A DNA stretch of 63,568 nt, counting the filler, from Folioceros fuciformis (Eukaryota), in assembly GCA_049999805.1 (NCBI GenBank). It is 6 parts of 5 records of this genome, joined end to end, with 100 filler letters (N's around TTAATTAATTAA, not from the genome) between each part and the next. Parts side by side here need not be neighbours in the genome. Positions count along the whole stretch, not along the records: positions 53,294 to 59,436 come from JBNGIO010006215.1; positions 59,537 to 62,424 come from JBNGIO010006219.1; 4 more parts are not named here. One strand, given 5' to 3'. The translations under genes were made by a program, and so were the position numbers. Positions 1-63,568 of the stretch are shown here, piece by piece. A model generated the notes under the pieces. The model searched no databases, was not told where the DNA came from, and worked only from the letters and a program-made list of their open reading frames with translations. How positions within the stretch are numbered: position 1 is the first letter of the stretch; each line of letters begins with the position of its first letter.

Positions 1-151
1 TTCAGTCATGGCATTTTGATGGGTACTCATTCTTTGTTGTGGCGTAACTGCACTGGACCCTAGGTATTGTTATTCACAATAGGAAGCCTGATTTCCTGAT
101 CATACTTGTGAGGACATGGCAACCACTTGACGTGCTTAGAGGGAGGTTGAG

Positions 152-1277
152 CTAATTATTCTTGTCTTCCATTCTTCGGCAGTTTTGGCTCCGGAAATTG
201 GTCCTGGAAAGCCAGAGACTCATATAATCTTGTGAACGCTGTTTCTCGCAGCACAACTCAGGTGAGAACTTCTTCAAAAGTTTGACTGCGGCCTTGCAAC
301 ATTTAGTTTGCTGCTTTAGTCCAGCTCGCTGCTGATTCGTGAGGAAGACAGTAGCAATCAGCAGTCCCATAAGAAGCTTGATCATCTTTCATTCCGCAGG
401 CTTATCCGCCTATTCTTCAGGAAGCCTATTCTTCAGGTATGTAGCAAAGGCTATGGCCTTAGCCCAATACCTGACATTCAGGCTTGCATGTCGAAGCATA
501 TGACCCTAGCCATGCGCTGAAGAGTTTGGTTGAGTCTTTCAGCAACTCCATTTTGCTGTAGAGTGTAAGCCACAAAGAATTGACGAGTGATACCCTTATC
601 TTTGCAGAAATCATCGAAGAGGTGGTTCACAAATTCCCCTCCATTGTCCGAGCGTAGGCAACGGAGCTTGCGAGAAGTTTGTGTCTCCACCATGGCAAGC
701 CAGGTCTTGAATGTCACAAAGGTCTGGCTCTTCAACTCCAAGGGATAGGTGAAGCACATCCTAGAGAAATCGTCAGTGAACGTAAGAAAATATCTTGCAC
801 TGCCATAGGAGGAGGAACTCATAGGACCACATATATCAGAATGAACCAGTTTGAGGATAAGGTTGCTTTCATCTTTCTGATGATGTGGGAACTTGTCCTG
901 TCTCTTGTTCGCGAGGACGCTGGTCTCACAAAATGGTGGACCAGGAAAACGGCCGATCTTTTCAAGATAGATGTCAGAATTTGCCACTTGCTGAAGTCGG
1001 GCATTGCTTGGATGTCCAAGTCGCAGATGCCACTTATAAGCCTCCTTTCACTTCCAGTAATCCTGTTGGGTGTTTGAGTTGCACAAGCAGACTCGTAAAC
1101 ACCAGAAAAACTGTTAGCTGCATGTGCATCAAGCTTGTATACGTCCTGAACTGGATATCCTATGCATGCAATGCCTGGACTGCCAACTCGAGTAAGTGTA
1201 CAGCATGCATGGTCAAATGTTAAAGTGAAGAGCCTCGTCTTCATCAACAAGCTAACTAAGATCAGGTTTTTAACCAT
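152..1277 (-). pseudogene. Copia A pol fragment (GAG-pre-integrase and integrase core)
   Basis: ORFs 819-1277 and 478-987 with HSDICGP, FTDDFSR, SDNGGEF, QQNGVAER; broken across frames. Confidence 0.9.
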
Positions 1278-1602
1278 GGTAGTGTGGGGTTAAAATATGG
1301 TACCCAGGGGTACCGCGAGGTCCACACAAGCCCTCTATGTCGTTGTAGCTCTGGGATTCGATCCCAAGGGAATGATTTGTGTTAAACTACACAGGTTAGC
1401 TTCTAAGGTCAGCCAACACCTAAAACTCGACTAACCCACACACACGCGTCCAGTGCTCGGGCCTTACCAAGCCCCCTTACTTCTTCCTCCAGGCGGCCCC
1501 CCTACCACTCGGTCGCTCCAGGGACTACCTCCCCCCAGACTACTCTTGGTTGCCCACTGGGCTACCCTCCGTTCCCCAGTGGACTACTATCGTTGTCTTT
1601 CG

Positions 1603-1672
1603 ACTACCGGTAGCCGCTTCGGCTACCTCCGTGGTCTGTCAACTACCGGTAGCCGCTTCGGCTACCTCCGTG
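1603..1672. repeat. Direct repeat, 31-bp core with 39-bp period, x2, inside solo LTR
   Basis: actaccggtagccgcttcggctacctccgtg at 1603 and 1642. Confidence 0.9.
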
Positions 1673-2373
1673 ATGGGTCCCACCCCAAACCCTAACTAAT
1701 TATTTCCGGTGCAGGCGCCGCCACGGGTTTCCAGCCACGGGTTTCTACCTTAGACCTTCCAGACTCACAGAGCTGGGTTATTCCATGCTCCCCCACACAT
1801 GCAAGGCTGATCCTTGGGGAACAAAGCCTTGCGGATCAGCCACTCCTCCCCACTCACTCATGCAACACTCCACACACATACAAAACACACATAAGGGCTC
1901 TGGCTCACAATTATTCTTGCAGGCCTGCCCCCAAGGGCTTAAATCTTCAACAATGCCCACCAATCTCCAACAAATCCTTCACAACTCCCCACAATCCCTC
2001 ACAATCTCTCATGGGTCTCCATAGGCTTCCATAGCCGCTCACAAACACCTCAAAATCTCGCAGCAACTCTCCAGATTTCGCATCCACTCTTCAGCATTCT
2101 GCATCCATTCTCCTGCAATCTTCTCAGCCGTTTTCTCCAGCTCTTGAACAATGTCTCCAGCGATCTTACAGCAACATCAGTAGCCTTCCTCAGTCCTCCA
2201 CAAACATCCAGGGATTCCTAAGAAATTCCCCAGCAATCTCGTCCAAACCTCAGCAAACAATCACCCAGCAATTTCTCAACGATTTCTCAACTAATCTCCT
2301 CCAACAATCTTCCACGGTTCTCTTCAATCTTCCAGCTCTCTCTCCTCACCAGATTTAGCACGCAGCTGATGGT

Positions 2374-2792
2374 TCAGGGAATAAGGGAAGGAGGAAATCT
2401 CCCTCCACTCCAGCAGCGGTGGATTCGTCCCCTTCTTCTCAGCTACAGACAAAAATCAGTCCTCACTCTCTTCTTCTCAACTCACTCCAGCTCCTCAGCC
2501 TCCTTCTCCTCCTCTTCTTACTCACTCTTCTCATGCATTCTCCAACACTTCTTCTTCTCCACACACTCTCTTCTCTCACACACTCCTTCTCCTTCTCAAC
2601 TCACACTCTTTTCAACTCCAGATTAAAAATGCAGTCAACCAACTCAGGGAATAAGGGAAGGAGAAGCTCTCCCTCCACTCCAGCAACGGTGGATTCGTCC
2701 CCCTCACTTTCCACTGCAAACACAACTGGCCGTTCAGGGAATAAGGGAAGAAGGTGCTCCTTCCTCTCCAGCAACGGTGGATTTGTCCCCCT
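2374..2792 (-). repeat. Three dispersed ~60-bp copies of a structured motif inside solo LTR
   Basis: tcagggaataagggaag...ctccagcarcggtggattygtcccc at 2374-2433, 2644-2704, 2734-2792. Confidence 0.9.
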
Positions 2793-3546
2793 CACTTTCA
2801 ACTGTGGAGCAAAAAATCCTCAACTACCCCTAGGAGCGTCTCGCACTCACTGCCTCACCTAGACCTCTCTAGTCTCGCCATGGACAGCGCAGGGGATCTC
2901 AACCGGGAGGAGTCTCAAACTTTTGCTAATCAGCGAGGCACCAATAGGCCCCTTTTATACAGAGTTTCCAAGAGCGGGAGCCACAGCCCGTCATAAAGTC
3001 TAGCTCTAAAATAGTCAACTTTTAAAAAAAGTGCTCTTAATGGCAGGCTGCACCAGGTCAGAATATCATCTTACCAAATCTTATCTAAATACTATTTTCA
3101 GATGCAACCACTCTTGGCTTACCTCAACGCCACTCTCTCTCCTCCTATTTATTCTTCTGGCCTACCTTCCCCTGCCATACAAAATCTTCAGGTCGTCGAA
3201 CTTCAGCTACCTGTTGTCGCCGAGTCACAGCATCCCTATTTTCCAACCTAAGTCCACCACTACCTTCTCCCAGGCCCCTTTCTTATTTTTAAGAGGGGGG
3301 GGGTGCATATATAGACCTCCTGGTACCCACCCCTCTCCGCCAAAGGCCAAGGACAACCAACCACCCCCAGACACTTGGTCTGGCCACCGATTCGTCCAAA
3401 GTACCATGGCCCAAGGAGACTTTAGGTATAAATACCTCGGTTTTATTCTCAACCCAAGCCGCTTTCTCCTTCACTTCACACAAAAAACCAAAATCCACCA
3501 AATCTGTCACTCAAAAAGGGGTTCGCGAATAGTTTTTCCCTCTACA

Positions 3547-4718
3547 GGTAGGCACATGCAACACATCCGGAAGGACAACTTGAGACTGATCACTAAGAGT
3601 GAGGGGAACTGAACCTTTCCCAGTAACTCTAAGTCCTGAGTCATCTCCAAGTAACACAAAAGTGTCAGTAGGTACTTGGGAATATGTGCTAAAGAAAGCT
3701 CGTGTGTGGCAGATGTGGACTGAAGCGCAGGAGTCCAGATACCACCCAAGGTGATCAACAGAGTTTCGTGTAAGACATACAGCCATGATACCCGGTGAGG
3801 ACGACACTGGCATTCTATTTCCAGATGATGATGATGCGACATAAGCAGAGGGTGAGCGACCTTTTTGTGAGATGCCAGAAGCTTTCTTCCGGCATTCGTT
3901 TTCCCAGTGCCCTGGGATACCACACCAGTTGCAATTACCTTTTTGTTTGATACTGGCTCTTGGTTGTGGAGGTCGGTTTTGAGTTCTGTCCGACCGTGGT
4001 TGGAAGGGTCGTCCTCTGCCCCGTCCTCTACCAATGTACATGATTCTGGTTGGCTTGGAAGGTCCTGCACCGTGGCGAGTGGTGTTGTCTTGGATGAAGG
4101 CAGAGAGTACCTCGGTAAGTACTCCATCGGCTGCTGTTGCAGCGGTGCCTCCTTGCTTGAGAGCTTTCTGAGCATCTCTAATCCTGGGATTTTGGGAGGT
4201 TATGAAATCGTGATAGTTAGAAGGCAAGGTGTTTAGAAATACCGCCGTTGCCTTTACTTCATCGATTTTCCAGCCTGCGCTGGACAACTTTGCTCTTGCA
4301 GATCTGAAGGCAGAGATGTGACTTTGTACAGTGTCACTCTCTTTCATCCGCAAGGAGAACAGGTTGCGAACAACAACGACCATTGTTCCCAAGTCCTCCG
4401 CTTGATATAAGTTGGAGAGTTGTGCCCACGCTTGGGCAGCAGTTTTGGTTCCATCCACTTGGTGGAACATGGATCTCTCCAACCCGGCCAAGATAAGTTT
4501 CCTAGCCTTTTTGTCCAGTTTGTTCCAGTCGTCTACATCCTTTTGGTTTGAGCCGGCAGAGTTAAGGACGACCTTGGCCACCATTCCATTGATGACTCCC
4601 ATCAAGTCTGCCTCGTCAAGAATGGAGACCAATTGACTACCCATGTGTCATAGTCGGAACCATTAAATCTATCCCGGTCTTTTATGTCCACGTTGTAATT
4701 GTGGACTACGGTTCCCAT
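3547..4718 (-). pseudogene. Copia A gag-protease
   Basis: ATG at 4718 (MGTVVHNYNVDIKDRDRFNGSDYDTW), frameshift near 4640 into ORF 3511-4644 with Gag, CCHC and DSCAS protease motif. Confidence 0.88.
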
Positions 4719-4759
4719 CTTGATATCTTTGAGGGGACTCGGCAAAACTCTTCAAGCTC

Positions 4760-5341
4760 TTATTGACGTCGGCGTGAACGGTTGCCTCTGCGCCTTCGAC
4801 CTGAGTGTGCAGGTGTTGGCTGAATGAATTGACCTAAGAGCGACATTAAGGTCATTATCCTGGATTCTATTGATGATAGTCTAGGATGATGAGACCTTCG
4901 AACATGGTTATTCAATTAATTTTGGCTATCCCAAAGATTGTCAAGACGTCTCGCAAGAATATGGACAGATTCTTGGAGAGGGTTAGTGTGTAGGAAATCA
5001 CCCTGCAGTGATATGGATTGTCCTTGATTTATTGGAGATGTAGATGATTCTAATTGCTGGGTGTGATCACTGCAGGAACACCAAGTATTGTTAGTGCAAT
5101 TGCTCTTGTTTCTGGCCATCATGGAACATATTCCAGATGGTGTTGGAGACCCGACGTGAGGGCAACATTGAGGAGAATGGTTGCCTCCCAAGCTGTCTTC
5201 GGACTCTAAGTTCTAGGAACTGCCAACCACATGAGGTTGTCTATGGCTTCTACCAAGAGGCGTTCGATTAATTCCTCTCTTGTCCACTCTTCACCAAGAT
5301 AGTGATAGAGTTTTAGTCTTGCCATCAGTGTCAAAGATCAT
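4760..5341 (-). pseudogene. Degraded extra ORF (ORF0) between PBS and gag of Copia A
   Basis: One 194-codon frame from ATG 5341 to TAA 4760, broken only by three stops (TGA, TAG, TAA), each one C>T step from a sense codon. Helical segment ESVHILARRLDNL...RLSSIESRIMTL and Arg-rich tail. Confidence 0.55.
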
Positions 5342-5354
5342 GGTTGCCCCTGGG

Positions 5355-5366
5355 GCTCTAATACCA
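5355..5366 (-). promoter_or_regulatory. Primer-binding site (tRNA-iMet type) of Copia A
   Basis: TGGTATTAGAGC on minus strand (1 mismatch to TGGTATCAGAGC), directly after ...TTCA LTR end. Confidence 0.85.
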
Positions 5367-6154
5367 TGAAAAATTTGTGATGATAACATTGACGATTGGC
5401 AAAAGCAAAAGTAACTGCGGAGTCTTGTTCTGGTGTTCAAGTAGGTCTGATGAAGGGATGCAAGTGAAACGATGTGCCTGTTGGTTCTTTGAGTGACAAA
5501 ACTGTTTAAAAATTGAAACGTGTTTAAAAATTGAAACGTGCCCTAATCTTAAGTGCGTTCATCCCGTCATCGTCGTGGTGGCGATGGACAATGGGGGAAT
5601 GTGGAACTTTCGTTCAGCGCAGCTTCCGCAAGCGTATTTGGGGCAGGAGCCCTATATCCGGGTGTATGATCCTGCAAAACCTTTGAGAACTGAGAAGGCC
5701 ACTCCAGCAAATGTGCTGCTATGTGGCAAAGCAGCACGTCCTTGACGAGTCCATGTGTCTTTGCTTCAGTTCAACAAGATACTTGTGCGCTTTGTCCACG
5801 ACTCTTCTTGTGAAGCGATGGTTGTAAGCATATATATATTTAGTTCCTTTCACAGCCCGTAAGATGCTGAGAAGCTGAGTAAGAAGCTGAGAAGGGAGTG
5901 CTTATGTTGGAGTTCTGGGTCATACGATTGGCCCTGTGTATTAAAGACCTCGGCTGTTCACAACACCCAAGTGCTCTCGCACTAAACGAAAGTGGTGTTG
6001 AGAGTATTGTACAACAGTAGGGGAGATTGGTGGATGTCTCATTCTTCTGCCCGTCTACTGAAGCCGGTTTGATGGGTTGGAAGGCGCCAAGCCCCAAGCC
6101 AACACCTACATCGGTAAGTGACCCCTGTATTGGCTTGTCGTATGTTCAAGCTAC

Positions 6155-6379
6155 TGTTAGAAAATAGTTAATCCCAGGTTCAATGCTCAGACCAATACCA
6201 CACAGATCAATTCCCAATCTTATTGATACAGATAGTCTGTGCCTACATATATAGGCTTAGACATAGCCTGATATCTCATGAGTGATGGAATCTATCTCGA
6301 TCCTATTATTCACTTATATAGATCAAGGATACTGTGTACAAACATGGATGTGTTGCACAAATCTTATGGATTTCTAACA
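6155..6379 (-). repeat. 3' LTR of Copia B
   Basis: About 10 substitutions and 2 small indels relative to the copy at 10625-10844 (by-eye alignment). Confidence 0.96.
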
Positions 6380-6419
6380 CTCCTACTCAACACATCAATA
6401 GAAAGACTCACTCCCTTAG

Positions 6420-9400
6420 TCCTAGCATCTTGCTAAACCTTATGTGTTTCTCTAAAGTTAAACCTTTGGTTAGAATATCAGCGGGCATGTCCTATGTGGG
6501 ACAATAAGCTAATTCCACCTCTTTGGATTGGATTTTCTCCCTGACGAAGTGATGCTTCACTTCAATGTGTTTTGTCCTTGCATGAAAAACAGCATTCTTG
6601 GCTAAGTGAATGCAGCCCTAATTGTCATTAAAGATGGGTGTTGCGTCTTTCTACTTGAATCCCATTTCGTTGAACAATCTACGTAGCCATATTGCTTCCA
6701 TTGTCGCTGCTGACGTTGCCATATACTCTGCTTCTGTTGAGGATAGTGCCACAGTAGGCTGACGCCTACTACTCCATGAAATGGCTCCCCCAAAAAGCAT
6801 AAAGACATATCATGTGGTGGACTTGCGGGTATCAACATCTCTAGCCCAATCTGAATCACAAAATCCAACGACCTGGGCTTCCAGTTTTTGCTTCCTTTGG
6901 TAGGTTAGCTTCCAATGCTTTGTACCCTGCAAGTACCTGAGTATTCTCTTTACTGCTTGATAATGCTGTTGTTGAGGATTGACTAAAAACTGACTCACAA
7001 CTCCCACTGCTTCTGCAATGTCAGGCCTAGTGCTTGTTGCTAAATAAGTGAGACAGCCAACAGCACGCTGGTAGAGATTCTTATCAATCGGTTCCTTTGC
7101 ATTGTCTATTGTCGGGTCCGCTTCCTGCGATAACTTCTCATTAAGGATCATTGGTGTCTTTATTGGTTTACAATCTTGCATCCCAAATCGCTCCAATATA
7201 GTCTTGATATATGTTTGTTGACTTAAAGAGATTACCTTGTTGATCCTATCTCTTTCCACCTATATTCCCAAGAAATAATGGAGTTCGTCAAGATCTCGTA
7301 CATCAAAGCTTTCACTGAGGCTTCTCTTTGCTGAGTTCATAAGTTCCTTATCGTTGCTGGCGATGATTAAGTCATCCACATACACGGCAATGATGACGAT
7401 GGATCCTCCCACTCGCTTCACGTAAATGTTCCAATCAGCATTGGCTTTCTTGAAACCTCTGGTTTGGAAATGATCATCAATTTTACGATACCATGCTAGG
7501 GCAGATTGTTTAAGACCATAGATTGCTTTTAACAACTTACATACTTCACCCTTGCGTCCAGGTATCTCATATCCTTTAGGTTGCTCTATGTAGATTTCTT
7601 CCTCTAGGTCTCCATTCAGGAAATCAGTTTGAACATCCATATGATGTAACTCCATATTCAAAGCAACTGCAATAGCAAGAAGAGCTCGGATAGATGCTAT
7701 CTTGGCGACGGGAGAAAAAGTATCGATATAGTCCACACCTAGAACTTGTGTAAACCCTTTCCCTACCAGTCTTGCCTTGTAGCACTCTATGCTACCATCA
7801 ACCTTTCACTTAATCTTGAAAGTCCATTTGGACCCTATGGATTTCCTTCCAGGAGGTAAAGGAGTAATTTCCCACGTTTTGTTTTTGATGAGTGAGTGAT
7901 ACTCACTGTCCACAGCTTCTTTCCATTCCTTCACCTTCGGGCCTGCAAAGGCTTCCTGCAAGCTTCGTGGTTCGCCCGCATCCACAAAACATGCTTCCTC
8001 ATATGCGCATCCATTAATTGATTCTAGAAACTTGTGTGAGGGCTTTCGTGATCTAGTTGATCTACGTACCACTAGTTGCGTCTCTACGATGGTATGATCC
8101 CCATCTTCGCCTTCAACTGTGACAGGTCTCAAAACTTCATCTGCGTCTTCAACCGCAATGACATTAGGACTGTCTCTCTCTCCCCCCTCTATGTCGCAAG
8201 GTTGAGAAGGTGGGACAAGCATCGGACTAGGGCGCTCAAGGTTGCTCATAGCTGGAGAATCCACAATGTAGTCATCTGCACACCTGTAGGGATCTTGTGA
8301 GATAAATGTGGGAGGAACAGAGGAAGCTCCCACTCCTGTTTGAGGTGCAATAGCCTCATGAAATACGACGTCCCTATTGAAGATGATCTTTTTTGCGGTA
8401 AGATCATATAGCCGATAACCCTTAACCTCATCGGAATATCCAAGCATGATACACTTAATGCTGTTATGATCCCATTTGGTTCGGTTTTGCTTCGGAACAT
8501 GAGCATATACCACAGAACCAAAAATCCTAAAATGATTGACATCGCGTTTTACGCCAGACCATGCTTCTTCCGGAGTCTTGCTAGGTAAGGCTTTAGTGGG
8601 GACTCGATTTAATATATGAGTTGCTGTTAGAACAGCCTCACCCCAAAAACGCACCTCCAACCCACTTTGATGGAGCATGCATTTTGCCGCCTCCACCAAG
8701 CTCCTTAGCTTGCGCTTTGCCACACCATTCTGCTGAGGGGTGTGAGGAACTACACTCTCATTTTCTACTAACGCTTTCCACATTTTAAAGATGTTGAACA
8801 CATCGGATTTTTCCTTCAAGAGATATGTCCAACTCTGCCTTGTGAAGTCATCCACGAAGGCTAAAATACTACGTACGCCTCCCTGTGTAGGATTTTTCAT
8901 TGGACCACATACATCAGTGTGCACAAGCTCCAACGCCGCTGATGCACGACGTGCTCCAATCTTTGGGAATATGGATCTATGAAGCTTGCCCATTATGCAT
9001 CCTTCACATACTTGTGGTTTACCAATCTCCTTCAAATCCAAGCCTCTGACCATGTGTTGGTTCTTCATCAACTTAATGTTGTCAACCCCAGTGTGTCCTA
9101 AACGTTGATGCCATAAATCAATTGACCCTGCATTCTGAGGTGATCCTGACATGACTATGCAAGCTATTTGATCTCCTACAAAAGCACACAACTTGTAAAG
9201 ATTGCCATCTCGAACACCTCGAGCAATCACCTTAACATGTGGTGATTCTGGTTGCTCAAGTTGGATGCGACAACCTTTAGAATTGAACACAATCTCGTTA
9301 CCGGGGTCAGTAATTCTTGCTACTAACAAAAGATTTCATGCAAGACCAGGCACATGATGCACATTACGGATGATACTTTTGTGCGCTTTTCCAGGTAGGT

Positions 9401-10420
9401 GAACTTTCATGACACCTTTACCTTTGATCTCGTATAACATATTGTAGCCGAGTGCCACCTTGTGTCCTGCCGGCAATCATAGCTAGAGATCTAGGGCCGA
9501 TGGTAGGTGAAGTGTTGGGAAGCTCCAGAATCGAGGTATAAGGTCTCGTCCTTATTGGATGACTGCTCATGTACCTTCCCTACAGTTGAACCGATGAAAA
9601 TATGGTCTTCTTGATCACTTACTTGATTGGCTTGCGACTCTTTTCCCTTCTGCAAGTTGGCTAACCTAATCCTGCAATCCTTTGCGTAATGATTAGGCTT
9701 TTTGCAATAGTGACATGTGCCCCATGTCTTCTTCTTTGCGTTTTTTTCCTTCGATTTTCCTCGAGATTTATTGATGCCTTCCACTTGGTTTGAAGTCTTT
9801 CCTTGTGGCTGCTTGGCCACTAATGCGGATTCCGCACCTGACTTCCCCTTCTCTTGCCTCTTTGTATCCTCATGGATAAGCATGCTTACAAGAATCTCAA
9901 AAGTTAAACTATCGATCCTTGATTCTAATGCCACAATAAGGTTGTTGAATGACTCCGGGAGACTAGCAAGAAGAGTCATCACCAATTCATCTTCTGCGAC
10001 ATGAGCTCCAATTGCTGCTAGTTCTTGTGACAAATTCTTTACCTTGTCCACGTGCTCCATGACATTGTCAGTCTCAGTCATTTGAAGGGTGAAAAACTTA
10101 CGCCTCAAGAACAAGCAATTCACAAGACCCTTGTTCTCATAAAGTGCCTCCTGCTTTTGCCAGGCCTCCCTAGCAAAAGTACATGAGGTCACGTGCATCA
10201 ACTGGGCATCTTCCAAATTAAAGCAAATAGTTGCAAAAGCTTTAGTATCGTTGTCTGCCCACTTGGCTTGTCTCTCGGGCTCGGAAGGGTGTGGCTCAGT
10301 GCTAGACACCAGTCCCCAAAGGTCTTTTTGTGCCAAAAGCATCTTCATCTTGAACTTCCACAATGCGAAGTTCTGGCCTCTAAATTTTTTGACCACACGC
10401 ATCTCTACATGTCGTACCTC
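6420..10420 (-). pseudogene. Copia B gag-pol
   Basis: ORFs 9491-10459 (Gag, CHYCKKPNHYAKDC, YLDSGAS), 7806-9329 (INT), 7260-7736 (RT, YVDDL), 6810-7259 (RT/RH, FCDSDWA). Confidence 0.93.
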
Positions 10421-10624
10421 CATGTCTTCACAATTGCACTCAAGCTCCCACGAGCTCAAAGCAAGGAGCTATGCACTTGCACACAAACTCTCACAAGCTC
10501 AAGGCTAAGAGTTATACTTCTTGCACACGAGTTCTCACAAGCATAGAGCTAAAAACTATGCAATAAGACTTGGTCCTGCGTGGCTCATCTCACATGACAC
10601 TAGAACCTCTGAGCTCTGATACCA

Positions 10625-10844
10625 TGTTAGAAAATAGTTAATCCTGAGTTCAATGCTTAGACCAATACCACATAGATCAATTCCCAATCTTGATACAGAT
10701 AGTCTGTGCCTACATATATAGGCTTAGACATAGCCTGATATCTCGTGAGTGATGGACTCTATCTCGATCCTAATTCACTGATATAGATCAAGGATACTTT
10801 GTATAAACATGGATGTGTTGCACAAATCTTATGGATTTCTAACA
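10625..10844 (-). repeat. 5' LTR of Copia B
   Basis: Matches 6155-6379; adjacent to PBS. Confidence 0.96.
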
Positions 10845-11402
10845 GCTACCACGGTGCTGAGTTACCAACTGTGAGTATGTAAGCGTCCCCGAGGTAGATT
10901 CACAGACCCTCTTGGCACCTACTACACTTGTTACCAAGTCATCAAACACCCAACCGATAGTGCTTCTCTACGGTGGTCGTCATCTCGAAAGTTGCTCTTG
11001 ACTGACATGTTCCGTACTTGTTTTGGGGATGTGTCTGTTATTAAGCAAGTCCAGCCAGTACCAGGCCAAAATATACATTAAACCTCTAAGGTCCTTGGGG
11101 TGCACTTGGAATCGGAGTCAATGCAAGTGGGGGACAGAGGTCTCCCAGACTACTGGTAGTCATGTCATCCATCGCTGCATTGCTGACATAGAGGCACTCA
11201 AAAGCTTACGGCACCCTGATGCATGTGCCAAGAAATACACCTGGACACCTGGAGGTAGTCCATTCGTACGGAGGTTGAAGAGAGTGATGAATTGAGGAAA
11301 AGATGTTGTGGTCATTGATTTTATTTCGGAAAAGAGAGAGTATCTGTTGTATGATGAATGGGCTACATCTAGCATCTTGAGGAGTTCAGTCTATCGAAGA
11401 GA

Positions 11403-11460
11403 CACGACCGTTCAGCTAATAAGTCACACGACCGTTCAGCTAATAAGTCACGACTGTTCA
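11403..11460. repeat. Short tandem repeat (24-bp unit, ~2.5 copies)
   Basis: cacgaccgttcagctaataagtca repeated. Confidence 0.85.
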
Positions 11461-12153
11461 GGTCTCGATCGGTTGCAGCTTACACACTGCACTACTGCGC
11501 ACAAAGAGCTTGACCATGTTACGGCCCGGCCAATCCATGCGTCGTAGCGTGCGTACGGGCAGTACCTTGGTAGACTGCGATCACGACGTGTCACTACGCG
11601 ACTTAATTATAGGCAACTGGGTAGCAAGTCATTCAACTTGGGTGTGTCACTCGAACAAAGCCAAGCCTGCTGGCTGTTATGAATTCTAACACCCATGAAT
11701 TTGATACAAGAGGGACGCAAACACGGCAAGTGCAACTGTTCTACGTCGGATTAGGCGCAGGTATGAATCGGCACTGACCGCCGGAGACTCCAGCCCAGTT
11801 AAACTGGTACTTCACCATTTGGGGTGTCCATTTCTAACTGGGCCCCAGAAGCTCAACGTCACACTACTTGTCATCACTCAAGTGCCGCAAGGGTCCAAGC
11901 TCTACCAGCACTCCACGAATATCCTGAAAGTCGTGGTCAGTCTATAAAATTCCTTCCTTCCTTTCTTCCAGCTACCTTCCACACACGCCTGCAGCTGCTT
12001 ATAATCCCGGCAGCGGCATGCCGTTTCCCACAACTGCAATCCATACTCCACACCCGTGAGTGTTCTCTTTCTGATCTCAGCTCATTTGTAAATTCGGCAA
12101 CTCCATTCACAATTCCTCTCTTCAGGCAGCACTGAAAGCAGCGTTCAGCGACC

Positions 12154-12349
12154 ATGGCCGGCATGGCGAAGCTCGTCCTCGTCCGCAACGTTCNNNNNNN
12201 NNNGGATCAGTGAAGTCGACGGTGGCACGCGGGTGTCCATACACAACCAGCGGGACTGCGAAGGCTACAGTAGCGTTGCACAGATTTACGGCCCAGGGTG
12301 CGTGGTGCAAGGGGCGACCAAGCTGCGGGCTGTCTGGATTCAGGGTTGA
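12154..12349 (+). CDS. Small secreted Cys protein, paralogue of 14929-15285 (middle lost in a 10-N gap)
   Basis: MAGMAKLVLV...[gap]...ISEVDGGTRVSIHNQRDCEGYSSVAQIYGPGCVVQGATKLRAVWIQG*; near-identical C-terminus to the downstream copy. Missed by the ORF track because of the gap. Confidence 0.85.
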
Positions 12350-13429
12350 ACGAAACAGTCACATGTTGCAGTTCTTCCATCCCTGTGCATGAGGTATGGC
12401 TAGTGACGTCCACGCGATCATGCATCAGAAATTACGTGTCCCTGCTTCATGCTCCAGGACCTCCGTTTTCTGATGTGCGTCCCTTTGAGTACTTCGTTTC
12501 TTGTGGTGACATATGACACTGACTGTGTTTTACCGTTTTTTGTGCAGGCACGAATCGGATGAGATGACACACTGGCCATCACGTCGAAGCCACAGCCATG
12601 ACAGCAGCAACGAGGCTAGCCACCGAGGAGATTGAAGCATATGGCATAGATGTGTAGGAAGAATTTGTATGAAAAATCAGTTGAGTGTACCTCCGATGAG
12701 AAGGAGGTCCTTCCCATGAATATGTACATACCTGCTTTCCACCGGAATCCCATGTCTCCATCTGCTCGTGCGTCTCCCTTCCCACCTCCAGAGTCAAGGC
12801 GTTCAACGTGCGAAACTGTTAGACACGGTGTAAAATCCTCCCAGAGTTATTGCACATGCCGTGACCGCTACGCAGCCTGGTTGGCAAACCACCCTAGGCC
12901 TCCCGGCTCAATTAGGCGGCGGATCGTCGATCGCCAGCACCAGCCGTCGCGGACAGCGGCTGCATGGGCTGCTCAAACAAAAGGTCACTACAGGCAAAGC
13001 TCGCAGGGAATTGGAATACATTTGTTGTAAGCACAACTTTGCCACACGTGTCACGATGGGCGGCTTGGGTCTGAGGGCCTGAGCCATATTGCTTATCTGG
13101 GCTTTGCTTCATCTTCACGCGTTTTCCACCTACCTTCTGACAAGCTTCTGCACATCAGCTTATGTTTCATATGGATGCCATCGCCTGACTAGGGTAAATA
13201 TATCAGGAGCTAGGGCCGCCGCATGGTCTCTGCTAAGTGGAGCAGTGTGAAGTCGATATCGTGCATCTCTCACTCCGGCAGTGACCCTTCCCAGGGCCAT
13301 TTGACTTGCCAATTTGTTGCTTCAAGTCTGATCGCTCAGTGAGAACATCTTGGCGTCCCGCTAGCACGTAGCAAGCCCGTACCTGCGCCAGCGTTGATCC
13401 TCTGTCGCGTTCGCGACAACGAGGCACGA

Positions 13430-13950
13430 CAGCAAGCAGAGAAGATGTGAGTAAGCACCCTGAAACAACAACGGACGTGACTTACCAAGCAAGCAGAAAA
13501 ACCTGAAACAAAAGATCACTGTGACTTCGCAAGAAAGCCGAGAAACTTCAAACACAACTTGTGACTTTAATTAATACTGTAGCAAGCAAGCACAGACACC
13601 TGAATCTCGAGTTGTGACTTTAATTAATAGCAAGCAAGGAGAAGATGTGATTCAGGATCAGAAACCTGAATCTAACAGAAGATGTGGATTTAGCAAGCAA
13701 ACAGAGAACCCTGGAACACGAGTTGTGACTTAGCAAGCAAGCAGGAGCAGCCTGGGGACGTGACTTAGGACAAACCTGAAACAAAGGATGTCACTTAGGA
13801 GAAACGTGCAACAAAAGATGATTGTCACTTAACAAGCAGGCAGGCAGCCCTGGAACACGAAATGAGCCTTAGCAGCGGGCTAGCACAGAAACCTGACATG
13901 CGACAAGGCATGGCACAGAAATCTGAAACAAAAGATGAGGACTCGGCAAG
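13430..13950. repeat. Degenerate minisatellite (~45-60-bp units)
   Basis: Recurring agcaagcaagca / aaacctgaaacaaaagat / gtgactt motifs. Confidence 0.75.
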
Positions 13951-14928
13951 TCCTGGTTGGAGTGGATTTTAAAGTCCAGCCCAACCCGGACCAGAAATAC
14001 ATCTTAAAACTCACATGGTGCATGTAGAAGTGGATATGGGAGCGAGGTGCTGAAACCCATCTGAGGACGAGCTGTGAGAAACCAATATGTGCTTATGAGG
14101 AAGCAATATGTACTTATGAGGTGGAAACCGATATCCTGCAAATCTAAAGCAGAAAATTTGTGACGCTTGAATCGGAGGAAGAAGATGTATTGATTCAAGA
14201 AGGATCACTTCCAATAGGGAATAGTCTCTTTCGTGCATTTCAGATCAATGCAAAGTGCGGGACAGAAGACTCACGGTCATACAGTGTTCATGAGGACATG
14301 GTTGGGAAGAAGCTTACAGCACCGACACTTGAACAATTGGCATGAACCAACCTGAAATCGCTCCATTAGTACGGATCTTGAAGAGTTTCTCACGGAAATG
14401 ACAGATGCCCAACCTATCCACGGCTCCAATTACCTCTGCATATAGCAATGCTGAGCACTCCGGATGCCACAGTGTAATATGCTAGGAACACACGACACTG
14501 AATACTGCTACCATTTAATTGGTATGACTTGAGCAAAGGTAATGAATTATAAGTGGGTAATTGAGTAGGAGGGTCACCCGCAGTCCTACCAACGGGCTTT
14601 AATTAATTAATTCTCATGAATCGACACAAGATGTCCGGACACAAACACAGTGTCCTGCAGATTTTCTATGTCGGTTTAAGGCTACGACTTGAATCGGCAC
14701 CGACCGTGCAAGACTCTAGTCCAATTAAATTCGCACTTTAGCGTTTGAGTATCCTAATTCAAATTTTGAACGGATTCGTTGGAGACACTTTTTAGAACAT
14801 GGTTTGCCCGCATGGATCTTCTTCACACTTTATGCGGCTTGACAAAGATTTGAATCACAATAAACCCATTCCACAGCGAAGCGACTTTACAATTTCTCAG
14901 GCACCAATCGGCTCACACTTTAGTTACC

Positions 14929-15285
14929 ATGGCCAGCATGGCCAAGCTCATCCTTGTCCTTATCGCCAGCATTCTATGTGTCTTCATATTTCAATCACAA
15001 GTGATAATTGATGCCGCGAAGGTGGAGACGTTCAAGTCGGCCACATGTGACGAATCTCCGGCCTACACTTTCCATGTGCGGGAGAATACCTGCCAAACGT
15101 TTATTGACCAGGGTGCTGTGCGGATCACCGAGATAGACTGCGACACTCGTATCTCCATACACAACCAACTAGACTGTGCGGACTATAGCAGTGTTGCACA
15201 GATTTACGGACCAGGGTGTGTGGTGCAAGGGGCAACTAAGCTACGAGCTGTATGGATTCAAGGTTGGACATCCAACGATGAATGA
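14929..15285 (+). CDS. Secreted cysteine-containing protein, MiAMP1 (beta-barrelin)-like antimicrobial candidate, 118 aa
   Basis: Hydrophobic signal peptide, intronless, conserved paralogue nearby. HNQLDC and RAVWIQ resemble MiAMP1 YNQAGC and KSIFIQ; family call is by eye. Confidence 0.75.
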   Translation: MASMAKLILVLIASILCVFIFQSQVIIDAAKVETFKSATCDESPAYTFHVRENTCQTFIDQGAVRITEIDCDTRISIHNQLDCADYSSVAQIYGPGCVVQGATKLRAVWIQGWTSNDE

Positions 15286-17027
15286 TGGTGTTCATGATCA
15301 AACATGAGATGTACCCACTTGTAACACTTCTATCATCTAGAATTAAGTATATACTTCTGCAAGGTTCTTCAGTGTAGAAGGAGACATGGTTTGTTGCAGT
15401 GGTGTGGTTCTATGGCCGATGCTGCATATTCTAAAAGCTGAGTGCCATATTATTTTACACATGTATGAGTTGGATGTTAATGTACTAGCATCACATGAGT
15501 TGAGTAGAGGTGGAGATGCCAACTATATCATGTACAATGTCATCCTATGAGTTGAGTAGAGATGGGGATACCACCTACATCATGAATTTAGCTCAAATGT
15601 ATAGGGATATGTGCTTATGTGACAATCAAACAAGTATACTATCAGAAGAACAATTTTCCAGAGGAATAACATAGCATCACATAAAATACAACTTCATGAT
15701 ACTAATACTAAGGAGATGGCAAATGATAGTCTCACCAAGGTTTTTCCTAAACCTATCATTGATTCAAATTTCATCAAGGTTTTTCCTAAACCTAGTATCA
15801 TTCATTGCACTCTCACCAAGGTTTGCCGAACCTACCACTAATGAAATTTCATCTTAATCATATTGGTATGCCTCTAATAATAGGAACACATTGAAGACTC
15901 CTGGTGGGTCTCTAGTAAGTAGATTATACTAAAGACTAAGATATGGGAGTAGATCATAGGGAATATTTTATTGAAAGAAGAGAGATATTATAATTTTTTT
16001 TAGTAGGTTATATTCTCTCACTAACTTTTGTGATTAGTTCTCTCACCATTTTGGTTGTACATGATTGGTAACACATATATAATTTGATTTAAAATATGTC
16101 ACTTATATATAATGCATAGTTCACTGATTATCTTAGCATACTAACACATAAGATAAGAATAAATATTCATTATAGAAATATTAAAAATTAAAAATTAAAA
16201 AAAAACGTATTTAATTTGGAAAAAAATAGAAATTTTATCTACCCCAACAGGCTTAAGGATCAACTTTAAATAGAATAAAAATAAAATAAAAATATTTTAA
16301 ATATAATCATAATCTAAAACATCACAACCGATTTTTTTTCCCATTCATGATATGCTTTGAGCAAATACTTGGAGCTCAGACGTTGCCCCATCGATTCAAA
16401 TTCGTTCAGTGCCTGCCTAGGCTTGAACGACGAGGCCATGTCCGTTCTGTGTCGTGTTGCTGCTTTCGGTAGTCTTGACCAATGCGGCACACATTGAGGA
16501 CGTTTGCTTCGTCCACCTACGATTGGAACGGCTTGCACAGATCTACGGAAGATGTGTGCACAACTCGAAGAATTAGTTGGTTAGCGAGGCTGATGTTGGT
16601 GAATGGAGAATCTGATCATCTTCTGCATCACGACAATCAACTAAGGTTGAGTTGAATCAGGTGCTCAGCATTGCACAGTCTAGTACCAGTGTCATGTATG
16701 TACGCACATAGGTTTGAAGGTTGAATCTTCGACTGCCAGTCGTCTACTATTATCAGAGTCTGGCAAGTCTGGGCTCAGTCAGGTTTTGCATCCGAGATGC
16801 TGAACTCTGAAGTCCTGCTGACTGATCAATGACACAGAGTTGTCCCTTACTAAAGGAATAACTCCTTACAAATCTTGAGGCTCCCAGCCTGCAATCCATC
16901 GTTCTGAGAATCCTCATGACGTCCGATTGTTGAAAACGATGTACACCTACTCAGGTCGGCTTACAACCTCTTCTCCTCCTCGCTACACAGCCGCGTCCCA
17001 TCTCCTCGTCCATCACAACTATAGGAC

Positions 17028-18647
17028 TCAGTATCTCTGCGCCTTTCGCTTTCTCCTTGTACGGTATGGGATGGTGTCGTCAGGTGGGACAGATTGCGCC
17101 TGGGCATCCACCAGACGAGGGGAAGACCTCGTCCGGGTAACTGGCACCGACTGAACGCCCTCAGTGTCTCCCACCCACGTTCGTGCCGAAAGAGGGGCAA
17201 AGTTCGTCTGGGCAGCCACCCTGGGAATTCCGTTAGCGAACTCCAACCTGGGCCTAAAACTCCCGATGCACACGCACTGTGCGGCCTTATCCTCACCCTG
17301 AGCTGCCAAGTAGTCGTCGGGAGGATAGGGAAGTTGCGAACATCTCATCGAATCCTCGAACCCTATTTCCCCGTAGTTATTCTTCCTGCTAATCACGTAA
17401 TCCCCGTCCCCGGCGGAGGTGATCTCAACGTCCCGCCCCGATCCTGACGCATAGCAAGGCCGGCTGAAGTACATCGTTGCGCTCCGAACCTTCGAACCCC
17501 CTTCCTTCCGATCCAGTGCCCACTTCCTCGTGATGTTGTCCAACTTCAGCCTCCCAAATCTGCTCACCTTCCACTTCCCCTTCTTGTCTACCTGGCCTGT
17601 GTACAATTCGTCCTCCGTCCACCCCGCCCAGATCATTAGCCTCTGGCTGTCGTAGTCGAACAGCAACTGGAACGTCTCCCATACCGCCTTGCCCACATCG
17701 GGGTCGTCTCGCCATCCCATGGACCCAATATGCTCCGTGAACACCCTCTCCTCCCAGCAATACGCCCACACCTGCACGATCCCCCTCTGCTGCCCAGACG
17801 GCGGGGTGACGATGGCGATGTACACCGTCTTCCCCTTCACGCAGCTGGAGATGCATTGGCCCACGTTGCTGCCTGCCGGTGCACTGGAAGGGGCTGGGAG
17901 TTCCATTCTCCTGCCGGCCGTGGTCATCTCCGGTCCCCGCACCCAATCCTTGATGCTGGTGAAGTACGTGGTAGCCCTAATTGTCACCGCCCCGGTGTGC
18001 ATATTCTCCACAGCCCCGAACTCCACAATGTAGAAGTCGGAGGAACCTGGCACGGCGAGCAAGTGCGCGAACACGTGCTCCCGGGGGCTGGGCGACTGCA
18101 GCTCGGGGTGGCACAGAATCTCCTGCCAGCCCGTGCTGGAACTGGGATTTAGCGCCAGCGCGGGACTTCTGGAATTTCTGGCATAGCCAGGTTCGCCCAC
18201 CAGGTAACAAGACAGGAGCCTGGCCGCACGGCGGAAGTAGAGGCCCACCATGTAGGAGGCCGGAGTGAGCGGCCGGATCCAGACGATTGCAGACTCCACT
18301 CTGTCCACGGGCACCCGGTACCATACCGCACCGGGATTGGAGGGGTCCAGAACCCACAACCTTGTGGGGTCTTTGGGGCACATCGTCTTCCACCGCTCCG
18401 CCATGCCGGGCTGCACCAATACGAAGCACCATGGCCGCATCACAAGCTCGTTCTCGCCCGAGCGAGACTCAGAGTGGGATCCACTTGTGTCCCCATTTAG
18501 AGGAGGCGGGTCCTTCCGATTCAGACCAGGAGGATCCTTCCACTTCAGCTTCTCGCCCAGCGCTCTCTCTACAAACAGGATCAACTCACTGGTGGATACG
18601 TCTGCCGGGGCCATGTCCCCATCGCTGGATGTCTCCGTCTTGGCCAT
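17028..18647 (-). CDS. Intronless ~539-aa protein, possibly F-box-associated/kelch-like beta-propeller
   Basis: Long GC-rich ORF, first ATG 18647. PWCFVL, WVLDPS..W, ALNPSS..WQEI and FYIVEFG recall plant F-box/kelch substrate-binding repeats; no clear F-box. Confidence 0.55.
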   Translation of the reverse strand: MAKTETSSDGDMAPADVSTSELILFVERALGEKLKWKDPPGLNRKDPPPLNGDTSGSHSESRSGENELVMRPWCFVLVQPGMAERWKTMCPKDPTRLWVLDPSNPGAVWYRVPVDRVESAIVWIRPLTPASYMVGLYFRRAARLLSCYLVGEPGYARNSRSPALALNPSSSTGWQEILCHPELQSPSPREHVFAHLLAVPGSSDFYIVEFGAVENMHTGAVTIRATTYFTSIKDWVRGPEMTTAGRRMELPAPSSAPAGSNVGQCISSCVKGKTVYIAIVTPPSGQQRGIVQVWAYCWEERVFTEHIGSMGWRDDPDVGKAVWETFQLLFDYDSQRLMIWAGWTEDELYTGQVDKKGKWKVSRFGRLKLDNITRKWALDRKEGGSKVRSATMYFSRPCYASGSGRDVEITSAGDGDYVISRKNNYGEIGFEDSMRCSQLPYPPDDYLAAQGEDKAAQCVCIGSFRPRLEFANGIPRVAAQTNFAPLSARTWVGDTEGVQSVPVTRTRSSPRLVDAQAQSVPPDDTIPYRTRRKRKAQRY

Positions 18648-19419
18648 ATCGACCTGCCTACATTGGCAGTCTACGGGCAGCGCTCGACGCAATCCCCTCT
18701 TCGAATCGCAGCCGATTTCTTCACTCTGTTCAAACTTGAACAACAACAAACGCTTTCTACGGTTGTCGCGCGCGGAGTTATCTCCCAACCGGGTGGCCGC
18801 GAATTTCTTCAAGCTGATCAAACTTGAAGTAACGACCAATTTGCATTGTAAAACGATTTAAATAAAGGAAGACTGGAATGAACGGAGACAGGAATGAAAG
18901 AAGGCAGGACTGAAAGAAGGAGACACGAATAAAGAAAGAAGACAAGGAACTTTAGAGCACCAGCACGCATAATGATGTCTTTTGAGCTAGGGCATTGAAT
19001 GATCAAACAAAGCTTAGAAGAAGAGGAATGAACCCTAGGGTTTGTAGAGTTACATATGTAAAATTAGATTTATTTTTATTTATTTTAAAAAATAAGATAG
19101 GAAAATCTATCTACCCTTGAAGAAGAGAAAAATAATTATTGGGACATTAGGGACTAATTCCTTGAAGCCTAATGGCATGCCTACAGCATCTACCTACCAT
19201 TGGAGTTGCGGACACAACCTTTTCTATCAATGTTTTTGTCATGTATATAGCATTATCCAACTCTTGTATATGGCATTATCCAACTCTGGTATATGGCATT
19301 ATCCAACTCTTGTTGTAGAGCAATGGAAACCCTCTGCCAAGAGATAGCTATGACAATACACAAAGGAGGGCATAAAACCCTTTGCCAAGAGAACGTTGTA
19401 ACGATAGACAAAGGAGGGA

Positions 19420-19890
19420 AGACCAAGTCCATTTTTCCTGCTATGAACTGCCTTTGCTCAAGTCTTCAAAAACTTGGAAAATGCCTTTGCATTTGGTCCC
19501 GTGGGTCTCAATAGCAAGGTAAATAAAGGTACATCTAGCCTATAGAATGCTACAATACATGAAAGAGAAGACCAAGCCCATTCTTCTTCCTATAAACCAC
19601 CTTGGCTCAAGTCCTCAAAAACTTGGGAAATGCCTTGCACATAGCCCCCCGGGTCTCCATAGCAAGGAGGATATCAAAGTATCTAGCCTAGAGGGTATGC
19701 TTGTGAATCTTAGTTGATGTGCTCCCCTCTGCCTTCTAACTCAAGGCTCAAGTCTTCAAAAACTTGGGAAATTCTTTGCACATGGCCCCTTGGGTGTCAA
19801 TAGCAAGTGGGATATCGAAGTATCTAGCCTATGCAGGGTGTACTTGTGAATCTTAGCTTATGCGCTCTGCTCTGCCTTCTAACTTAAGGA
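19420..19890. repeat. Tandem repeat, ~145-bp unit x3
   Basis: ctcaagtcytcaaaacttgg...atagcaag...tctagccta recurring near 19457, 19606, 19748. Confidence 0.8.
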
Positions 19891-20170
19891 GTTGAGAACA
19901 ACGTGCTCACAGATCGAGACTCGTGTGGGGTCAGTTAGTTACTACAACATAAACAAAAGAAACCTACTATTCTCCCTAAATGAGGAAAAGTTCTATAAAA
20001 TTAGACAGCAAAATGAAGACCTTTTTTGAAACATAGACCCTAAGCACATACTTTCAGTCATAAGAAAGTCAGATTTTTCACATAAGGAAGTGCCTCCTAC
20101 ACCCAATCCATGGGTTGTCTTTCGTACTAACTTTAATTCCCACCTTTGGGGGTGAGCTTTCCCTTCACCA

Positions 20171-20385
20171 AGACACCATTTGAACCCATTATTCTTAACC
20201 CTTCAAGGTGGGTAGATACCATTTGATCCCATTATTCTTAACTCTTCAAGGTGGGCAAACACAATTTAAACCCATTCTTTTTAATTCTTCAAGATGAGTA
20301 GACACCATTTGAACCCATTATGCTTCATCCTTGCAGGTGAGTAGAAACCATTTAAACCCATCATTCTTAACCCTTCAAGATGGGC
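20171..20385. repeat. Minisatellite, 43-bp unit x5
   Basis: agacaccatttgaacccattattcttaacccttcaaggtgggt with variants; head to tail, no spacers. Confidence 0.92.
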
Positions 20386-21859
20386 AACATAGGGTCGCAC
20401 AACAGCTAAGGTCCATAAATACTCTCCTACTTAAGATGACCACACATTCATCCCCTTGCTATCAAGACTCATGTGTCCATGGACAATAGTTTCACCAAGA
20501 TTGTTAAGGCATGCTCCAAGGCCTTTCACACCCACGAGATTGGGGCTAGTCTCCCTCTTTCTTTCTTACATAATTACTTTCTTGCGGGAATGAATATCCA
20601 TCTTATTATAGAGGGTGTCAGTTGATTCGAAGTATAGGATGTTAATGAGTTCGACAAGAGCTAGTTCCTCTTATGTTAGTGAGTTCGTCGAGGGCTAGTC
20701 CCTCTGGTTTCATTGTTGTAAAAGCTAGGTCTCCAATTCGTGATCATGGGGGCAATGATTGTAGCGAGTAAGGGTTTTGGAGCCCTTTACTTTCTAGGTT
20801 GTTCTTCTTTAAGGGGTGGATATATTTTCATCTCTTCTCTAATAATGAAGTCTCTAGGTGTACAATAGAAGAAATAATTGGTGTGTGGCTCCATTCATTC
20901 TAAATCTTAAGGGCTTTAATTTGTCTTCTTAACTACTACTTACTTACTTTATCAAGCTGGACTTTATTGTTAAACTCTAAGCTTTATTTGGAACCACTAA
21001 GCTCAAGATATTAGTTTTGTCCAAGGATAACTTTTGAGTCCCATTTTTTCTTTTTTTTATGTACCTAATAATTATTAATTAATTAATTAATTATCAAATC
21101 ATGCAAGAAGACTACATTAGAAGCTCTCTAAGTTAATACAAATCTAGATAATCATCTATGTTGTGCTCAGAAAATGTTTTTGTATGTGGTTCTATCTAAC
21201 TTATTTAAAATAGCTTCTTTTTTAGAATGAAAGTTACATAAATACTTCTCAAGCATGGTTCAAATTTGCTTTATTAAAACTTGCCTAAAGAGAGCTTGTT
21301 GTTGTTACAAGAAAGATTGAGTTATTTCAATATATTATTATTCAAATTAACTTTATTCGAACCCACTAAACATGTCATGCTCTTCATGTCATGCTCTTCA
21401 TATAAGAAGGTTCGAGTTAGGGCCAGTTTCCATGAGCCTAGCCTTGGGCCGGTTTTGACCAAACGACAGGAACTTGACGGACTAGGCGGTTTGTTGTTTT
21501 GGTATGTGGACCTGGTTGATAAACAGGTCTATATTTAGAAATGAGAAGGATTTTATCGTTTTGCTATGTGGACCTGGTTGATCTACAGGTCTATATTTTG
21601 GAAATAAGAAGGATTTTATCGACCCAAGATGACCGGCCATCGTGGCACGTATGTAAAAATATATGTATTATATAGTTTGAATCCATATTCTCTATATATG
21701 TGTATTCATCTTCTTCTTGCACTCATATCCGTGCCCGTGCGATATTGCTCTGTTCATCTGTGCACCCGTGCTTATGTGCGATTGCCGATGTTGATGTGCG
21801 TCTTTTGTCATCGTGACTAGATTCCCCAAGGTGATGGATGGACTTAGAGGTTGCACTTG

Positions 21860-22250
21860 CTATTATGGCAATAAGCGCTGGAGTCATAGATGTCACTCAT
21901 TTTAGTATTGAGAAAAACGGTTTCTTGATGTGGTTACAGGGTGGCTAGGCAAGGCTAATGATACTAGAATCTTGGTGAATTCAGGGTTCTATAGAGCTGC
22001 AGTTGAAGGAACGCCATTACATGGCCCTAAGAAAAGGGTATTAGGATATGAGGTAGGAGAATACATATTGGGAGACGCTAGGTATCCTCTCTTGCCATGG
22101 CTACTTGTGACCATACCTGGATCAGGTCTGTCTACTGTAGATGACAATTATAATTACAAACACTCTTCTACTCGCATGGTGGTTGAGCGAGATTTCGGAA
22201 ATCTAAAGGGTCAGTTTCGCATTTTGGCAAGGAAAACATCCCTCCCCAAG
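21860..22250 (+). pseudogene. Harbinger (HARBI1/DDE_Tnp_4-type) transposase fragment
   Basis: GVIDVTH, GWLGKANDTRIL, YILGDARYPLLPWLL, YNYKHSSTRMVVERDFGNLKGQFRIL; internally deleted. Confidence 0.9.
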
Positions 22251-22269
22251 TCAAGCAATGTGTTGAAAT

Positions 22270-23560
22270 AAAGAATCACCGAGGAACCTTCAATCCGATG
22301 ACAGACTACACTGAACCTAGCCTCCTTTGAAAACTTACTTGCGTAATCTTCACCCACACCCAAACCCTCTTGAATAACACTCATGGCCCTCCTCCTGACT
22401 GTCTCCCACAGCAAGGCTATTTAGACACCATCTACGGCTTCTAGCTGTAGTGACCGAGTAGGTAACGCATGCATCTCCTCCCCTTTCGACATCTAGTAGT
22501 AGAAGGAGTTCTCCACCTTCTTCCGCATGATTACACAGATTTTCACCTGTGTGATGGTTGTGTCAGCAAGCCTCGAGAAGATATCTTGGATTCGGCATGC
22601 CCATTGTTGCGTTGCCAAGTTCGCTCTCCAAGGCTTTTTTTGGACACCTTCAAACCCTGGTAGGGGTTCAGACCGGGTCTTCTCTGAACTGACGCTCTTG
22701 TCTTCTAGACCTGAGCGGAGCGGACAATCTAGCTTAAGGTGATTAGTTATGCCACAGATTTCATACCTTCCAGGAAGACCTAGGTAGTCAAAGATCTGTG
22801 TATACCTCTTTGAGGAGTCTACCGGATCTCAACCCACCACCCCAGTGGGCAAGGAAGTGAGGTTGTCAACTCTTACACCGAATCGAGGAGGCTTGCTTGT
22901 GTCGAAAAAACGGGTGTCCACCTGTGGGACCTCAACCACCCGTCCGATTGTTTCCAGCATCCTGTTGATCAGTGGAATAAGCTACACCGGTAAGACGGGC
23001 AGCCACACCCAAACAAAGTGCCTCTTGATTTGAGATTGCATGATTGTGCTTCCAGGAGACCACACCTCGACCATCACCAGGGTTGAGCCTCTGAAGGGCA
23101 GTGTTTGTTTGCAGGAGTGCAAGGGCCCCAGTAGCTTCATCGCATTTAACCTGAAAGGAACCATACTCTTTCAAGAAGACATAAGTGGGGGGACACCTTG
23201 TGACCTGAGTTACCGACTCCCCCAACTCACCTACAGAAAGCGGCCCTCTGGCAAAAAGCTGCCCCACCACAGAGCTACTCGACAACCTAGTCTCCTCTTG
23301 TTGAAAGAAGCATTCCTTGGTAAGGATGTTCGCCAAAGGACCAAGTTGGATGCCGGCCTCCTCATTCGTCGGGGCAGAGACAAATTCTGTACTTGTGCCC
23401 TCATTTGACCTCCCATAAGCGGTATCATTCTCGAGAATCCGTACCTGAGCCTCCTTCTCAAGCACTGCTTTCTTCCGCCTAAGCTCATCCTGATTAGTCG
23501 CTTGCACTCCCCCATTAGGCTTCTGTCCATTCTGCACATTTGAGCACATACTAGCCACTT
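22270..23560 (-). pseudogene. L1-type LINE ORF1 fragment (DUF4283-like plus zinc knuckle) inside the Harbinger element
   Basis: VVGQLFARGPLSV, FVWVWLPVLP, IGRVVEV, RFGVRVD..LP and IFDYLGLPGRYEICGITNHLKLDCP (degenerate CCHC); frameshifted. Confidence 0.75.
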
Positions 23561-23906
23561 CGGCCCATGTGTGGACTGTCGAGCTCCCCGTGGGGGGCTC
23601 ATTGCTTGCATCGTATCGTCACGCCTCTATCTGCCCCTCCATTCTGCCCGCACTCCTTGCTCCCGAAGAGTCTCCTGGTAGACGATGTTTGATGATGTTC
23701 TGGATGACAATGTTTAATTTTGAACCAAATGTCTAAAACTTTGAATGTTGTTGAGTCCAAAACTACTTGTTAACCGTGAACGTAAGTCATACCATTGTGT
23801 TTGCCTCAACACACTCTACAAGACTACATGATGGTATTGGTTTTTAGACAATCTGACACGAAGTCATACATCAACTTTAATCACTTGCAGAATGGGGTCT
23901 TTGTTT

Positions 23907-24300
23907 CTATTGGAGTATTGCTTGCCCAAGCATTAGAATTCCATGACCAATACCTACAAGAGCAGTGATATATTCAATTCCCATTTCCCTTGATGTGTCC
24001 AACTTTCGTTTCTCTTTGTCCTGGAATAAAGCCAACTTCTTTCTCTCAAACTCTAATGTCTTCATATGCTTGGTAAGTTTCCCTCGTTCGGCCTCTACCA
24101 TACTTGCAAGTAGTAGGCTGTTGTTTGTCTCCAATTGTGTAAGAATACCTTGGGTGCCAGAGCTCGAACGTGCTTTCTTTCGCCTCATTCCCCGAGATCT
24201 TGAAGGGGAGCTAGCCTCTTGGGAAGTTGAAGAGGACGAACACTCTCTAGCTCTTCGTTCTCAAGTAGGAGTGTCTGGACTTGATGTTGTAGCTTGCTCA
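23907..24300 (-). pseudogene. C-terminal fragment of probable Harbinger second (Myb/SANT-partner) ORF
   Basis: Ser-rich linker, basic RRKKAR, then coiled-coil; convergent with the transposase. Myb domain itself not seen. Confidence 0.5.
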
Positions 24301-24639
24301 CGTGGCCACATGGAAACCGGCCCTTACCCAAAGAGGAGCTCATGGAGATTTGTGGTTCAAAAGCACATTCTTATTGTTAGTTTTTCAATTGAGGTTAACT
24401 TCTATGATTTAACTGGGTTAGGTTGGTAATTTGGAGATCATTTTGTGCTTTACCGTCTACAACTTTGGGGATCTAACTAGAAAGGCTGAATTTCTTATCA
24501 AATGGAAGCATTCTTTATGATACAAGACAACAATAGTAGGTGATAGGCTACTTGAAACCTTGAACAATCTTGTAAGAAATTAATTGTTGTAAGATTTTTA
24601 TGTAAATCTTGAAACAAAGGTGAATTGACATGAGTAACA

Positions 24640-24925
24640 ATAATTGGTTATCAAGCATGCTTATCAGAAATTTATTGACTTTAGAGTGAGATGATGTTGT
24701 TAGATTTTTGTATAGATCTTGGAGTAAAGATGAATTAATAGGAACCACAATTATTGGTTATCAAGCATACTTGTTAGCATTTATTAACTCTAGAGTAAGA
24801 GGGTGTTCTTAGATTTTTTTGCAGATCTTGGAGCAAAAGTGAATGGGCAAGGAACCACGATTATTGGTTATCAAGTACACTTATCTGGAATTTATTGGCT
24901 CTAGACTACGGGGTGTTCTTATAAG
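24640..24925. repeat. Tandem repeat, ~110-bp unit x2.5
   Basis: attggttatcaag...tttatt..ctctaga...tgttctta recurring at ~24643, 24754, 24863. Confidence 0.8.
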
Positions 24926-25703
24926 GACTTTCCAACAAAATTTGAGTAATATTAAATCTTGCATAGGAAAAGGTGACGCACGGTGGAACGAAGAGCCTTC
25001 TTTCAAATTATTGCGATGGGATTTACATTATCATGTTGTTTAAGCTTGGCAACTGAAGGCACCATTGGAATCAATTGGGGTTGAATTAATTAAAAGATAC
25101 GGGTTCAATGAAGTGAAATTTTTGTCTAGCTTCCACGCCTTCCCATCCCGTGATATTTTTCTTCACCTAATTTGATAAAGTTGTTGTTGTGTTATATGCT
25201 ACCCNNNNNNNNNNNNNNNNNNNNNNNNNNNNNNNNNNNNNNNNNNNNNNNNNNNNNNNNNNNNNNNNNNNNNNNNNNNNNNNNNNNNNNNNNNNNNNNN
25301 NNNNTGTTATATGCTACCCAAGGCAAGTCAGCGCTCGGGAAAGCAAACACTTCGAATTTTGAAGAGGACGCAGGATTCGCACCAGAAGGAAGGATTCGCC
25401 GCAAAGCGCAGCGATGGTGGGATTCGGAGCCGTGGCCAGGGACACGGGCACTGAACTCACGTGCACCTCCGGATGTCTGCTTTTCGGAATATGCCCATTG
25501 GCAAGAATGAGCGAGGCGAGGCCATGGGTTCTTGGAACTTCAGCCGGCCGTGGACCAGCATCTCACCAAACCTTGCACGAGCCTGGTTTATATAGTGACA
25601 GTGGATCCTTTCCATTCCACTGCACTGCTCTCGTCTCGTCTTCCTTCCAGCGCTGGTGCCAGCCTTGCAGCTTCCTAAGCTGTCGACAAGGAGCCCATTC
25701 GAC

Positions 25704-27032
25704 ATGGAGCGGCTCGCGTCGTCCCGCTCCCGCAGCCTGCCAACTCCATCTCCATTTTCTCTGCTCCTCCTGCTCCCGCTGCTCCTTCTGGTGCTCGCCG
25801 GCCTGGCCAAGGCGGTGGTTCAACCGGTGGAGAGGGTCTCGCTCCACGCCTGGGCTGACGCCGACCAGGTCCATGTGTCGCAGGTGGACCCGGATCTGGG
25901 AGGCAGCTGGGACTCGCGGGCGGACCCCAGTCTCGGCAGCGGCTGGCTGTCCGGGTCGGATACGGACGGAAGGGTGGACGAAACGCAGCCGGGCCCGACG
26001 GGTGAGGTACAAGGTGATCACCGAGGCGGATGGCCATGGCCGTGGCAGCAGAAGTGGGCGGGCCGGATCCCGTTCTGCCGGGGTCGGGTGTGGGTCGCGA
26101 TCAGGCCCAGCAGCGAGTCGGATCCCGCTTCCTGCCCCGCGGACGCTGTCAAGACGCATTTGTCGTGCGGGTTCACGGCATGCACCAAGCTCGCCCCCGG
26201 GTGGCACGAAAATTCGAAGCGGCTTGCGGAGCAGGGACAGGCGTACGATCAGGTCCTGGTGAACTCGCTGAGCGCTGTCAGCCATGCCAGCTTTCCTGAC
26301 CTACATCGGCCTCATCACCCCCGCCGGGAGCACGGGCACGCTCCCACGCCTGCTCAGTCTCCAGCTCCATCGCACATGCATCATCACCACAAGGCACCGG
26401 CTCCATCGCCAATCCATCGCCACAAGACTCCGGCTCCGTCGCCCGTGGTTCACCATCACAAGGCGCCGACGCCGGCTCCATCGCCAATCCATCGCCACAA
26501 GACTCCGGCTCCGTCGCCGGTGGTTCACCATCACAAGGCGCCCACGCCGGCTCCATCGCCAGTCCATCACCACCATGTTCCGGCTCCAGCTCCTGTGCAC
26601 GGTCATGGTCCCGGTCATGGGCACCATGTTCCGTCACCTCGTAGTCACGGTTACCCCGGATCGTTGCAACTGTCGGAGGTGTCGCGGCTCAGCAACTGGC
26701 AGCATCATCATTCCGAATCCGAAGCTCCTGAGCATGGCCAACAGCCTCCTGAGCATCCTGAGCACCCGCATCAGCCGTGGCATCATCATCCGAACGGCGG
26801 GACAGCCAAGGCTCCGGTGCCCCAGCATCATGGCGACAACACCTGCAAGACCAAGTGGACGGTGGAGGGCAACGTCATCCAGGTCATGGACTACTCCAAG
26901 GAGGAACCTGAAGCTGTGGATGGCTCCGCTCGAGAGAAAAAGCCGGGCTGCAAGTGGGTTTCCAACAGCGAGGGGAATTGGCTTCTGGTGTGTGTGAAAT
27001 GTGCAGACGTACCCCCCAATAGCCACCCGTAG
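25704..27032 (+). CDS. Secreted His/Pro-rich (AGP/HRGP-like) chimeric protein, ~442 aa
   Basis: TATA-like tttatatag at ~25588, first ATG 25704, Leu-rich signal peptide, 4-Cys domain, repeated (H)HHKAPTPAPSP units, C-terminal Cys/Trp domain; intronless. Confidence 0.8.
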   Translation: MERLASSRSRSLPTPSPFSLLLLLPLLLLVLAGLAKAVVQPVERVSLHAWADADQVHVSQVDPDLGGSWDSRADPSLGSGWLSGSDTDGRVDETQPGPTGEVQGDHRGGWPWPWQQKWAGRIPFCRGRVWVAIRPSSESDPASCPADAVKTHLSCGFTACTKLAPGWHENSKRLAEQGQAYDQVLVNSLSAVSHASFPDLHRPHHPRREHGHAPTPAQSPAPSHMHHHHKAPAPSPIHRHKTPAPSPVVHHHKAPTPAPSPIHRHKTPAPSPVVHHHKAPTPAPSPVHHHHVPAPAPVHGHGPGHGHHVPSPRSHGYPGSLQLSEVSRLSNWQHHHSESEAPEHGQQPPEHPEHPHQPWHHHPNGGTAKAPVPQHHGDNTCKTKWTVEGNVIQVMDYSKEEPEAVDGSAREKKPGCKWVSNSEGNWLLVCVKCADVPPNSHP

Positions 27033-27419
27033 GTGGCTGAGGCTACCGAAAGCGAGAGCGGGGACGAGTCTGTCGACTACGCTCTTCTTGCGTGAGCTTG
27101 ATCGACTTGGACTTGCAGGTACATAAAATTTGTTCACGGACACTGTTCAGAATAGGATCGGTTGTGGTCATGGAGCTGGATCAAGAGCTTGTGCAACTTG
27201 CAAGCGATCGGCTCCATATATAGCTTTGATTGGAATTTGAATAAAGACAAGTAGCTCCTTTGTCTCAAGGTTGTCTCCAGATTGCCAGCAGTCGCAACTT
27301 CCCAAGGAAAAAGGCTACGTACGCCGTCGATTTTGATGTGCAAAAACATTCCATTAGGAAGCGCGCAAGGCAAGGATGACGCTGCCCAGCATTTTGCGTA
27401 ACCCCTATTCGAAAGGAGT

Positions 27420-27563
27420 TGCTCGTGAGCACGCCGCACGACCTCAGCACGAGCATCCTGAGCATCCCGAAAACCCGCACCCTTGGTATCCCCATCTCAA
27501 AGGTGGCTCAGGTAGGGATCCAGTGACTCATCACGACATACATCTCAGTGGCGAAAAGATCTG
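27420..27563 (+). pseudogene. Partial duplicate of the His-rich protein's EHPEHP segment
   Basis: EHAARPQHEHPEHPENPHPWYPHLKGGSGRDPVTHHD versus EHGQQPPEHPEHPHQPWHHHPNGGTAKAPVPQHHGD; cut off by gap. Confidence 0.6.
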
Positions 27564-27663
27564 NNNNNNNNNNNNNNNNNNNNNNNNNNNNNNNNNNNNN
27601 NNNNNNNTTAATTAATTAANNNNNNNNNNNNNNNNNNNNNNNNNNNNNNNNNNNNNNNNNNNN
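27564..27663. other. Artificial contig linker N44-TTAATTAATTAA-N44 (also at 47935-48034, 53194-53293, 59437-59536, 62425-62524)
   Basis: Identical 12-mer with stop codons in all six frames centred in five 100-base N blocks. Confidence 0.95.
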
Positions 27664-28892
27664 GCCCTATCTCACTGCCAGAGCTAATATTGATGGTAGA
27701 ACTCATATTGATGGTTAGCTGAATGCACCTCTTGAGTACCTAGTTGCCAGCGTGCAAACGTCAGACAGAAGTTTTTGTCACACCGCAGCAGCTTCCCTTC
27801 GGCTACCGCAGATCGGAGTCCCAACCTTCCATCCTATAATGTACCGACCAGCAGCAGCATAAGAGCAAAGGCATTACCCTACTTGAGCAACAGAATCATT
27901 CAAAGGCTACAAGCTTGTGCAGCCGACAAAAAGAAAGTTGTGGCACCTGTAACCATGCCTCTCCATCACAGCAACCAGTTATACCTCGCAAACAGTGACA
28001 AGATGTAACGCAGGATGATGGATTTGCAATCCAGTCTCCTTCCGCAGACGCCATAACCCTTTCCCATCAGACCTCACCACATACCGAGTAGTACCGGCCT
28101 GGTCCGCCCCACCTACCGTGCTCAACACTACCACGCAATTTGGTTTCAGCTGAGAAGTTAGTCCGTAAGACACCGCCGGGTGCGAACATGCTTCCCTGAG
28201 CTGTGCAACGCTAGCTGCAATGCCAGATGCCTTCGCCGAGGCAATGTAAGCAAAATCAGCCTGGCCCTGCTCAAGCGGCCGCAACATGGCACAGCAATAA
28301 CGAAAAATGGTGCCAGGATTCAATTCTCTCCAGATCAATCCGCTGCCGAAGCCAATTGCTGTGCAAAACTGAAATCCGATAAGCCTGTCAGAGCTTCAAC
28401 CATCGTGCTTGGCGTGCAAGGTGCAGAAACTCCAAGACCACTTCTCCGCAAAAGATCTTCAGCTGCTCCAACCATTCTCCCAACTCCAACAGTCCTGGCA
28501 AACGTACAAAACCTCTTGCCAACTCCAGCCAGTTCCTATTCCATGGGATTCCGTCTTCGACGGCACAATCTACATGACTTATCTGGCGCAGCTCCACCGC
28601 ATCTGTTGGTGCTTGGGATGCTGGCAGCGTTTGAACAGGGCCGTATCTACAGGCTACAGCGCGCGCGAACTCCCAGCAGGTATCCAGCCGGTCACCGCTT
28701 CATTTGCATTAGGTGCACACGTTGATAGAGGTGTTCAAATCAAACATCAAACAAAGCGAGATCTCCAGTACTGAGGTTCCTGCGGGCACGTGGAGTGACG
28801 GCAGAGGCCAACTCCTCCCTGCTTGTAAAATTGTGTGAATCCACCTTCTCTGGCAGATTCGATTGCTCGTGCCTGGAAAATTGTTGCCAACA

Positions 28893-29739
28893 ATGCAGCT
28901 CCTGCTGCGACCGGCCTGGCTGGGGCTACCGAACGCATGCCAGGCACAGCAATCCTCGAGGATCGCAATTCGGTGCAGCGGTGCATCACATAACGGTGAA
29001 TTTCCATGCCCTCGTTTCTGTTTTGTGGCAGCCTTAGCAGCAGGCTTGATTCCTGCTTGGTGTGCGAGTGAGACCTGTAGGCGCGAGACCTTGTTTCAGA
29101 AGGTATCCAGTGGTTAACATCTTGAGGGGTCGCGAGGTTGGCAGGTGGAGTCGCCGTGAAGAGGAGGGGGCCGATTGTGGCAGACCTCCCGCTTGATCAA
29201 ATAAGACGGCCCTTACTCCGGACTCGGACAAATGACCCAGAAAAAGTGCAGGCCCTGATGGACAGTATCGCTGAAATTGGACTGCAAGAGCCAGTGAGTG
29301 AAGGCATTGTTAATGTTCTGCTCTGCTCCCTGCTACCTTCTTGGGGGTGACTTTTTGACAAGGATTGTGCTAGCGTGTGAACACAGATCGACATTTTGGA
29401 AGTCGAGGGTGTCTACTATGGTGAGTTTTTTCTGTTCTGCTTTTATGGTTAGGTTACCCCCGGCACTTTGGCAGCTCTACATCACTTACAGTTGCTGGGG
29501 TTTGCTTCGTGACAGGGTTTTCAGGATGCCATCGATTTGAAGCTCATCAAAGGCTTGGCCTGCCGACGATTCGATGTAAAATTCGGCGTGGTACGATAGA
29601 AACTCTCAGGTGAACCCTCCCCTCTTCCTTTCCCTTAAGATAGAGTTGCAGCTCCAGACCGTTGGAAATTGTGCTCACTTTCCTTGGTCTGTTCTGCTGA
29701 GTCTTGGCCCTTCGTCTCTTCAGGCACCACTTGCGTTGA
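28893..29739 (+). CDS. SRX: Sulfiredoxin with organellar transit peptide (5 exons)
   Basis: Exons 28893-28995, 29145-29293, 29387-29420, 29516-29609, 29724-29739 with GT-AG introns. LPLDQIRRPLLRTRTND, catalytic FSGCHR, ends ETLRHHLR*. Exon 1 is less certain. Confidence 0.93.
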
Positions 29740-30525
29740 ATCATGGATGAAGGGATTGATATCAAATCAAACGCACGATTTGCCCTTGGGTTGCTGTCCA
29801 TGTATATATGTACATACGTACGCGCAAGGTAACTGCAAATGTTGGAGTGTACATTTATTGACTTTATTCAAGTACAATGTGTGACTGCACATCTTTCAAG
29901 TGTGCCATCAAAGCCACACCCTGAGCTCTGAAAGTCCTGCCACCAAAAGCTTCAGCATAGATGTGTACGTGGTCACGAACTCGTCAGTGTTGTAGATAGT
30001 AAGGACTCTTGTGCAGATCCATCACTGTTGTAGATATAGTCCCAACTCTTGTGGATAATCGTAAGCGTATCCCCTCCTTGACACGCTCTGTGTATTGCGC
30101 ATAACATAACTGAGGTCTTGGGGTCCTGCAAGACACTGCCAATCCTCTCAAAACTCCCGTGTTCCAGACTGCTAAATTCGTCTAGAGCACACAATTGAAA
30201 CAGAAAACGCACGAAGCAACTGTATCGAACAGGGTACATCCTATCTCACCCTTGGATCGAAATTTCAAGGGCACGGAACAGGTGGCACAATATCTACAGT
30301 TACAAGAACTAGCAGAGGCTACGACCTCGTAGTGATGTCACCATATCTTCTCCATAAGCCGGAACTGGACTGGATTTCTAAATAAGCCACAGCTGGAGTG
30401 GATTTATACTCAAGCCACCGCTGGGGTTATTAAATACGGCTACAGACGGTATACATTATGAACAATCAGAGAAAATCCCTTCCAGATAACACAAGGAGGT
30501 CGTGAGCAACGAGGACGACCAAGAT

Positions 30526-31644
30526 TCATGCTGTCACAAACGGCAACACCATGAGCATAAACTCCTCGTAGGTGAGAGTAGCCGATCCCTGAAACCGAAC
30601 ATCCTTCTCCTTAAACTTATCAGTCAGGCCCTTGACAACAAGGGAACACTCCAGAAAGTTGTCATAGTCGATAGACTTTGCAAGCCCGGTCCGGTCATAT
30701 CTAGTGACAAGAACCTTCAACAAAGGTGGGGACACGGCGCATCCCATACTTAGCAACGCCTTCCCGAGCTCCTTCACATCCATCCTGCCGCTCCGGTCCA
30801 GGTCATGCTCGTCAAAGATCTTTCTCCAGTCCCTCAAGCTCTTCCACAAATTAGCAAACTCCACTGGCTTGATCTTGAGCGAGCATGTGGTGGAGAAAGA
30901 GTTAATGAGCAAATGAACCGTCCGCAAGCTAAAGGGATGCACCGCCGATAGCACCTTCTGCAGCTCCACATCGTCCACCTGCCCGCTGGCGTCCCGATCC
31001 GCCTGCTGGAACATCCGGATCACCTCCTGGTCTGTGCCCGGAGGAAAGAGCTCCGCCACCCCGTACCCATACCCCGGCTGCTGCCCGTATCCCCCGTACC
31101 CGAAAGACTGCTGCGGCTGGAGCCACGACTGCTGCGGCTGTGGCTGTCCCTGCCCCTGTCCTTGCCCTTGCCCTTGCCCGCCATACCCTAGCTGCGAGCC
31201 ATACCCTGGCTGCGGCTGTGGCTGCGGCTGCTGCTGGCCATAGCCGGACGGGTACTGCGGTGGCGGAGCAGGCGGAGGCTGGCCGTACCCCGTCCCCGGG
31301 GTCCCGTAAGGCGGAGCCGAGGCCTGGGTGAAGGATCCCGTACCCGGCTGGCCATAGCCGCTGGGGGCCGGAGGAGCTCCAGCAGGCGGCGTAGGCCCGT
31401 AACCCGCCCCTTGCGTCTGCCCGTACCGCGGAGGCCCCGTCTGAGCTCCATAGCCCCCCGGAGCTGCCGCTGGCTGGTATCCTCCATAGCCCGCCGCAGG
31501 ATCGTATCCCGCTGAGCCGTAGGCCCCCACCGGAGCTGCTCCTGCATAGCCTCCCGGCTGCGCGTACCCCGGCGCCGCCGGCGGCCACGGCTGTGGCGGT
31601 GCCGTGGGCGGCGCCCCGTGCGGCAGGCCTGGATCGGAAGACAT
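30526..31644 (-). CDS. Penta-EF-hand calcium-binding protein (peflin/ALG-2-like; plant CML48/49/50 type), 372 aa
   Basis: Gly/Pro/Tyr/Gln-rich N-terminus; EF hands DRDASGQVDDVE and DLDRSGRMDVKE; ends FMLMVLPFVTA; intronless. Confidence 0.93.
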   Translation of the reverse strand: MSSDPGLPHGAPPTAPPQPWPPAAPGYAQPGGYAGAAPVGAYGSAGYDPAAGYGGYQPAAAPGGYGAQTGPPRYGQTQGAGYGPTPPAGAPPAPSGYGQPGTGSFTQASAPPYGTPGTGYGQPPPAPPPQYPSGYGQQQPQPQPQPGYGSQLGYGGQGQGQGQGQGQPQPQQSWLQPQQSFGYGGYGQQPGYGYGVAELFPPGTDQEVIRMFQQADRDASGQVDDVELQKVLSAVHPFSLRTVHLLINSFSTTCSLKIKPVEFANLWKSLRDWRKIFDEHDLDRSGRMDVKELGKALLSMGCAVSPPLLKVLVTRYDRTGLAKSIDYDNFLECSLVVKGLTDKFKEKDVRFQGSATLTYEEFMLMVLPFVTA

Positions 31645-32240
31645 GCTCCTCCTTCCTGCTCGATCGATCGCACTCGCAATTCGCAGCGCAACGCTTAAGG
31701 AGCACGGAATTTCCCTCCACGAACAGCGACTTCCTCGCGGCGTTCAAAGTCCGGCAACGAACAAGGCCGTTCTGCAAGTGCCTATATGGCAAATGTGGGT
31801 GACAAGGCTCGTCGACTATTTCTCTCTAATGAATCCCTCTCATTGTTTTTTTACTCTTTTCATTTTGGCTGCGGTTGTAGCCAGAGGTGAGACCCTACCC
31901 TATTTATCCCAGAATTATATCCGATAATATCTGTCATTATGGTGTTTCATCCTTATCGAGACATTGCCATGCCCCTTGAGTCTATATATGCATGGTCTAC
32001 CTATTCTTAATTCTAATGCAGTGAACCCTAAAAATAATCTGACTTTTTTCCATATGGTGAAGGGGATCATAACTGTGTTTTTCGTCTGCCTTCTTGCACC
32101 GTTGAAGTGAAAATTTGAAGTTATGAGGAAACGAAATACCTTCTCGGTACAGGAAAGCGTGACATTTAAGTAGTTCATGAGCTCAGAAGGGGAGTGTATT
32201 CTGAAAGGCGCCGCCGCGGGAAGGCGCCGCGCCGAACAAG

Positions 32241-35200
32241 ATGGATCAGCGGTTCTCCTTCTCGCCGGCGGACCTCGCCCGTGTGCAAAGCGTCCAGTTT
32301 GGGATTCTCAGTCCCGATGAAATTGTGAGGATGCTGTGGACTGCTGGGATGTTTGCGCAATGTCAGGGGTGGGAGTTGATGGCGCTGCGCCGGGACTGAC
32401 CATGTGTTGTGATTTGTGTTGGGTGCTGTGCGATTTGGATGGCTGCAGCGTCAGATGTCTGTGGTGAAAATTGAGAGCAGTGAGACATATGACAGGGGGA
32501 AGGCCAAGCCGGGGGGCCTCAGCGACCCGAAGCTGGGCACAATTGACCGGCTGGTGAAGTGCGAGACCTGTGCGGGGAGTATGGCAGAATGCCCTGGGCA
32601 TTTCGGGCATCTGGAGCTGGCCAAGCCTATGTTTCACATCGGGTTTTTGAAGACTGTGCTGACGATACTGCGTTGCGTGTGTTTCAACTGCTCGCGGTGC
32701 CTCGCGAACGAGGTAGGGTGTGGAATTGGGTTTAGGGCTTGGGCGTGGGAGGTTTAGGTGGTACGGGAGTGACTGACGAGGGGTTTGGTCGGGTTTGCCA
32801 GGACGATCACCGGTTCAAGGTGGCCAAAAAGATTCGGAACCCGAAGCACAGGATGAAAAGGGTTTTGGATTGCTGTAAGACCAAGACTAAGTGCGAGGGG
32901 GGAGACGAGAATGAGGAGGAGCTGGGCGCGGATGATACAGAGAAAAAGAAGCGGCATGGGGGGTGTGGGGCGCAGCAGCCTAAGATTATCATTGATGGGA
33001 TGAAAATTGTGGCGGAGTTTAAGCCCAGTAAAAGGAAGAATGACCAGGACCAGGACCAGTACATGCCGGAGCCAGCTGAGAGGAAGTCGCATCTCAGTGC
33101 AGAGAAGGTGGTTGATAGTTTTGTTTCTGTAGCTGGTGGGAGCTAGAGGGCAAAACAGCAGGGTGCTAATACGGTGAGCTCTGTGGAGCAGGTGCTGAGC
33201 ATTCTCAAACGGATAACCGATGAGGACTGCATGTTGCTTGGGCTCAACCCTAAGTATGCCCGTCCCGACTGGTTGATTCTGCAAGTGTTGCCAATCCCGC
33301 CACCTCCTGTGAGGCCGTCTGTCATGATGGACAGCTCTGCAAGAAGTGAGGTGAGGGTCTGAGCATAACATGCGTTGTCTGTTGTCTTGACCTCCTCGGT
33401 TTTCTGGATATGAAGGAGTCTCAAGTCTGCTGCTGATTTCTGTCGTGGGTCTCCTCTAGGATGATCTGACTCACCAATTGGCCATGATCATTCGTCATAA
33501 CAATAACCTCAAAAAGCAAGAGCAGAATGGGGCTCCCACTCACATCATCAATGAGTTTGCGCAGCTGCTGCAGTTTCACATTGCAACTTACTTTGACAAT
33601 GACTTGCCTGGCCAACCACGGGTATGTCTTTCAGATTGAGGAATAGTGCAACTGCGTTTTGCCTACTTGATTAGTAGCCTTGCCAGGTTCTCGAAATGGT
33701 TGATACCATGGCAAGCTCTCTTCCTGCAGGCCACCCAAAGATCTGGGAGGCCCATCAAATCCATCTGTCAACGACTGAAAGCAAAGGAAGGCCGCATCAG
33801 AGGTAATCTAATGGGGAAAAGGGTTGACTTTTCAGCCCGAACAGTCATTACTCCGGATCCAAACATCAACATCGATGAGCTTGGAGTTCCTTGGAGTATT
33901 GCCCTCAATTTGACATATCCAGAGACGGTGACACCCTACAACATCGAGAGGTAACAGATTATTCAACGCTCTGCTCATTTACTGGGTGGCATGCGAGTGG
34001 GATTTCTCACACGTTCTTGCCAGGTTGAAGGAGCTTGTGGAATATGGTCCTCATCCCCCTCCTGGGAAGACAGGGGCGAAGTACATTATTCGAGAGGATG
34101 GGCAACGACTTGACCTCCGGTTTCTCAAAAAAAGCAGTGATCGTCATTTAGAGTTGGGTTACAAGGTTGAGAGGCATCTACAGGACGGTGACCTTGTGCT
34201 CTTCAACCGTCAGCCCAGTCTCCATAAGATGTCCATCATGGGTCACAAGATACTCATCATGCCTTATTCGACCTTCCGGCTCAATCTGTCTGTCACATCC
34301 CCCTACAATGCCGATTTTGATGGGGACGAGATGAATATGCATGTCCCTCAATCATTTGAGACTCGAGCGGAGGTTTTAGAGTTGATGATGGTGCCTAAGT
34401 GCATTGTTTCCCCACAGTCGAACAGGCCAGTCATTGGGATTGTGCAGGACACGCTATTAGGATGTCGAAAGATCACCAAAAGAGATACCTTTATTGAGAA
34501 AGTGAGTCTTAATATTTTTTGGGGTTTGCTTGGATGTGCTTTCAAGACACTTACATCAGTTCTCGGTGTGTTTTCCAGGACGTTTTCATGAATATTTTGA
34601 TGTGGTGGGAGGATTTTGATGGCAAGATCCCAACTCCCACCATTCTGAAGCCAAAACCCTTGTGGACGGGGAAACAGGTTTTTGGGCTAATTATCCCAAA
34701 GCAGATCAACCTCATGAGGCAGGCACAGTGGCATCCAGACGCGGAGGTTGGAGATCTATCTGTAGGTGACACCATTGTTCGAATTGAAAGGGGAGAGCTT
34801 TTGGCAGGCATTCTCTGCAAGAAGACCCTTGGAACATCCACTGGAAGTTTGATTCACGTAATCTGGTGAGCATGATGCTCCTTGCATTCCCATCTTGCTT
34901 ATTGCATTGTTTTCATGTGTGCTCATGATGGTTTTTTTTAAGTTTTTGACATCAATTGTGCGGTTTGGCACATGTCAGGGAGGAAGTGGGGCCAGATGCA
35001 GCTCGGAAGTTTTTAGGTCATACACAGTGGTTGGTAAACTACTGGCTGTTGCAGCAAGGATTCAGCATTGGCATTGGAGATACGATTGCAGATTCTTCCA
35101 CCATGGAGAAGATCAATGAGACTATTGCAAAGGCCAAGAATGAAGTGAAGGAGCTCATTAAGCAGGCACAGGAAAAGCAGCTGGAAGCCCAACCTGGTCG

Positions 35201-38200
35201 TTCAATGATGGAGTCCTTCGAAAATCGTGTGAATCAGGTGAGAAATTGATATATTTTCGAACAATGTCTCATGTCTGAACACGGTTGTGTTGTTCGTGAG
35301 CACTAATCGAACACGCTGTTTTGCAGGTGCTCAATAAGGCTCGTGATGAAGCTGGTAATAGTGCTCAGCGTAGCTTGTCCGAGAGCAATAACGTCAAAGC
35401 TATGGTGACAGCAGGTTCAAAGGGTTCCTTCATTAACATATCTCAAATGATTGCCTGTGTGGGGCAACAAAATGTTGAAGGAAAGCGGATACCATACGGA
35501 TTTGTGGACAGGACCCTTCCACACTTCACAAAGGACGACTATGGTCCAGAGAGTCGCGGCTTTGTTGAGAATTCGTACTTGAGAGGGCTGACACCCCAGG
35601 AATTCTTTTTCCATGCCATGGGAGGAAGGGAGGGTCTTATTGACACTGCAGTGAAAACATCGGAGACAGGATACATCCAAAGGCGTCTAGTGAAGGCCAT
35701 GGAGGATGTTATGGTGAAGTATGATGGAACAGTGAGGAATTCACTGGGTGATGTCATACAATTTCTGTATGGGGAAGATGGTATGGATTCAGTGTGGATT
35801 GAATCTCAGAAGCTTGACTCTATGAAGATGAAGATGAAAGAGTTTGACAGAGTCTACAAGTTTGAGATGGACAGTGATTCGTGGAACCCTGACTACATGT
35901 CATCAGAGGCTGCAGAAGATATCAAGACAATACCAGAGTTTCGTAATGTCTTTGAAGCTGAAGTTCAAAAACTGTTGACAGACCGAAGGCAGCTTGGATT
36001 GGAGATTGCTCCTTCTGGGGATTCTATGTGGCCACTTCCTGTGAATCTCAAGCGTTTGCTTTGGAATGCCCAAAAGATTTTTAAGGTGGATTTCAAAAAG
36101 CCATCAGATATGCATCCAATGGAAATTGTAGAAGCTGTTGACAAGCTCCAAGAACGGTTGAAGGTGGTTTCAGGGGATGATCCAATCAGCACAGAGGCTC
36201 AGAAGAATTCCACCCTGTTTTTCAATTGCTTGCTAAGGAGCACGCTGGCTAGCAAGCGAGTGTTAAAAGAGTGGAGGTTGACTAAAGAAGCGTTTGAGTG
36301 GGTTATTGGAGAGATCGAAGCACGTTTTCTGCAGTCGCTGGTTGCTCCTGGAGAGATGATTGGTTGTGTTGCTGCTCAGTCGATTGGTGAGCCAGCGACA
36401 CAAATGACTCTGAATACTTTTCACTATGCTGGTGTCAGTGCGAAGAATGTTACCCTGGGAGTGCCAAGGTTGAGGGAGATTATAAATGTTGCCAAGAAGA
36501 CCAAGACTCCATCTTTATCTGTCTATTTGAGGCCTGAGGTGAACAAGGAGAAAGAGAAAGCTAAGAATGTGCAGTGTGCTCTCGAGTACACAACTTTGCG
36601 TAGTGTAACACAGGCCACGGAGATCTGGTATGATCCAGACCCAATGAGCACCATAATTGATGAAGACATAGAGTTTGTCCGGTCATACTATGAAATGCCA
36701 GATGAGGATGTGGCACCTGAGAAGATATCGCCATGGCTCCTGAGAGTTCAATTAAACAGGGAGATGATGGTTGACAAGAAACTGAGTATGGCTGATATTG
36801 CAGAGAAGATCAATATAGAGTTTGACGATGATTTGGCCTGCATCTTCAACGATGACAATGCAGAAAAGCTGATTCTACGAATCAGAATAATGAATGATGA
36901 AGCACCCAAGGGTGAAACACCAGAGCGAAGTGAGGATGATGTCTTCCTCAAGAAGATCGAAAGCAACATGCTCACAGAAATGGCTCTCCGTGGCATCCCT
37001 GATATTAGAAAAGTTTTTATAAGGGAGACAAAAAAGAACAAGTTTGATGAAATTCAGGGATTTAAACCAGAAACGGAATGGATGCTGGATACAGAGGGGG
37101 TGAACATGTTGGCGGTTATGTGTCATGAGGATGTTGACTCCACCAGGACCACAAGCAATCATCTCATTGAGGTGATTGAAGTACTTGGCATTGAGGCAGT
37201 ACGGCAAGCTCTGTTGAAAGAGCTTAGAGACGTTATATCTTTTGATGGATCTTACGTCAACTACCGGCACTTGGCTATATTGTGTGACATAATGACTTAC
37301 CGTGGCCATCTTATGGCAATCACAAGGCATGGTATCAACCGCAACGATACAGGTCCGATGATGCGATGTTCTTTTGAGGAGACAGTGGACATTCTGCTGG
37401 ATGCTGCAGTTTATGCTGAGTCTGACCAGCTCAGGGGCGTGACAGAAAATATTATGCTTGGGCAGTTAGCACCCATTGGGACAGGTGATTTTGGTCTACT
37501 GCTCAAGGAGAACATGTTGCAGCATGCCATAGAGTTGCAACTGCCAAGCTACCTGGAGGGTCTAGAGTTTGGCATGACTCCTGCACGGTCGCCAATGATC
37601 GGCACACCTCACCATGATATCACGATGTCCCCAAGTTATCTCCTGAGTCCCGGCATTCGGTCCTCACCCCACTCTGATGCTCAGTTTTCACCTTACGTTT
37701 CTGGCATGCAGTTCTCCCCTCAGAGCCCTGGATACAGTCCAGCTTCCCCTGGCTACAGTCCGACCTCCCCTGGATATAGTCCTACTTCTCCTGGTTACAG
37801 TCCCACTTCACCGGGCTACAGTCCCACATCTCCTGGTTATAGCCCTACCTCCCCTTCGTATAGTCCCACTTCTCCTTCGTACAGTCCCACTTCTCCTACG
37901 TACAGCCCCACTTCCCCATCTTACAGTCCTACATCCCCGCGGTACAGTCCAACCTCTCCAGCCTATTCTCCAACAAGCCCATCTTACTCCCCAACCTCCC
38001 CGAGTTACAGTCCCACATCACCGAGTTATAGTCCAAGTTCTCCTGCGTACAGTCCGACCTCTCCAAGTTACAGCCCAACCTCTCCAGCTTACAGTCCTAC
38101 ATCACCGACTTACAGTCCAACCTCTCCAGCTTACAGTTACAGTCCAACTTCTCCTGGCTACAGTCCAACTTCACCAAGCTACAGTCCAACATCACCTGGC

Positions 38201-38869
38201 TACAGTCCTGCTTCCCCCGTCTACTCTCCAAGCAGTCCCAGATATTCGCCTTCAAGCCCAGCGTATAGTCCCACGTCACCAAGTTACAGGTAATGTATCG
38301 CCAAGCAGCATTGTTAAGTGGTTGTTTATCACATGTGGAATCGTCACGGTAATCCAGTAAGCTCCGTGGGTCACGTGCTGAATATTATGTTACTGTGTGC
38401 AGTCCGACGTCTCCATCATATTCTCCAACATCTCCCTCTTACTCACCCACCAGCCCTTCTTACAGCCCGGCTGCTCCATCTCTGACCCCTACCAGGTATG
38501 CGCACCTTCGGATTTACTTTCACTTTTGCTTTGTGCTTCTGCTCTCCGTTTAAGGCATGTCCTGTGTGATCGTTGTAAGCGGGAAACCTTTCTTTTGTGC
38601 AGTCCCTCGTACTCGCCATCCACACTTGGTTACAGCCCGACAGCGCAACATCCGTACAGGTATTACTCAGGGTTCACACAGTTTTCAGCTTGAATGTGCG
38701 GTTCTTTGTGTGCTCTGTCAAGATAACGTGAATTTCTAACTTCTGTCTCGTTGGAAATTACAGCCCTACTACGGGAGGATACTCACCGTCAACCCCAAAT
38801 TCTGGATATTCACCATCCTCTAATCAGTTCACACCGACGTATGGAAAAGATGACAAGGCCAATCCCTGA
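32241..38869 (+). CDS. NRPB1: DNA-directed RNA polymerase II largest subunit (multi-exon)
   Basis: Starts [28 protein letters not shown] zinc site, NADFDGD active site, ~35 YSPTSPS-type heptads. Last exons 38403-38495, 38603-38659, 38764-38869. Confidence 0.98.
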
Positions 38870-40514
38870 GCTTTCTTCTAGAGAAGGGCTGGTTGGTTCG
38901 CGATTTTGTACCATATGATTATAGTGCTTCTGCGAGCTCCATAGAGGCTCTGAAAGTGCCGTTGTCGGGCAATGGTACTCATCTCTTGTCATCGGCGACA
39001 AGAATTGAGTTAGAATGTAAAAAATGGTGGCAGGTGTGGCTAGATTTTTTTTAAATCTCCGTCGAAGGAGTTTGTAAATTAGTTCAGGACCGCCTTCCCA
39101 ACGCAGCTCTGAGCAAGCGAAGGCCGAAGGCACCATGGAGCTACGCCGTGCAAGTGGGAGACCACTTTCTTAGATTGAGAATACTCTCAGTGGTCCTTGA
39201 GATGCTCCTAGACTAGGTCTTGACGAACTTGCTCTGCTAGCTCCTCACGAGCTCATAGCAAGCCCCTTCTCAATGAACATTTCTTCTCACTGGGCTGACA
39301 AAGTTGAACTCTCATGCAATTCTTTTTTTTAAGTTATTCCCTATAATTGTAATAAGACTTTGCGCAAACCTTGATAACCTTCCTCATTATTAACATATTT
39401 GGTCCTTCGTCGTATATTAACATGTTTCGTGTTCATATCTCGCATGGTTAATTTACGATCAATGCAATCATGTATTTAATTCTATATGATATGTATGATA
39501 CATAACTTAACTTCTTGCATAATAGAAGATGTGATATATATATCTGGTTTGATATTTCTATTTTTTTATAATATATAATAATATCTTTTTATCAATTATA
39601 TTTATTTATAGAAAATAAATATTAAACTAATACTTTAATTATTATTTATAATTATTATTAATGTAAATAAAAAATCTGATTCACTATACCACTTGAAATT
39701 TAGGTCTTTATTCATATGGTGTACATGGCTCTTTCACCGAAGATGGGTTCCATTTGCTCAATTTGAACAGAAAAATATATATTTTATTTTAGAGGCGGGC
39801 TCCCTTGGTGGAATTGACTCAAATCGAATACAGAAATGTTTTAGAGGCGGGACCCTCAACTGGGTTCTTTCATGTGTGGTTTGCCACTTCAGGAGTCGTG
39901 TAATGTCCGCTCTCTCTCCGATGGGGGTTTTTGTAGTATCTATGTATGTACATGGGAACGTTCAGCGTTGAAGATAAGCGTGGGTCCCGAGGTATGCATC
40001 ACCTCATCTTTCATTCGACACTTGGGCTCCGTGGGAGCTGGATCACCAAGTTCAGTTTCTCGTGCCCCACTGTTGTGGGCTGTCGCCACCTGATCGTGTC
40101 TGGGTCCCGGTTCAGGACACGGAAGCAGCTCCTCGCCTGACACCAATCACCGGGCCCCAACTTCCCGCTCACCGCAGCCTTCCGTCCAGGATGTGAATTT
40201 CGGCCGCTCGGTTTTTGGTGAAGTGGGCCAATAGTAGTACGCTCCTGTGCAAGTTACATTGACAACACCCACCAGGGCTGAGAAGTTGAGCTTGACCTTG
40301 GCAACTTCGAAATGCGACTCGCGAAGTCCAGATCCAGTTCGTTATGTGTGCCCTAGCAGGTGACATTCAAAAGAAGGGACGCGCGGAATGCGCTGGACAA
40401 GCAAGCGGCCGGTGAGGCCAGCTCAGTCCACATGATTTGAACGCTCTCCCTTTTCCGGCATCTCAGCGAGCGGACCAGCTTTGGGCGCAAGGTACATATG
40501 CCTCTCATCCCTAT

Positions 40515-40875
40515 CCCCACCGGATATGGTATGGGTAATTATGAACTTCGTCACCTTGGTTATTCCTCCCACGTCTCAAAACTGGTATAACGCATCCGGG
40601 AAAATTGACAGTCACTTGAACCTCATCCAACTAGCATTCCGTGATGCATCGTGACCATGCCCTCCATCAATCCACGAGCTCATGACCACCACCGGATATG
40701 GTATGGAGAAACAAAGAAAGTAACAATAAACTTTGTCACCTTCTTTATGCCTGGCACACCTCAAAACGGGTACAGTATAACACAGCCGGAAAAGCTGACT
40801 GTCACTCCAACCGCATCCAACGAACATTCCATGAGCACCAGGACCAGGCCCTCCATCAATCCGCGAGCTCATGCC
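40515..40875. repeat. Diverged tandem duplication (~175-190-bp unit x2)
   Basis: ccaccggatatggtatgg..aactt.gtcacctt..tcaaaac..ccctccatcaatcc.cgagctcatg occurs twice. Confidence 0.8.
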
Positions 40876-42464
40876 TTGCATCAATCTCTCTCTCAAGAGC
40901 ATTTGCAGACAGTGCTTCGTGCACGTTGCAACCATAGTAGGAAACCTCCGATAACAAGTCTAGCATCTCCACCGAACTCTCCATCATGCATCGCTTTGCG
41001 CTGACCGAAGTAAAGGTCAAATGTCCATACATTGAGTTGTTCATCGGCTTCAGTCCAGTCTCATGTGGTGGCCAGATTCCACACAGTTACTCAACAGTGA
41101 CGGCCGGACAAATCCACACCTGCCTGATCATGGCTACACGACTCCATTCCACTTAGTAACAATCGGAACCTTTCGATGGCGCGGCTGCCTTTCCCGAGGC
41201 GCTGCAAGAAAACAACATGAGCGATGGGATCCGACTGTAGGTTAGGACAGCGGAAGCTGCTTTGCGACAAGATGCAATCGCGGAACCACCTCGCAACGGA
41301 CGAACGAGATGCGCAGAATCACAATCTTTACCTCGGCAAGGGCAGTGTAAGCAACAGGCGCATGCACAAGACAGGGAAAACCGATGACGGAGCGGAATAT
41401 GCCGCAGGAATCCGAGAGGATCCGGACCTGGCCCCAGTCGAGCCCGTGGTGGCGGGAGCAACACGAGTACTGAGACGTCTGTGTGAAAGAGTCGCAGTTA
41501 TTTGGAATGCCCGTTCCTTTTACCGCGATAGAATCACTGAGCTCCGAGTGGCGCGCTGGCCTTCTCTGTCCTTTTCCTTTCAGCCGCGTCGCTCGCCACT
41601 CGTATTTCTGGCCTCCATCCTTTTTGGCGCCTTAGCAATCCAGTCCTGCTTGGGGCAGCGGCCGGGTGGCGGGAGTGAGCGTTCGTCGTCAGATCTGTCG
41701 CAGTAGAATGTGCGGTCACTAAATGCTGAAAGAGGCGGCCATTTTAAGCTTGCGCTGCTAGTGTCCTGGTTGCGTTCGGGTGAAAGTTTGTTGTGTCTGT
41801 TATTGAGGTTCGAATTTGTCGTTGCGGGACGGAAGGAAAGCGGGGAGCTTTCGCCTAGCTGAGGCGGGAAAGGGAGGGAAAGTTTGGAGTTTGGCTGGCA
41901 TCGGGAGAGGAACAGGATAAAGTGTCCTCCTTGTTCTGAGAGGAGGCGCCTCCGCCTACCTGGTGCACCATCGTTTCCTCTGGAGGAAGCTTGTTGTGAC
42001 CTGAGAGTGGTGTTACGTATTGGGATTATTTGAATGCATAGAGTGGAATAAGTAGGTAGGAGGAACAAAGGTTGAAGGTCCACTCCATCGGGTTCACATT
42101 CTACAAGCAGGCTTGCCTTGTTGCGCGACGAAGTACGGTCGTGGTCGGTTCCTGTGTTAGGTAACTTCTCGTCGAAGTCGTGCTTTTTGTTTGGATTGAC
42201 GGGCCGGAAGGGAAGGGTTCACCTGTGTGCGAGTAGATAAGGTGGAAATCTGCAGACTTTTTCTGAACTAATGGCTGCGGATCTCAGGTTCGCGAGTCCG
42301 TGACCATGGGTACCTACAGATTGGCAGGCGCCTACGTCCAGGGACGGCTGACCCTGAGATAGGATGAATTGAATCCGAACCGTGGCTGGAGGTTGAGTAT
42401 CAGTGTCGTTGCTACTGGTACTTGGACGCAGGCTCGGGCAGGAGCTTGTCGGTGGTCTGTCTTA

Positions 42465-43896
42465 ATGGCTGGATCTCGGGGCGGACCAGACAGGTCATGT
42501 TCAGTGTCGGTGGCTGGCCAGATGCATATGCAAAGGCAGTCGCTGTTGAAGGCGGAGAGAGCAGCCGTCGGTGCTCTGCCCGCTGTGGTGTCATTGACTG
42601 CCGACCCACGATTGGAGCTTGCGAGAGGGCAACTGGCTGCGACTCGCATTCTAGGGTATAAGACACTTTGCCCCGATGTGGAGGAGGGCTATGACGAATT
42701 GGTGTCTGACGACGAGGCGCAAACGAAACTGGAGCGAAAGCAATCACAGCAGCAGAGACCGAGAAATGCCTGGAAGCGATGGCTGAGGATGAAGTTGGGA
42801 ACCCCAGCTACCAAGCGGCTTATAAGCGGGGCTATAGCTGGTGCCGTGTCTCGTACAGCCGTAGCCCCTGTTGAGACCGTGAGAACGCATTTGATGGTTG
42901 GGACGGGGGCGCACTCTGCTACTGCTGTGTTCACCCAAATTGTGAACGCCGAGGGCTGGAAAGGCTTGTTTCGAGGTAACGGAGTGAACGTGATCCGGGT
43001 TGCTCCGAGCAAAGCGATTGAGGTGAGTTTGTTGTGCATCCCAATTCAGTAGGTGCTAGGGTGTGCGGGGTAGTCTCGTCCGTCCCGCAGTCGTGCAGCA
43101 ATTTGAGAGCAGCGATTAAGGTTTTGTGAAGGATTCTCACCGAGAAGTTGGTCTTGTCCCCGGCAGCTTTTCGCCTACGATACTGTGAAGAATTTTCTGA
43201 CTCCTAAAGACGGGGAGCCGCAAAGGATTCCAATTCCGATCTCTATCCTTGCCGGAGCATCTGCCGGTGTCTGTTCAACCCTTTGTACATATCCCCTAGA
43301 ACTTCTCAAGACGCGACTGACCATTCAAGTGAGCTTCTTTCCAGAACCTAGTGTGTGCATCCAAGTGAGATAATTACCTCTTTCTTGTCTGACGTGGTTG
43401 CTTTCTGGTGGTTCAGCGAGGAGTATATGACAACATGTTCCATGCTCTAGTAAAGATCTGCGAGGAAGAAGGCTTCAAGGAGATGTACAGAGGTCTCACT
43501 CCGAGCTTGATTGGTGTAATTCCATACGCAGCGATAAATTATTGTGCTTATGACACTTTGCGAAAAACTTACAAGAGGGTCACGAAGAAGGATCAGATAG
43601 GGAACCTGGCCACTCTATGCATCGGGTCGTGCTCAGCCGCCATGGCAAGCTCTGCTACCTTCCCCCTTGAAGTGGCCAGAAAACAGATGCAGGTAGGAGC
43701 GCTCGTTGGAAGGGTCAGATACGACAATGTTCTTCACGCCTTAACAACTATTGCAAAGCAAGAAGGAGCTGCAGGGTTATACAGGGGCCTTGCTGCGAGT
43801 TGCATAAAGCTAATGCCAGCCGCTGGCATCTCGTTCATGTGCTACGAAGCCTGTAAAAGGATTCTCATCGAGGAAGAAAATGGTGATGCACAATAA
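42465..43896 (+). CDS. BT1: Mitochondrial-carrier-family adenine nucleotide transporter, Brittle1-like (3 exons)
   Basis: RLISGAIAGAVSRTAVAPVETVRTHLMVG, YPLELLKTRLTIQ, FPLEVARKQMQVGA; exons to 43022, 43167-43328, 43417-43896. Start codon uncertain. Confidence 0.9.
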
Positions 43897-44042
43897 TTAC
43901 AACTTGCGGCGCCTTCCTCTTTTCACTTGGTCAAATCCTGGCCTCAAGACAACGCGTGGCAACCATACAGGAAACGTTTCTACTCAATGTCACCCATATA
44001 ATTTATGCTCTACAACCGGACATTGATCTACAAAAATTGTTG

Positions 44043-47000
44043 TTAGCAGAAAAACATGCAGTTTTGCATACTTTCCACCAGCTTAGGCAGCTCCTGCTGT
44101 CTGCTCGCAGCTCCTCCTGCACGAGAGTGACTCCGGGAGGAGGTTTCAGAGTCCCCTCCAGTTTCCAAGTAACACCGACCGTGAGTAGCAGCCAAATGGG
44201 CGTAATAGGCTGGTGGCACTGCAGGACAAATCCCAGAAGCAGCAAAGATTAGTACATGTTTCAGGACGTTTTCAAAACTCGGTAGGTTACTAGCAGCCAT
44301 TAGCAGCCGACTTGTGAGGTAAAGAACCACTCACCGACAGACACAGCGCTTGTGCACTTAGCATAAGTGTAACATAAAGAATTGCTTAAGTTCTGGATCT
44401 CATCGGCTGTGAAATTATTCTCGTCGTACAGAACGTGGTAATGGGTGGGCCTGGTAGTTCCCTGTTCAGAGCGAGTCAATTCAGAACCAATACTGACATT
44501 TATATACACTGAAGAAAAATGTAAAAATTTGGTAACGTACAATCAGCCCTGCATGGCTACACAGGTAGAAGTCGAAGTTACGTGGATGTACCACGTCTCG
44601 ATCAATGATTGTACCTAAAAAAACCAAGTAGGAATGAGAAAACGTTTGGCGGAAGTGGGAGAGAGAACGTTCCAAATAAATGCACGCAGCAAACCATTTC
44701 CTTAATGATTGCAACCCGCATGGTTCCAGTACATTACCGGGGACAACATTTCCACTTCCCTCCGGGAAGAACCGGGTATGGTGTCGTTTCTGGACGATGA
44801 TCAGCGTTATCTTCGCAGTACACTGAGGTAGCGAGCTGATGGCCTGAAACAGTTCCACGCCGTTCAAGTCAGCCCCAGTAGCCCTCATCAATGGCCAAGA
44901 ATCGTATCTGGGATGGTACAAGCTTAAACCTTCTTGAAAGCAGGCAGCTCCTGCATCAGAACTTGCTCGAACTGTGATTCACTCACTCCATCCCTGCATG
45001 TTAGGGCAACCCAGTTGCTTCAAGATCAGCGCTGGTCCCAGCCAAGGGGATGGCGAAGGACACACGAGGGAGGTACGAAACCTGAAGATGATGATTTGGC
45101 GGGGCTTCGGGTCAGGACATTCGCTCCTGTTGCAAGACTGAAAGAAGCCTACAAGGTGGTCCCTGTATGCGGATACAGGGACAATGTTTGAGGGGCAATG
45201 TTTTTACGTACAGACAGACACCACGTGCTGCAACAACGGGGGACTGACATGTACACCTACCTGACCATGCCGCCGGGGTTGCCATTTTCTTCTTCGTACA
45301 GCCCGTCAATCATCTCGGTCCTAGAAGGCTGGGATCTGATTCTGGCTGCGTACTGGGAAATGCGTGGCCAACCCCTGGATGCTACAACCTGCACAGCCAA
45401 GAAGAGAAGACAAAGAATGCATGAGAGAGAACAGTTGCATACAAGACATGGATGAGCTGCTATGGCAGGGGCACTTACAGCTGCGATGGAAGGTGAATCG
45501 GCATCTCCAGGTGACCCATGGGAGACATCCATGCCGAAAATGATGGTGGGAACACTGGAAACTTTTGGAATACTCTTCTTGTGCTCCAGGCTTAGAAGAG
45601 AATTGTAGCCCCCTAGCTGGAAGAAGCCAAGTCTCTCTGATCAGTTAGAAGAGGAGAGAAACGCACACTGTAATCACACACCTTGAGGATAAAGAGGTAA
45701 CCACCTTGATGTTGATCTTTAAGGACAAATTGGTTAGGTACTGATCCTTCAAAGGCCTTGGGGGCACAATGCACTGCGATATGATCCCTGCTGACGTTTC
45801 AGTGATGCGCTTTATCGGAGCTGCCCAACAACAGAAGACCTTAACGGTCAGACAGTTTCTGCTGCAAACATGCAGAACAATGTTCAAGCAACCATGAACA
45901 TTCATCGAGAGGTAGCACTCACCGTAAAGATCTGAGTTTTTATCCGGGAGAATGCACACAATCAAGCGGGGCTTTGTCTTGCACGAATTCTTCAGTTGCC
46001 CTATCGAATTCTCCACTCGATCTCCTGGAGCCCGGCCTTGCATGTTTGCTTTCTCGCAGATAACTGCCATAGGATCTTGCATGTTCTGCCATCGGCAATC
46101 GGAATCAATTGCAATGACAACGCAACCAAAGCAGAATGAAACCACCAACGCGTCAAGGGACCAGATTCGTACCATTCCTTTCCTATTACAGCATTCCTTC
46201 AGCTGCATGGCGATGCCTTTGGCTTCTGCGTCACGGGTTCTTGACGAGAAACACACGACGGCCCAGTGCCCCACTTCAGCTCCCTTAATCAGATTCTGGA
46301 CAGACACACCCGTGTCAATTTTAATCTTGAGCCCCAGATTCTACCTGAAAACGAACAAAAAGTTCATTGCCGCACAAACCACCTTCTGGTTATAGTTCCA
46401 CCGCCCATTTCGAGGTACTTCCTCCACTTCCCTTCCAAACCGCACCTGCCACAACGAGTCCACCCTGAGAACAGGATCACAAGCTTGCGCACACCACGCC
46501 ATCTCGAAGGAAGTCTGTGTTTTTCTTACAGCTGGTGCATCCAAAACACGGCCCTGAATGACGGCCAGATCCCTATCAACTTGGATGCCAAATGTTTTCA
46601 CCAGATCGTTTTTGTCGTACTCATTGCTTTGCAAAGCCTGGCACAGAATGCAGCTACATCAGCTGGCAAGAAGCAGATTCAATGCCACTTCACCACAGCC
46701 AAACCCAGGAACTGCAGTATCACCTGTTTCACAAGCTTCTTCCTGTCATCCGGCGACTGTCTGGACTGCCCGATATGGTTGGCTCTCTGGCTGCTCGTCA
46801 ACGCCTTCATGTACCGCTGCCCGGGAGTGATGGAGCAAACCTATGGTAAAGCCCAACTTCAGTGCCGACAAGCACCGGAAGTACTGAACTGGATAGGAAT
46901 CTTGAGTGCATGCCACCCATACCTCCAATGGGAGGTAGATGGGCTTCTTCGGGTTGCCGACGTCCAGGGCAGGCAACTGTGGATGTCTGAGGGTGTAGTT

Positions 47001-47934
47001 ATACATCTTCGAAAAGTGGTCCGCAACAGAGATGGCCGGGAGCTCCACAAAGTTGCCATCCGCATCCCTGACTCTCTTAGAAAACCTTCACATCCACACA
47101 ATCCCAGACGAAGGAAAGCAGCCCCGTTCAGCTCGCCAAAAGAGAGCGAAAGAGAGGGAAAGGAAAAAGACTGTCGACAGCGGCCAAACGCACATCAAGT
47201 TCTCGCAGGGCTCCGGACTGAATCCAGCAATCTTGTGCGCCTGCTGCACCTTGCTCTGAGTCGACTCCACCCGGACCCCCTTCAGCAGCCTCCGGGCCTG
47301 CAAAGCACGACCTCCCTCCGTCACCCACGACCGTCCATCCTCAACCCACCTCACCTCACCTCGCCTCACCGCACCGCGAGCATGCAGAAACCCAGAACCT
47401 CACCCTCTGCCAGTCCTCCGGACGAAACGAGCCCACTTTCTTCTTCAGATTGTCCTCCAGAAACTCGATGACCGGCCCCGGCTTGATCACGGTGGTGGTG
47501 GAAGAATCTGTGAGACCGAAAACGCCAAAACGCTCATAAACCAGGCACACCCCAGAACCCCAGCGCGCATTCCAACAACCCACCAAAATTGAGCGTCAGC
47601 CCCGCGAGCGTGGGCCTGAAGCTGACATGGAAGCCGGGCCACGACTGCACTCCGTCGCCCAAGTCCCCGACCTTCCCGAGCGAGGCGTGGAAGTAGCTCT
47701 CGCGCACCAGAAGGTACCCCCTGCGTGCCAGCACGGTGCGACGTCACCCAAGAAAGATCCAACAAGAACCCAAGACCAAAAGGCACAGCAAAGCGACCCA
47801 CTGACCCACCTGGTAGCTGCATGTTCTCGCAACACAATGTCAAGCACCCGCAGCGCATCCTGCGCAGTCTCTGCCACCCGCCCACGCAGAATCTCATCAA
47901 TGGCGCTCATGTTCACTACGGCCGCGTACTCCAC
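44043..47934 (-). CDS. AGO4: Argonaute, AGO4/6/9 clade (multi-exon; N-terminus missing at gap)
   Basis: DUF1785/PAZ/MID/PIWI segments. [14 protein letters not shown] and [28 protein letters not shown] match the AGO4 clade; also [17 protein letters not shown], ends MFFC*. Symbol denotes clade, not proven orthology. Confidence 0.92.
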
Positions 47935-48989
47935 NNNNNNNNNNNNNNNNNNNNNNNNNNNNNNNNNNNNNNNNNNNNTTAATTAATTAANNNNNNNNNN
48001 NNNNNNNNNNNNNNNNNNNNNNNNNNNNNNNNNNGGAACTGGACAGCAGCGAAGGAGAATGGGAGGGGGGAAAGGTCTGGACAAGAGCGTTGTAGCGCTA
48101 GCAGGCAGGAGATGGAGGAAGAAATTGGCAGCGGGGAGATGGGGAAGCGGGACAGCGGGAGCAAGGTAGGAAGACAGATCAGCGAGCATGATCCTGCAGC
48201 CATTCCAACGGTGCGGGGATGAGGATGGGCTGGAGCTGGAAACCGGGGATGGTGAGCAGGTCGCAGCTCCTAATCCTCCTATAGCGGCCTTCACTCCCAG
48301 CACTCGAGGATCCCTCCCCCTACTTGCAATATGGATCCAAAAGAAGAATCGGGACAAAGGGATGGAGAGGGAAGGGGAAGAAGAGGAAGCGGGACAAGAA
48401 GGGAATGGAAGAGGAAGGGGGAAAGGGAGAAAGGGGGAGAGGGATGGGGGCGGCCGCAACCCCTGCCCTAGCTAGGGCACGGCCTCCATAGCCGTTCAAG
48501 CCAGCCAGCCTGACGTTACACTCTGACATACCATACCCCACATATTCCCGTTCCTAGGTTCCTCTTATTATTCTATATTTATATTATTTAATATAATTCA
48601 ATATTATTTAATCATTTAATATTTTATATCTTTAATTAATATTAAACTAATCACAGATCTAGACTCAACCTTTCCCGACCCTATGGTTCAGTACCGGACC
48701 TAAACCTTCCCAGGTCTGGGACCAAACCTATACCCACTCTTATAACCAAACCAACTACTTCCTAGTCAATTAACCTAATTAGCACAAAGAAAAATAGGAA
48801 AAATGACCAGAAAATAAAAGAAAATTAGGGAAAATAAGTAGAAAAAGAAAACCAGACCATACCACTATTAACCCTTTTTCAATTAAAACAAACTACTACC
48901 CCAAACTTTGGAGGTTCATAGGCTGATCAGGAGATAGCAGTGGTGGAGATCAAAGAGTGAACAGTTGTTTAGCTAACCCGTGGCCGTGG

Positions 48990-51290
48990 AGAAGGCGAAG
49001 TAGTGGGTGGGGTGTGCCCGTTTTGAGGGGTGCCTGCATGTGTGGAACCCTAAGTCGGGCGTGTAAGGGTGAGTTGGGGCCTCGGGAGCGTGCGGAAGGG
49101 GGTTGGGCATAGGCATGGGGGTGGGGTGCTTAGACTTGCTATGGCGTTGCCCAAGTGCGCCGGGGGCTGAGGATCCTGAGAGCAGGCAGCTGGACAGACC
49201 AGGAACAAGGCTAGGCTTGGCCGGATCCTAGTCGGCAGGCGGGCCGACCTGCTGTTGTGGTGGCTCCAAAGAGGCCGGCTGATGGGCGGCTGCAAGCCTC
49301 GGCTGGATTCAACAGGCCGAGGTGACTGCAAGATGGCTTCAGGAAGGGTAGTAGGAGGGAGGCTTGCGGCAGGCAGGCTGTCGGGCCAGGTAGGCTAGGT
49401 CTCGTGGGAAGGCTGCCTGGTCGAAGCTTGGAGCTAGTAGCAGCCCGGCAGTGCGACCAGCTGGGCTGACTCGCTGGTTGCATTGGCGGTAGGATGGCAG
49501 GGGCCTGGCCGTCAGGTCCGGCTACCTTATGGCCAGATCCAGCTAGCCAGTAGACCAGCCGGCTGGTCGAGGATGGGCCAGGCGAGTCGGGTCGCGACGG
49601 GAAGACTAGTCGGGCTGCTGGATTTGCGCAGCAGGGTCAAAGCCAGTTTTAGACGATTGGGCGCAGGGGTGTAGGTCTCCAGGCGTGGGGCTGGAGCTGA
49701 GCAACGGCTGGTGGCTGAGGGGCAGGTGGCCCGACACTGGCACAAGTGGCGGGCCGACACCAGTGCAGGCAGGCAGCCCAGAAGATAGGCCGTCCTGCCA
49801 GCCGGCTTGTTGGCGGCTGGTCGAGGCGGAGCAAGGCGGGTACATCCGGCTTGCCAGCTGGATCTAGCCAGCCAGAAGCTAGTAGGCTGGGGCCCAGCTG
49901 AGGTCCCGGCGGGGTCTAGCAGGCAGGTGGCGGCGCGAATCCTACCAGACGGCTGCAAGCAAGCAGCCCAGTACCGGCCGTAGACGGACAGCTCGGTCTG
50001 GCTGCAAGCTGCCAGCCACTACAACCAGGTGACCTCGTACCGGCAGCAGGGGCAGGGGAGCACTGGGTCCAGATCCAGGCGGGCAAACCCCACCAGGTAG
50101 CATGAGCCGGATTGGCGGCTGCTGCGGAGGGGTCAGCCAGGCCAGGCCATGGCGGCCGAGCAAGTGGCTGAGTCGCGGGGCCCTATGGTCTGCTGGTCGA
50201 GACGGAGTAAGGCAGGAGGGCTGGCTGGGCGCTGGAGGCCGGCCGCCAGGCAGGTGGCTGGCCCAGCAGCAGCCAACTGCTGAGGAGCCACCAGGCCTTG
50301 CAGGCGGCCTAGCAAGGGTTGGCTAGCAGAGACCGGTTGCTGAGCAGCAGTCGAGCAACCCAGCAGAGCAGGCAGCCTGCGGGTTGGGTCCAGCATGCGG
50401 AGCGGATCTAGGTAGCCGGGTAGGCCAAACGGGTGGTTGCAGGCGGTTGGCAGCAGTGGCTGAGGCGGCTAGCCAGCGGGCTCAGGTGGCCCCCTGACTG
50501 GATTAGGTGACATGCGGCCGCTGTGAAGGAAATCCTCGCTGGCAAGGCAAACTCGCAGGCGGGCTGGCCGGATCCAGACGGCGAGCGGACCGGATCTAGG
50601 CAGGTGGTGGCAGATCTGGCTAGCAAGTACGGGCCAGATCAGGAGGCTGGCAGGTGGCTCAAGCAGATGCTGGCTGATCGCCAGACAGCCCAGTCTAGCC
50701 AACAGCCGGCGCAGGCCAACTTGCTGAAGAGGATCCACGCCAGGAGGAGATCTGCTGGCGGGAGGCGGCAGATGAAGAGCTTAGCCAGCAACCATCCCGG
50801 CCCGGCCGTAGGCATGCTCGGCCAGCCAGGACAGCCCAGCTAGTTAACAGGTGAGTCTGAGGAGGCCAAGGCCGGCGCTGGGAAACCAGCCAGGCGGGGT
50901 GTGGTTGGCCTAGATGTTGTGAGGGTTGGCTAGGTAGGAGCAGCGCTGGATCCGCCCGGCCTGGCTGGCCGATCTGGGGCCAGCCATTCGAGCTGCAAGC
51001 AGGTAGCCAGGTAGGCTAGACCGGTGGCTGCAGGCAGCTTGCAGGGGTTGGCAGGCGGCCTGGCAGATGGCCGGATCTCCAGGCAACCAGGCTGCCGTGT
51101 GACGGCTGGCGATTGGCTGGAGGAGATCCTTGCCGGCAAGGCGAGGAGTAGGGGGCGCTACCAGAGCAGGTACCCACTTGGCGGCTGGCGGTTGGCTCAG
51201 CAGAACTTGGGGGGCCTAGTTGCCTGGCCAAATTTGTAAGGACAGAAGGCCGGTGTGCGGCCTCTGGGCGAGCTGGTTGCAGCTGGGGGG
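48990..51290. repeat. GC-rich low-complexity tract (ggcag/ggctg/gcagg) with internal duplications, probably TE-derived
   Basis: No coherent ORF; blocks at 50411 vs 51002 and 50527 vs 51121 are related; preceded by an AT-rich block at 48560-48890. Confidence 0.55.
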
Positions 51291-51347
51291 AGCGTAGTGT
51301 GTATTTTGCGGAGAGAGCAAGGCAATTGCTATCGACTAAACTTTACT

Positions 51348-53193
51348 TGATAATAATAATAGAACAAAATTGTCACTTATGTATCCATCACTTTACGCCC
51401 TTTCGCCCACGAGACCCTGCCAAACTAGTGGCCCTAGCATAAATAACTACGAGTAAGCGAGTATCCCTAACAGATAAACCCTATATGAAGGGTCTTTACT
51501 CTTGTCACTCCTTCTCGAGCGCAACGAGCTACATGCTAAGTCCTTTGCAGCTCACGAGTCCTCGCGGGAGCAGGGGTAACGCCGAGAGGAGGGCTCCCAA
51601 GGTGGAGCCCCAACAGCTCTCTTGCTATAGCCGGGGTGACACCAACCATGAAGAATGGGGTGCGAGCTTTTGTGTTGGGCAGTGCCTGCAGATTGGTAAC
51701 TGTCGGATGACTATCAACCTATCCGTGGACCGGAGAGGTGCTCTCCCTACGGTTGACAACACCAACCCAGACACCCTGCGTGAGATGGAGAGTAGAACTG
51801 ACCTGATCGAGCTGTTGAAGGACACTGCTAGACTGGCTAAGACTTTGAAGGAAGGCCGTTGGGCTGATGGCTAAGCTGTTGTTTGTCGGCAGCCAAGTGA
51901 TTTGGTACGCAATTGGCTTCATCCACCTATTGCGGACTTGCTTGTTTTACTGTGATAACACTCACATTGTGCAGATATCTGGCTGCCAGGGGAGTAAGGG
52001 TAGGTGATAGACTGTCATACGTGTCTCCACAAGGCAAGCTTATGGAAGATGCCTGTGACTGAAGGATGGCTCCTGCCTTCCCCAACCCACCAGATAAGTT
52101 TTGCTCATTGCTCGATATGTGCTGTGAAGTCACCGATCCCCAACACCTCCATGTGCTGGTGATGTTTGTACTTTGGCAAGGCCTTTGTCAGGATGTCGGC
52201 AGTATTGTCGTCTGTCCCAACAAAGCCTACCTTTGTTACACCTCTGTCCACGGCATCTCGTATATAGTGGTGTTGAATTTCAATATGTTTAGTCCTTGCG
52301 TGGAAGCGTGGATTTGCGACTAGGGCCAGGGCAGACATGTTGTCACACGAAATTAGGGTTGGCTCAATGTGCTCCTGTCCGAGATCATGTAAGAACCTCC
52401 TCTCCCACTCTGCCTCCTTTGTTGCTTCAGTTAGAGACTTGTACTCTGCCTCGGTAGATGAGAGTGATATCGATGTCTGTTTTTTGCTGCTCCAGTTAAC
52501 AGCTGTAGAGGCTAACAAGAAACAATATATGTGGATAGGCTTTTGCGGGAGTCCGAGTCTGATGCCCAATCAGCATCTGTGAATCCCGACAAGATAAGTT
52601 TATCCTGCCTGCTGCTCTTGTATATCAGCCCATGATACATGGTGCCTTTAAGGTACCTGAACACCCTTTTTACTGCTACCCAATGTGCTCTACCTGGATT
52701 TTCCAGGAATTGGGAAACCATACTTACAGCACACTGCACATCAGGTCTAGTCCAATTTGTGACAAAAATCAGGCTTCCCACAGCATGCCTGTATGGAACC
52801 CCTTCCATATCCTTTTTGTCTTGGGCTGTTTGGGGGCACATCACACTAGTAAGCTTGACTCCTACTGCTGCAGGGGTAGTAGCAGGTCGACAGTCCTCTA
52901 GCTTGAACTTTCTGAGTATCTCATTTACATACTTAAGCTGGTGGATTATCATCAGCCTATCAGGTCTGTTGCGAATAATCTGAATTCCCAAGCAGAATCT
53001 GAGGGCTCCAATGTCTTTCATTTCAAATTTTCTGATCAGCATAGCTTTGACTTTTGACAGCAAAGGTTGGCTATTGGTGGCCAAGATGACATCATCCACG
53101 TACAGTGCCAGGACTACATAATCTTCTCCCTTGGTAAGCCTGTATTCGTTTGTATCTGCTGTGCTTTGCACAAAGTTGATACTTAAGAGGTAT
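51348..53193 (-). mobile_element. Ty1/Copia C, 3' part (RT/RNase H, long 3' region, putative 3' LTR)
   Basis: YVDDVILA, FTDADWASD, SSTEAEY, RTKHIEIQHHYIR, ADILTK; PPT GAGAAGGAG (51508-51516) then TGACA LTR start at 51507. Far LTR end uncertain. Confidence 0.88.
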
Positions 53194-54188
53194 NNNNNNN
53201 NNNNNNNNNNNNNNNNNNNNNNNNNNNNNNNNNNNNNTTAATTAATTAANNNNNNNNNNNNNNNNNNNNNNNNNNNNNNNNNNNNNNNNNNNNCTTAGCG
53301 AGTAATGTCGTTTCGCATGGTTTAATTTCCAGGTTATATTATATGCCTAAATAGTGATGTATCGTAACACCCCCTCTTAAACCAGAAACGAAACGGCCAG
53401 GAGATAGGGCACGCGCCGCCACACTATGTGGATGAGGGGATGTGAAGTGCGCGACAACGGGTGGTGGAGCATGGACGCTATCTCGAAAGAGTTGCCACGC
53501 ATGGCACGAAAGAATGAGTGGAGTAGGAGGCCAGCGGGCTGTGAGCACGGAGGTGTGGCGGACTCACAGATCTGGGCGAGCACGCGGGGAAGATACCCAC
53601 GCCGCGAAGCTGCAAGTTCCATTTCGCGCGTTTCCCCGAATGCTGCGTTTGTGCAGAGCAGTAGGAAGTTGTGCATGTGACCGATTCACTGATCCAGACT
53701 GTGTATCCGCGGGGCGCGCACTAGGGAGGCCTGTGCGCTGCGGGAGCTGCAGGTAGCATACCGCACGCGCCTGCCCCAGAGTCCAGAAATTTCAGTTCTT
53801 TTCTTTTGTTTGTGCTGGATGGTGAGCGGATCAGGCCCGTGACTTGGCTCCTGATCTTGGGTCGCTTGTGTGCAGGCCATACGCACCATAGGTTGCTGCT
53901 GGGTCTTAGCAACATGTAGACCAGATGCTTAGATCTCCTTGATGCTTCATCCGTCTGGCTGGTGATTGTTGGCTGCAGGCGGGCATAATAACTCGCCCTT
54001 TAATGACCAATGATGTCCAGTCGCATACGTTCACCTAGGTTTGACTAATCAGCATAGCTGTGCTCCCTCGTATGACAGGTGATTGTGGGAGCAGGGCTGT
54101 GGGGTCTGCAGGGGAAATATTAGGCATCAGCTAGGGCAGCCGTCTTCAGGTAACATGCTAATTTCCCCCTCTCAGTCCCACGGCCCTT

Positions 54189-57100
54189 TCATCTATCAAA
54201 GTAAGCGGAGTAGTCGCTAAGGCCAAGCCCCCTTATATGTAAATAGTGGGAAAGCTTGGGCAGTCCTTTTGTGAAAATATCTGCTGTGTTTGCTTCAGTA
54301 CTCACATGATCAACTTTGATGATGCCTCTGGACACCAGGTCTCGTATGTAGTGGTGGTGTACTTCGATATGCTTTGTACGAGCATGGAAAGTTGGTCTGG
54401 AAACAAGATCCAAAGCTGAGGTGTTGTCGCGCAAGATCACCGTAGGATCTGGCTGTGGGTGATTAAGACCTGTTAGAAAACTTCTCTCCCATTCTGCTTC
54501 CTTAGCTGCTTCGGTTAGTGATTTGTATTCAGCTTCAGTAGAGCTGAGAGCAATGGTTGACTGTTTTTTGCTGCTCCAGGTAACAGCTGCTGAAGCAAGG
54601 AGAAAACAGTATGAGGAGATGCTTCGTCTTGAATCGGAATCTGACGCCCAGTCAGCGTCTGAATAGCCAGATAAGGTAAGCCTCTTCTCTCCACTCCTTC
54701 TGTACGTGAGGCCATAATTTAACGTGCCTTGAAGATAACGGAAGATCCGTTTCACTGCTGTCCAGTGTGCTCTTCCAGGGCACTCAAGGAATTGTGATAC
54801 TGTACTAACGGAGTATTGTATGTCAGGTCTTGTCCAATTGGCGACGAACAGCAGGCTGCCCACTGCGTGCCTATAAGGTACACCTTCCATGTCTCTAAGT
54901 TCATCTGGGGTCTGTGGGCTTTGCTGACGAGTTAGCTTAGTACCCACTGCATATGGGGTTGTCACAGGTCTTGCCTGGTCTAGGTGGAACTTGCGTAGGA
55001 TTTCAGTGATGTATTTTCTCTGGTGTATATACATTATACCAGCATCACGCACACGTAGAAGTTGAATTCCTAGGCAGTACCTCAACTCTCCAATGTCTTT
55101 CATGTCAAATCGCTGATGGAGCTGCTACTTCACATCTGCTAATAGTGACTGATCGTTTGTGGCAAGGATTAAATCATCAACATAAAGGGCAAGCAACACA
55201 GTGGAAGATCCTCTCTTGAGCATGTACACATTGCTGTCAGCGGTGTTTTGAACGAAACCAATACTGATCAGTTCGACATGCATTGTGAGGTACCATACTC
55301 TGCCACTTTGTTTTAATCCATAAATGCATTTCAACAGCCTAAGCACTTGGTGTGGGTGTGCAGGGTCTTCATAGCCTTCAGGCTGAAACATGTACAACTC
55401 CTCTTCGAGGACTCCGTATAAGAAGGCAGTACAGACGTCCATCTGTTCAAGGTCGAGATCAAATTCTGTGGCATAAGCAAGAATCAAGCGAATTGATTGG
55501 CTGCGAACTACAGGTGAGAATGTTTCCTGGTAGTCCAGCCCTTCCACTTGAGTGAAGCCTCTTGCTACCAGTCGTGCTTTGAACCTAGCAACTTCACCTT
55601 TAGCATTAAGTTTTAACTTAAATGTCCATTTGCAGGATATGGCTTTCCTGCCTGGAGGGAGATCAGTGAGCGTCCAAGTTTTGTTCTTCACCAAGGACTG
55701 GTATTCTTCTTCAACTGCTTGCTTCCATTGCTCGCGTTGTGGACCATTAAATGCCTGAGTTAACGTGGTGGGTTCCTCAGGTATAGGAGAAGGTGGTCCA
55801 AGAGAGGCATGGGTCCGAAAATCAGTGGACACATAGGGAGGTTCCTTCCATTCAAATGGAGGAGGTCTGTGACGTGTGGAGCGACGGGGAGGATCAGCAG
55901 CTGGTTCAACCTGAGGTGGAGGCTGTGGAGGGTCAGCCATGGAAGGTGCTGCATCAGCGGGCCCTACTTCCCCCTCTGCATCCAATACAGGTTGATCAGG
56001 GGCTGCATCCAAGGTTTGCATTTCTCCTTCAACATTTGCATCTGCATTTGTCTCAAGGTTGTGAGTAGGAGCTAATGGCTGATGTCCTGTAGGCGCAGGA
56101 GGGGGAGCCATGGGTTCAGGCTCATCCTCATCAAGGGGAAAGTCAGCAAGTCGGTCAGCTGGGGCAGATGTAATGGGATCATCTGGTGGGCTGTCATCAA
56201 GAACAGGGCTGTGGAGCTCGACAAAGTGACACTCCTAGCAAGGACAATAGTGTCAGTGTCTTTGTTATACAGTTTGTAAGCTTTTGAATGTTCACTGTAG
56301 CCAACCAGGATAAGTGCCTCAGCACGGCTGTCTAGCTTATGTCTTTTCTCCTTAGGTATATAGGCGTACGCGCGGGATCCAAAGACTCGGAGGTGAAGGA
56401 GGCTGGGCTTCTTGTTCCAGAATACCTCAAATGGGGTTTTATTTGGAACGGTGCTGGTGAGGACGCGATTGAGAATGTATGTCGCTGTCACTATGGCCTC
56501 CGCCCAATAGCCTTGAGGTAAACCTGCCCACAGCAACATGCTCCTCGTCATAGACAATAAGGTTTGATTTTTCCTTTCTGATACTCCGTTTTGTTGAGGT
56601 GTGTAGGGCACTGTTGTCTGGTGCAATATCCCGTGAGATTGCAGCAGGTCTTGAAAGTTGGAGTTTACAAATTCAGTGCCATTGTCTGTCCTGAGAGTCT
56701 TCAGAAGTTGCCCAGATTGTCTTTGAGCAGTGGTAAGCCAGTCCTTGAAGAATCCAGAGGTGTCACTCTTGAATTCCATTGGAAATGTCCATGTGTAGCG
56801 GCTATAGTCATCAGTTATAGTGAAAAAATAGCGGGCACCTCCTAGTGAGGGCTCATGGACCTTGCCTGAGATGTCAGCATAGACTAACTCAAGGACTCTT
56901 GTGGCTCTCTGTGCAGGTGAAGTGGGGACTGGCAATTCCTTTTGCTTCGCGAGTATGCAGGGTTCACATACAGGTAATTGTTTGAAGCATTTAGGTAGGG
57001 GCTCACGATGGCATCCTAGGGTTGACATGTCTATTAGCTTAGACTGGTTGACGTGGCCCAAACGGGCATGCCAAAGCAAGGCCTGCTGTTCTTGGCTTAA

Positions 57101-58474
57101 GTTAGAGGATGAGGTTGAGTGAGTAGCCTCATTTAGCTCAGGTCCTGTACAGGTAATGTTCAGCCTGTACAGGTTGCTTGCGGGCAAGCCCTCAAAGGCA
57201 CATGTATGAGGGGATGACTGCCTGTAGAAACAGCAGTGTTCATGGTCTGCATGCATGTAGAACATGCGTTGACGCATGATTTGACTCATAGACATGAGAT
57301 TTTTGGCCATGCTTGGGACATAGATGACATCATCTAGGGTTAACTCTATGCCATCATGCAGTGTGAAGACACACGTGCCTCTACCCTGGATAGGTAAGCT
57401 TGACCTACTTTGTTCATCTGCAAGGAATACCTGACCTCCTGTTTGTGTCAGGTCTAGGATTTTGAAAAGTTCCTTTTTCTTGCAGATGTGGGCGGTGGCC
57501 CCCGAATCAAGATACCAGCAGGTGTCATCACTCCGAGTGCTGAACAGGCATACCGTAAGTATCTTCACAGGGGCCTTGGGGTCTGCTTTATTCTGCCTCA
57601 CTGCTACATTTGCTGTAGCCTTTGGCTGGCGCTGGGGCTCACCTGCCTTGCGTTTGCGGCATTCTCTTGCCCAGTGGCCAGGGAGGCCGCACCAGTTACA
57701 GCTGCCAGGGCGTTTGGCAGCATTAGAGGGTTCTCCCCTCTGTCTTTGTGCTGTGGGAGCTCGGAACCTTGCCTTGCCTTTGCGAAAGTTAGTAGCTAAT
57801 GCTTTCTCCCCTCTGTCCTTGGCAGCTGAGGAGAAAGTACGGCTCTGCTCCTCCTGGAACAGTGCACCGATCACCTCCTCCAGGGTGATGGTCACTGTCT
57901 GGCCAGAGGCAGCAGCTGCGGCACGTATGGGGCCATTTTGGCTTGTCACAAATGTCTGGTAGGAGGCAGGGAGACTGGTCAGGAGCTGGGCGATGGCGTC
58001 CACTTCTGACATCTTCTCTCCTGTCATGGCTGTAAGTTGAGCACGTAGGTGCCTAAACTTGCAGACGTGGGAGGCTACTTTGTCTCCCTCCTTCATTTTC
58101 AGAGAGTAGAACTCTTGCCTTACTGCACATAAGGTCATCATATTCTGGATTTTATAAGTCTTCTCTAACTGGTCCCATATGGCATGTGCAGATGTCAAGT
58201 ACTCCACATCAGGGACAAGGTCCGAGTCTAGTCCACCAATAATCAGCGCAACGGCAATGGCGTTGAACTGCTCCCATTTAGCAATCTCCTCTAGGGTTGG
58301 TGCAGGGCTACTGGACGGGTCTGGTTTAAGGTAAGTACCATCTACGGTGGTCCAGACTCCCCTGGCCAGCAAGGTGGCCTTCATTCTGACCCTCCAGACA
58401 TTATAGCCCTGCCCCTTAAACCTATCTTTTTCTTTGAGTTCAGAGGTGAACGTAGGTAAGCTACTGGATGCCAT
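54189..58474 (-). pseudogene. Copia D gag-pol with one frameshift (~56230) and one premature TAG (55125)
   Basis: CNWCGLPGHWAREC, YLDSGAT, WHARLGH, TDNGTEF, YVDDL, SDADWA, ADIFTK. Confidence 0.92.
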
Positions 58475-58596
58475 CGCTGCTTGTTGATTAGGATGCAGTG
58501 ATAGGTTTTGAAAACCACTAATGAGTGAGTTTAATTGTGCAGCAGTGAACACGAAGCTATGTAGCTATGTCACTACTGTCTCGCTACTACCTGTCC

Positions 58597-58725
58597 TTCT
58601 TTCTTACGTTGTGTTATCTCCAGCGAGACCTTGTTGGGCGCAGAGTTCAGGGGCCATCAAGAGTGATGGCTGCTGGATCCTGAGCCCAATTAAAGGTCTC
58701 GCCAGGGGTCACCGCAACATAAAGG
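58597..58725 (-). promoter_or_regulatory. Conserved rod-like RNA hairpin in Copia D leader
   Basis: 85/93 nt identical to 60653-60745; nested stems; function unknown. Confidence 0.75.
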
Positions 58726-58927
58726 TGTGTCGTTATGTGGCTACGAACCCTAAAGCTAATGTATAGTTAGGGTTTTTCTAACAGACGTGTCCCAAGCACA
58801 TGGAATGGTTTTCCAGGTGTACCAATGGAGGAGCACCAGTTGAGGCCTTCGTAATGAACTCAAGGTGCATCACGGCGGTTCAGATCTGGTGCTCTCAGTT
58901 GCTGCTACTCCCCTGCAGCGGAAGGGT

Positions 58928-59311
58928 CTAATGAAGGCTGTCTGATCTTGATGAAGTGGGTAAGCCCTCCAAGATTTGGCCCAAAAATTCTGAAATTTGT
59001 TGGGTACTTGTCTTGGCTTCATCAATTGGGGTGTGATTAACTTGAATGTCTGTGTCACAGCCTTCGGAGATGATCCTAGATGGAGCTTGGAAAGACAATA
59101 GGCTAGACAGCAATCTCTCCACGCGGCTGAGAATATTCTGTGATCTGTCAAGGATTTTTCTCAGCCCTTTTAGAGAATTGATGTCGGGTTTGTCTTTATG
59201 CCTTGCAGGTGCTCTGCGCGTCTTGGAATTCTGTTCTGCGCAGCAAACATGGCACATGGAGGCATGGGAATCATAGGCGCGATGCGCATCGGAGGGGCCT
59301 CCACATCGCAT
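58928..59311 (-). CDS. Candidate ORF0 upstream of gag in Copia D (127 aa)
   Basis: ATG-initiated, sense to gag; DINSLKGLRKILDR resembles DIPEIDGAYRVLSDR of Copia E ORF0. Confidence 0.45.
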   Translation of the reverse strand: MRCGGPSDAHRAYDSHASMCHVCCAEQNSKTRRAPARHKDKPDINSLKGLRKILDRSQNILSRVERLLSSLLSFQAPSRIISEGCDTDIQVNHTPIDEAKTSTQQISEFLGQILEGLPTSSRSDSLH

Positions 59312-59893
59312 AGGTGAAAAACACCGTAGACTGGGGAGGGTTTGCCACCGGGCGCTTGCCCTTCTAGGGGAGCGCGCAGCCTCAAAAGGGATGTGCGCCG
59401 TGTGTACAGGTGGTTGACTTCCGGCAGAGTATTCCCNNNNNNNNNNNNNNNNNNNNNNNNNNNNNNNNNNNNNNNNNNNNTTAATTAATTAANNNNNNNN
59501 NNNNNNNNNNNNNNNNNNNNNNNNNNNNNNNNNNNNTTTTGTATATAAACACTTTTGTTGATATTAATTGAACAATCTTTATGCACAACTTGGTGAGTAG
59601 TGTGAGATTCTCTAATGTTTAACATGGTATCAGAGCAATCTACGTTTGGATATTTATGTCTGCAAAAATTTCTATATAGTAACATGTATGCGGGGTCGAA
59701 GAGAAGATGCGGACACAAAATCCATTAGTCACATCATGTGGTTTCTGGATCTTGTGTCTACATTTTCTCTCCCACCCTGCGATACAACGTCAGTACTATG
59801 TTACAATTTACAGTTTGCATGACAATATCAGAAACTAGAAATTCCGCTGTGCACATCTGCTTGCGAAAGAGCAGCAGATGATGAAAGTTGAAG

Positions 59894-60418
59894 ATGCCTC
59901 GACGGAGACGATCTCGGGTCGAGCCTCCAACTTTTGTACCCTGCAGCCATTCCAATTTCAGTGAACGTGTGGGATTAGTAAGGCCTGTTCGGGATTATAG
60001 AACAAGACAGGACAGAATCCCACACATCCTCTCTCGATCAAATTGCCGTACGCATGTTTTAGGCCAACCCAAAGTCAAGCCAAAGAATGCGTTCGACCTC
60101 GGATCAACAGACATACCTGAAATTGATGGGGCTTACAGAGTGCTCAGTGACAGGTTGACAACTACACAATCAGTGTTGCTGACGGCTCTCTCTCGCCAGA
60201 GTGAGATGCAAATTGCTCGGCATCAAGAAAATCTGGCAGCAATCGACCTTTTCTTGCGAATACAAACCACTCTGTTGAAGGAAGTGCGAGATTTAACAGA
60301 ATTGATGCAGGAGTTTACCTCTAATTCTGGAGCGCCTTCTACAGTCACAGATTTGCTGCAGATGCTTTCTCCCAATCGCGAGAAGTTCAGATCGAAGGAG
60401 TCGCCGGCGGCGCTGTAG
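59894..60418 (+). CDS. ORF0 upstream of gag in Copia E (174 aa, basic N-terminus plus coiled-coil)
   Basis: Intact ORF MPRRRRSRVE...; clear homologue at 62724. Confidence 0.72.
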   Translation: MPRRRRSRVEPPTFVPCSHSNFSERVGLVRPVRDYRTRQDRIPHILSRSNCRTHVLGQPKVKPKNAFDLGSTDIPEIDGAYRVLSDRLTTTQSVLLTALSRQSEMQIARHQENLAAIDLFLRIQTTLLKEVRDLTELMQEFTSNSGAPSTVTDLLQMLSPNREKFRSKESPAAL

Positions 60419-60640
60419 CAGTCGGCCAAGTCTCACTGCACCGCCAGATCCGAAATGTCGTCTGCTGGAATTTTGGCGCGGCCAAGTCCTGGCTGGGATC
60501 TGTGACCCATCATAGCTGCTGAGATTCCAAGAGGCGTTGCCGTTGCGCTTGCCGGCTGTGCTCTGTCGTATGGACGCCCCAACTTTGAAGCGTCGCGACT
60601 TTCGGACCTGCAACATTAGATGCCTGTAGAGCACTCAACC

Positions 60641-60765
60641 TACGTTGTAATTACCCCTGGCGAGACCTTCAATTGGGCTCAGGATCCAGCAGCCATCACG
60701 TTGGATGACCCCTGAATTATGTGCCCAACAAGGTCTCGCTGGAGACAATACACCGTAAGAAAGAA
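60641..60765 (+). promoter_or_regulatory. Conserved rod-like RNA hairpin in Copia E leader
   Basis: CUGGCGAGACCUU/AAGGUCUCGCUGG, UUGGGC/GCCCAA and UCAGG/CCUGA stems; shared with Copia D. Confidence 0.75.
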
Positions 60766-60794
60766 CAACCACGATTTCAAGCACATAACTTTCA

Positions 60795-60886
60795 GCAACC
60801 TAATCCTCCTTGTCCAAGCACTTACTGAAGAAGGTCTTGCGCGGCTTGATCACCCGCCTTGATCCCTTCTTCCCTAAGTAGGTTGC
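60795..60886 (+). promoter_or_regulatory. Stem-loop with palindromic UGAUCA loop just upstream of gag AUG (DIS-like)
   Basis: GCAACCUA/UAGGUUGC, GAAGAAGG/CCUUCUUC and GCGG/CCGC stems; loop CU-UGAUCA-C. Confidence 0.65.
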
Positions 60887-60887
60887 C

Positions 60888-62424
60888 ATGGCAACTGGAA
60901 GCACAGGGGGAAGCGCTGCTGGAAGTAGCAGCGGAGCGGGATCTGTTCCCATTCTTCCTGCAGTCCTTGTCATACCTCAGCCTTCTTATTCTGTTGAATT
61001 CAAGGAGAGGGACAGGTTTAATGGCTTGAAATTCGAAGGCTGGAAGGTGCGCATGACAGCTGCCCTGCAAGCGCGACACGTTTGGGGAGTTGTTACTGGC
61101 ACGCTCAAAGAACCAGCATCATCTGCTACACAAGACGAAAAGGACAAGTGGGCGAACCTGAATTACGCCGCACGCGCCGTCTTAATCAGCAGGCTGGACG
61201 AATCCCTCCTCGCCGATGTTGCTTTTCTCACCAAGGCTGAAGAGATCTGGACTCTTCTTACACAGACATATGAGGCTAAGAACATTCTTACCATGTGTGC
61301 TGTTCGGGGCGAACTGTTTTCCTTACGTCTTAAGGAAGGCGACAAGGTTTCTCCTTTTGTCATTCGCTTCAGACAACTGCGAGCTCAATTAATCAACCTT
61401 GGTTCACAGTTCCCTGAGCTTGATGCCGTTAGCCAGCTGCTGACAAGTCTGCCTCCAAGCTATCAAACATTCGTTTCCAGCTATGGAGCCACTGTCCGAG
61501 CTGCTGATGCTGCACGAGCTGCAGGACAACCCACAAATATAAATCTCGCAGACGTGATAGGAGCTTTGCTTCAAGAGGAACAAAGCAGGCTCACGTCTAC
61601 TTACCATGGTGGCAAGACAAAAACTGATAAGGTTCTGTTCACCAAAGGCAAACCTGCCAAACAAAGACCTTTCCCTGGAGCAGTTTCTAAACCTGGCTCC
61701 ACAAAACGGACTGGAACTTGCAACTGGTGCGGTATCCAGGGCCACTGGGAAAGAGAATGTCGGAAAAAGAAAGCTGGTGAGGCACGCAAAGCTGAGAAGC
61801 CTACCCGACAGGCTGAAGCACATGTTGCTGCCACCAAGGACCGTCCTTCCACTTCGACACCTCACAAGCAACCTGTAGTAATGACGGTTTGCTTCGCTTC
61901 GTCTGCTTTTCGTCCTTCCTCACACACATGGTACCTGGACTCGGGGGCCACGTCTCACATCTGTAATGCCAAGTCCATGTTCTGTCATTATAGATCGTCC
62001 ACTACCACTAACAAGGTTTTGTTGGGTGATGAAGTGACTCGTACAGGTCTGAGCATCCAAGGACATGGTACCTGCGTGTTTCGCTTGAATGATGGCTCTC
62101 TCCTGCACCTAGAAAACGTGCTGCATGTCCCTCACATGGCTAAGAATCTGATATCAGTCAGCCAGTTAATGTCTCTACGGCTCTACGACCTTTTGTTCAC
62201 TTCGTCTAGCTGTCAGCTTACAAAGCGAGGGGGAGATAGAAAGGTCATAGCCACTGGTATTTTAGTGCATGACTTGTATCAACTCAACTTGACATGTTTA
62301 CCTGAGGGCATGGCACATGTTGCACAACTTTCTCAAGCTGCAGAGGCTAGTTTATGGCATGCTAGACTAGGTCATGCTAATCGGGCCAAACTGATAAAAA
62401 TGTCCAACCTCACATGTTACCGAG
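60888..62424 (+). CDS. Copia E Gag-Pol polyprotein (partial, open to gap)
   Basis: KERDRFNG..W, CNWCGIQGHWEREC, YLDSGAT, LWHARLGH; no stops over >500 codons. Confidence 0.93.
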
Positions 62425-62723
62425 NNNNNNNNNNNNNNNNNNNNNNNNNNNNNNNNNNNNNNNNNNNNTTAATTAATTAANNNNNNNNNNNNNNNNNNNN
62501 NNNNNNNNNNNNNNNNNNNNNNNNTTCTATCCTGGTGTATTAGATGTCTGTAGAAAGGAGTACGTTCTCTTAATACAAAGTCTCTTCTACTCTTACACAT
62601 CTGCATCAGCGATGGGTTTTTAACCGAGATATTGCACGATAGAAAATGCAAACGCAAAATTTCCGCCGCGCGGATCTGGCTGCTTTACGGCAGCAGGTTC
62701 GACTGTTTTAAATCCGGTTGAAG

Positions 62724-63135
62724 ATGACTCGACGGGGACGATCTCGCGTCGAGCGATCCACATCTCCCACCTGCCATCAATACAGAGAGAGGAATCAAAT
62801 TTTCAGGATTCGAGAGGGGTCGGATCTGGAGGAGACTTTTCAATCCAGTGTCCCTGATCTACCTGAAATTGTTGGAGCATATAGGGTGCTCAACAATCGG
62901 CTTACCACAACGGAAACAGTACTTCTTGCTACTCTTTCTCGGCAGAGCGAGATTCACACTGCCCGGCATCAGGAATTTCTGGAAGCCATTGATCATCTCC
63001 TGCGCAGGCAAACCTTCGCTATTAAAGGGCGTTCAGCAACTTACAGATCTGGTCACAGATTTGCAGCGGCGAGTTGCCTTCAAATTCGAAGTCCTAGCCT
63101 CTGAATGCTCTGGCTTCGCCGCGCGAGATGCCTAG
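62724..63135 (+). pseudogene. ORF0 of Copia F (frameshift near 63015)
   Basis: MTRRGRSRVE...DLPEIVGAYRVLNNRLTTTETVLLATLSRQSEIHTARHQE; continues LLKGVQQLTDLV in the next frame, like E's LLKEVRDLTELM. Confidence 0.72.
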
Positions 63136-63365
63136 ATCGCAACCGTCGCCAGATGCCTGCTGAAGGGGCGCGTCGGCTGCTTGCGTGGCATCGTCGATTC
63201 CTCCCGCCGCAGCGTCGGTGTGGGTGCCCTATGCGCCTCCTCCCGGTTGCCTGCGCCCTTTCACTCCAGCCGCGAAGCGCTGGGTCTCGGCCCCAATCGA
63301 CAACCATCTATGTCGGTTGACACCTCTTGATTGCCTCGCTCCTTCGCCTTGCAATCCTTGCAATC

Positions 63366-63441
63366 CTGACCCATTTTTTTGAAGATGACCCTGTACCAGC
63401 CTGATCACCTGGATTAGCGTCTTCTTCACAAAGCAGGTCAG
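63366..63441 (+). promoter_or_regulatory. DIS-like stem-loop upstream of gag AUG in Copia F
   Basis: CUGACC/GGUCAG, GAAGAUG/CGUCUUC and CCAG/CUGG stems; loop CC-UGAUCA-C. Confidence 0.65.
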
Positions 63442-63568
63442 CATGGCCACAGGAACAGGCGGAGGAGGAGGAACATGAGGAAGTGCAGTAGGTGGTGGCG
63501 GAGGGGGAGGAGGTGTAGTCGCCCTCCCGCTCCCTGCCGTACCTGTGATTCCTCAGCCATCCTACTCT

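Follow-up and report, generated by a model that had tools for sequence, protein, structure and literature searches.

A 121-nt rod hairpin shared by two distant Copia leaders of Folioceros fuciformis points to a portable control element in retrotransposon RNA

Why would two distantly related retrotransposons keep a short stretch of leader more alike than any part of the proteins they encode? The question is raised by two plant-type Copia elements of Folioceros fuciformis (assembly GCA_049999805.1), here called D (minus strand) and E (plus strand), that lie in the 63,568-nucleotide (63.6-kb) stretch of joined contigs analyzed here, which we refer to as the window. Both carry an imperfect palindrome of 121 nt upstream of gag, and a third element, F, which is E's closer relative, does not. 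To our knowledge, the signals that act in cis in the RNA of plant Copia elements are almost uncharted, be it for packaging, for dimerization, or for translating gag behind long leaders. An element of this size that is conserved better between D and E than any protein part, that stands at a fixed distance from gag, and that is missing from closer relatives would offer a concrete, small handle on such signals and on the exchange of regulatory RNA modules between families. Judged from the sequences compared here, the block points to a portable control element in retrotransposon RNA.

A palindromic block shared by two Copia leaders

D and E are on different contigs, which are joined by artificial N-TTAATTAATTAA-N linkers, and are not neighbors; the features discussed below are collected in Table 1. 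Their Gag-Pol proteins are 45% identical (224/497), and when the E contig was compared with the window by blastn, coding sequence gave no better nucleotide match than one of 78 nt at 77%. This match encodes the CCHC zinc knuckle of Gag and is the only coding stretch in which D and E still match in nucleotides. The same search recovered the D block over 113 nt at 90.3% identity (E value, 5e-39). In a gap-free alignment, 103 of 121 positions are identical, and the 18 differences, of which 13 are transitions, come from a sample of two copies in which D, like F, is defective and some differences are post-insertion noise. The 93-nt core holds eight differences (85/93 identical), as the first-pass annotation had counted, and its statement that the Gag proteins and the surrounding leaders are far more diverged than the hairpin is borne out by the Gag-Pol identity and by flanks that do not align. 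Similarity stops abruptly at the base of the palindrome, apart from a shared tail, AGAAAGAA, that runs on for 6 to 8 nt on the 3' side in both copies. The best-conserved runs form the lower-stem duplex: two in the 5' arm, of 17 and 29 nt, and one of 23 nt in the 3' arm. A complementarity between UCCAGC and GCUGGA that had been pointed out earlier can be read directly from the sequence. The block has the same orientation and the same distance to gag in D and E.

Table 1. Coordinates of the features discussed, counted along the window
Feature	Position	Strand	Remarks
D copy of the 121-nt imperfect palindrome (rod hairpin)	58603-58723	-	Covariance model, 145.7 bits; shared block reaches 58597 through conserved tail GAAAGA-A
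E copy of the 121-nt palindrome	60639-60759	+	Covariance model, 146.4 bits; shared block reaches 60765
D 17-codon small ORF, 3' arm	58604-58657	-	MAPELCAQQGLAGDNTT, then stop; AUG in upper 3' arm, UAA within conserved GUAAG at rod base
E 17-codon small ORF	60705-60758	+	MTPELCAQQGLAGDNTP, then stop; matches the D ORF in start, length, and stop position
D spacer, block to gag AUG	58475-58596	-	122 nt; 0 AUG (1.87 expected)
E spacer, block to gag AUG	60766-60887	+	122 nt; 0 AUG (1.26 expected)
D gag-pol, first 800 codons	56072-58474	-	Gag, zinc knuckle, protease, integrase
D RT/RNase H	55125-56111 and 54189-55103	-	After frame change and in-frame stop
D upstream ORF, 127 codons	58928-59311	-	Putative; called ORF0 in the first-pass annotation
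Artificial contig linker, D contig/E contig	59437-59536	.	N44-TTAATTAATTAA-N44; one of 6 such linkers in the window
E primer-binding site	59625-59636	+	TGGTATCAGAGC; directly 3' of LTR end ...TAACA; leader length, 1251 nt
Second, unrelated rod hairpin in E leader	59677-59801	+	About 40 nt past primer-binding site; 45-nt arms; -54.7 kcal/mol; 20 bits to model
ORF0 of E, 174 codons	59894-60418	+	Coding region common to E and F
E gag-pol	60888-62424	+	Truncated by contig end at 62424
F, E's closer relative through ORF0	62525-63568		Without hairpin block
ORF0 of F	62724-63104	+	E relative without hairpin

A covariance model search of the window returned two copies, each at the corresponding position of a Copia leader, and together with blastn it confirmed the earlier remark that the hairpin is absent from F. 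About four hairpin-bearing sequences occur among the organism's sequencing contigs, with four contigs over the block in run X1 and four in run X2, all of low depth; the E copy is reproduced in contigs of two DNA runs of the same organism. A relative of E with higher depth has ORF0 and lacks the block. Hairpin identity (85 to 91%) is not below that of E and its own relative in the leader parts they share, where 63 of 328 nt and 34 of 164 nt differ. The proposal of an "exchangeable" module gains from this discordant distribution, with the block in D and E and missing from F and the higher-depth relative; exchange itself remains conjecture.

Beyond these contigs, no further copies came to light in the window or in the public collections searched. 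The whole window had no match in Rfam release 15 at gathering score, and permissive thresholds applied to 57500-62000 gave as the only match to the block mir-345, at 18.4 bits (gathering score, 65; E value, 2.4). A gapped pattern of the two stem cores hit 32 metagenome and 31 prokaryote-genome stretches in public DNA, but blastn showed that all 63 match at the pattern bases only, as by chance, and we discarded them. No viral contig contained the 21-mer of the 5' arm, and the D Gag-Pol has no relative among viral contigs. An 81-codon antisense ORF across the D rod, compared with 1.84 billion representatives, disclosed no further hairpin copies; its 10 matches were all very long multi-repeat proteins over 25 to 39 residues. 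The full-text literature covered, to which subscription journals and supplements do not belong, describes no conserved gag-proximal hairpin in Copia leaders.

The first-pass annotation placed the hairpin between ORF0 and gag in both elements. Its position before gag holds for D and E; its position behind ORF0 is not supported for D, where the putative upstream ORF has no detectable relation to ORF0 of E and F (hhalign probability, 0.1) and was rejected as a homologue. ORF0 of E and F share 51% identity over 89 amino acids (E value, 2e-23), their differences fall 12, 7, and 27 on the three codon positions, and 23 codons differ synonymously and 16 nonsynonymously. This pattern shows ORF0 to be a real coding region under protein-level selection, among the three elements in E and F only. 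ORF0 of E had no match in Pfam, nor any in Protein Atlas, where no usable lead emerged (score, 0.75). Because F and the higher-depth relative of E have ORF0 without the rod, the rod is not needed for the ORF0-gag layout. The idea of an ORF0-binding site in the manner of Rev and its RRE loses ground through F and through the unrelated ORF of D.

Fold, stability, and strand of the rod

On the sense strand of the element, each copy forms a single rod, at -60.0 kcal/mol in D (z score, -7.05) and -48.9 kcal/mol in E (z score, -6.07), and none of 200 shuffles was as stable in either case. Of 6194 stretches of 125 nt, taken by sliding along both strands of the window, the D block has the lowest energy. 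The rod stays a separate domain when leader stretches of 469 to 482 nt are folded. The 236-nt region that replaces it in F has no unusual structure (z score, -0.95), and no comparable rod occurs in the window's remaining Copia leaders (minus strand, upstream of 10423 and 4644), whose best folds (-46.1 and -40.2 kcal/mol) are multibranched.

We observed a bias in where the two copies differ. Paired columns make up 73% of the block, yet they hold only 8 of the 18 differences (binomial P = 0.0105), and threading each copy on the fold of the other gives a better energy than random mutants reach (P = 0.028 and 0.004). One pair is compensatory. The case for selection on structure is modest, with a P value of about 0.01. 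For the core, the earlier count of six of eight differences in loops or bulges shrinks to five of eight unpaired in the minimum-energy fold of D. Explanations through coding were rejected on both strands: the single antisense frame open across both copies has 3 synonymous and 13 nonsynonymous nucleotide differences, and on the sense strand at least one open frame makes 10 of the 18 differences synonymous, compared with 6.3 expected, which is not significant (P = 0.09).

The rod is near-continuous on both strands (42 to 47 pairs) and more regular on the antisense strand, which folds better than the sense strand (-69.4 and -63.8 versus -59.4 and -49.1 kcal/mol) and retains more pairs common to D and E. 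Wobble pairs have no strand preference, with a split of 3 to 4 among the invariant and of 2 to 4 among the variable pairs. This balance weakens the assumption that the sense RNA is the active strand. Sharp edges, constant orientation and distance, the bias toward unpaired columns, and the compensatory pair fit a discrete cis module of the Copia leader, and the earlier interpretation as a whole is partly supported.

A candidate gate for gag translation

What could such a module do at this position? Our preferred reading, to which we assign a probability of about 0.3, is that the block, as a discrete, structured cis element in the leader of the genomic and messenger RNA, acts as a gag-proximal gate for translation. 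We infer that the sense RNA is the active form and that ribosomes would behave as follows. A scanning 40S subunit would be unable to pass the rod, which is too stable. The rod bears the 17-codon small ORF, whose stop lies at its 3' base, and is followed by an AUG-free run-up of equal length in D and E, 122 nt from the block and 129 nt from the small-ORF stop. Because of these three properties, the gag AUG would be reached discontinuously, either by landing behind the rod, through a shunt or internal entry, or by reinitiation after the small ORF; plain scanning through the remaining AUG-rich, long leader could not deliver ribosomes to gag. As in the leader hairpin of pararetroviruses, binding of Gag or linkage of two RNAs may be a further task of the rod, so that a role in packaging need not exclude one in translation.

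Several measurements are consistent with this arrangement. Hairpins near -50 kcal/mol reportedly block scanning, as Kozak found, and with predicted energies of -49 to -60 kcal/mol on the sense strand the rod should do the same. The leader of E contains 21 upstream AUGs in 1251 nt (19.1 expected), including that of ORF0, and that of D contains 12 in at least 962 nt, its primer-binding site lying beyond the contig end; with such numbers, scanning probably cannot reach gag. The earlier estimate that the hairpin ends about 120 nt before the gag AUG corresponds to exactly 122 nt in each element. Since the two spacers cannot be aligned (ungapped identity, 37/122), their equal length suggests that the spacer is constrained in length. 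The joint absence of AUG from both has a Poisson product of about 0.04, by arithmetic from the AUG counts. In E, a pyrimidine tract and a TAG immediately precede the gag AUG.

The closest known counterpart is the leader hairpin of CaMV, RTBV, and prototype foamy virus, a structure for short-ORF-dependent ribosome shunting that also bears the packaging signal; for CaMV and RTBV, such a shunt is described in PMC5902531. Like these leaders, those of D and E are long, have many upstream AUGs, and present a very stable, elongated hairpin ahead of the first large ORF and an AUG-free landing stretch behind it. In D, a three-codon ORF (AUG UUG CGG UGA) ends 4 nt before the 13-bp stem, which resembles the geometry of the CaMV and RTBV shunt; at the same position, E has ACG UUG UAA, with ACG in place of AUG. 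The GUAAG on the descending arm may be compared with the splice donor that CaMV has on its own descending arm (PMC5902531), and the tRNA-Met primer-binding site appears to be the same. Complementarity of this motif to tRNA-Met is stated for plant copia elements in PMC3852365; the window holds no tRNA gene with which to compare it. Unlike the pararetrovirus hairpins, the rod is only 121 nt long, lies about 1 kb from the primer-binding site, has no sequence similarity to them, and encloses few of the upstream AUGs. In the papers searched, ribosome shunting was not shown for any Copia element.

Other observations speak against a gate. A shunt over the rod would leave most leader AUGs unbypassed, as no more than 2 of the 21 of E and 2 of the 12 of D lie within it. 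The short ORF of E starts with ACG, and a 31-codon upstream ORF of E enters the rod. The small ORF and the block cannot be counted as independently conserved. The better antisense fold and the balanced wobble pairs are not expected of a purely sense-RNA element, and translation control alone leaves the conservation of loop sequence unexplained.

Competing readings of the conserved rod

In a second reading, the long palindrome would serve the genomic RNA as the site at which dimers are linked and Gag binds. Elements sharing it would be co-packaged as heterodimers, and template switching at the rod would repeatedly homogenize the signal between lineages or allow one lineage to take over that of another, which would explain the identical loops, the sharp edges at the rod base, and the patchy distribution. 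This possibility, tentative as it is, ranks close behind the translation gate. In E the rod lies between the primer-binding site and the gag AUG, as retroviral Psi and dimer signals do. The zinc knuckle is the sole coding stretch that matches in nucleotides, making the RNA-binding part of Gag the best-kept part of D and E. There is also a precedent in Ty1, where a leader hairpin formed from two palindromes opens into an intermolecular duplex required for dimerization (PMC6844567). Like the Ty1 PAL1-PAL2 (SL1) stem and the retroviral DIS/Psi, the rod is self-complementary and lies in the leader, between the 5' end and gag, and a comparable switch from hairpin to intermolecular duplex is predicted, again in a Ty1/Copia-type element (PMC6844567). 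Unlike those signals, it is far from the 5' end and has no exposed palindromic loop common to D and E, and its length is ten times that of the Ty1 palindromes. Co-folding D with D, E with E, and D with E gives dimers that surpass two monomers by 3.6 to 6.4 kcal/mol, but this is weak evidence because any palindrome gives the same energies. A kissing loop through the palindrome GGAUCC was rejected, as it is unpaired in D and paired in E and thus not consistently exposed. E has another, stronger rod just 3' of the primer-binding site, the more usual place for such a signal, and the higher-depth relatives do without the block. Finally, dimerization does not account for a spacer that is free of AUG and constant in length.

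The two functions could be combined. We consider it rather unlikely, though worth stating, that the rod is a portable genomic-RNA cassette common to distant Copia lineages, kept alike by co-packaging and template switching and setting ribosome entry for gag at 122 nt. If so, a lineage carrying the same 121-nt signal would gain another's particles or translation route, and retrotransposon families would be linked in an exchange network at the RNA level.

Alternatively, the block may have no function. An old inverted duplication (a snap-back) that was fairly recently passed between lineages, or inherited, would look similar in D and E simply through its young age. Wobble pairs and mismatches are evenly split between strands, as when transitions erode an unselected DNA palindrome, and transitions do predominate among the differences. 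The hairpin is no less diverged than the leader parts shared by E and its own relative, the contigs bearing it are all of low depth, and D and F are defective. Against a neutral relic, similarity ends at both rod bases, unlike in a random recombination tract; orientation and distance to gag are equal in D and E; and the differences avoid paired columns, with each copy fitting the fold of the other better than random mutants do. We regard such a relic as improbable, somewhat less so than the cassette; it would still mark a recombination event between distant Copia lineages.

A source of small RNAs appears about as doubtful as the cassette. Here the rod, on either strand, would be cut by Dicer-like enzymes and serve as a trigger of host silencing, a decoy of the element, or a miRNA-like regulator. 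The near-continuous pairing on both strands and the regular antisense fold suit this role, and the conserved lower-stem runs resemble the footprint of a miRNA duplex. Palindromes in the LTRs of maize Sirevirus, a Copia lineage, form hairpins, stay conserved while their surroundings change, and are hot spots of 21- to 22-nt siRNA (PMC4728375); the structured pararetrovirus leader is an siRNA decoy (PMC5902531). The rod is like the Sirevirus palindromes in being a conserved, hairpin-forming palindrome of a Copia lineage. Those of Sirevirus are clusters of short palindromes in the cis-regulatory part of the LTR, whereas D and E have a single rod in the internal leader about 1 kb 3' of the primer-binding site. 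The Rfam miRNA match is not beyond chance, a literature text search with the stem motifs found no relevant paper, and the fixed distance to gag is left without a reason.

Least probable by far is a MITE, a small foldback DNA transposon inserted in both leaders. MITEs are typically about 120 bp long and palindromic over their whole length, and the block matches them and MITE-derived MIRNA hairpins in size, in its whole-length inverted repeat, and in stability on both strands; in addition, both copies have a TA dinucleotide at both ends. The TA belongs to the palindrome, however, no longer or otherwise convincing target duplication is present, and on the 3' side the two copies stay alike beyond the palindrome. 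Copies scattered elsewhere and flanked by duplications of their own, the outcome on which the first-pass annotation would have withdrawn its module, did not appear within the window or among the organism's runs, where the four covering contigs per run have low summed depth. Both window copies instead occupy Copia leaders, in one orientation and at one fixed position relative to gag.

The block shared by two Copia leaders

The window is a chain of contigs that contains five to six artificial linkers (N44-TTAATTAATTAA-N44) and two plain runs of N. The linker puts stop codons in all six frames, ORFs listed across linkers (e.g., 60888..62480) extend into linker sequence, and adjacency across these points is not real. 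Because a linker separates the pieces carrying elements D and E, their head-to-head arrangement is an artefact, which leaves the comparison of their sequences unaffected. By Pfam domains (copia Gag, zinc knuckle, protease barrel, integrase, and RVT_2), both elements are Ty1/Copia. The LTR of E terminates in ...TAACA and is directly followed by TGGTATCAGAGC, a motif that passages of PMC3852365 describe as the primer-binding site complementary to tRNA-Met in plant copia families; it also appears in plant pararetrovirus papers. On this basis the host would probably be a plant in the broad sense; the Atlas yielded no usable taxon.

Coordinates of features in the window
Feature	Position	Strand	Remark
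Artificial linkers	27564-27663, 47935-48034, 53194-53293, 59437-59536, 62425-62524		
Plain N runs	12194-12203, 25205-25304		
Element D, piece	53294-59436	minus	
Element E, piece	59537-62424	plus	
Element F	62525-63568		relative of E
Block in D	58603-58723	minus	
Block in E	60639-60759	plus	
Putative primer-binding site of E	59625-59636		TGGTATCAGAGC
Second rod in E leader	59677-59801	plus	
ORF0 of E	59894-60418	plus	
F ORF with ORF0 core	62724-63104	plus	
D gag-pol	54189-58474	minus	ORFs 56072-58474, 55125-56111, 54189-55103
F gag frame	63443-63568	plus	
Pyrimidine-rich tract and YAG, E	60870-60887		
Pyrimidine-rich tract and YAG, F	63425-63442		
Pyrimidine-rich tract and YAG, D	58475-58492		
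Rpb1 frame	35402-38293	plus	host gene

The leaders of D and E, upstream of the gag AUG, share a 121-nt imperfect palindrome. Aligned without gaps, the two copies differ at 18 of 121 columns and at 8 of the 93 in the core, the core identity that the first-pass annotation had reported. With blastn, the E contig matched the D copy over 113 nt at 90.3% (E 5e-39); the second-best D-E nucleotide match (78 nt, 77%) encodes the Gag CCHC zinc knuckle. The greater divergence described for Gag and the surrounding leaders also held, as Gag-Pol identity is 224/497 (45%) and the spacers from block to gag AUG are unalignable (37/122 ungapped identity). Likeness begins and ends within a few bases of the rod base, plus a common 3′ tail. 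Judged by sequence, the block outdoes every coding part in conservation, between lineages whose Gag is 45% identical.

The rod hairpin proposed earlier was recovered in both copies. The sense strand folds at about −59.4 to −60.0 kcal/mol in D (z −7.05) and −48.9 to −49.1 kcal/mol in E (z −6.07), and no shuffle was as stable in either case (0/200). The rod remains its own domain in folds of 469 to 482 nt of leader. When 6194 windows of 125 nt were slid along the entire stretch on either strand, the lowest energy was that of the D block. With a covariance model derived from both copies, the only two copies recovered in the window were those in E (146.4 bits) and D (145.7 bits); the runner-up scores just 20 bits and falls on a rod of the E leader that is not related to them. 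The Rfam comparison suggested by the first-pass annotation returned no family matching the block.

Both D and F are defective copies. The gag-pol of D is split into three ORFs, whose coordinates point to a single frame change and a single in-frame stop in pol; in F, codon 12 of gag is an in-frame stop, beyond which the frame carries on unshifted into a conserved VIPQPSYS motif. Another contig piece carries a host gene, a 963-codon open frame for the C-terminal half of RNA polymerase II Rpb1, covering domains 4-7 and the CTD heptad repeats.

ORF0 and leader architecture

An ORF0 upstream of gag had been described in both D and E; it stands for E, where it is shared with F, whereas the upstream ORF of D has no detectable relationship to it. 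The core common to E and F is 51% identical (E 2e-23) and contains D-x-PEI-x-GAYRVL..RLTTT..VLL..LSRQSE. Over 53 aligned codons, differences fall 12/7/27 at codon positions 1/2/3, with 23 synonymous and 16 nonsynonymous codon changes. In the Copia lineage of E and F, ORF0 is a genuine additional gene that encodes a protein and lies ahead of gag; it had no match in Pfam or the Atlas. The hairpin is absent from F, the closer relative of E in the leader, as had been noted: in place of the rod and the sequence next to it stand 215 nt that are unrelated and not unusually structured.

The E leader is 1251 nt long and has 21 upstream AUGs (19.1 expected), and that of D is at least 962 nt long with 12. 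From block end to gag AUG, both elements measure 122 nt, in agreement with the earlier estimate of about 120. Neither spacer contains an AUG (1.87 expected in D, 1.26 in E), for which our own arithmetic gives a joint Poisson chance of about 0.04. A 17-codon ORF, identical in start, length, and stop in D and E, begins at an AUG in the upper 3′ arm and ends at a UAA within the conserved GUAAG at the 3′ rod base. D has an extra 3-codon ORF ending 4 nt ahead of the 13-bp stem; E has ACG where it starts. In D, E, and F, a pyrimidine-rich tract followed by YAG lies 2 to 8 nt ahead of the gag AUG. Paired with the rod-base GUAAG as donor, it could serve as a splice acceptor; another possibility is a motif of the Yn-Xm-AUG type. 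The second long rod of the E leader, about 40 nt past the primer-binding site, has 45-nt arms that are 76% complementary (−54.7 kcal/mol), and its sequence bears no relation to that of the block. Among the sequencing contigs, a relative of E spans this second rod at ~81% identity with paired small indels.

Possible functions of the block

The sharp edges at the rod base, same orientation, equal distance to gag over unalignable sequence, AUG-free spacer, and substitutions lying off pairs argue for a discrete module with a putative gag-tied function, and against both a recombination tract with random ends and separate insertions into the two elements. Our first-ranked reading, a predicted translation gate for gag, is tentative, with a probability of roughly 0.3. 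A rod of such stability stops scanning ribosomes. The leader would not be passable by scanning, the rod would be stable enough to halt it, and ribosomes might reach the run-up behind it, constant in length and AUG-free, either by landing past the rod or by reinitiating once the 17-codon ORF has been read. Against a gate, just 2 of the 21 upstream AUGs of E fall within the rod, the 3-codon ORF has no AUG in E, ORF0 relatives without the rod exist, and there is no strand signal. The whole case rests on the two window copies, one in a defective element, and indirect contig evidence.

A structured leader signal is a known kind of thing in retroelements. Of the systems described, the closest is found in CaMV and RTBV, whose leader hairpin, as portrayed in PMC5902531, unites a short-ORF-dependent shunt and a packaging signal with a splice donor in its descending arm. 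In the literature covered, which takes in few subscription journals, we found no such Copia leader element. What is unusual here is a 121-nt block kept better than coding sequence, at a fixed distance from gag, and missing from closer relatives.

Ranked close behind the gate is a dimerisation or packaging signal homogenised by template switching, also a doubtful reading. It accounts for identity reaching into the loops, the block edges, and the patchy distribution, and it agrees with the well-preserved zinc knuckle and with a Ty1 precedent in passages of PMC6844567, but it leaves the spacer unexplained.

Next, and unlikely, is that the rod is a neutral relic of an inverted duplication. Less likely again is a Dicer substrate, for which the Sirevirus LTR palindromes described in PMC4728375 are the comparison case. 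A MITE is highly improbable.

Structure and strand of the block

RNAalifold found 38 pairs common to D and E, of which 36 are invariant; the other two are a one-sided change (U-G to C-G) and a two-sided change (G-C to A-U). Paired columns of the D fold make up 73% of the alignment but hold 8 of the 18 differences (binomial P 0.0105; 3 of 8 in the core alone, P 0.05). Threading each copy on the fold of the other gave greater stability than was seen in copies carrying equally many random substitutions (P 0.028 for E on D, 0.004 for D on E). Support for selection on structure is real but modest: it rests on two copies, and 10 of the 18 differences are concentrated in the outer region, where pairing is loose.

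Antisense folds are more stable (−69.4 and −63.8 versus −59.4 and −49.1 kcal/mol), with the same architecture in both copies; 41/44 and 45/47 pairs are kept, compared with 39/44 and 38/42 in sense. Invariant wobble pairs number three in sense and four in antisense, and variable pairs surviving via wobble two and four. Transitions make up 13 of the 18 differences, and this strand balance is the pattern that transitions give in a DNA palindrome.

Related sequences in sequencing runs

Two DNA runs of one sample (X1 and X2), possibly the sample behind the window's own assembly, contain the E leader. Their contigs were aligned to 59537-61400 at 80% likeness, and over 1528 nt the recovered E contig differs at 7 positions. 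At the rod centre, each run has four contigs, with a summed depth of 110 (X1) and 174 (X2) versus 35 and 52 in the flanks; these and the following figures are contig depths, not copy numbers. The four contigs and raised depth point to about three further sequences bearing the block, which differ from E in their flanks. At 60719, the window has A, giving an extra upstream AUG in the rod, whereas contigs of all three runs have C, the state in D. An E relative of higher contig depth (84 in one run, 114 in the other) resembles E over the ORF0 region and at the start of gag, with 716 unlike letters between them where E has 663. In parts of gag, summed contig depth reaches 800 to 1300. Over 59537-61400, nearly all changes in the third run, X3, are C>T (128 places) or G>A (132 places). 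This run resembles a bisulfite-type library made from that sample, and as such could yield the methylation state of the leader and rod.

Follow-up and report, generated by a model that had tools for sequence, protein, structure and literature searches.

An open reading frame (ORF0) located in sense orientation between the PBS and gag is probably, with a rough probability of 0.6, a genuine family-specific accessory gene of one group of Ty1/copia elements, for whose protein we propose an RNA-cofactor mechanism. It is very likely that the element has in ORF0 a real gene under selection; the RNA-cofactor mechanism of the protein, taken by itself, is tentative. Ty1/copia elements are usually seen as minimal gag-pol machines, and where plant LTR retrotransposons are reported to carry additional genes, these mostly lie 3' of pol or belong to Ty3/gypsy lineages. 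ORF0 is a small frame 5' of gag with clear protein-level selection, placed in a leader of very stable, partly exchangeable RNA modules. The original prediction had assigned the extra gene to a Copia lineage that also took in the elements D and A. The gene is shown for a narrower group than predicted, formed by the elements E and F and the database protein P0001, and not for D or A.

The window (the whole stretch of 63,568 nucleotides that was analysed) is concatenated from contigs joined by N44-TTAATTAATTAA-N44 linkers. The region 59894-63135 spans two of these contigs and is not one locus; E and F are separate contigs (Table 1). The LTR assignment in E is putative, being drawn from the adjoining PBS on a contig that carries no second LTR. 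The PBS sequence, TGGTATCAGAGC, which we take to be complementary to the 3' end of the plant-type initiator tRNA-Met (tRNA-iMet), has a single further exact match in the window, which belongs to another Copia (minus strand, 10613-10624); no tRNA genes were found in the window. The E polyprotein matched the Pfam families Retrotran_gag_2 (3.2e-27), Pol_BBD (6.2e-22) and gag_pre-integrs (5.2e-06). Its Copia-type gag with a CCHC knuckle (CNWCGIQGHWERECRK), followed by protease, points to Ty1/copia as the class of the host element. Ty1/copia elements have integrase ahead of reverse transcriptase; in the related element D, on the minus strand, the ORF at 56072-58552 contains rve (residues 555-652) and is followed by RVT_2 (55125-56111). 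A, D and E all carry the knuckle CNWCGxxGHWxxECRK, as had been predicted.

Table 1. Features of E and F and of the leaders of D and A (positions along the window).
Feature	Position	Strand	Description
Element E	59537-62424	+	contig; starts inside the putative 5' LTR, ends before integrase
E 5' LTR, last 88 nt (putative)	59537..59624	+	terminal ...CA adjoins PBS; contig begins here
TATA-like TATATAAA	59542-59549	+	in E LTR remnant
Short ORF	59581-59622	+	13 codons; in E LTR remnant
Donor-like GGTGAGT	59592-59598	+	in E LTR remnant
E PBS TGGTATCAGAGC	59625-59636	+	exact match
HP1	59639..59840	+	~200-nt near-perfect hairpin in the PBS-ORF0 interval; holds 7 of the 9 upstream ATGs
ORF0 of E	59894-60418	+	ATG start; 174 codons (59894-60415); TAG at 60416-60418; intact
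HP2 of E	60653..60765	+	113-nt block; hairpin with 13-bp base stem; 90% identical to D copy (blastn)
E gag-protease-(pre-integrase) frame	60888..62424	+	open for 512 codons to contig end
Element F	62525-63568	+	contig; ends at 63568, just into gag
ORF0 of F, part before the frameshift	62724..63014	+	97 codons; aligns to P0001 residues 1-137
ORF0 of F, frameshift zone and continuation	63015..63135	+	+1 frame to TAG at 63133-63135
F gag start	63443..63568	+	in-frame TGA at 63476-63478 (codon 12)
HP2 of D	58597..58709	-	in D leader (at least 962 nt; gag ATG 58474, minus strand)
D leader ORF	58928-59311	-	127 aa; positional analogue of ORF0, not a demonstrable homologue
A leader ORF	4916-5122	-	68 aa

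The predicted leader of about 1.25 kb with an intact 174-aa sense ORF was found in E as described: the leader measures 1251 nt from the end of the PBS to the gag ATG, and ORF0 lies on the same strand as gag-pol, in a frame different from that of gag. It is preceded by an in-frame TGA 12 nt 5' of its ATG and has its own stop, 469 nt before the gag ATG. Its place, after the 5' LTR/PBS and ahead of gag, is the one that defines the 5' sense class of additional frames (aORF-5'S / eORF-5'F). When the 1251-nt leader was shuffled, only 5 of 5000 sequences contained an ORF of at least 174 aa, the median longest ORF being 60 aa. This result excludes a chance ORF in E. Independent contigs from the runs X1/X2 also contain the ORF0 sequence of E, differing from it at 4 and 7 positions and showing no gaps. 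Nine ATGs lie upstream of ORF0 and five more between ORF0 and gag, and a 28-codon upstream ORF starting at 59878 overlaps the ORF0 start. In run X4, guessed to be RNA, only 57 nt of gag were touched, at less than 90% likeness, which has no bearing on expression.

When 1.84 billion representative proteins were searched with an HMM, exactly one relative of ORF0 emerged, P0001 (185 aa, E = 2.7e-36). P0001 is intact and 42% identical to ORF0 of E from end to end, with only in-frame indels. In a word-based search of 5.8 billion protein clusters, E ORF0 alone gave no match, and a profile of the three ORF0 sequences gave P0001 as its sole match; metagenome scans for ORF0 peptide patterns yielded 201 pattern matches, none of which was confirmed. 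The homologue announced for F is there with the quoted peptides, but its ORF0 is not intact. It lacks ~29 codons of the variable linker found in E and shifts to the +1 frame near 63015-63021, where the DNA alignment has a one-base length difference to E; read on in the +1 frame, the peptide matches residues 133-153 of P0001 (E = 5e-5). F is a dead copy, its ORF0 being frameshifted and its gag interrupted by a stop. ORF0 is thus carried by all three readable copies, intact in E and P0001 and frameshifted in F; P0001 was drawn from a protein database, where open frames are all that can be represented. The reads of runs X1/X2 hold a further copy, ~80% identical and laid out as in E: leader and ORF0 start (59601-59928), a diverged stretch of equal length, a gap-free core (60104-60267), 716 nt, and gag. 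ORF0 is therefore carried by E, by F, by the element from which P0001 derives and, in all probability, by this fourth copy.

This distribution bears on the origin of the frame. LTR retrotransposons are known to capture genes, and an additional ORF of a family is told from a single transduced copy by its presence in all or most family copies (PMC7264820). ORF0 might accordingly have been acquired by transduction, as part of a host gene or of a different mobile element, but it sits at the same position in at least three diverged members, whereas the typical copy number of transduced genes is one or a few (PMC7264820). The database searches, with P0001 as the only relative, no Pfam family and no other match in the window, also speak against such an origin, which we regard as highly improbable.

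The original prediction had further placed ORFs of D and A in the same position as ORF0. Leader ORFs do exist in both elements, yet neither is homologous to ORF0. By tblastn, ORF0 matched E and F only across the window. The D leader ORF compared with E ORF0 gave a BLASTP E value of 0.20 and an hhalign probability of 0.2%, and the protein database search with the D leader ORF found no relatives. In the shuffle test, ORFs as long arose in 780 of 5000 sequences for A, within chance, and in 87 of 5000 for D, a borderline count. D and A were ruled out as ORF0 carriers by the tblastn, BLASTP, hhalign and shuffle results.

Selection on ORF0 was estimated from E and F over 89 of the 174 codons, the linker (E residues ~18-66) being unalignable or deleted in F. 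Over these alignable codons, dN was 0.285 and dS 1.287, which corresponds to an omega of 0.22 (bootstrap 95% interval 0.10-0.41), and 0 of 1000 replicates reached 1; the dN/dS check proposed in the original prediction thus gives a value that is not near 1. The linker is accordingly fast-evolving or unconstrained. In the conserved core, omega is 0.14 (JC-corrected NG86). The ungapped core (59 codons, 177 nt) shows 17, 9 and 32 differences at codon positions 1, 2 and 3, respectively, and 29.8 synonymous versus 28.2 non-synonymous differences, in agreement with the many synonymous changes that had been noticed. Its pN/pS ratio is 0.31 in the ORF0 frame, which has no stops, against 0.46-2.26 in the five other frames, each with 2-7 stops. 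Along the leaders, E and F are 70% identical at the ORF0 start, 61-75% in the nearly gap-free core and 66% at the gag start; these are the best-conserved long, near-gap-free stretches, most of the remainder being gappy at 36-57% identity. These codon-level comparisons show that ORF0 was kept under purifying selection while the copies diverged to synonymous saturation.

An alternative explanation treats the frame as a mere relic or by-product, whose conservation reflects either RNA-level constraint (packaging, dimerisation or structure) or a recent common origin instead of a functional protein. The leader is indeed heavily structured, and one of the three readable copies is frameshifted. However, RNA constraint predicts neither the third-position excess nor the lowest pN/pS in the single stop-free frame, and synonymous saturation (dS 1.29) indicates that the copies are not recent. 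When divergence to 33% was simulated by substitutions only, 0.5% of frames of 174 codons stayed open, whereas two copies only 42% identical keep full-length frames here, and the frameshifted copy, F, is dead in gag too. We consider this alternative quite unlikely.

The predicted ORF0 protein of ~175-185 aa consists of a disordered, strongly basic N-terminal part of ~70 residues followed by one ~70-residue helix. In the AF2 model, residues 14-62 and 64-70 have pLDDT below 50, and the predicted helix spans residues 75-144, with block means of 92-98 across 81-140. Residues 1-70 have a pI of 11.7 and contain 16 K/R, and the helix region has a pI of 4.7. The N-terminal Arg-rich 10-residue motif has 8 of 10 positions invariant in all three copies. 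Many polar residues of the helix are conserved, and in the best heptad register only 11 of 20 a/d positions are hydrophobic, a weak pattern. The original description of an Arg-rich protein with a coiled coil is hence upheld for the basic N-terminus and the long helix but not for a canonical coiled coil. Pfam detected no family in E ORF0 and two sub-threshold matches in F (0.024 and 0.066, far below the cut-offs), a profile search of the PDB had no match at E up to 10, and Foldseek found none between the AF2 model and the PDB. With the ESM Atlas, the best score was 0.75, recognition being under the useful range. The ORF0 protein matches no family or fold.

Such a small, basic, lineage-restricted protein, which has no homologues beyond the family, could also be an anti-defence factor that suppresses RNA silencing or RdDM, by analogy with VANDAL anti-silencing proteins and viral suppressors. 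The fast-evolving or deleted linker is what host conflict predicts, the ~200-nt hairpin HP1 may be a Dicer substrate, and modulation of RNA silencing has been proposed for the Tekay 5'aORF proteins (PMC11728184). On the other hand, selection on the core is purifying, not diversifying, and neither a dsRNA-binding domain nor any other recognisable domain was found in ORF0. An anti-defence role seems unlikely to us on balance.

As predicted, ORF0 is situated next to structured leader RNAs, between the strongly structured HP1 and HP2. The 257-nt segment 59637-59893 of E folds at -95 kcal/mol (z = -7.97), and none of 200 shuffled sequences was as stable. The 13-codon short ORF stops 16 nt before the base of HP1, and the ORF0 ATG follows 54 nt past the hairpin. 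Rfam reported no family at gathering thresholds across the whole window, and HP1 had only hairpin-shaped matches far below threshold. The second hairpin, HP2, has folding z-scores of -4.4 in E and -6.0 in D, and the distance from its end to the gag ATG is exactly 123 nt in both elements. No similarity to HP2 was found in F, and a metagenome scan with the 23-nt HP2 core gave no matches. As D has HP2 without ORF0 and F has ORF0 without HP2, the two are not an obligate pair. The elements thus combine these modules differently, E and F sharing ORF0 and D and E sharing HP2, which suggests leader recombination between co-resident families.

E and F both have a conserved pyrimidine tract, with an AG after it, immediately 5' of the gag ATG, unlike the surrounding leader. 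A scan of E from 59537 to 60960 for the one donor-like motif GGTRAGT found a single match at 59592, 5' of ORF0. A further alternative is that ORF0 is a 5' exon spliced to gag, yielding an N-terminally extended Gag, or a uORF that only tunes gag expression. The conserved tract and AG, as well as the many ATGs ahead of gag, which call for RNA processing or regulated reinitiation, are compatible with this idea. Against it stand the ORF0 stop, present in E, in P0001 and in the ancestral frame of F, the lack of GGTRAGT in or after ORF0 within the scanned part of E, and the conservation of the peptide, which is unexpected for a purely regulatory uORF. The exon or uORF explanation is improbable.

Under the accessory-gene reading, ORF0 would be translated as the first long cistron of the unspliced full-length RNA, with ribosomes possibly bypassing the very stable HP1 as in pararetroviral shunting. 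Since gag-pol is preceded by ORF0 and by no fewer than 14 non-gag ATGs, our proposal needs a spliced or otherwise re-routed mRNA from which gag-pol would be made. The protein might serve as a nucleic-acid-binding cofactor acting on its own structured leader RNA in export, stability, packaging or translation; the basic N-terminus would account for RNA binding and/or nuclear targeting, and the long helix could provide self-association or a partner surface.

Rev, Rex and Rem are small retroviral proteins with an N-terminal Arg-rich stretch, acting in a setting where the full-length RNA has large conserved hairpins and may have to escape splicing. Their likeness to ORF0 is an analogy only, with no homology. 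Rev/Rex-like regulators are marked by an Arg-rich RNA-binding/NLS motif, multimerisation, a leucine-rich export signal, a cognate structured RNA element inside an intron and dependence on incomplete splicing; the E leader has HP1, HP2 and donor-like and acceptor-like motifs. Moreover, they are encoded 3' of pol and ORF0 lies 5' of gag, and HP2 and ORF0 are separable, as seen in D and F. One could imagine a complex-retrovirus-like programme in which ORF0 is expressed through a shunt across HP1 and gag-pol through a splice from a U5 donor to an acceptor just ahead of the gag ATG, while the ORF0 protein binds HP1 and/or HP2 so that intron-retaining RNA is exported, stabilised or packaged, as a Rev/Rex-type system of independent origin in the Pseudoviridae. 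We give this full programme, built on analogy, little credence. The Rev-like and silencing-suppressor readings of ORF0, both raised in the original prediction, are speculation.

The E leader resembles the shunt leaders of CaMV and RTBV, which contain several short ORFs and a very stable stem-loop, with a 5'-proximal short ORF ending near the stem base (PMC2241666). In E, the 13-codon ORF, a putative part of the RNA, is followed in corresponding order by HP1 and the ORF0 ATG; CaMV and RTBV belong to the Caulimoviridae, whereas E is a Copia element.

Frames in sense orientation that lie after the 5' LTR and ahead of gag have been described in Ty3/gypsy, in Tekay elements (ORF0 of Retrosat2, RIRE3 and RIRE8; the sunflower Tekay 5'aORF) and in Ogre (PMC3485330, PMC11728184), so ORF0 is not unprecedented. 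Like the frames of rice Retrosat2, RIRE3 and RIRE8 and of sunflower Tekay 13-2, it is sense, 5' in the order LTR-ORF-gag-pol, conserved in its family and, as those are presented in the cited parts of these reports, without outside homologues. The sunflower protein is mostly disordered, with a few alpha-helices and a predicted NLS (PMC3485330, PMC11728184). Unlike the Ty1/copia ORF0 described here, however, the Tekay frames reside in Ty3/gypsy chromoviruses, and the sunflower protein is larger (~400 aa). No sequence relationship to Tekay ORF0 emerged from the library profile search, an indirect test that returned P0001 only.

The REXdb survey applies the same concept to extra ORFs (eORFs), counting 582 Ty1/copia elements with eORFs of at least 250 codons in 45 similarity groups; its eORFs, which include the Ogre eORF-5'F and the SIRE eORF-3'F, are heterogeneous and mostly without known domains (PMC6317226). 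ORF0, with 174 codons in E and 185 in P0001, falls below that cut-off. In the sections of the survey cited here, the Copia eORF that is discussed is that of SIRE (PMC6317226), which sits 3' of pol and before the 3' LTR, whereas ORF0 lies 5' of gag. The background given with the original prediction, which named Sireviruses and Ogre, was thus incomplete, omitting the Tekay frames of Ty3/gypsy and the 582 Ty1/copia elements with eORFs (PMC6317226). Among the listings and text passages covered by our literature search, none describes a Ty1/copia element with a sense ORF ahead of gag; the supplementary lists of PMC6317226, which give eORFs by element and lineage, may include Copia frames of this 5' sense kind. 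Surveys with cut-offs of at least 250 codons can miss accessory genes, and ORF0 offers a compact candidate of ~20 kDa for accessory roles such as RNA handling, nuclear targeting or anti-silencing.

The genome is probably that of a plant; an animal host, considered on account of the RPB1 scores given below, was rejected as unsupported. The closest Copia gag clusters were mostly from Streptophyta. RPB1 gave its best scores against mammalian chains, and with the CTD repeats removed, mammalian and fission-yeast chains scored about equally (856 versus 846 bits).

Most extra ORFs described for LTR retrotransposons are found downstream of pol and are either sense (env-like) or antisense, according to the available part of one survey (PMC7264820). 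Sense ORFs 5' of gag, likewise named ORF0, are described for rice Retrosat2, RIRE3 and RIRE8, all Ty3/gypsy elements, and in the accessible portions of the sources this rice type is reported from grasses only, with a divergent sequence (PMC3485330; PMC4093653). In sunflower, Tekay group 2 (Ty3/gypsy) carries a 5'aORF of ~400 aa in 500 of 523 elements, encoding a mostly disordered protein with a predicted NLS and three helices, as far as the available text describes it (PMC11728184). Known 5' extra ORFs extend beyond Gypsy Ogre, the one 5' case that the original prediction named. For Copia, REXdb records 582 Ty1/copia elements with an eORF of 250 codons or more, sorted into 45 groups, and the accessible part of its description singles out among Copia only the SIRE ORF 3' of pol (PMC6317226). 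In the literature searched, no sense ORF 5' of gag was described for any Copia, an absence there rather than proof. The Tekay 5'aORFs resemble ORF0, the extra sense ORF in the leader (PBS to gag) of the Copia elements E and F, in position and protein style. However, because the superfamily differs (Ty3/gypsy versus Copia) and homology is undetectable, ORF0 is not a member of the Tekay 5'aORF family. Judged by its pattern of conservation, ORF0 is a real small gene under selection that lies in a Copia leader and had not been annotated before.

The long leader of E with an intact 174-aa sense ORF was confirmed. ORF0 is the one long sense ORF of the 1251-nt leader, and only 5 of 5000 shuffled E leaders contained an ATG-ORF of at least its length (median 60 aa). 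Since the window is divided by spacers into six separate pieces, the finding covers two short contigs, E (59537-62424) and F (62525-63568), and not one locus; no physical linkage holds across a spacer, and arguments from the adjacency of features on its two sides are invalid. The claimed homologue in F was confirmed, with the quoted peptides, but its frame is not intact. The two ORF0 copies differ in length by one base near 63015-63021, as a result of which the F frame stops early, at 63102-63104; the +1 frame of F encodes the homologous C-terminal helix and then stops at 63133-63135. The gag frame of F is interrupted as well, by a TGA at codon 12; F is a dead copy.

Coordinates of the leader features, elements and pieces of the window
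Feature	Position	Strand	Description
Pieces	1-27563, 27664-47934, 48035-53193, 53294-59436, 59537-62424, 62525-63568		six separate pieces
Spacers	27564-27663, 47935-48034, 53194-53293, 59437-59536, 62425-62524		N44-TTAATTAATTAA-N44 (44 N on each side)
Fourth Copia, compact	6155-10844	-	LTRs ~220 bp; leader ~150 nt, ordinary
D leader	58475-59436	-	at least 962 nt; no PBS before contig end; holds 127-aa ORF
HP2 in D	58597-58709	-	113-nt block, 90% identical to E
E 5' end	59537 onward	+	88 nt ending ...CA, PBS directly after
E PBS	59625-59636	+	TGGTATCAGAGC, directly after the 88-nt stretch
HP1	59639-59840	+	~200-nt hairpin between PBS and ORF0
ORF0 of E	59894-60418	+	174 codons, ATG start, TAG stop; in-frame TGA 12 nt upstream
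HP2 in E	60653-60765	+	113-nt block, 90% identical to D
E gag frame	from 60888	+	open for 512 codons up to contig end
ORF0 of F	from 62724	+	homologue of E ORF0

Much of the E and F leaders is essentially unalignable (36-57% identical, with many gaps), the mean column identity being 69% overall. Three long conserved stretches, nearly free of gaps, stand out: the start of ORF0 (70%), its core (61-75%, with no more than one gap column in 60) and the start of gag (66%). We estimated selection by the Nei-Gojobori method from a protein-guided alignment of 89 codons, in which the two frame segments of F were treated separately, as they stand, and the linker (E residues ~18-66), deleted or unalignable in F, was excluded. 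The resulting dN of 0.285 and dS of 1.287 give an omega of 0.22, with a bootstrap 2.5-97.5% interval of 0.10-0.41 and none of 1000 replicates reaching 1; the dN/dS ratio, originally proposed as a check, is thus not near 1. The 59-codon core alone gave an omega of 0.14. The 58 differences in the ungapped core are distributed 17/9/32 over codon positions 1/2/3, and the ORF0 frame has a pN/pS of 0.31 and zero stops there, compared with 0.46-2.26 and 2-7 stops in each of the five other frames. This pattern argues against purely RNA-level conservation. That ORF0 is a relic, or is conserved through constraint on the RNA, appears improbable beside these values, even with the broken frame of F and the structured leader described below.

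Among 1.84 billion representative proteins, searched without a length filter, a profile built from the E and F proteins retrieved a sole relative, P0001 (185 aa, E-value 2.7e-36), which comes from a public read assembly (a contig of 939 nt) and is alone in its cluster. P0001 is intact, aligns with E ORF0 end to end, starting at residue 1 (42% identity, all indels in frame; E-value 1e-39), and matches F ORF0 both before and after the frameshift. When substitutions alone were simulated at the observed 33% divergence, a 174-codon frame survived open in 0.5% of simulations, so that two full-length frames at such a distance would be difficult to account for if selection were absent. Within the limits of two DNA copies and one protein, ORF0 is a coding sequence, and we consider it probable (about 0.8) that it is a selected protein-coding accessory gene of the Copia family group comprising E, F and P0001. 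Word-based searches of 5.8 billion clusters gave no further ORF0 relatives and metagenome scans no match; protein databases show open frames only, and broken ORF0 copies are invisible to the type of search that found P0001.

Two DNA runs of one sample carry E, with 4 differences in 1359 nt and 7 in 1528 nt and zero gaps. A second copy, ~80% identical to E, is present there as well and has the same architecture, in the order leader with ORF0 start, diverged stretch of equal length, gap-free ORF0 core, 716 nt (663 in E) and gag. Position 60231, A in the window, is T in every contig covering this base from the sequencing runs X1, X2 and X3; the change is non-synonymous (codon 113, Asn to Ile), and the aligned residue is Phe in F and Leu in P0001. 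X3, a run of the same sample, differs from 59537-62424 at 427 places, 211 being C>T and 166 G>A, and looks like a bisulfite-converted library.

The ORF0-bearing lineage is narrower than originally proposed. ORFs ahead of gag are indeed present in the Copia elements D (127 aa, 58928-59311, minus strand) and A (68 aa, 4916-5122, minus strand), but neither is an ORF0 homologue. A tblastn search of the whole window with both ORF0 proteins found nothing beyond E and F, and the D ORF compared with ORF0 gave a BLASTP E-value of 0.20 and an hhalign probability of 0.2%; no database relatives were found for it. An ORF as long arose in 780 of 5000 shuffles for A, which is ordinary, and in 87 of 5000 for D, which is borderline.

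Of the predicted Arg-rich, coiled-coil character of the protein, an Arg-rich N terminus and a long predicted helix were borne out; the heptad signal of the helix is weak (11/20). Residues 1-10 are nearly invariant in all three copies (Met-x-Arg-Arg-x-Arg-Ser-Arg-(Val/Cys)-Glu), as is, without exception, Cys at position 17. Residues 1-70 contain 16 K/R and have a pI of 11.7, compared with 4.7 for the helical region. An AlphaFold2 model based on three sequences only (mean pLDDT 65; below 50 for residues 14-62 and 64-70) predicts a single continuous helix over 75-144 (block means 92-98 over 81-140) and a short helix at 151-158. Invariant helix residues are often polar (Arg, Gln, His, Thr, Ser, Glu), which hints at a surface for specific binding and not at a generic zipper. 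The protein might act upon the RNA of its own element through the basic N terminus, and the long helix could serve self-association or offer a surface to a partner. Such a role as an RNA cofactor is the likeliest mechanism considered, though less likely than not. An anti-silencing factor, which could equally be a small basic protein, is unlikely, and a host fragment captured by the element is very improbable. ORF0 had no match in Pfam, the PDB (sequence and fold) or the ESM Atlas. The bolder, complex-retrovirus-like regulatory reading is a long shot.

As an accessory gene, ORF0 would be the first long cistron that ribosomes translate on the full-length RNA. Nine ATGs precede its own, seven of them within HP1, the hairpin between PBS and ORF0. 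The 257-nt stretch containing HP1 folds at -95 kcal/mol (z = -8.0), and none of 200 shuffles folds as well. A 13-codon ORF (59581-59622) stops 16 nt before the base of the HP1 stem, and the ORF0 ATG lies 54 nt past HP1, a layout like that of the minimal ribosome shunt in CaMV and RTBV as set out in the available part of PMC2241666. Ribosomes might perhaps bypass HP1 to reach ORF0. The gag-pol product could then be made from a processed RNA or through reinitiation, with five more ATGs between ORF0 and gag. The sole GGTRAGT in the E leader is a donor-like GGTGAGT in U5 (59592-59598), and a pyrimidine tract with AG just 5' of the gag ATG (E 60864-60880, F 63424-63437) is conserved where the neighbouring leader is not; together they possibly delimit a candidate leader intron. 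ORF0 might alternatively serve gag as a 5' exon or as a regulatory uORF, for which the conserved tract with AG and the many ATGs ahead of gag could be cited; the donor-like site lies upstream of ORF0, which has its own stop codon, and we regard this reading as improbable. A TATA-like motif occurs in E at 59542-59549.

HP2, the hairpin block between ORF0 and gag, folds with z = -4.4 in E and -6.0 in D on a base stem of 13 bp, and in either element its end lies exactly 123 nt upstream of the gag ATG. D and E share only 45% identity in their gag proteins, and their leaders outside HP2 are not alignable. HP2 was not found in F and had no match in Rfam; possible identities are a conserved cis-element and a module spread by recombination. 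ORF0 is shared by E and F and HP2 by D and E, a distribution that points either to families in the same genome exchanging leader segments or to constraint that is very uneven.

D lies on the minus strand of the contig just before that of E. The PBS of E is of a type that presumably matches plant initiator tRNA-Met, and its gag frame contains the Retrotran_gag_2, CCHC knuckle, Pol_BBD and gag_pre-integrs domains. The host is probably a streptophyte: of the 10 Copia gag clusters listed as nearest to E gag in the ESM Atlas, 8 have Streptophyta as their commonest phylum, one has Basidiomycota, and one has no recorded taxa. The fourth Copia has an exact iMet PBS (10613-10624, minus strand) and matching LTR blocks 93-98% identical (6155-6379 versus 10625-10844, the 5' LTR). 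Its leader is short, so that long leaders are not general in the window. Host genes are also present. The largest subunit of RNA polymerase II (RPB1) runs uninterrupted for 990 codons at 35321-38293 (plus strand), covering domains 4-7 and CTD repeats; without the CTD, this exon gives much the same score against mammalian chains as against those of fission yeast. A host ORF with EF-hand pairs lies at 30526-31644 (minus strand).

Follow-up and report, generated by a model that had tools for sequence, protein, structure and literature searches.

A hairpin with a palindromic loop lies directly upstream of the gag AUG in two diverged Ty1/copia elements, E and F, of the land plant Folioceros fuciformis, and the region it occupies is a conserved island in which pairing has been preserved between the two. 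The window analysed is the whole stretch of 63,568 nucleotides, filler included. The hairpin is best explained as an RNA stem-loop in the long genomic-RNA leader of a small land-plant Ty1/copia lineage, and its most likely role, offered tentatively, would be as a cis-acting dimerisation and packaging signal. Control of translation and marking of a splice site are further candidate roles.

Leader organisation and the gag-proximal hairpin

Coordinates below refer to the plus strand unless indicated. The assignment of E to Ty1/copia in an earlier note on this DNA was borne out by Pfam matches to Retrotran_gag_2 (3.2e-27) and Pol_BBD (6.2e-22); gag_pre-integrs scored 26.6 bits, slightly below the cut-off of 28.4. 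The gag-protease-pre-integrase frame of E (60888-62424) is cut by the contig end. Its Gag includes a CCHC zinc knuckle, and an in-frame TAG is found 9 nt upstream of the ATG. The 5′ LTR end of E (59537-59624), which finishes with TGTTTAACA, is just 88 nt long because the contig, whose boundary is given by the N runs, begins there. It lies directly 5′ of a primer-binding site (PBS) of the tRNA-iMet type, TGGTATCAGAGC (59625-59636), which is an exact match and follows AACA, placing the E hairpin in the RNA leader. An identical 12-mer (10613-10624, minus strand) comes after the LTR of a different Copia element in the window. A further candidate PBS, TGGCGAGACC (60656-60665), was dropped when the canonical site was found at 59625, and no tRNA genes were detected in the window.

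For F, the 42 gag codons present in the window (63443-63568, cut by the window end) align with the start of E Gag and include an in-frame TGA at codon 12 (63476-63478). A degenerate PBS-like sequence, TGGTGTATTAGATG (62533-62546), was recognised by eye 8 nt from the contig start. The contigs are cut such that the LTR pair is not visible for E or F.

Between the PBS and gag, E carries ORF0, a reading frame of 174 codons (59894-60418), and the corresponding frame in F (62724-63132) is frameshifted after about 63014. Over 51 codons the dN/dS value is 0.11, and 36 of the 51 residues are identical. ORF0 belongs to no Pfam family and had no homologue among proteins of 95-305 residues; a protein atlas returned a 0.75 feature match and nothing more. 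Early in the E leader is a very stable long hairpin, HP1 (59685-59786; -53 kcal/mol, z -8.75, 0 of 200 shuffles as stable), which gave weak matches alone in Rfam, below the gathering score, and has no equivalent in F (z -1.0). Closer to gag, a 113-nt block (60653-60765) is 90% identical to positions 58597-58709 (minus strand) of a third element, D, whose Gag-PR protein is 45% identical to that of E. The block is absent from F and was found on 3 further contigs in sequencing runs X1 and X2. It holds an 86-nt hairpin (60657-60742) with a predicted fold of -43.7 kcal/mol (z -5.46) in E and -52.4 kcal/mol (z -6.44) in D, and 29 consensus pairs of which none vary. Rfam searches over 53294-63568 assigned no family to this block or to the gag-proximal hairpin.

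The gag-proximal stem-loop of E spans 60795-60886, between the PBS and the AUG at 60888, with UGAUCA at 60847-60852; that of F spans 63366-63441, with UGAUCA at 63402-63407. In E, a basal stem (GCAACCTA, 60795-60802, with TAGGTTGC, 60879-60886) is followed inwards by a middle stem of 8 bp (GAAGAAGG, 60827-60834, with CCTTCTTC, 60865-60872) and an apical stem (GCGG, 60841-60844, with CCGC, 60854-60857) that closes the loop CTTGATCAC (60845-60853). The F counterparts are CTGACC (63366-63371) with GGTCAG (63436-63441), GAAGA (63381-63385) with TCTTCTTC (63420-63427), CCAG (63396-63399) with CTGG (63409-63412), and the loop CCTGATCAC (63400-63408). Each loop is 9 nt, made up of 2 nt, UGAUCA and 1 nt, as the earlier note had described, and the two pair changes it reported between the apical stems (G-C to C-G and G-C to A-U) were confirmed. 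Its claim that the basal stems end 1 nt 5′ of the gag AUG was likewise upheld, a lone C separating hairpin and ATG in E (C 60887, ATG 60888) and in F (C 63442, ATG 63443). The GAAGA/UCUUC stem is common to both elements, but in E it is 8 bp rather than 5. In the remaining Copia elements of the window, D included, whose gag frames begin near 4719, 10423 and 58474 (all minus strand), no comparable hairpin precedes the AUG.

In RNAfold predictions, E and F each form their apical and middle stems. A 106-nt E hairpin is predicted to fold at -29.8 kcal/mol (z -2.84) and a 96-nt F hairpin at -27.3 kcal/mol (z -2.97), with 2 of 200 shuffles equal or better in each case. In contexts of 319-582 nt, predicted probabilities for E and F are 0.86-0.99 for the apical pairs and 0.85-1.0 for loop bases remaining unpaired. 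The E basal stem forms part of the minimum-energy fold of the 92- and 143-nt contexts, and is displaced by a local ACUUACU/AGUAGGU pairing when 106 nt are folded. All six bases of UGAUCA are predicted to be unpaired together with a probability of 0.78 in E and 0.68 in F, at the 99.3rd and 98.5th percentile, respectively, of all leader 6-mers, and among the six-base palindromes of the leader UGAUCA ranks first of 19 in E and second of 15 in F. The hairpin structure is robustly predicted in both elements. Assignment of the hairpin to a strand by folding energy failed, the two strands folding about equally well (z -3.36 and -2.30 in E; -3.57 and -4.03 in F).

Conservation between E and F

The bare motif, defined as a 9-nt loop of 2+6+1 layout with a palindromic hexamer, closed by four Watson-Crick pairs, occurs 12 times on the two strands of the window, with 7.5 ± 2.7 expected from 30 shuffles. 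One of the 12 (18807-18829, minus strand), in an unrelated ORF, also has UGAUCA. It is conservation at a homologous place in E and F, not the bare motif, that is beyond chance. The hairpins are identical at 54 of 92 aligned positions (59%), rising to 39 of 61 (64%) in the core, whereas the leader just upstream is identical at 84 of 212 positions (40%). The binomial probability of 42 matches in 68 at a background of 0.396 is 1.8e-4. Synonymous sites of ORF0 have a pS of 0.665, and neutral sequence is therefore expected to be near random between E and F. All of the conservation tests were chosen after viewing the data.

Pairs were counted with our own script, as MAFFT places the first apical pair and the basal strands out of register; the basal 5′ strands of the two elements do not align. 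When the 22 pairs of E were mapped on F, 17 were pairable, including 4 changed on both sides, and 5 were broken. A null of 26 random substitutions left 11.5 ± 2.1 pairable (P 0.009), and under the observed substitution spectrum P was 0.019, the null means spanning 11.5-12.2. The corresponding values for the double changes were 0.03 and 0.025. In the reverse direction, 18 of the 20 F pairs fit E, 5 of them as double changes, and RNAalifold on E and F together gave 13 common pairs, 3 with double changes.

The loop retains 8 of 9 bases and the whole palindrome (P 0.066 alone), and the joint P for loop and pairing is 4e-4, for a statistic chosen after the fact. The palindrome is kept in both of the sequences compared (n=2), E and F sharing the loop by descent. 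Among 5000 random mutants of E, the best fold held a palindromic 9-nt loop on a 4-bp stem in only 6 (0.12%). In an energy-based test of conservation, 36% of 5000 random mutants of E were as stable as F, which is not significant (P 0.36). The hairpin had been called covarying, a description that the 4 double changes among the 22 E pairs favour and that is weakened by the sample of two sequences and by the position of one change on paired CpGs. This is the G-C to A-U double change of the apical stem, which falls on two paired CpGs, where deamination would tend to keep pairing; it can be reasoned that deamination on both arms preserves the pair in 3 of 4 outcomes.

These data bear on whether the hairpin has any dedicated function. 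Residual ancestry beside a constrained gag start, with the palindrome and pairing attributable to chance and CpG decay, is an unlikely explanation but one in keeping with the two-sequence comparison, the tests picked once the data had been seen, the high frequency of the bare motif and recurrence of UGAUCA in an unrelated ORF, the F fold being no more stable than mutated E, and the lack of the hairpin in D. It does not account for 59-64% identity in the hairpin when the leader elsewhere is at 40% and pS is 0.665, for 17 of 22 pairs kept against null means of 11.5-12.2, or for the rarity of the palindromic-loop stem among E mutants. Judged from E and F only, the hairpin looks to be under selection.

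No further copies of the hairpin were found in the window, the sequencing runs or public collections. Within the window, a covariance model derived from the two hairpins recovered E (67.6 bits), F (70.8 bits) and the opposite strand of F (23.7 bits), and the next matches had E-values of at least 0.2. Searches for relatives of the E Gag-PR gave 67 pattern matches in metagenome contigs and 4 in viral contigs, none of which was confirmed. A pattern of the hairpin flanks, with the loop and apical stem left free, had no matches in viral and genome contigs, and a 22-mer of the 113-nt block had none in viral, metagenome and genome contigs. Of six sequencing runs listed, two contain the stretch, and no RNA run is among those that do. 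Four sequencing runs were compared with 60300-61300, i.e. the E region alone. Runs X1 and X2 each yielded one contig over 60776-60877 at a depth matching the unique flank. Other copies of at least 80% likeness were accordingly not seen, with the proviso that contigs drop rare variants. Differences in run X3 were dominated by C>T, at 72 places, and G>A, at 63; the library was taken to be converted (bisulfite-like), and these differences were not counted as variation. Run X4, guessed to be RNA, gave no contig on 60300-61300.

Candidate roles of the hairpin

If the hairpin acts in dimerisation, two genomic RNAs would kiss via their UGAUCA loops, and the zinc-knuckle part of Gag would then turn the two hairpins into an extended duplex. 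For both E and F, the extended homodimer is predicted to be 11.4 kcal/mol more stable than two monomers. The closed hairpin, which would base pair nucleotides up to position -2, may hide the approach to the gag AUG, and it is proposed that with the AUG hidden in this way the same RNA would be either packaged or translated. Loop dimerisation, the action of Gag and the coupling to translation are all steps that we infer.

The position of the hairpin also raises the possibility, though a doubtful one, that it steers ribosome access to the gag AUG by serving as a landing site, shunt, internal entry site or brake, the palindrome being incidental. From PBS to gag the E leader is 1251 nt with 21 upstream ATGs, including that of the 174-codon ORF0, and the F leader is 898 nt with 9, such that on this account ordinary scanning cannot reach the gag AUG. 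The AUG context is good in both elements (G or A at -3, G at +4), the basal stem ends a single nucleotide before it, and a short uORF stops 35-36 nt before the hairpin base (60756-60758 in E, 63328-63330 in F). Hairpin-dependent shunting is known in plant pararetroviruses, but known shunts have a stop-to-stem gap of few nucleotides, and the gap of ∼35 nt is above this. Furthermore, a hairpin of -25 kcal/mol at the AUG would be likelier to inhibit initiation than to promote it, and retention of an exposed palindrome while its closing stem changes is left unexplained.

A second alternative, which we also consider improbable, is that the conserved features are splice signals, with YUGAUC of the loop as branch point, the CU-rich 3′ arm as pyrimidine tract and a YAG|G acceptor 6 nt before the AUG. 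Removal of a leader intron, or of the whole of ORF0, would then make gag translatable; the hairpin would either play no part in this or restrain the acceptor enough for genomic RNA to persist unspliced. In the plant 3′ splice consensus, the branch point (YURAY) is followed at 18-40 nt by a pyrimidine tract and YAG, and this order is found, at the level of sequence, in both E (UUGAU) and F (CUGAU). In E, CUUGAUC (A60849) precedes CCCUUCUUCCCU and UAG|G (60879-60882), the candidate 3′ splice site comprising the tract CCCTTCTTCCCT and then AAG-TAG|G (60864-60881); a second CUUGAUC (60858-60864) is 19 nt before the AG. In F, CCUGAUC (A63404) precedes UCUUCUUCAC and CAG|G (63434-63437). The branch A is 32 nt before the AG in both elements, and in order and spacing they resemble plant nuclear 3′ splice sites. 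A scan for GTRAG located a candidate 5′ splice site, GTAAGAAAGAA (60755-60765), at the end of the conserved block, and also at 58607 (minus strand) in D. Here, C|GUAAGAAAGAA lies 127 nt (E) or 131 nt (D) upstream of the YAG near the AUG, and 6 host introns read in RPB1 are short, mostly <125 nt by reading, and run from GT to CAG. A gag leader that is not scannable would also fit with splicing. However, the F leader contains no GTRAG and hence no matching donor, the D candidate acceptor is without a pyrimidine tract, and the candidate donor has C at exon position -1 and the E acceptor is UAG, where all 6 host introns have G and CAG. The complementary 5′ arm is extra to a plant 3′ splice site, and its preserved pairing is not explained by splice signals. 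No DNA contig from the sequencing runs skips the hairpin segment, the only joints in 60300-61300 being inside gag.

Dimerisation and splicing can be combined in a retrovirus-like arrangement, in which the long leader has its own protein gene (ORF0) and the kissing hairpin lies within a short intron that begins with GUAAGAAAGAA and ends at YAG|G close to the gag AUG. The dimerisation and packaging signal would then be confined to unspliced RNA, and spliced RNA, rid of the hairpin, would be the gag messenger; we regard this arrangement as distinctly improbable. Least probable is a DNA-level site, in which the TGATCA palindrome and inverted repeat would be a protein-binding site or downstream promoter element of the integrated copy. 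In its favour, both strands are equally foldable and E has two copies of CTTGATC at a spacing of 13 nt, but we know of no factor for such a site, and neither the outer stems of 8 bp and 6-8 bp nor compensation in the closing stem is needed for protein binding.

The choice, pairing and packaging of genomic RNA in plant LTR retrotransposons are almost uncharted, and a hairpin with a self-pairing loop provides a concrete object for studies of RNA pairing in plant Copia elements. Were the intron-plus-kissing arrangement true, it would give plant Copia elements their first defined DIS-like signal, together with a sorting of translated and packaged RNA by splicing. If the hairpin is instead a splice or translation signal, it would still mark where gag expression is decided in this lineage. 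How gag is translated behind a leader of this length, with its upstream AUGs and conserved ORF0, is a second question. With a single small family of low copy number concerned, the practical importance is modest.

Comparison with known systems

The HIV-1 DIS has a 9-nt loop with a 2+6+1 layout, and the proposed likeness to it stands for this geometry but not for the purine flanks or central G-C pairs. Loop flanks in E and F are pyrimidines (CU/C in E, CC/C in F), and in the UGAUCA duplex 2 pairs are G-C and the central step is A-U, with a computed loop-loop duplex of -5.0 kcal/mol versus -10.9 and -7.9 kcal/mol for HIV-1 GCGCGC and GUGCAC. For HIV-1, passages of a review of retroviral dimerisation stress flanking purines and central G-C pairs for loop dimerisation.

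Among plant Copia elements, PSI and DIS motifs in BARE-1 and BARE-2 of barley were reported by Tanskanen et al. 2007, according to a passage in PMC4350172. The likeness of E and F to these elements, as plant Copia with proposed packaging and dimerisation motifs in the leader, is drawn from this citing text. A term search of the paper on BARE RNA pools (PMC3735527) returned no description of a kissing loop, a review from 2025 on the life cycle of plant LTR retrotransposons contains no word beginning 'dimeri', and the Tos17 paper has no more than a passing mention of PSI. Compared with the angiosperm Copia proteins found, identity of the E Gag-PR does not exceed 29%.

Ty1 belongs to the same superfamily, Ty1/copia. 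Excerpts of PMC5454406 and PMC6844567 attribute dimerisation of its genomic RNA to 5′-terminal motifs and the chaperone activity of Gag. The former describes palindromes PAL1-PAL3 and proposed SL1a-SL3a kissing loops, a 5′ UTR of 53 nt with the motifs largely in GAG, and kissing between mutually complementary hairpins (AUUCUGU with ACAGAAU). This two-hairpin pairing at the 5′ end and within GAG differs from E and F, in which a single self-complementary loop lies upstream of the AUG.

In retroviruses, the palindromes used for dimerisation are as a rule hexanucleotides located in apical loops of leader hairpins, some near gag, and the gag start region of MMTV and MPMV is in long-range pairing (passages of the retroviral dimerisation review). 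E and F differ from the retroviruses in that the hairpin directly abuts the AUG, in the long E leader with its extra ORF, and in being plant Ty1/copia elements. Like HIV-1 SL1/DIS, ASLV L3, MMTV Pal II, MPMV Pal SL and HIV-2 SL1, they have a leader hairpin between PBS and gag with a self-complementary apical hexamer. The extended duplex is predicted to be more stable than two separate hairpins, as in retroviruses, and the gag start would be engaged in pairing as it is in MMTV and MPMV.

Elements E and F, their contigs and their host

The window is a chain of separate short contigs joined by linkers of the form N44-TTAATTAATTAA-N44, with N runs at 27564, 47935, 53194, 59437, 62425 and so on, so adjacent Copia elements such as D, E and F need not be adjacent in the genome. 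E lies on a contig of 2888 nt (59537-62424), and F on the next, which runs from 62525 to the end of the window. The protein predicted from the RPB1 gene in the window shares 95% identity with a EukProt transcriptome protein and 86-88% identity with seed-plant proteins, indicating that the host is a land plant outside the well-sampled angiosperms. This gene (33460-38854), used both for placing the host among land plants and for reading its splice sites, includes short GT...CAG introns and a CTD heptad-repeat array with a 21-nt period at 37691-38289.

The E frame that opens at 60888 predicts a Copia Gag that includes a CCHC knuckle, a Pol beta-barrel on the protease side and a pre-integrase domain. 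These domains, together with the land-plant host identified through RPB1, bear out the assignment to plant Copia made in the earlier note. In a search of 5.8 billion proteins, the nearest relatives of the E protein share 58% and 35% identity with it. Among 8000 candidates scored, 64 proteins were found at E <= 1e-10, and the named angiosperm Copia proteins in that set are at most 29% identical to E. F appears to be dead: gag is interrupted by a stop at codon 12, ORF0 (an extra reading frame located between the primer-binding site and gag) is frameshifted, and the primer-binding site is degenerate.

In X1 and X2, two DNA sequencing runs covering the E region, further contigs share gag from approximately 60931 onward. 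One of these (X1, 1522 nt; X2, 1618 nt) differs from E in its upstream part (30 letters compared). The sample thus contains a third relative alongside E and F, with a glycine-rich Gag start unlike either of theirs. Over 60300-61300, almost all differences between the window and a further run of this sample, X3, are C>T (72 places) or G>A (63 places). This pattern is consistent with a library converted by a bisulfite-type treatment, and the methylation of these elements could be read from it.

A stem-loop conserved between E and F

The stem-loops occupy 60795-60886 in E and 63366-63441 in F, and in both elements the gag AUG (60888 and 63443, respectively) follows 1 nt past the end of the basal stem. 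All letters and positions previously quoted for the two hairpins were confirmed in the sequence. The 9-nt loop, CUUGAUCAC in E and CCUGAUCAC in F, consists of 2 nt, the self-complementary hexamer UGAUCA and 1 nt. The closing stem is GCGG/CCGC in E and CCAG/CUGG in F, and below it is a middle stem (GAAGAAGG/CCUUCUUC in E, GAAGAUGA/UCUUCUUC in F) in which 7 of 8 pairs form in a shared register. RNAfold predicts the apical and middle stems in every context tried, with apical pair probabilities of 0.86-0.99 in contexts of 319-582 nt and folding z-scores for the hairpin of -2.8 to -3.6. An in-frame stop shortly upstream of each AUG makes the hairpin non-coding for Gag.

The bare motif, a 4-bp Watson-Crick stem and 9-nt loop with the 2+6+1 palindrome, is no more frequent than expected by chance (12 in the window versus 7.5 +/- 2.7 in shuffled sequences), and the signal is in the comparison of E with F. 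One of these 12, a third UGAUCA hairpin at 18807-18829 on the minus strand (loop UU + UGAUCA + G, closed by CUUCAAG/CUUGAAG), is treated as a chance instance; the ORF around it is unrelated, is 603 codons long and matches no Pfam family. A diverged tandem copy of its motif 60 nt downstream (roughly 18740-18770) forms no hairpin.

E and F are well diverged, with pS of 0.665 at synonymous sites of ORF0 and dN/dS of 0.11, and identity in the leader stretch directly before the hairpin is accordingly only 40% (84/212), which is about noise. Tests of conservation were all picked after the data had been seen and compare two sequences only (n=2); on this basis, identity is 59% (54/92) over the hairpin and 64% (39/61) over its core, and the binomial P against the 40% background is ~2e-4. 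Of the 22 pairs predicted in E, F breaks 5 and can form 17, of which 11 are unchanged, 2 differ on one side and 4 on both sides. Random placement of the 26 observed substitutions leaves 11.5 +/- 2.1 pairs pairable (P 0.009; 0.019 with the observed substitution spectrum), and the both-side changes alone give P of 0.03 and 0.025 under the two nulls. RNAalifold recovers 13 pairs shared by E and F, 3 of them with double changes, and 8 of the 9 loop bases are kept (P 0.066). The alignment does not place the 5′ strands of the two basal stems in homologous columns. In folding energy, F is no better than randomly mutated E, 36% of 5000 such mutants folding as well.

On the covariation proposed in the earlier note, four of 22 pairs changed on both sides and can still pair, with n=2, and the apical G-C to A-U change falls on two CpGs that pair with each other, where deamination of both arms would usually keep pairing without selection. 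As a conserved island with preserved pairing, the hairpin region is likely to be a functional RNA element.

Further copies were sought in several ways. None came from scans, by protein or by pattern, of viral, metagenome and prokaryote-genome contigs, and a covariance model made from E and F detected no third copy in the window. Across the region of E, the DNA runs X1 and X2 each gave one contig over the E hairpin, equal in depth to its unique flank, and no other copy at a likeness of at least 80% was seen in them.

Leader composition and possible roles at the gag AUG

The E primer-binding site (59625-59636) is an exact match to tRNA-iMet directly after ...AACA, with an identical 12-mer after the LTR of a further Copia element in the window. 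From primer-binding site to gag AUG, the leader is 1251 nt long with 21 upstream ATGs in E, and 898 nt long with 9 in F. A hairpin of roughly 100 nt, HP1 (59685-59786), starts 50 nt past the E primer-binding site and is almost perfect (-53 kcal/mol, z -8.75); it has no counterpart in F, and in Rfam only weak look-alikes far below gathering scores, an sRNA and a miRNA precursor, were found.

ORF0 covers 59894-60418 in E (174 codons) and 62724-63132 in F, where it is frameshifted, and a counterpart is possibly present in D at 59434-58931 on the minus strand. The predicted products begin MPRRRRSRVE (E) and MTRRGRSRVE (F) and share the conserved core PEI.GAYRVL..RLTTT..VLL..LSRQSE; neither a Pfam family nor a homologue in large protein sets was found. 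That plant LTR retrotransposons can carry additional upstream ORFs is known in general terms (PMC7264820).

A 113-nt leader block ending in GTAAGAAAGAA is 90% identical between E (60653-60765, plus strand) and D (58597-58709, minus strand), although Gag-PR identity between the two is just 45%. It folds to an 86-nt near-perfect hairpin (z -5.5 in E, -6.4 in D) with no varying pair, and is present on three further contigs of the sequencing runs but missing from F. D, although it carries this block, lacks the hairpin found in E and F. Conservation of the block exceeds that of the E/F hairpin, and the block too is a candidate cis signal. The short motif ATTAGATGYCTGTAGAR is found at 60612-60632 in E, after ORF0 and just before the block, and twice in F, directly after the primer-binding-site-like sequence (62543-62562) and, as a looser copy, after ORF0 (63150-63166).

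With 21 AUGs upstream, gag is unreachable by scanning, and a structure whose end is 1 nt short of the AUG may therefore help ribosomes to enter or shunt, or may gate initiation. The conserved 3′ half of the hairpin also reads as a putative splice acceptor, with a YUGAUC branch point whose A is 32 nt before the AG in both elements and a CU-rich tract leading to UAG/G (E) or CAG/G (F; slash, junction) 6 nt before the AUG. A candidate donor, C/GUAAGAAAGAA, is common to E and D exactly where the 113-nt block ends, 127 nt (E) and 131 nt (D) upstream of a YAG before the AUG, and host introns are similar in size; against this, the F leader has no GTRAG donor, position -1 of the E/D candidate is C where 6/6 host introns have G, and the E acceptor is UAG where 6/6 host introns have CAG. 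If the hairpin lay within a leader intron, only unspliced RNA would carry a packaging signal, as in retroviral logic, and the dimerisation, translation and splicing readings are not mutually exclusive.

Possible kissing-loop dimerisation and known systems

Kissing-loop dimerisation is the single most likely role of the hairpin, at low confidence and on the basis of two sequences. Counted in its favour are the location in the RNA leader, the CCHC knuckle of Gag and the variation of the closing stem between E and F while the hexamer stays. UGAUCA ranks first in exposure of 19 palindromes in the E leader and second of 15 in that of F, and two hairpins are predicted to gain 11.4 kcal/mol in stability on forming an extended homodimer. 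Counted against dimerisation are the weak UGAUCA duplex (-5.0 kcal/mol versus -10.9 and -7.9 for HIV-1 hexamers), the A-U central step of the hexamer and its pyrimidine flanks. The HIV-2 hexamer also has a central A-U step, and the A-U centre of UGAUCA is thus compatible with dimerisation.

Among known systems, the hairpin of E and F would work like, or at least looks like, the dimerisation initiation site (DIS) hairpin of retroviruses, in which, as summarised in a retroviral dimerisation review, the palindrome is centred in the loop. The same review describes central G-C pairs and flanking purines as important in HIV-1, and these HIV-1-specific loop features are absent from E and F. Yeast Ty1 differs in that, as outlined in PMC5454406, the 5′ UTR is 53 nt, the motifs sit inside GAG and the two loops proposed to kiss differ from each other. 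For plant Copia, PSI and DIS motifs in BARE are mentioned indirectly, as work cited in PMC4350172.
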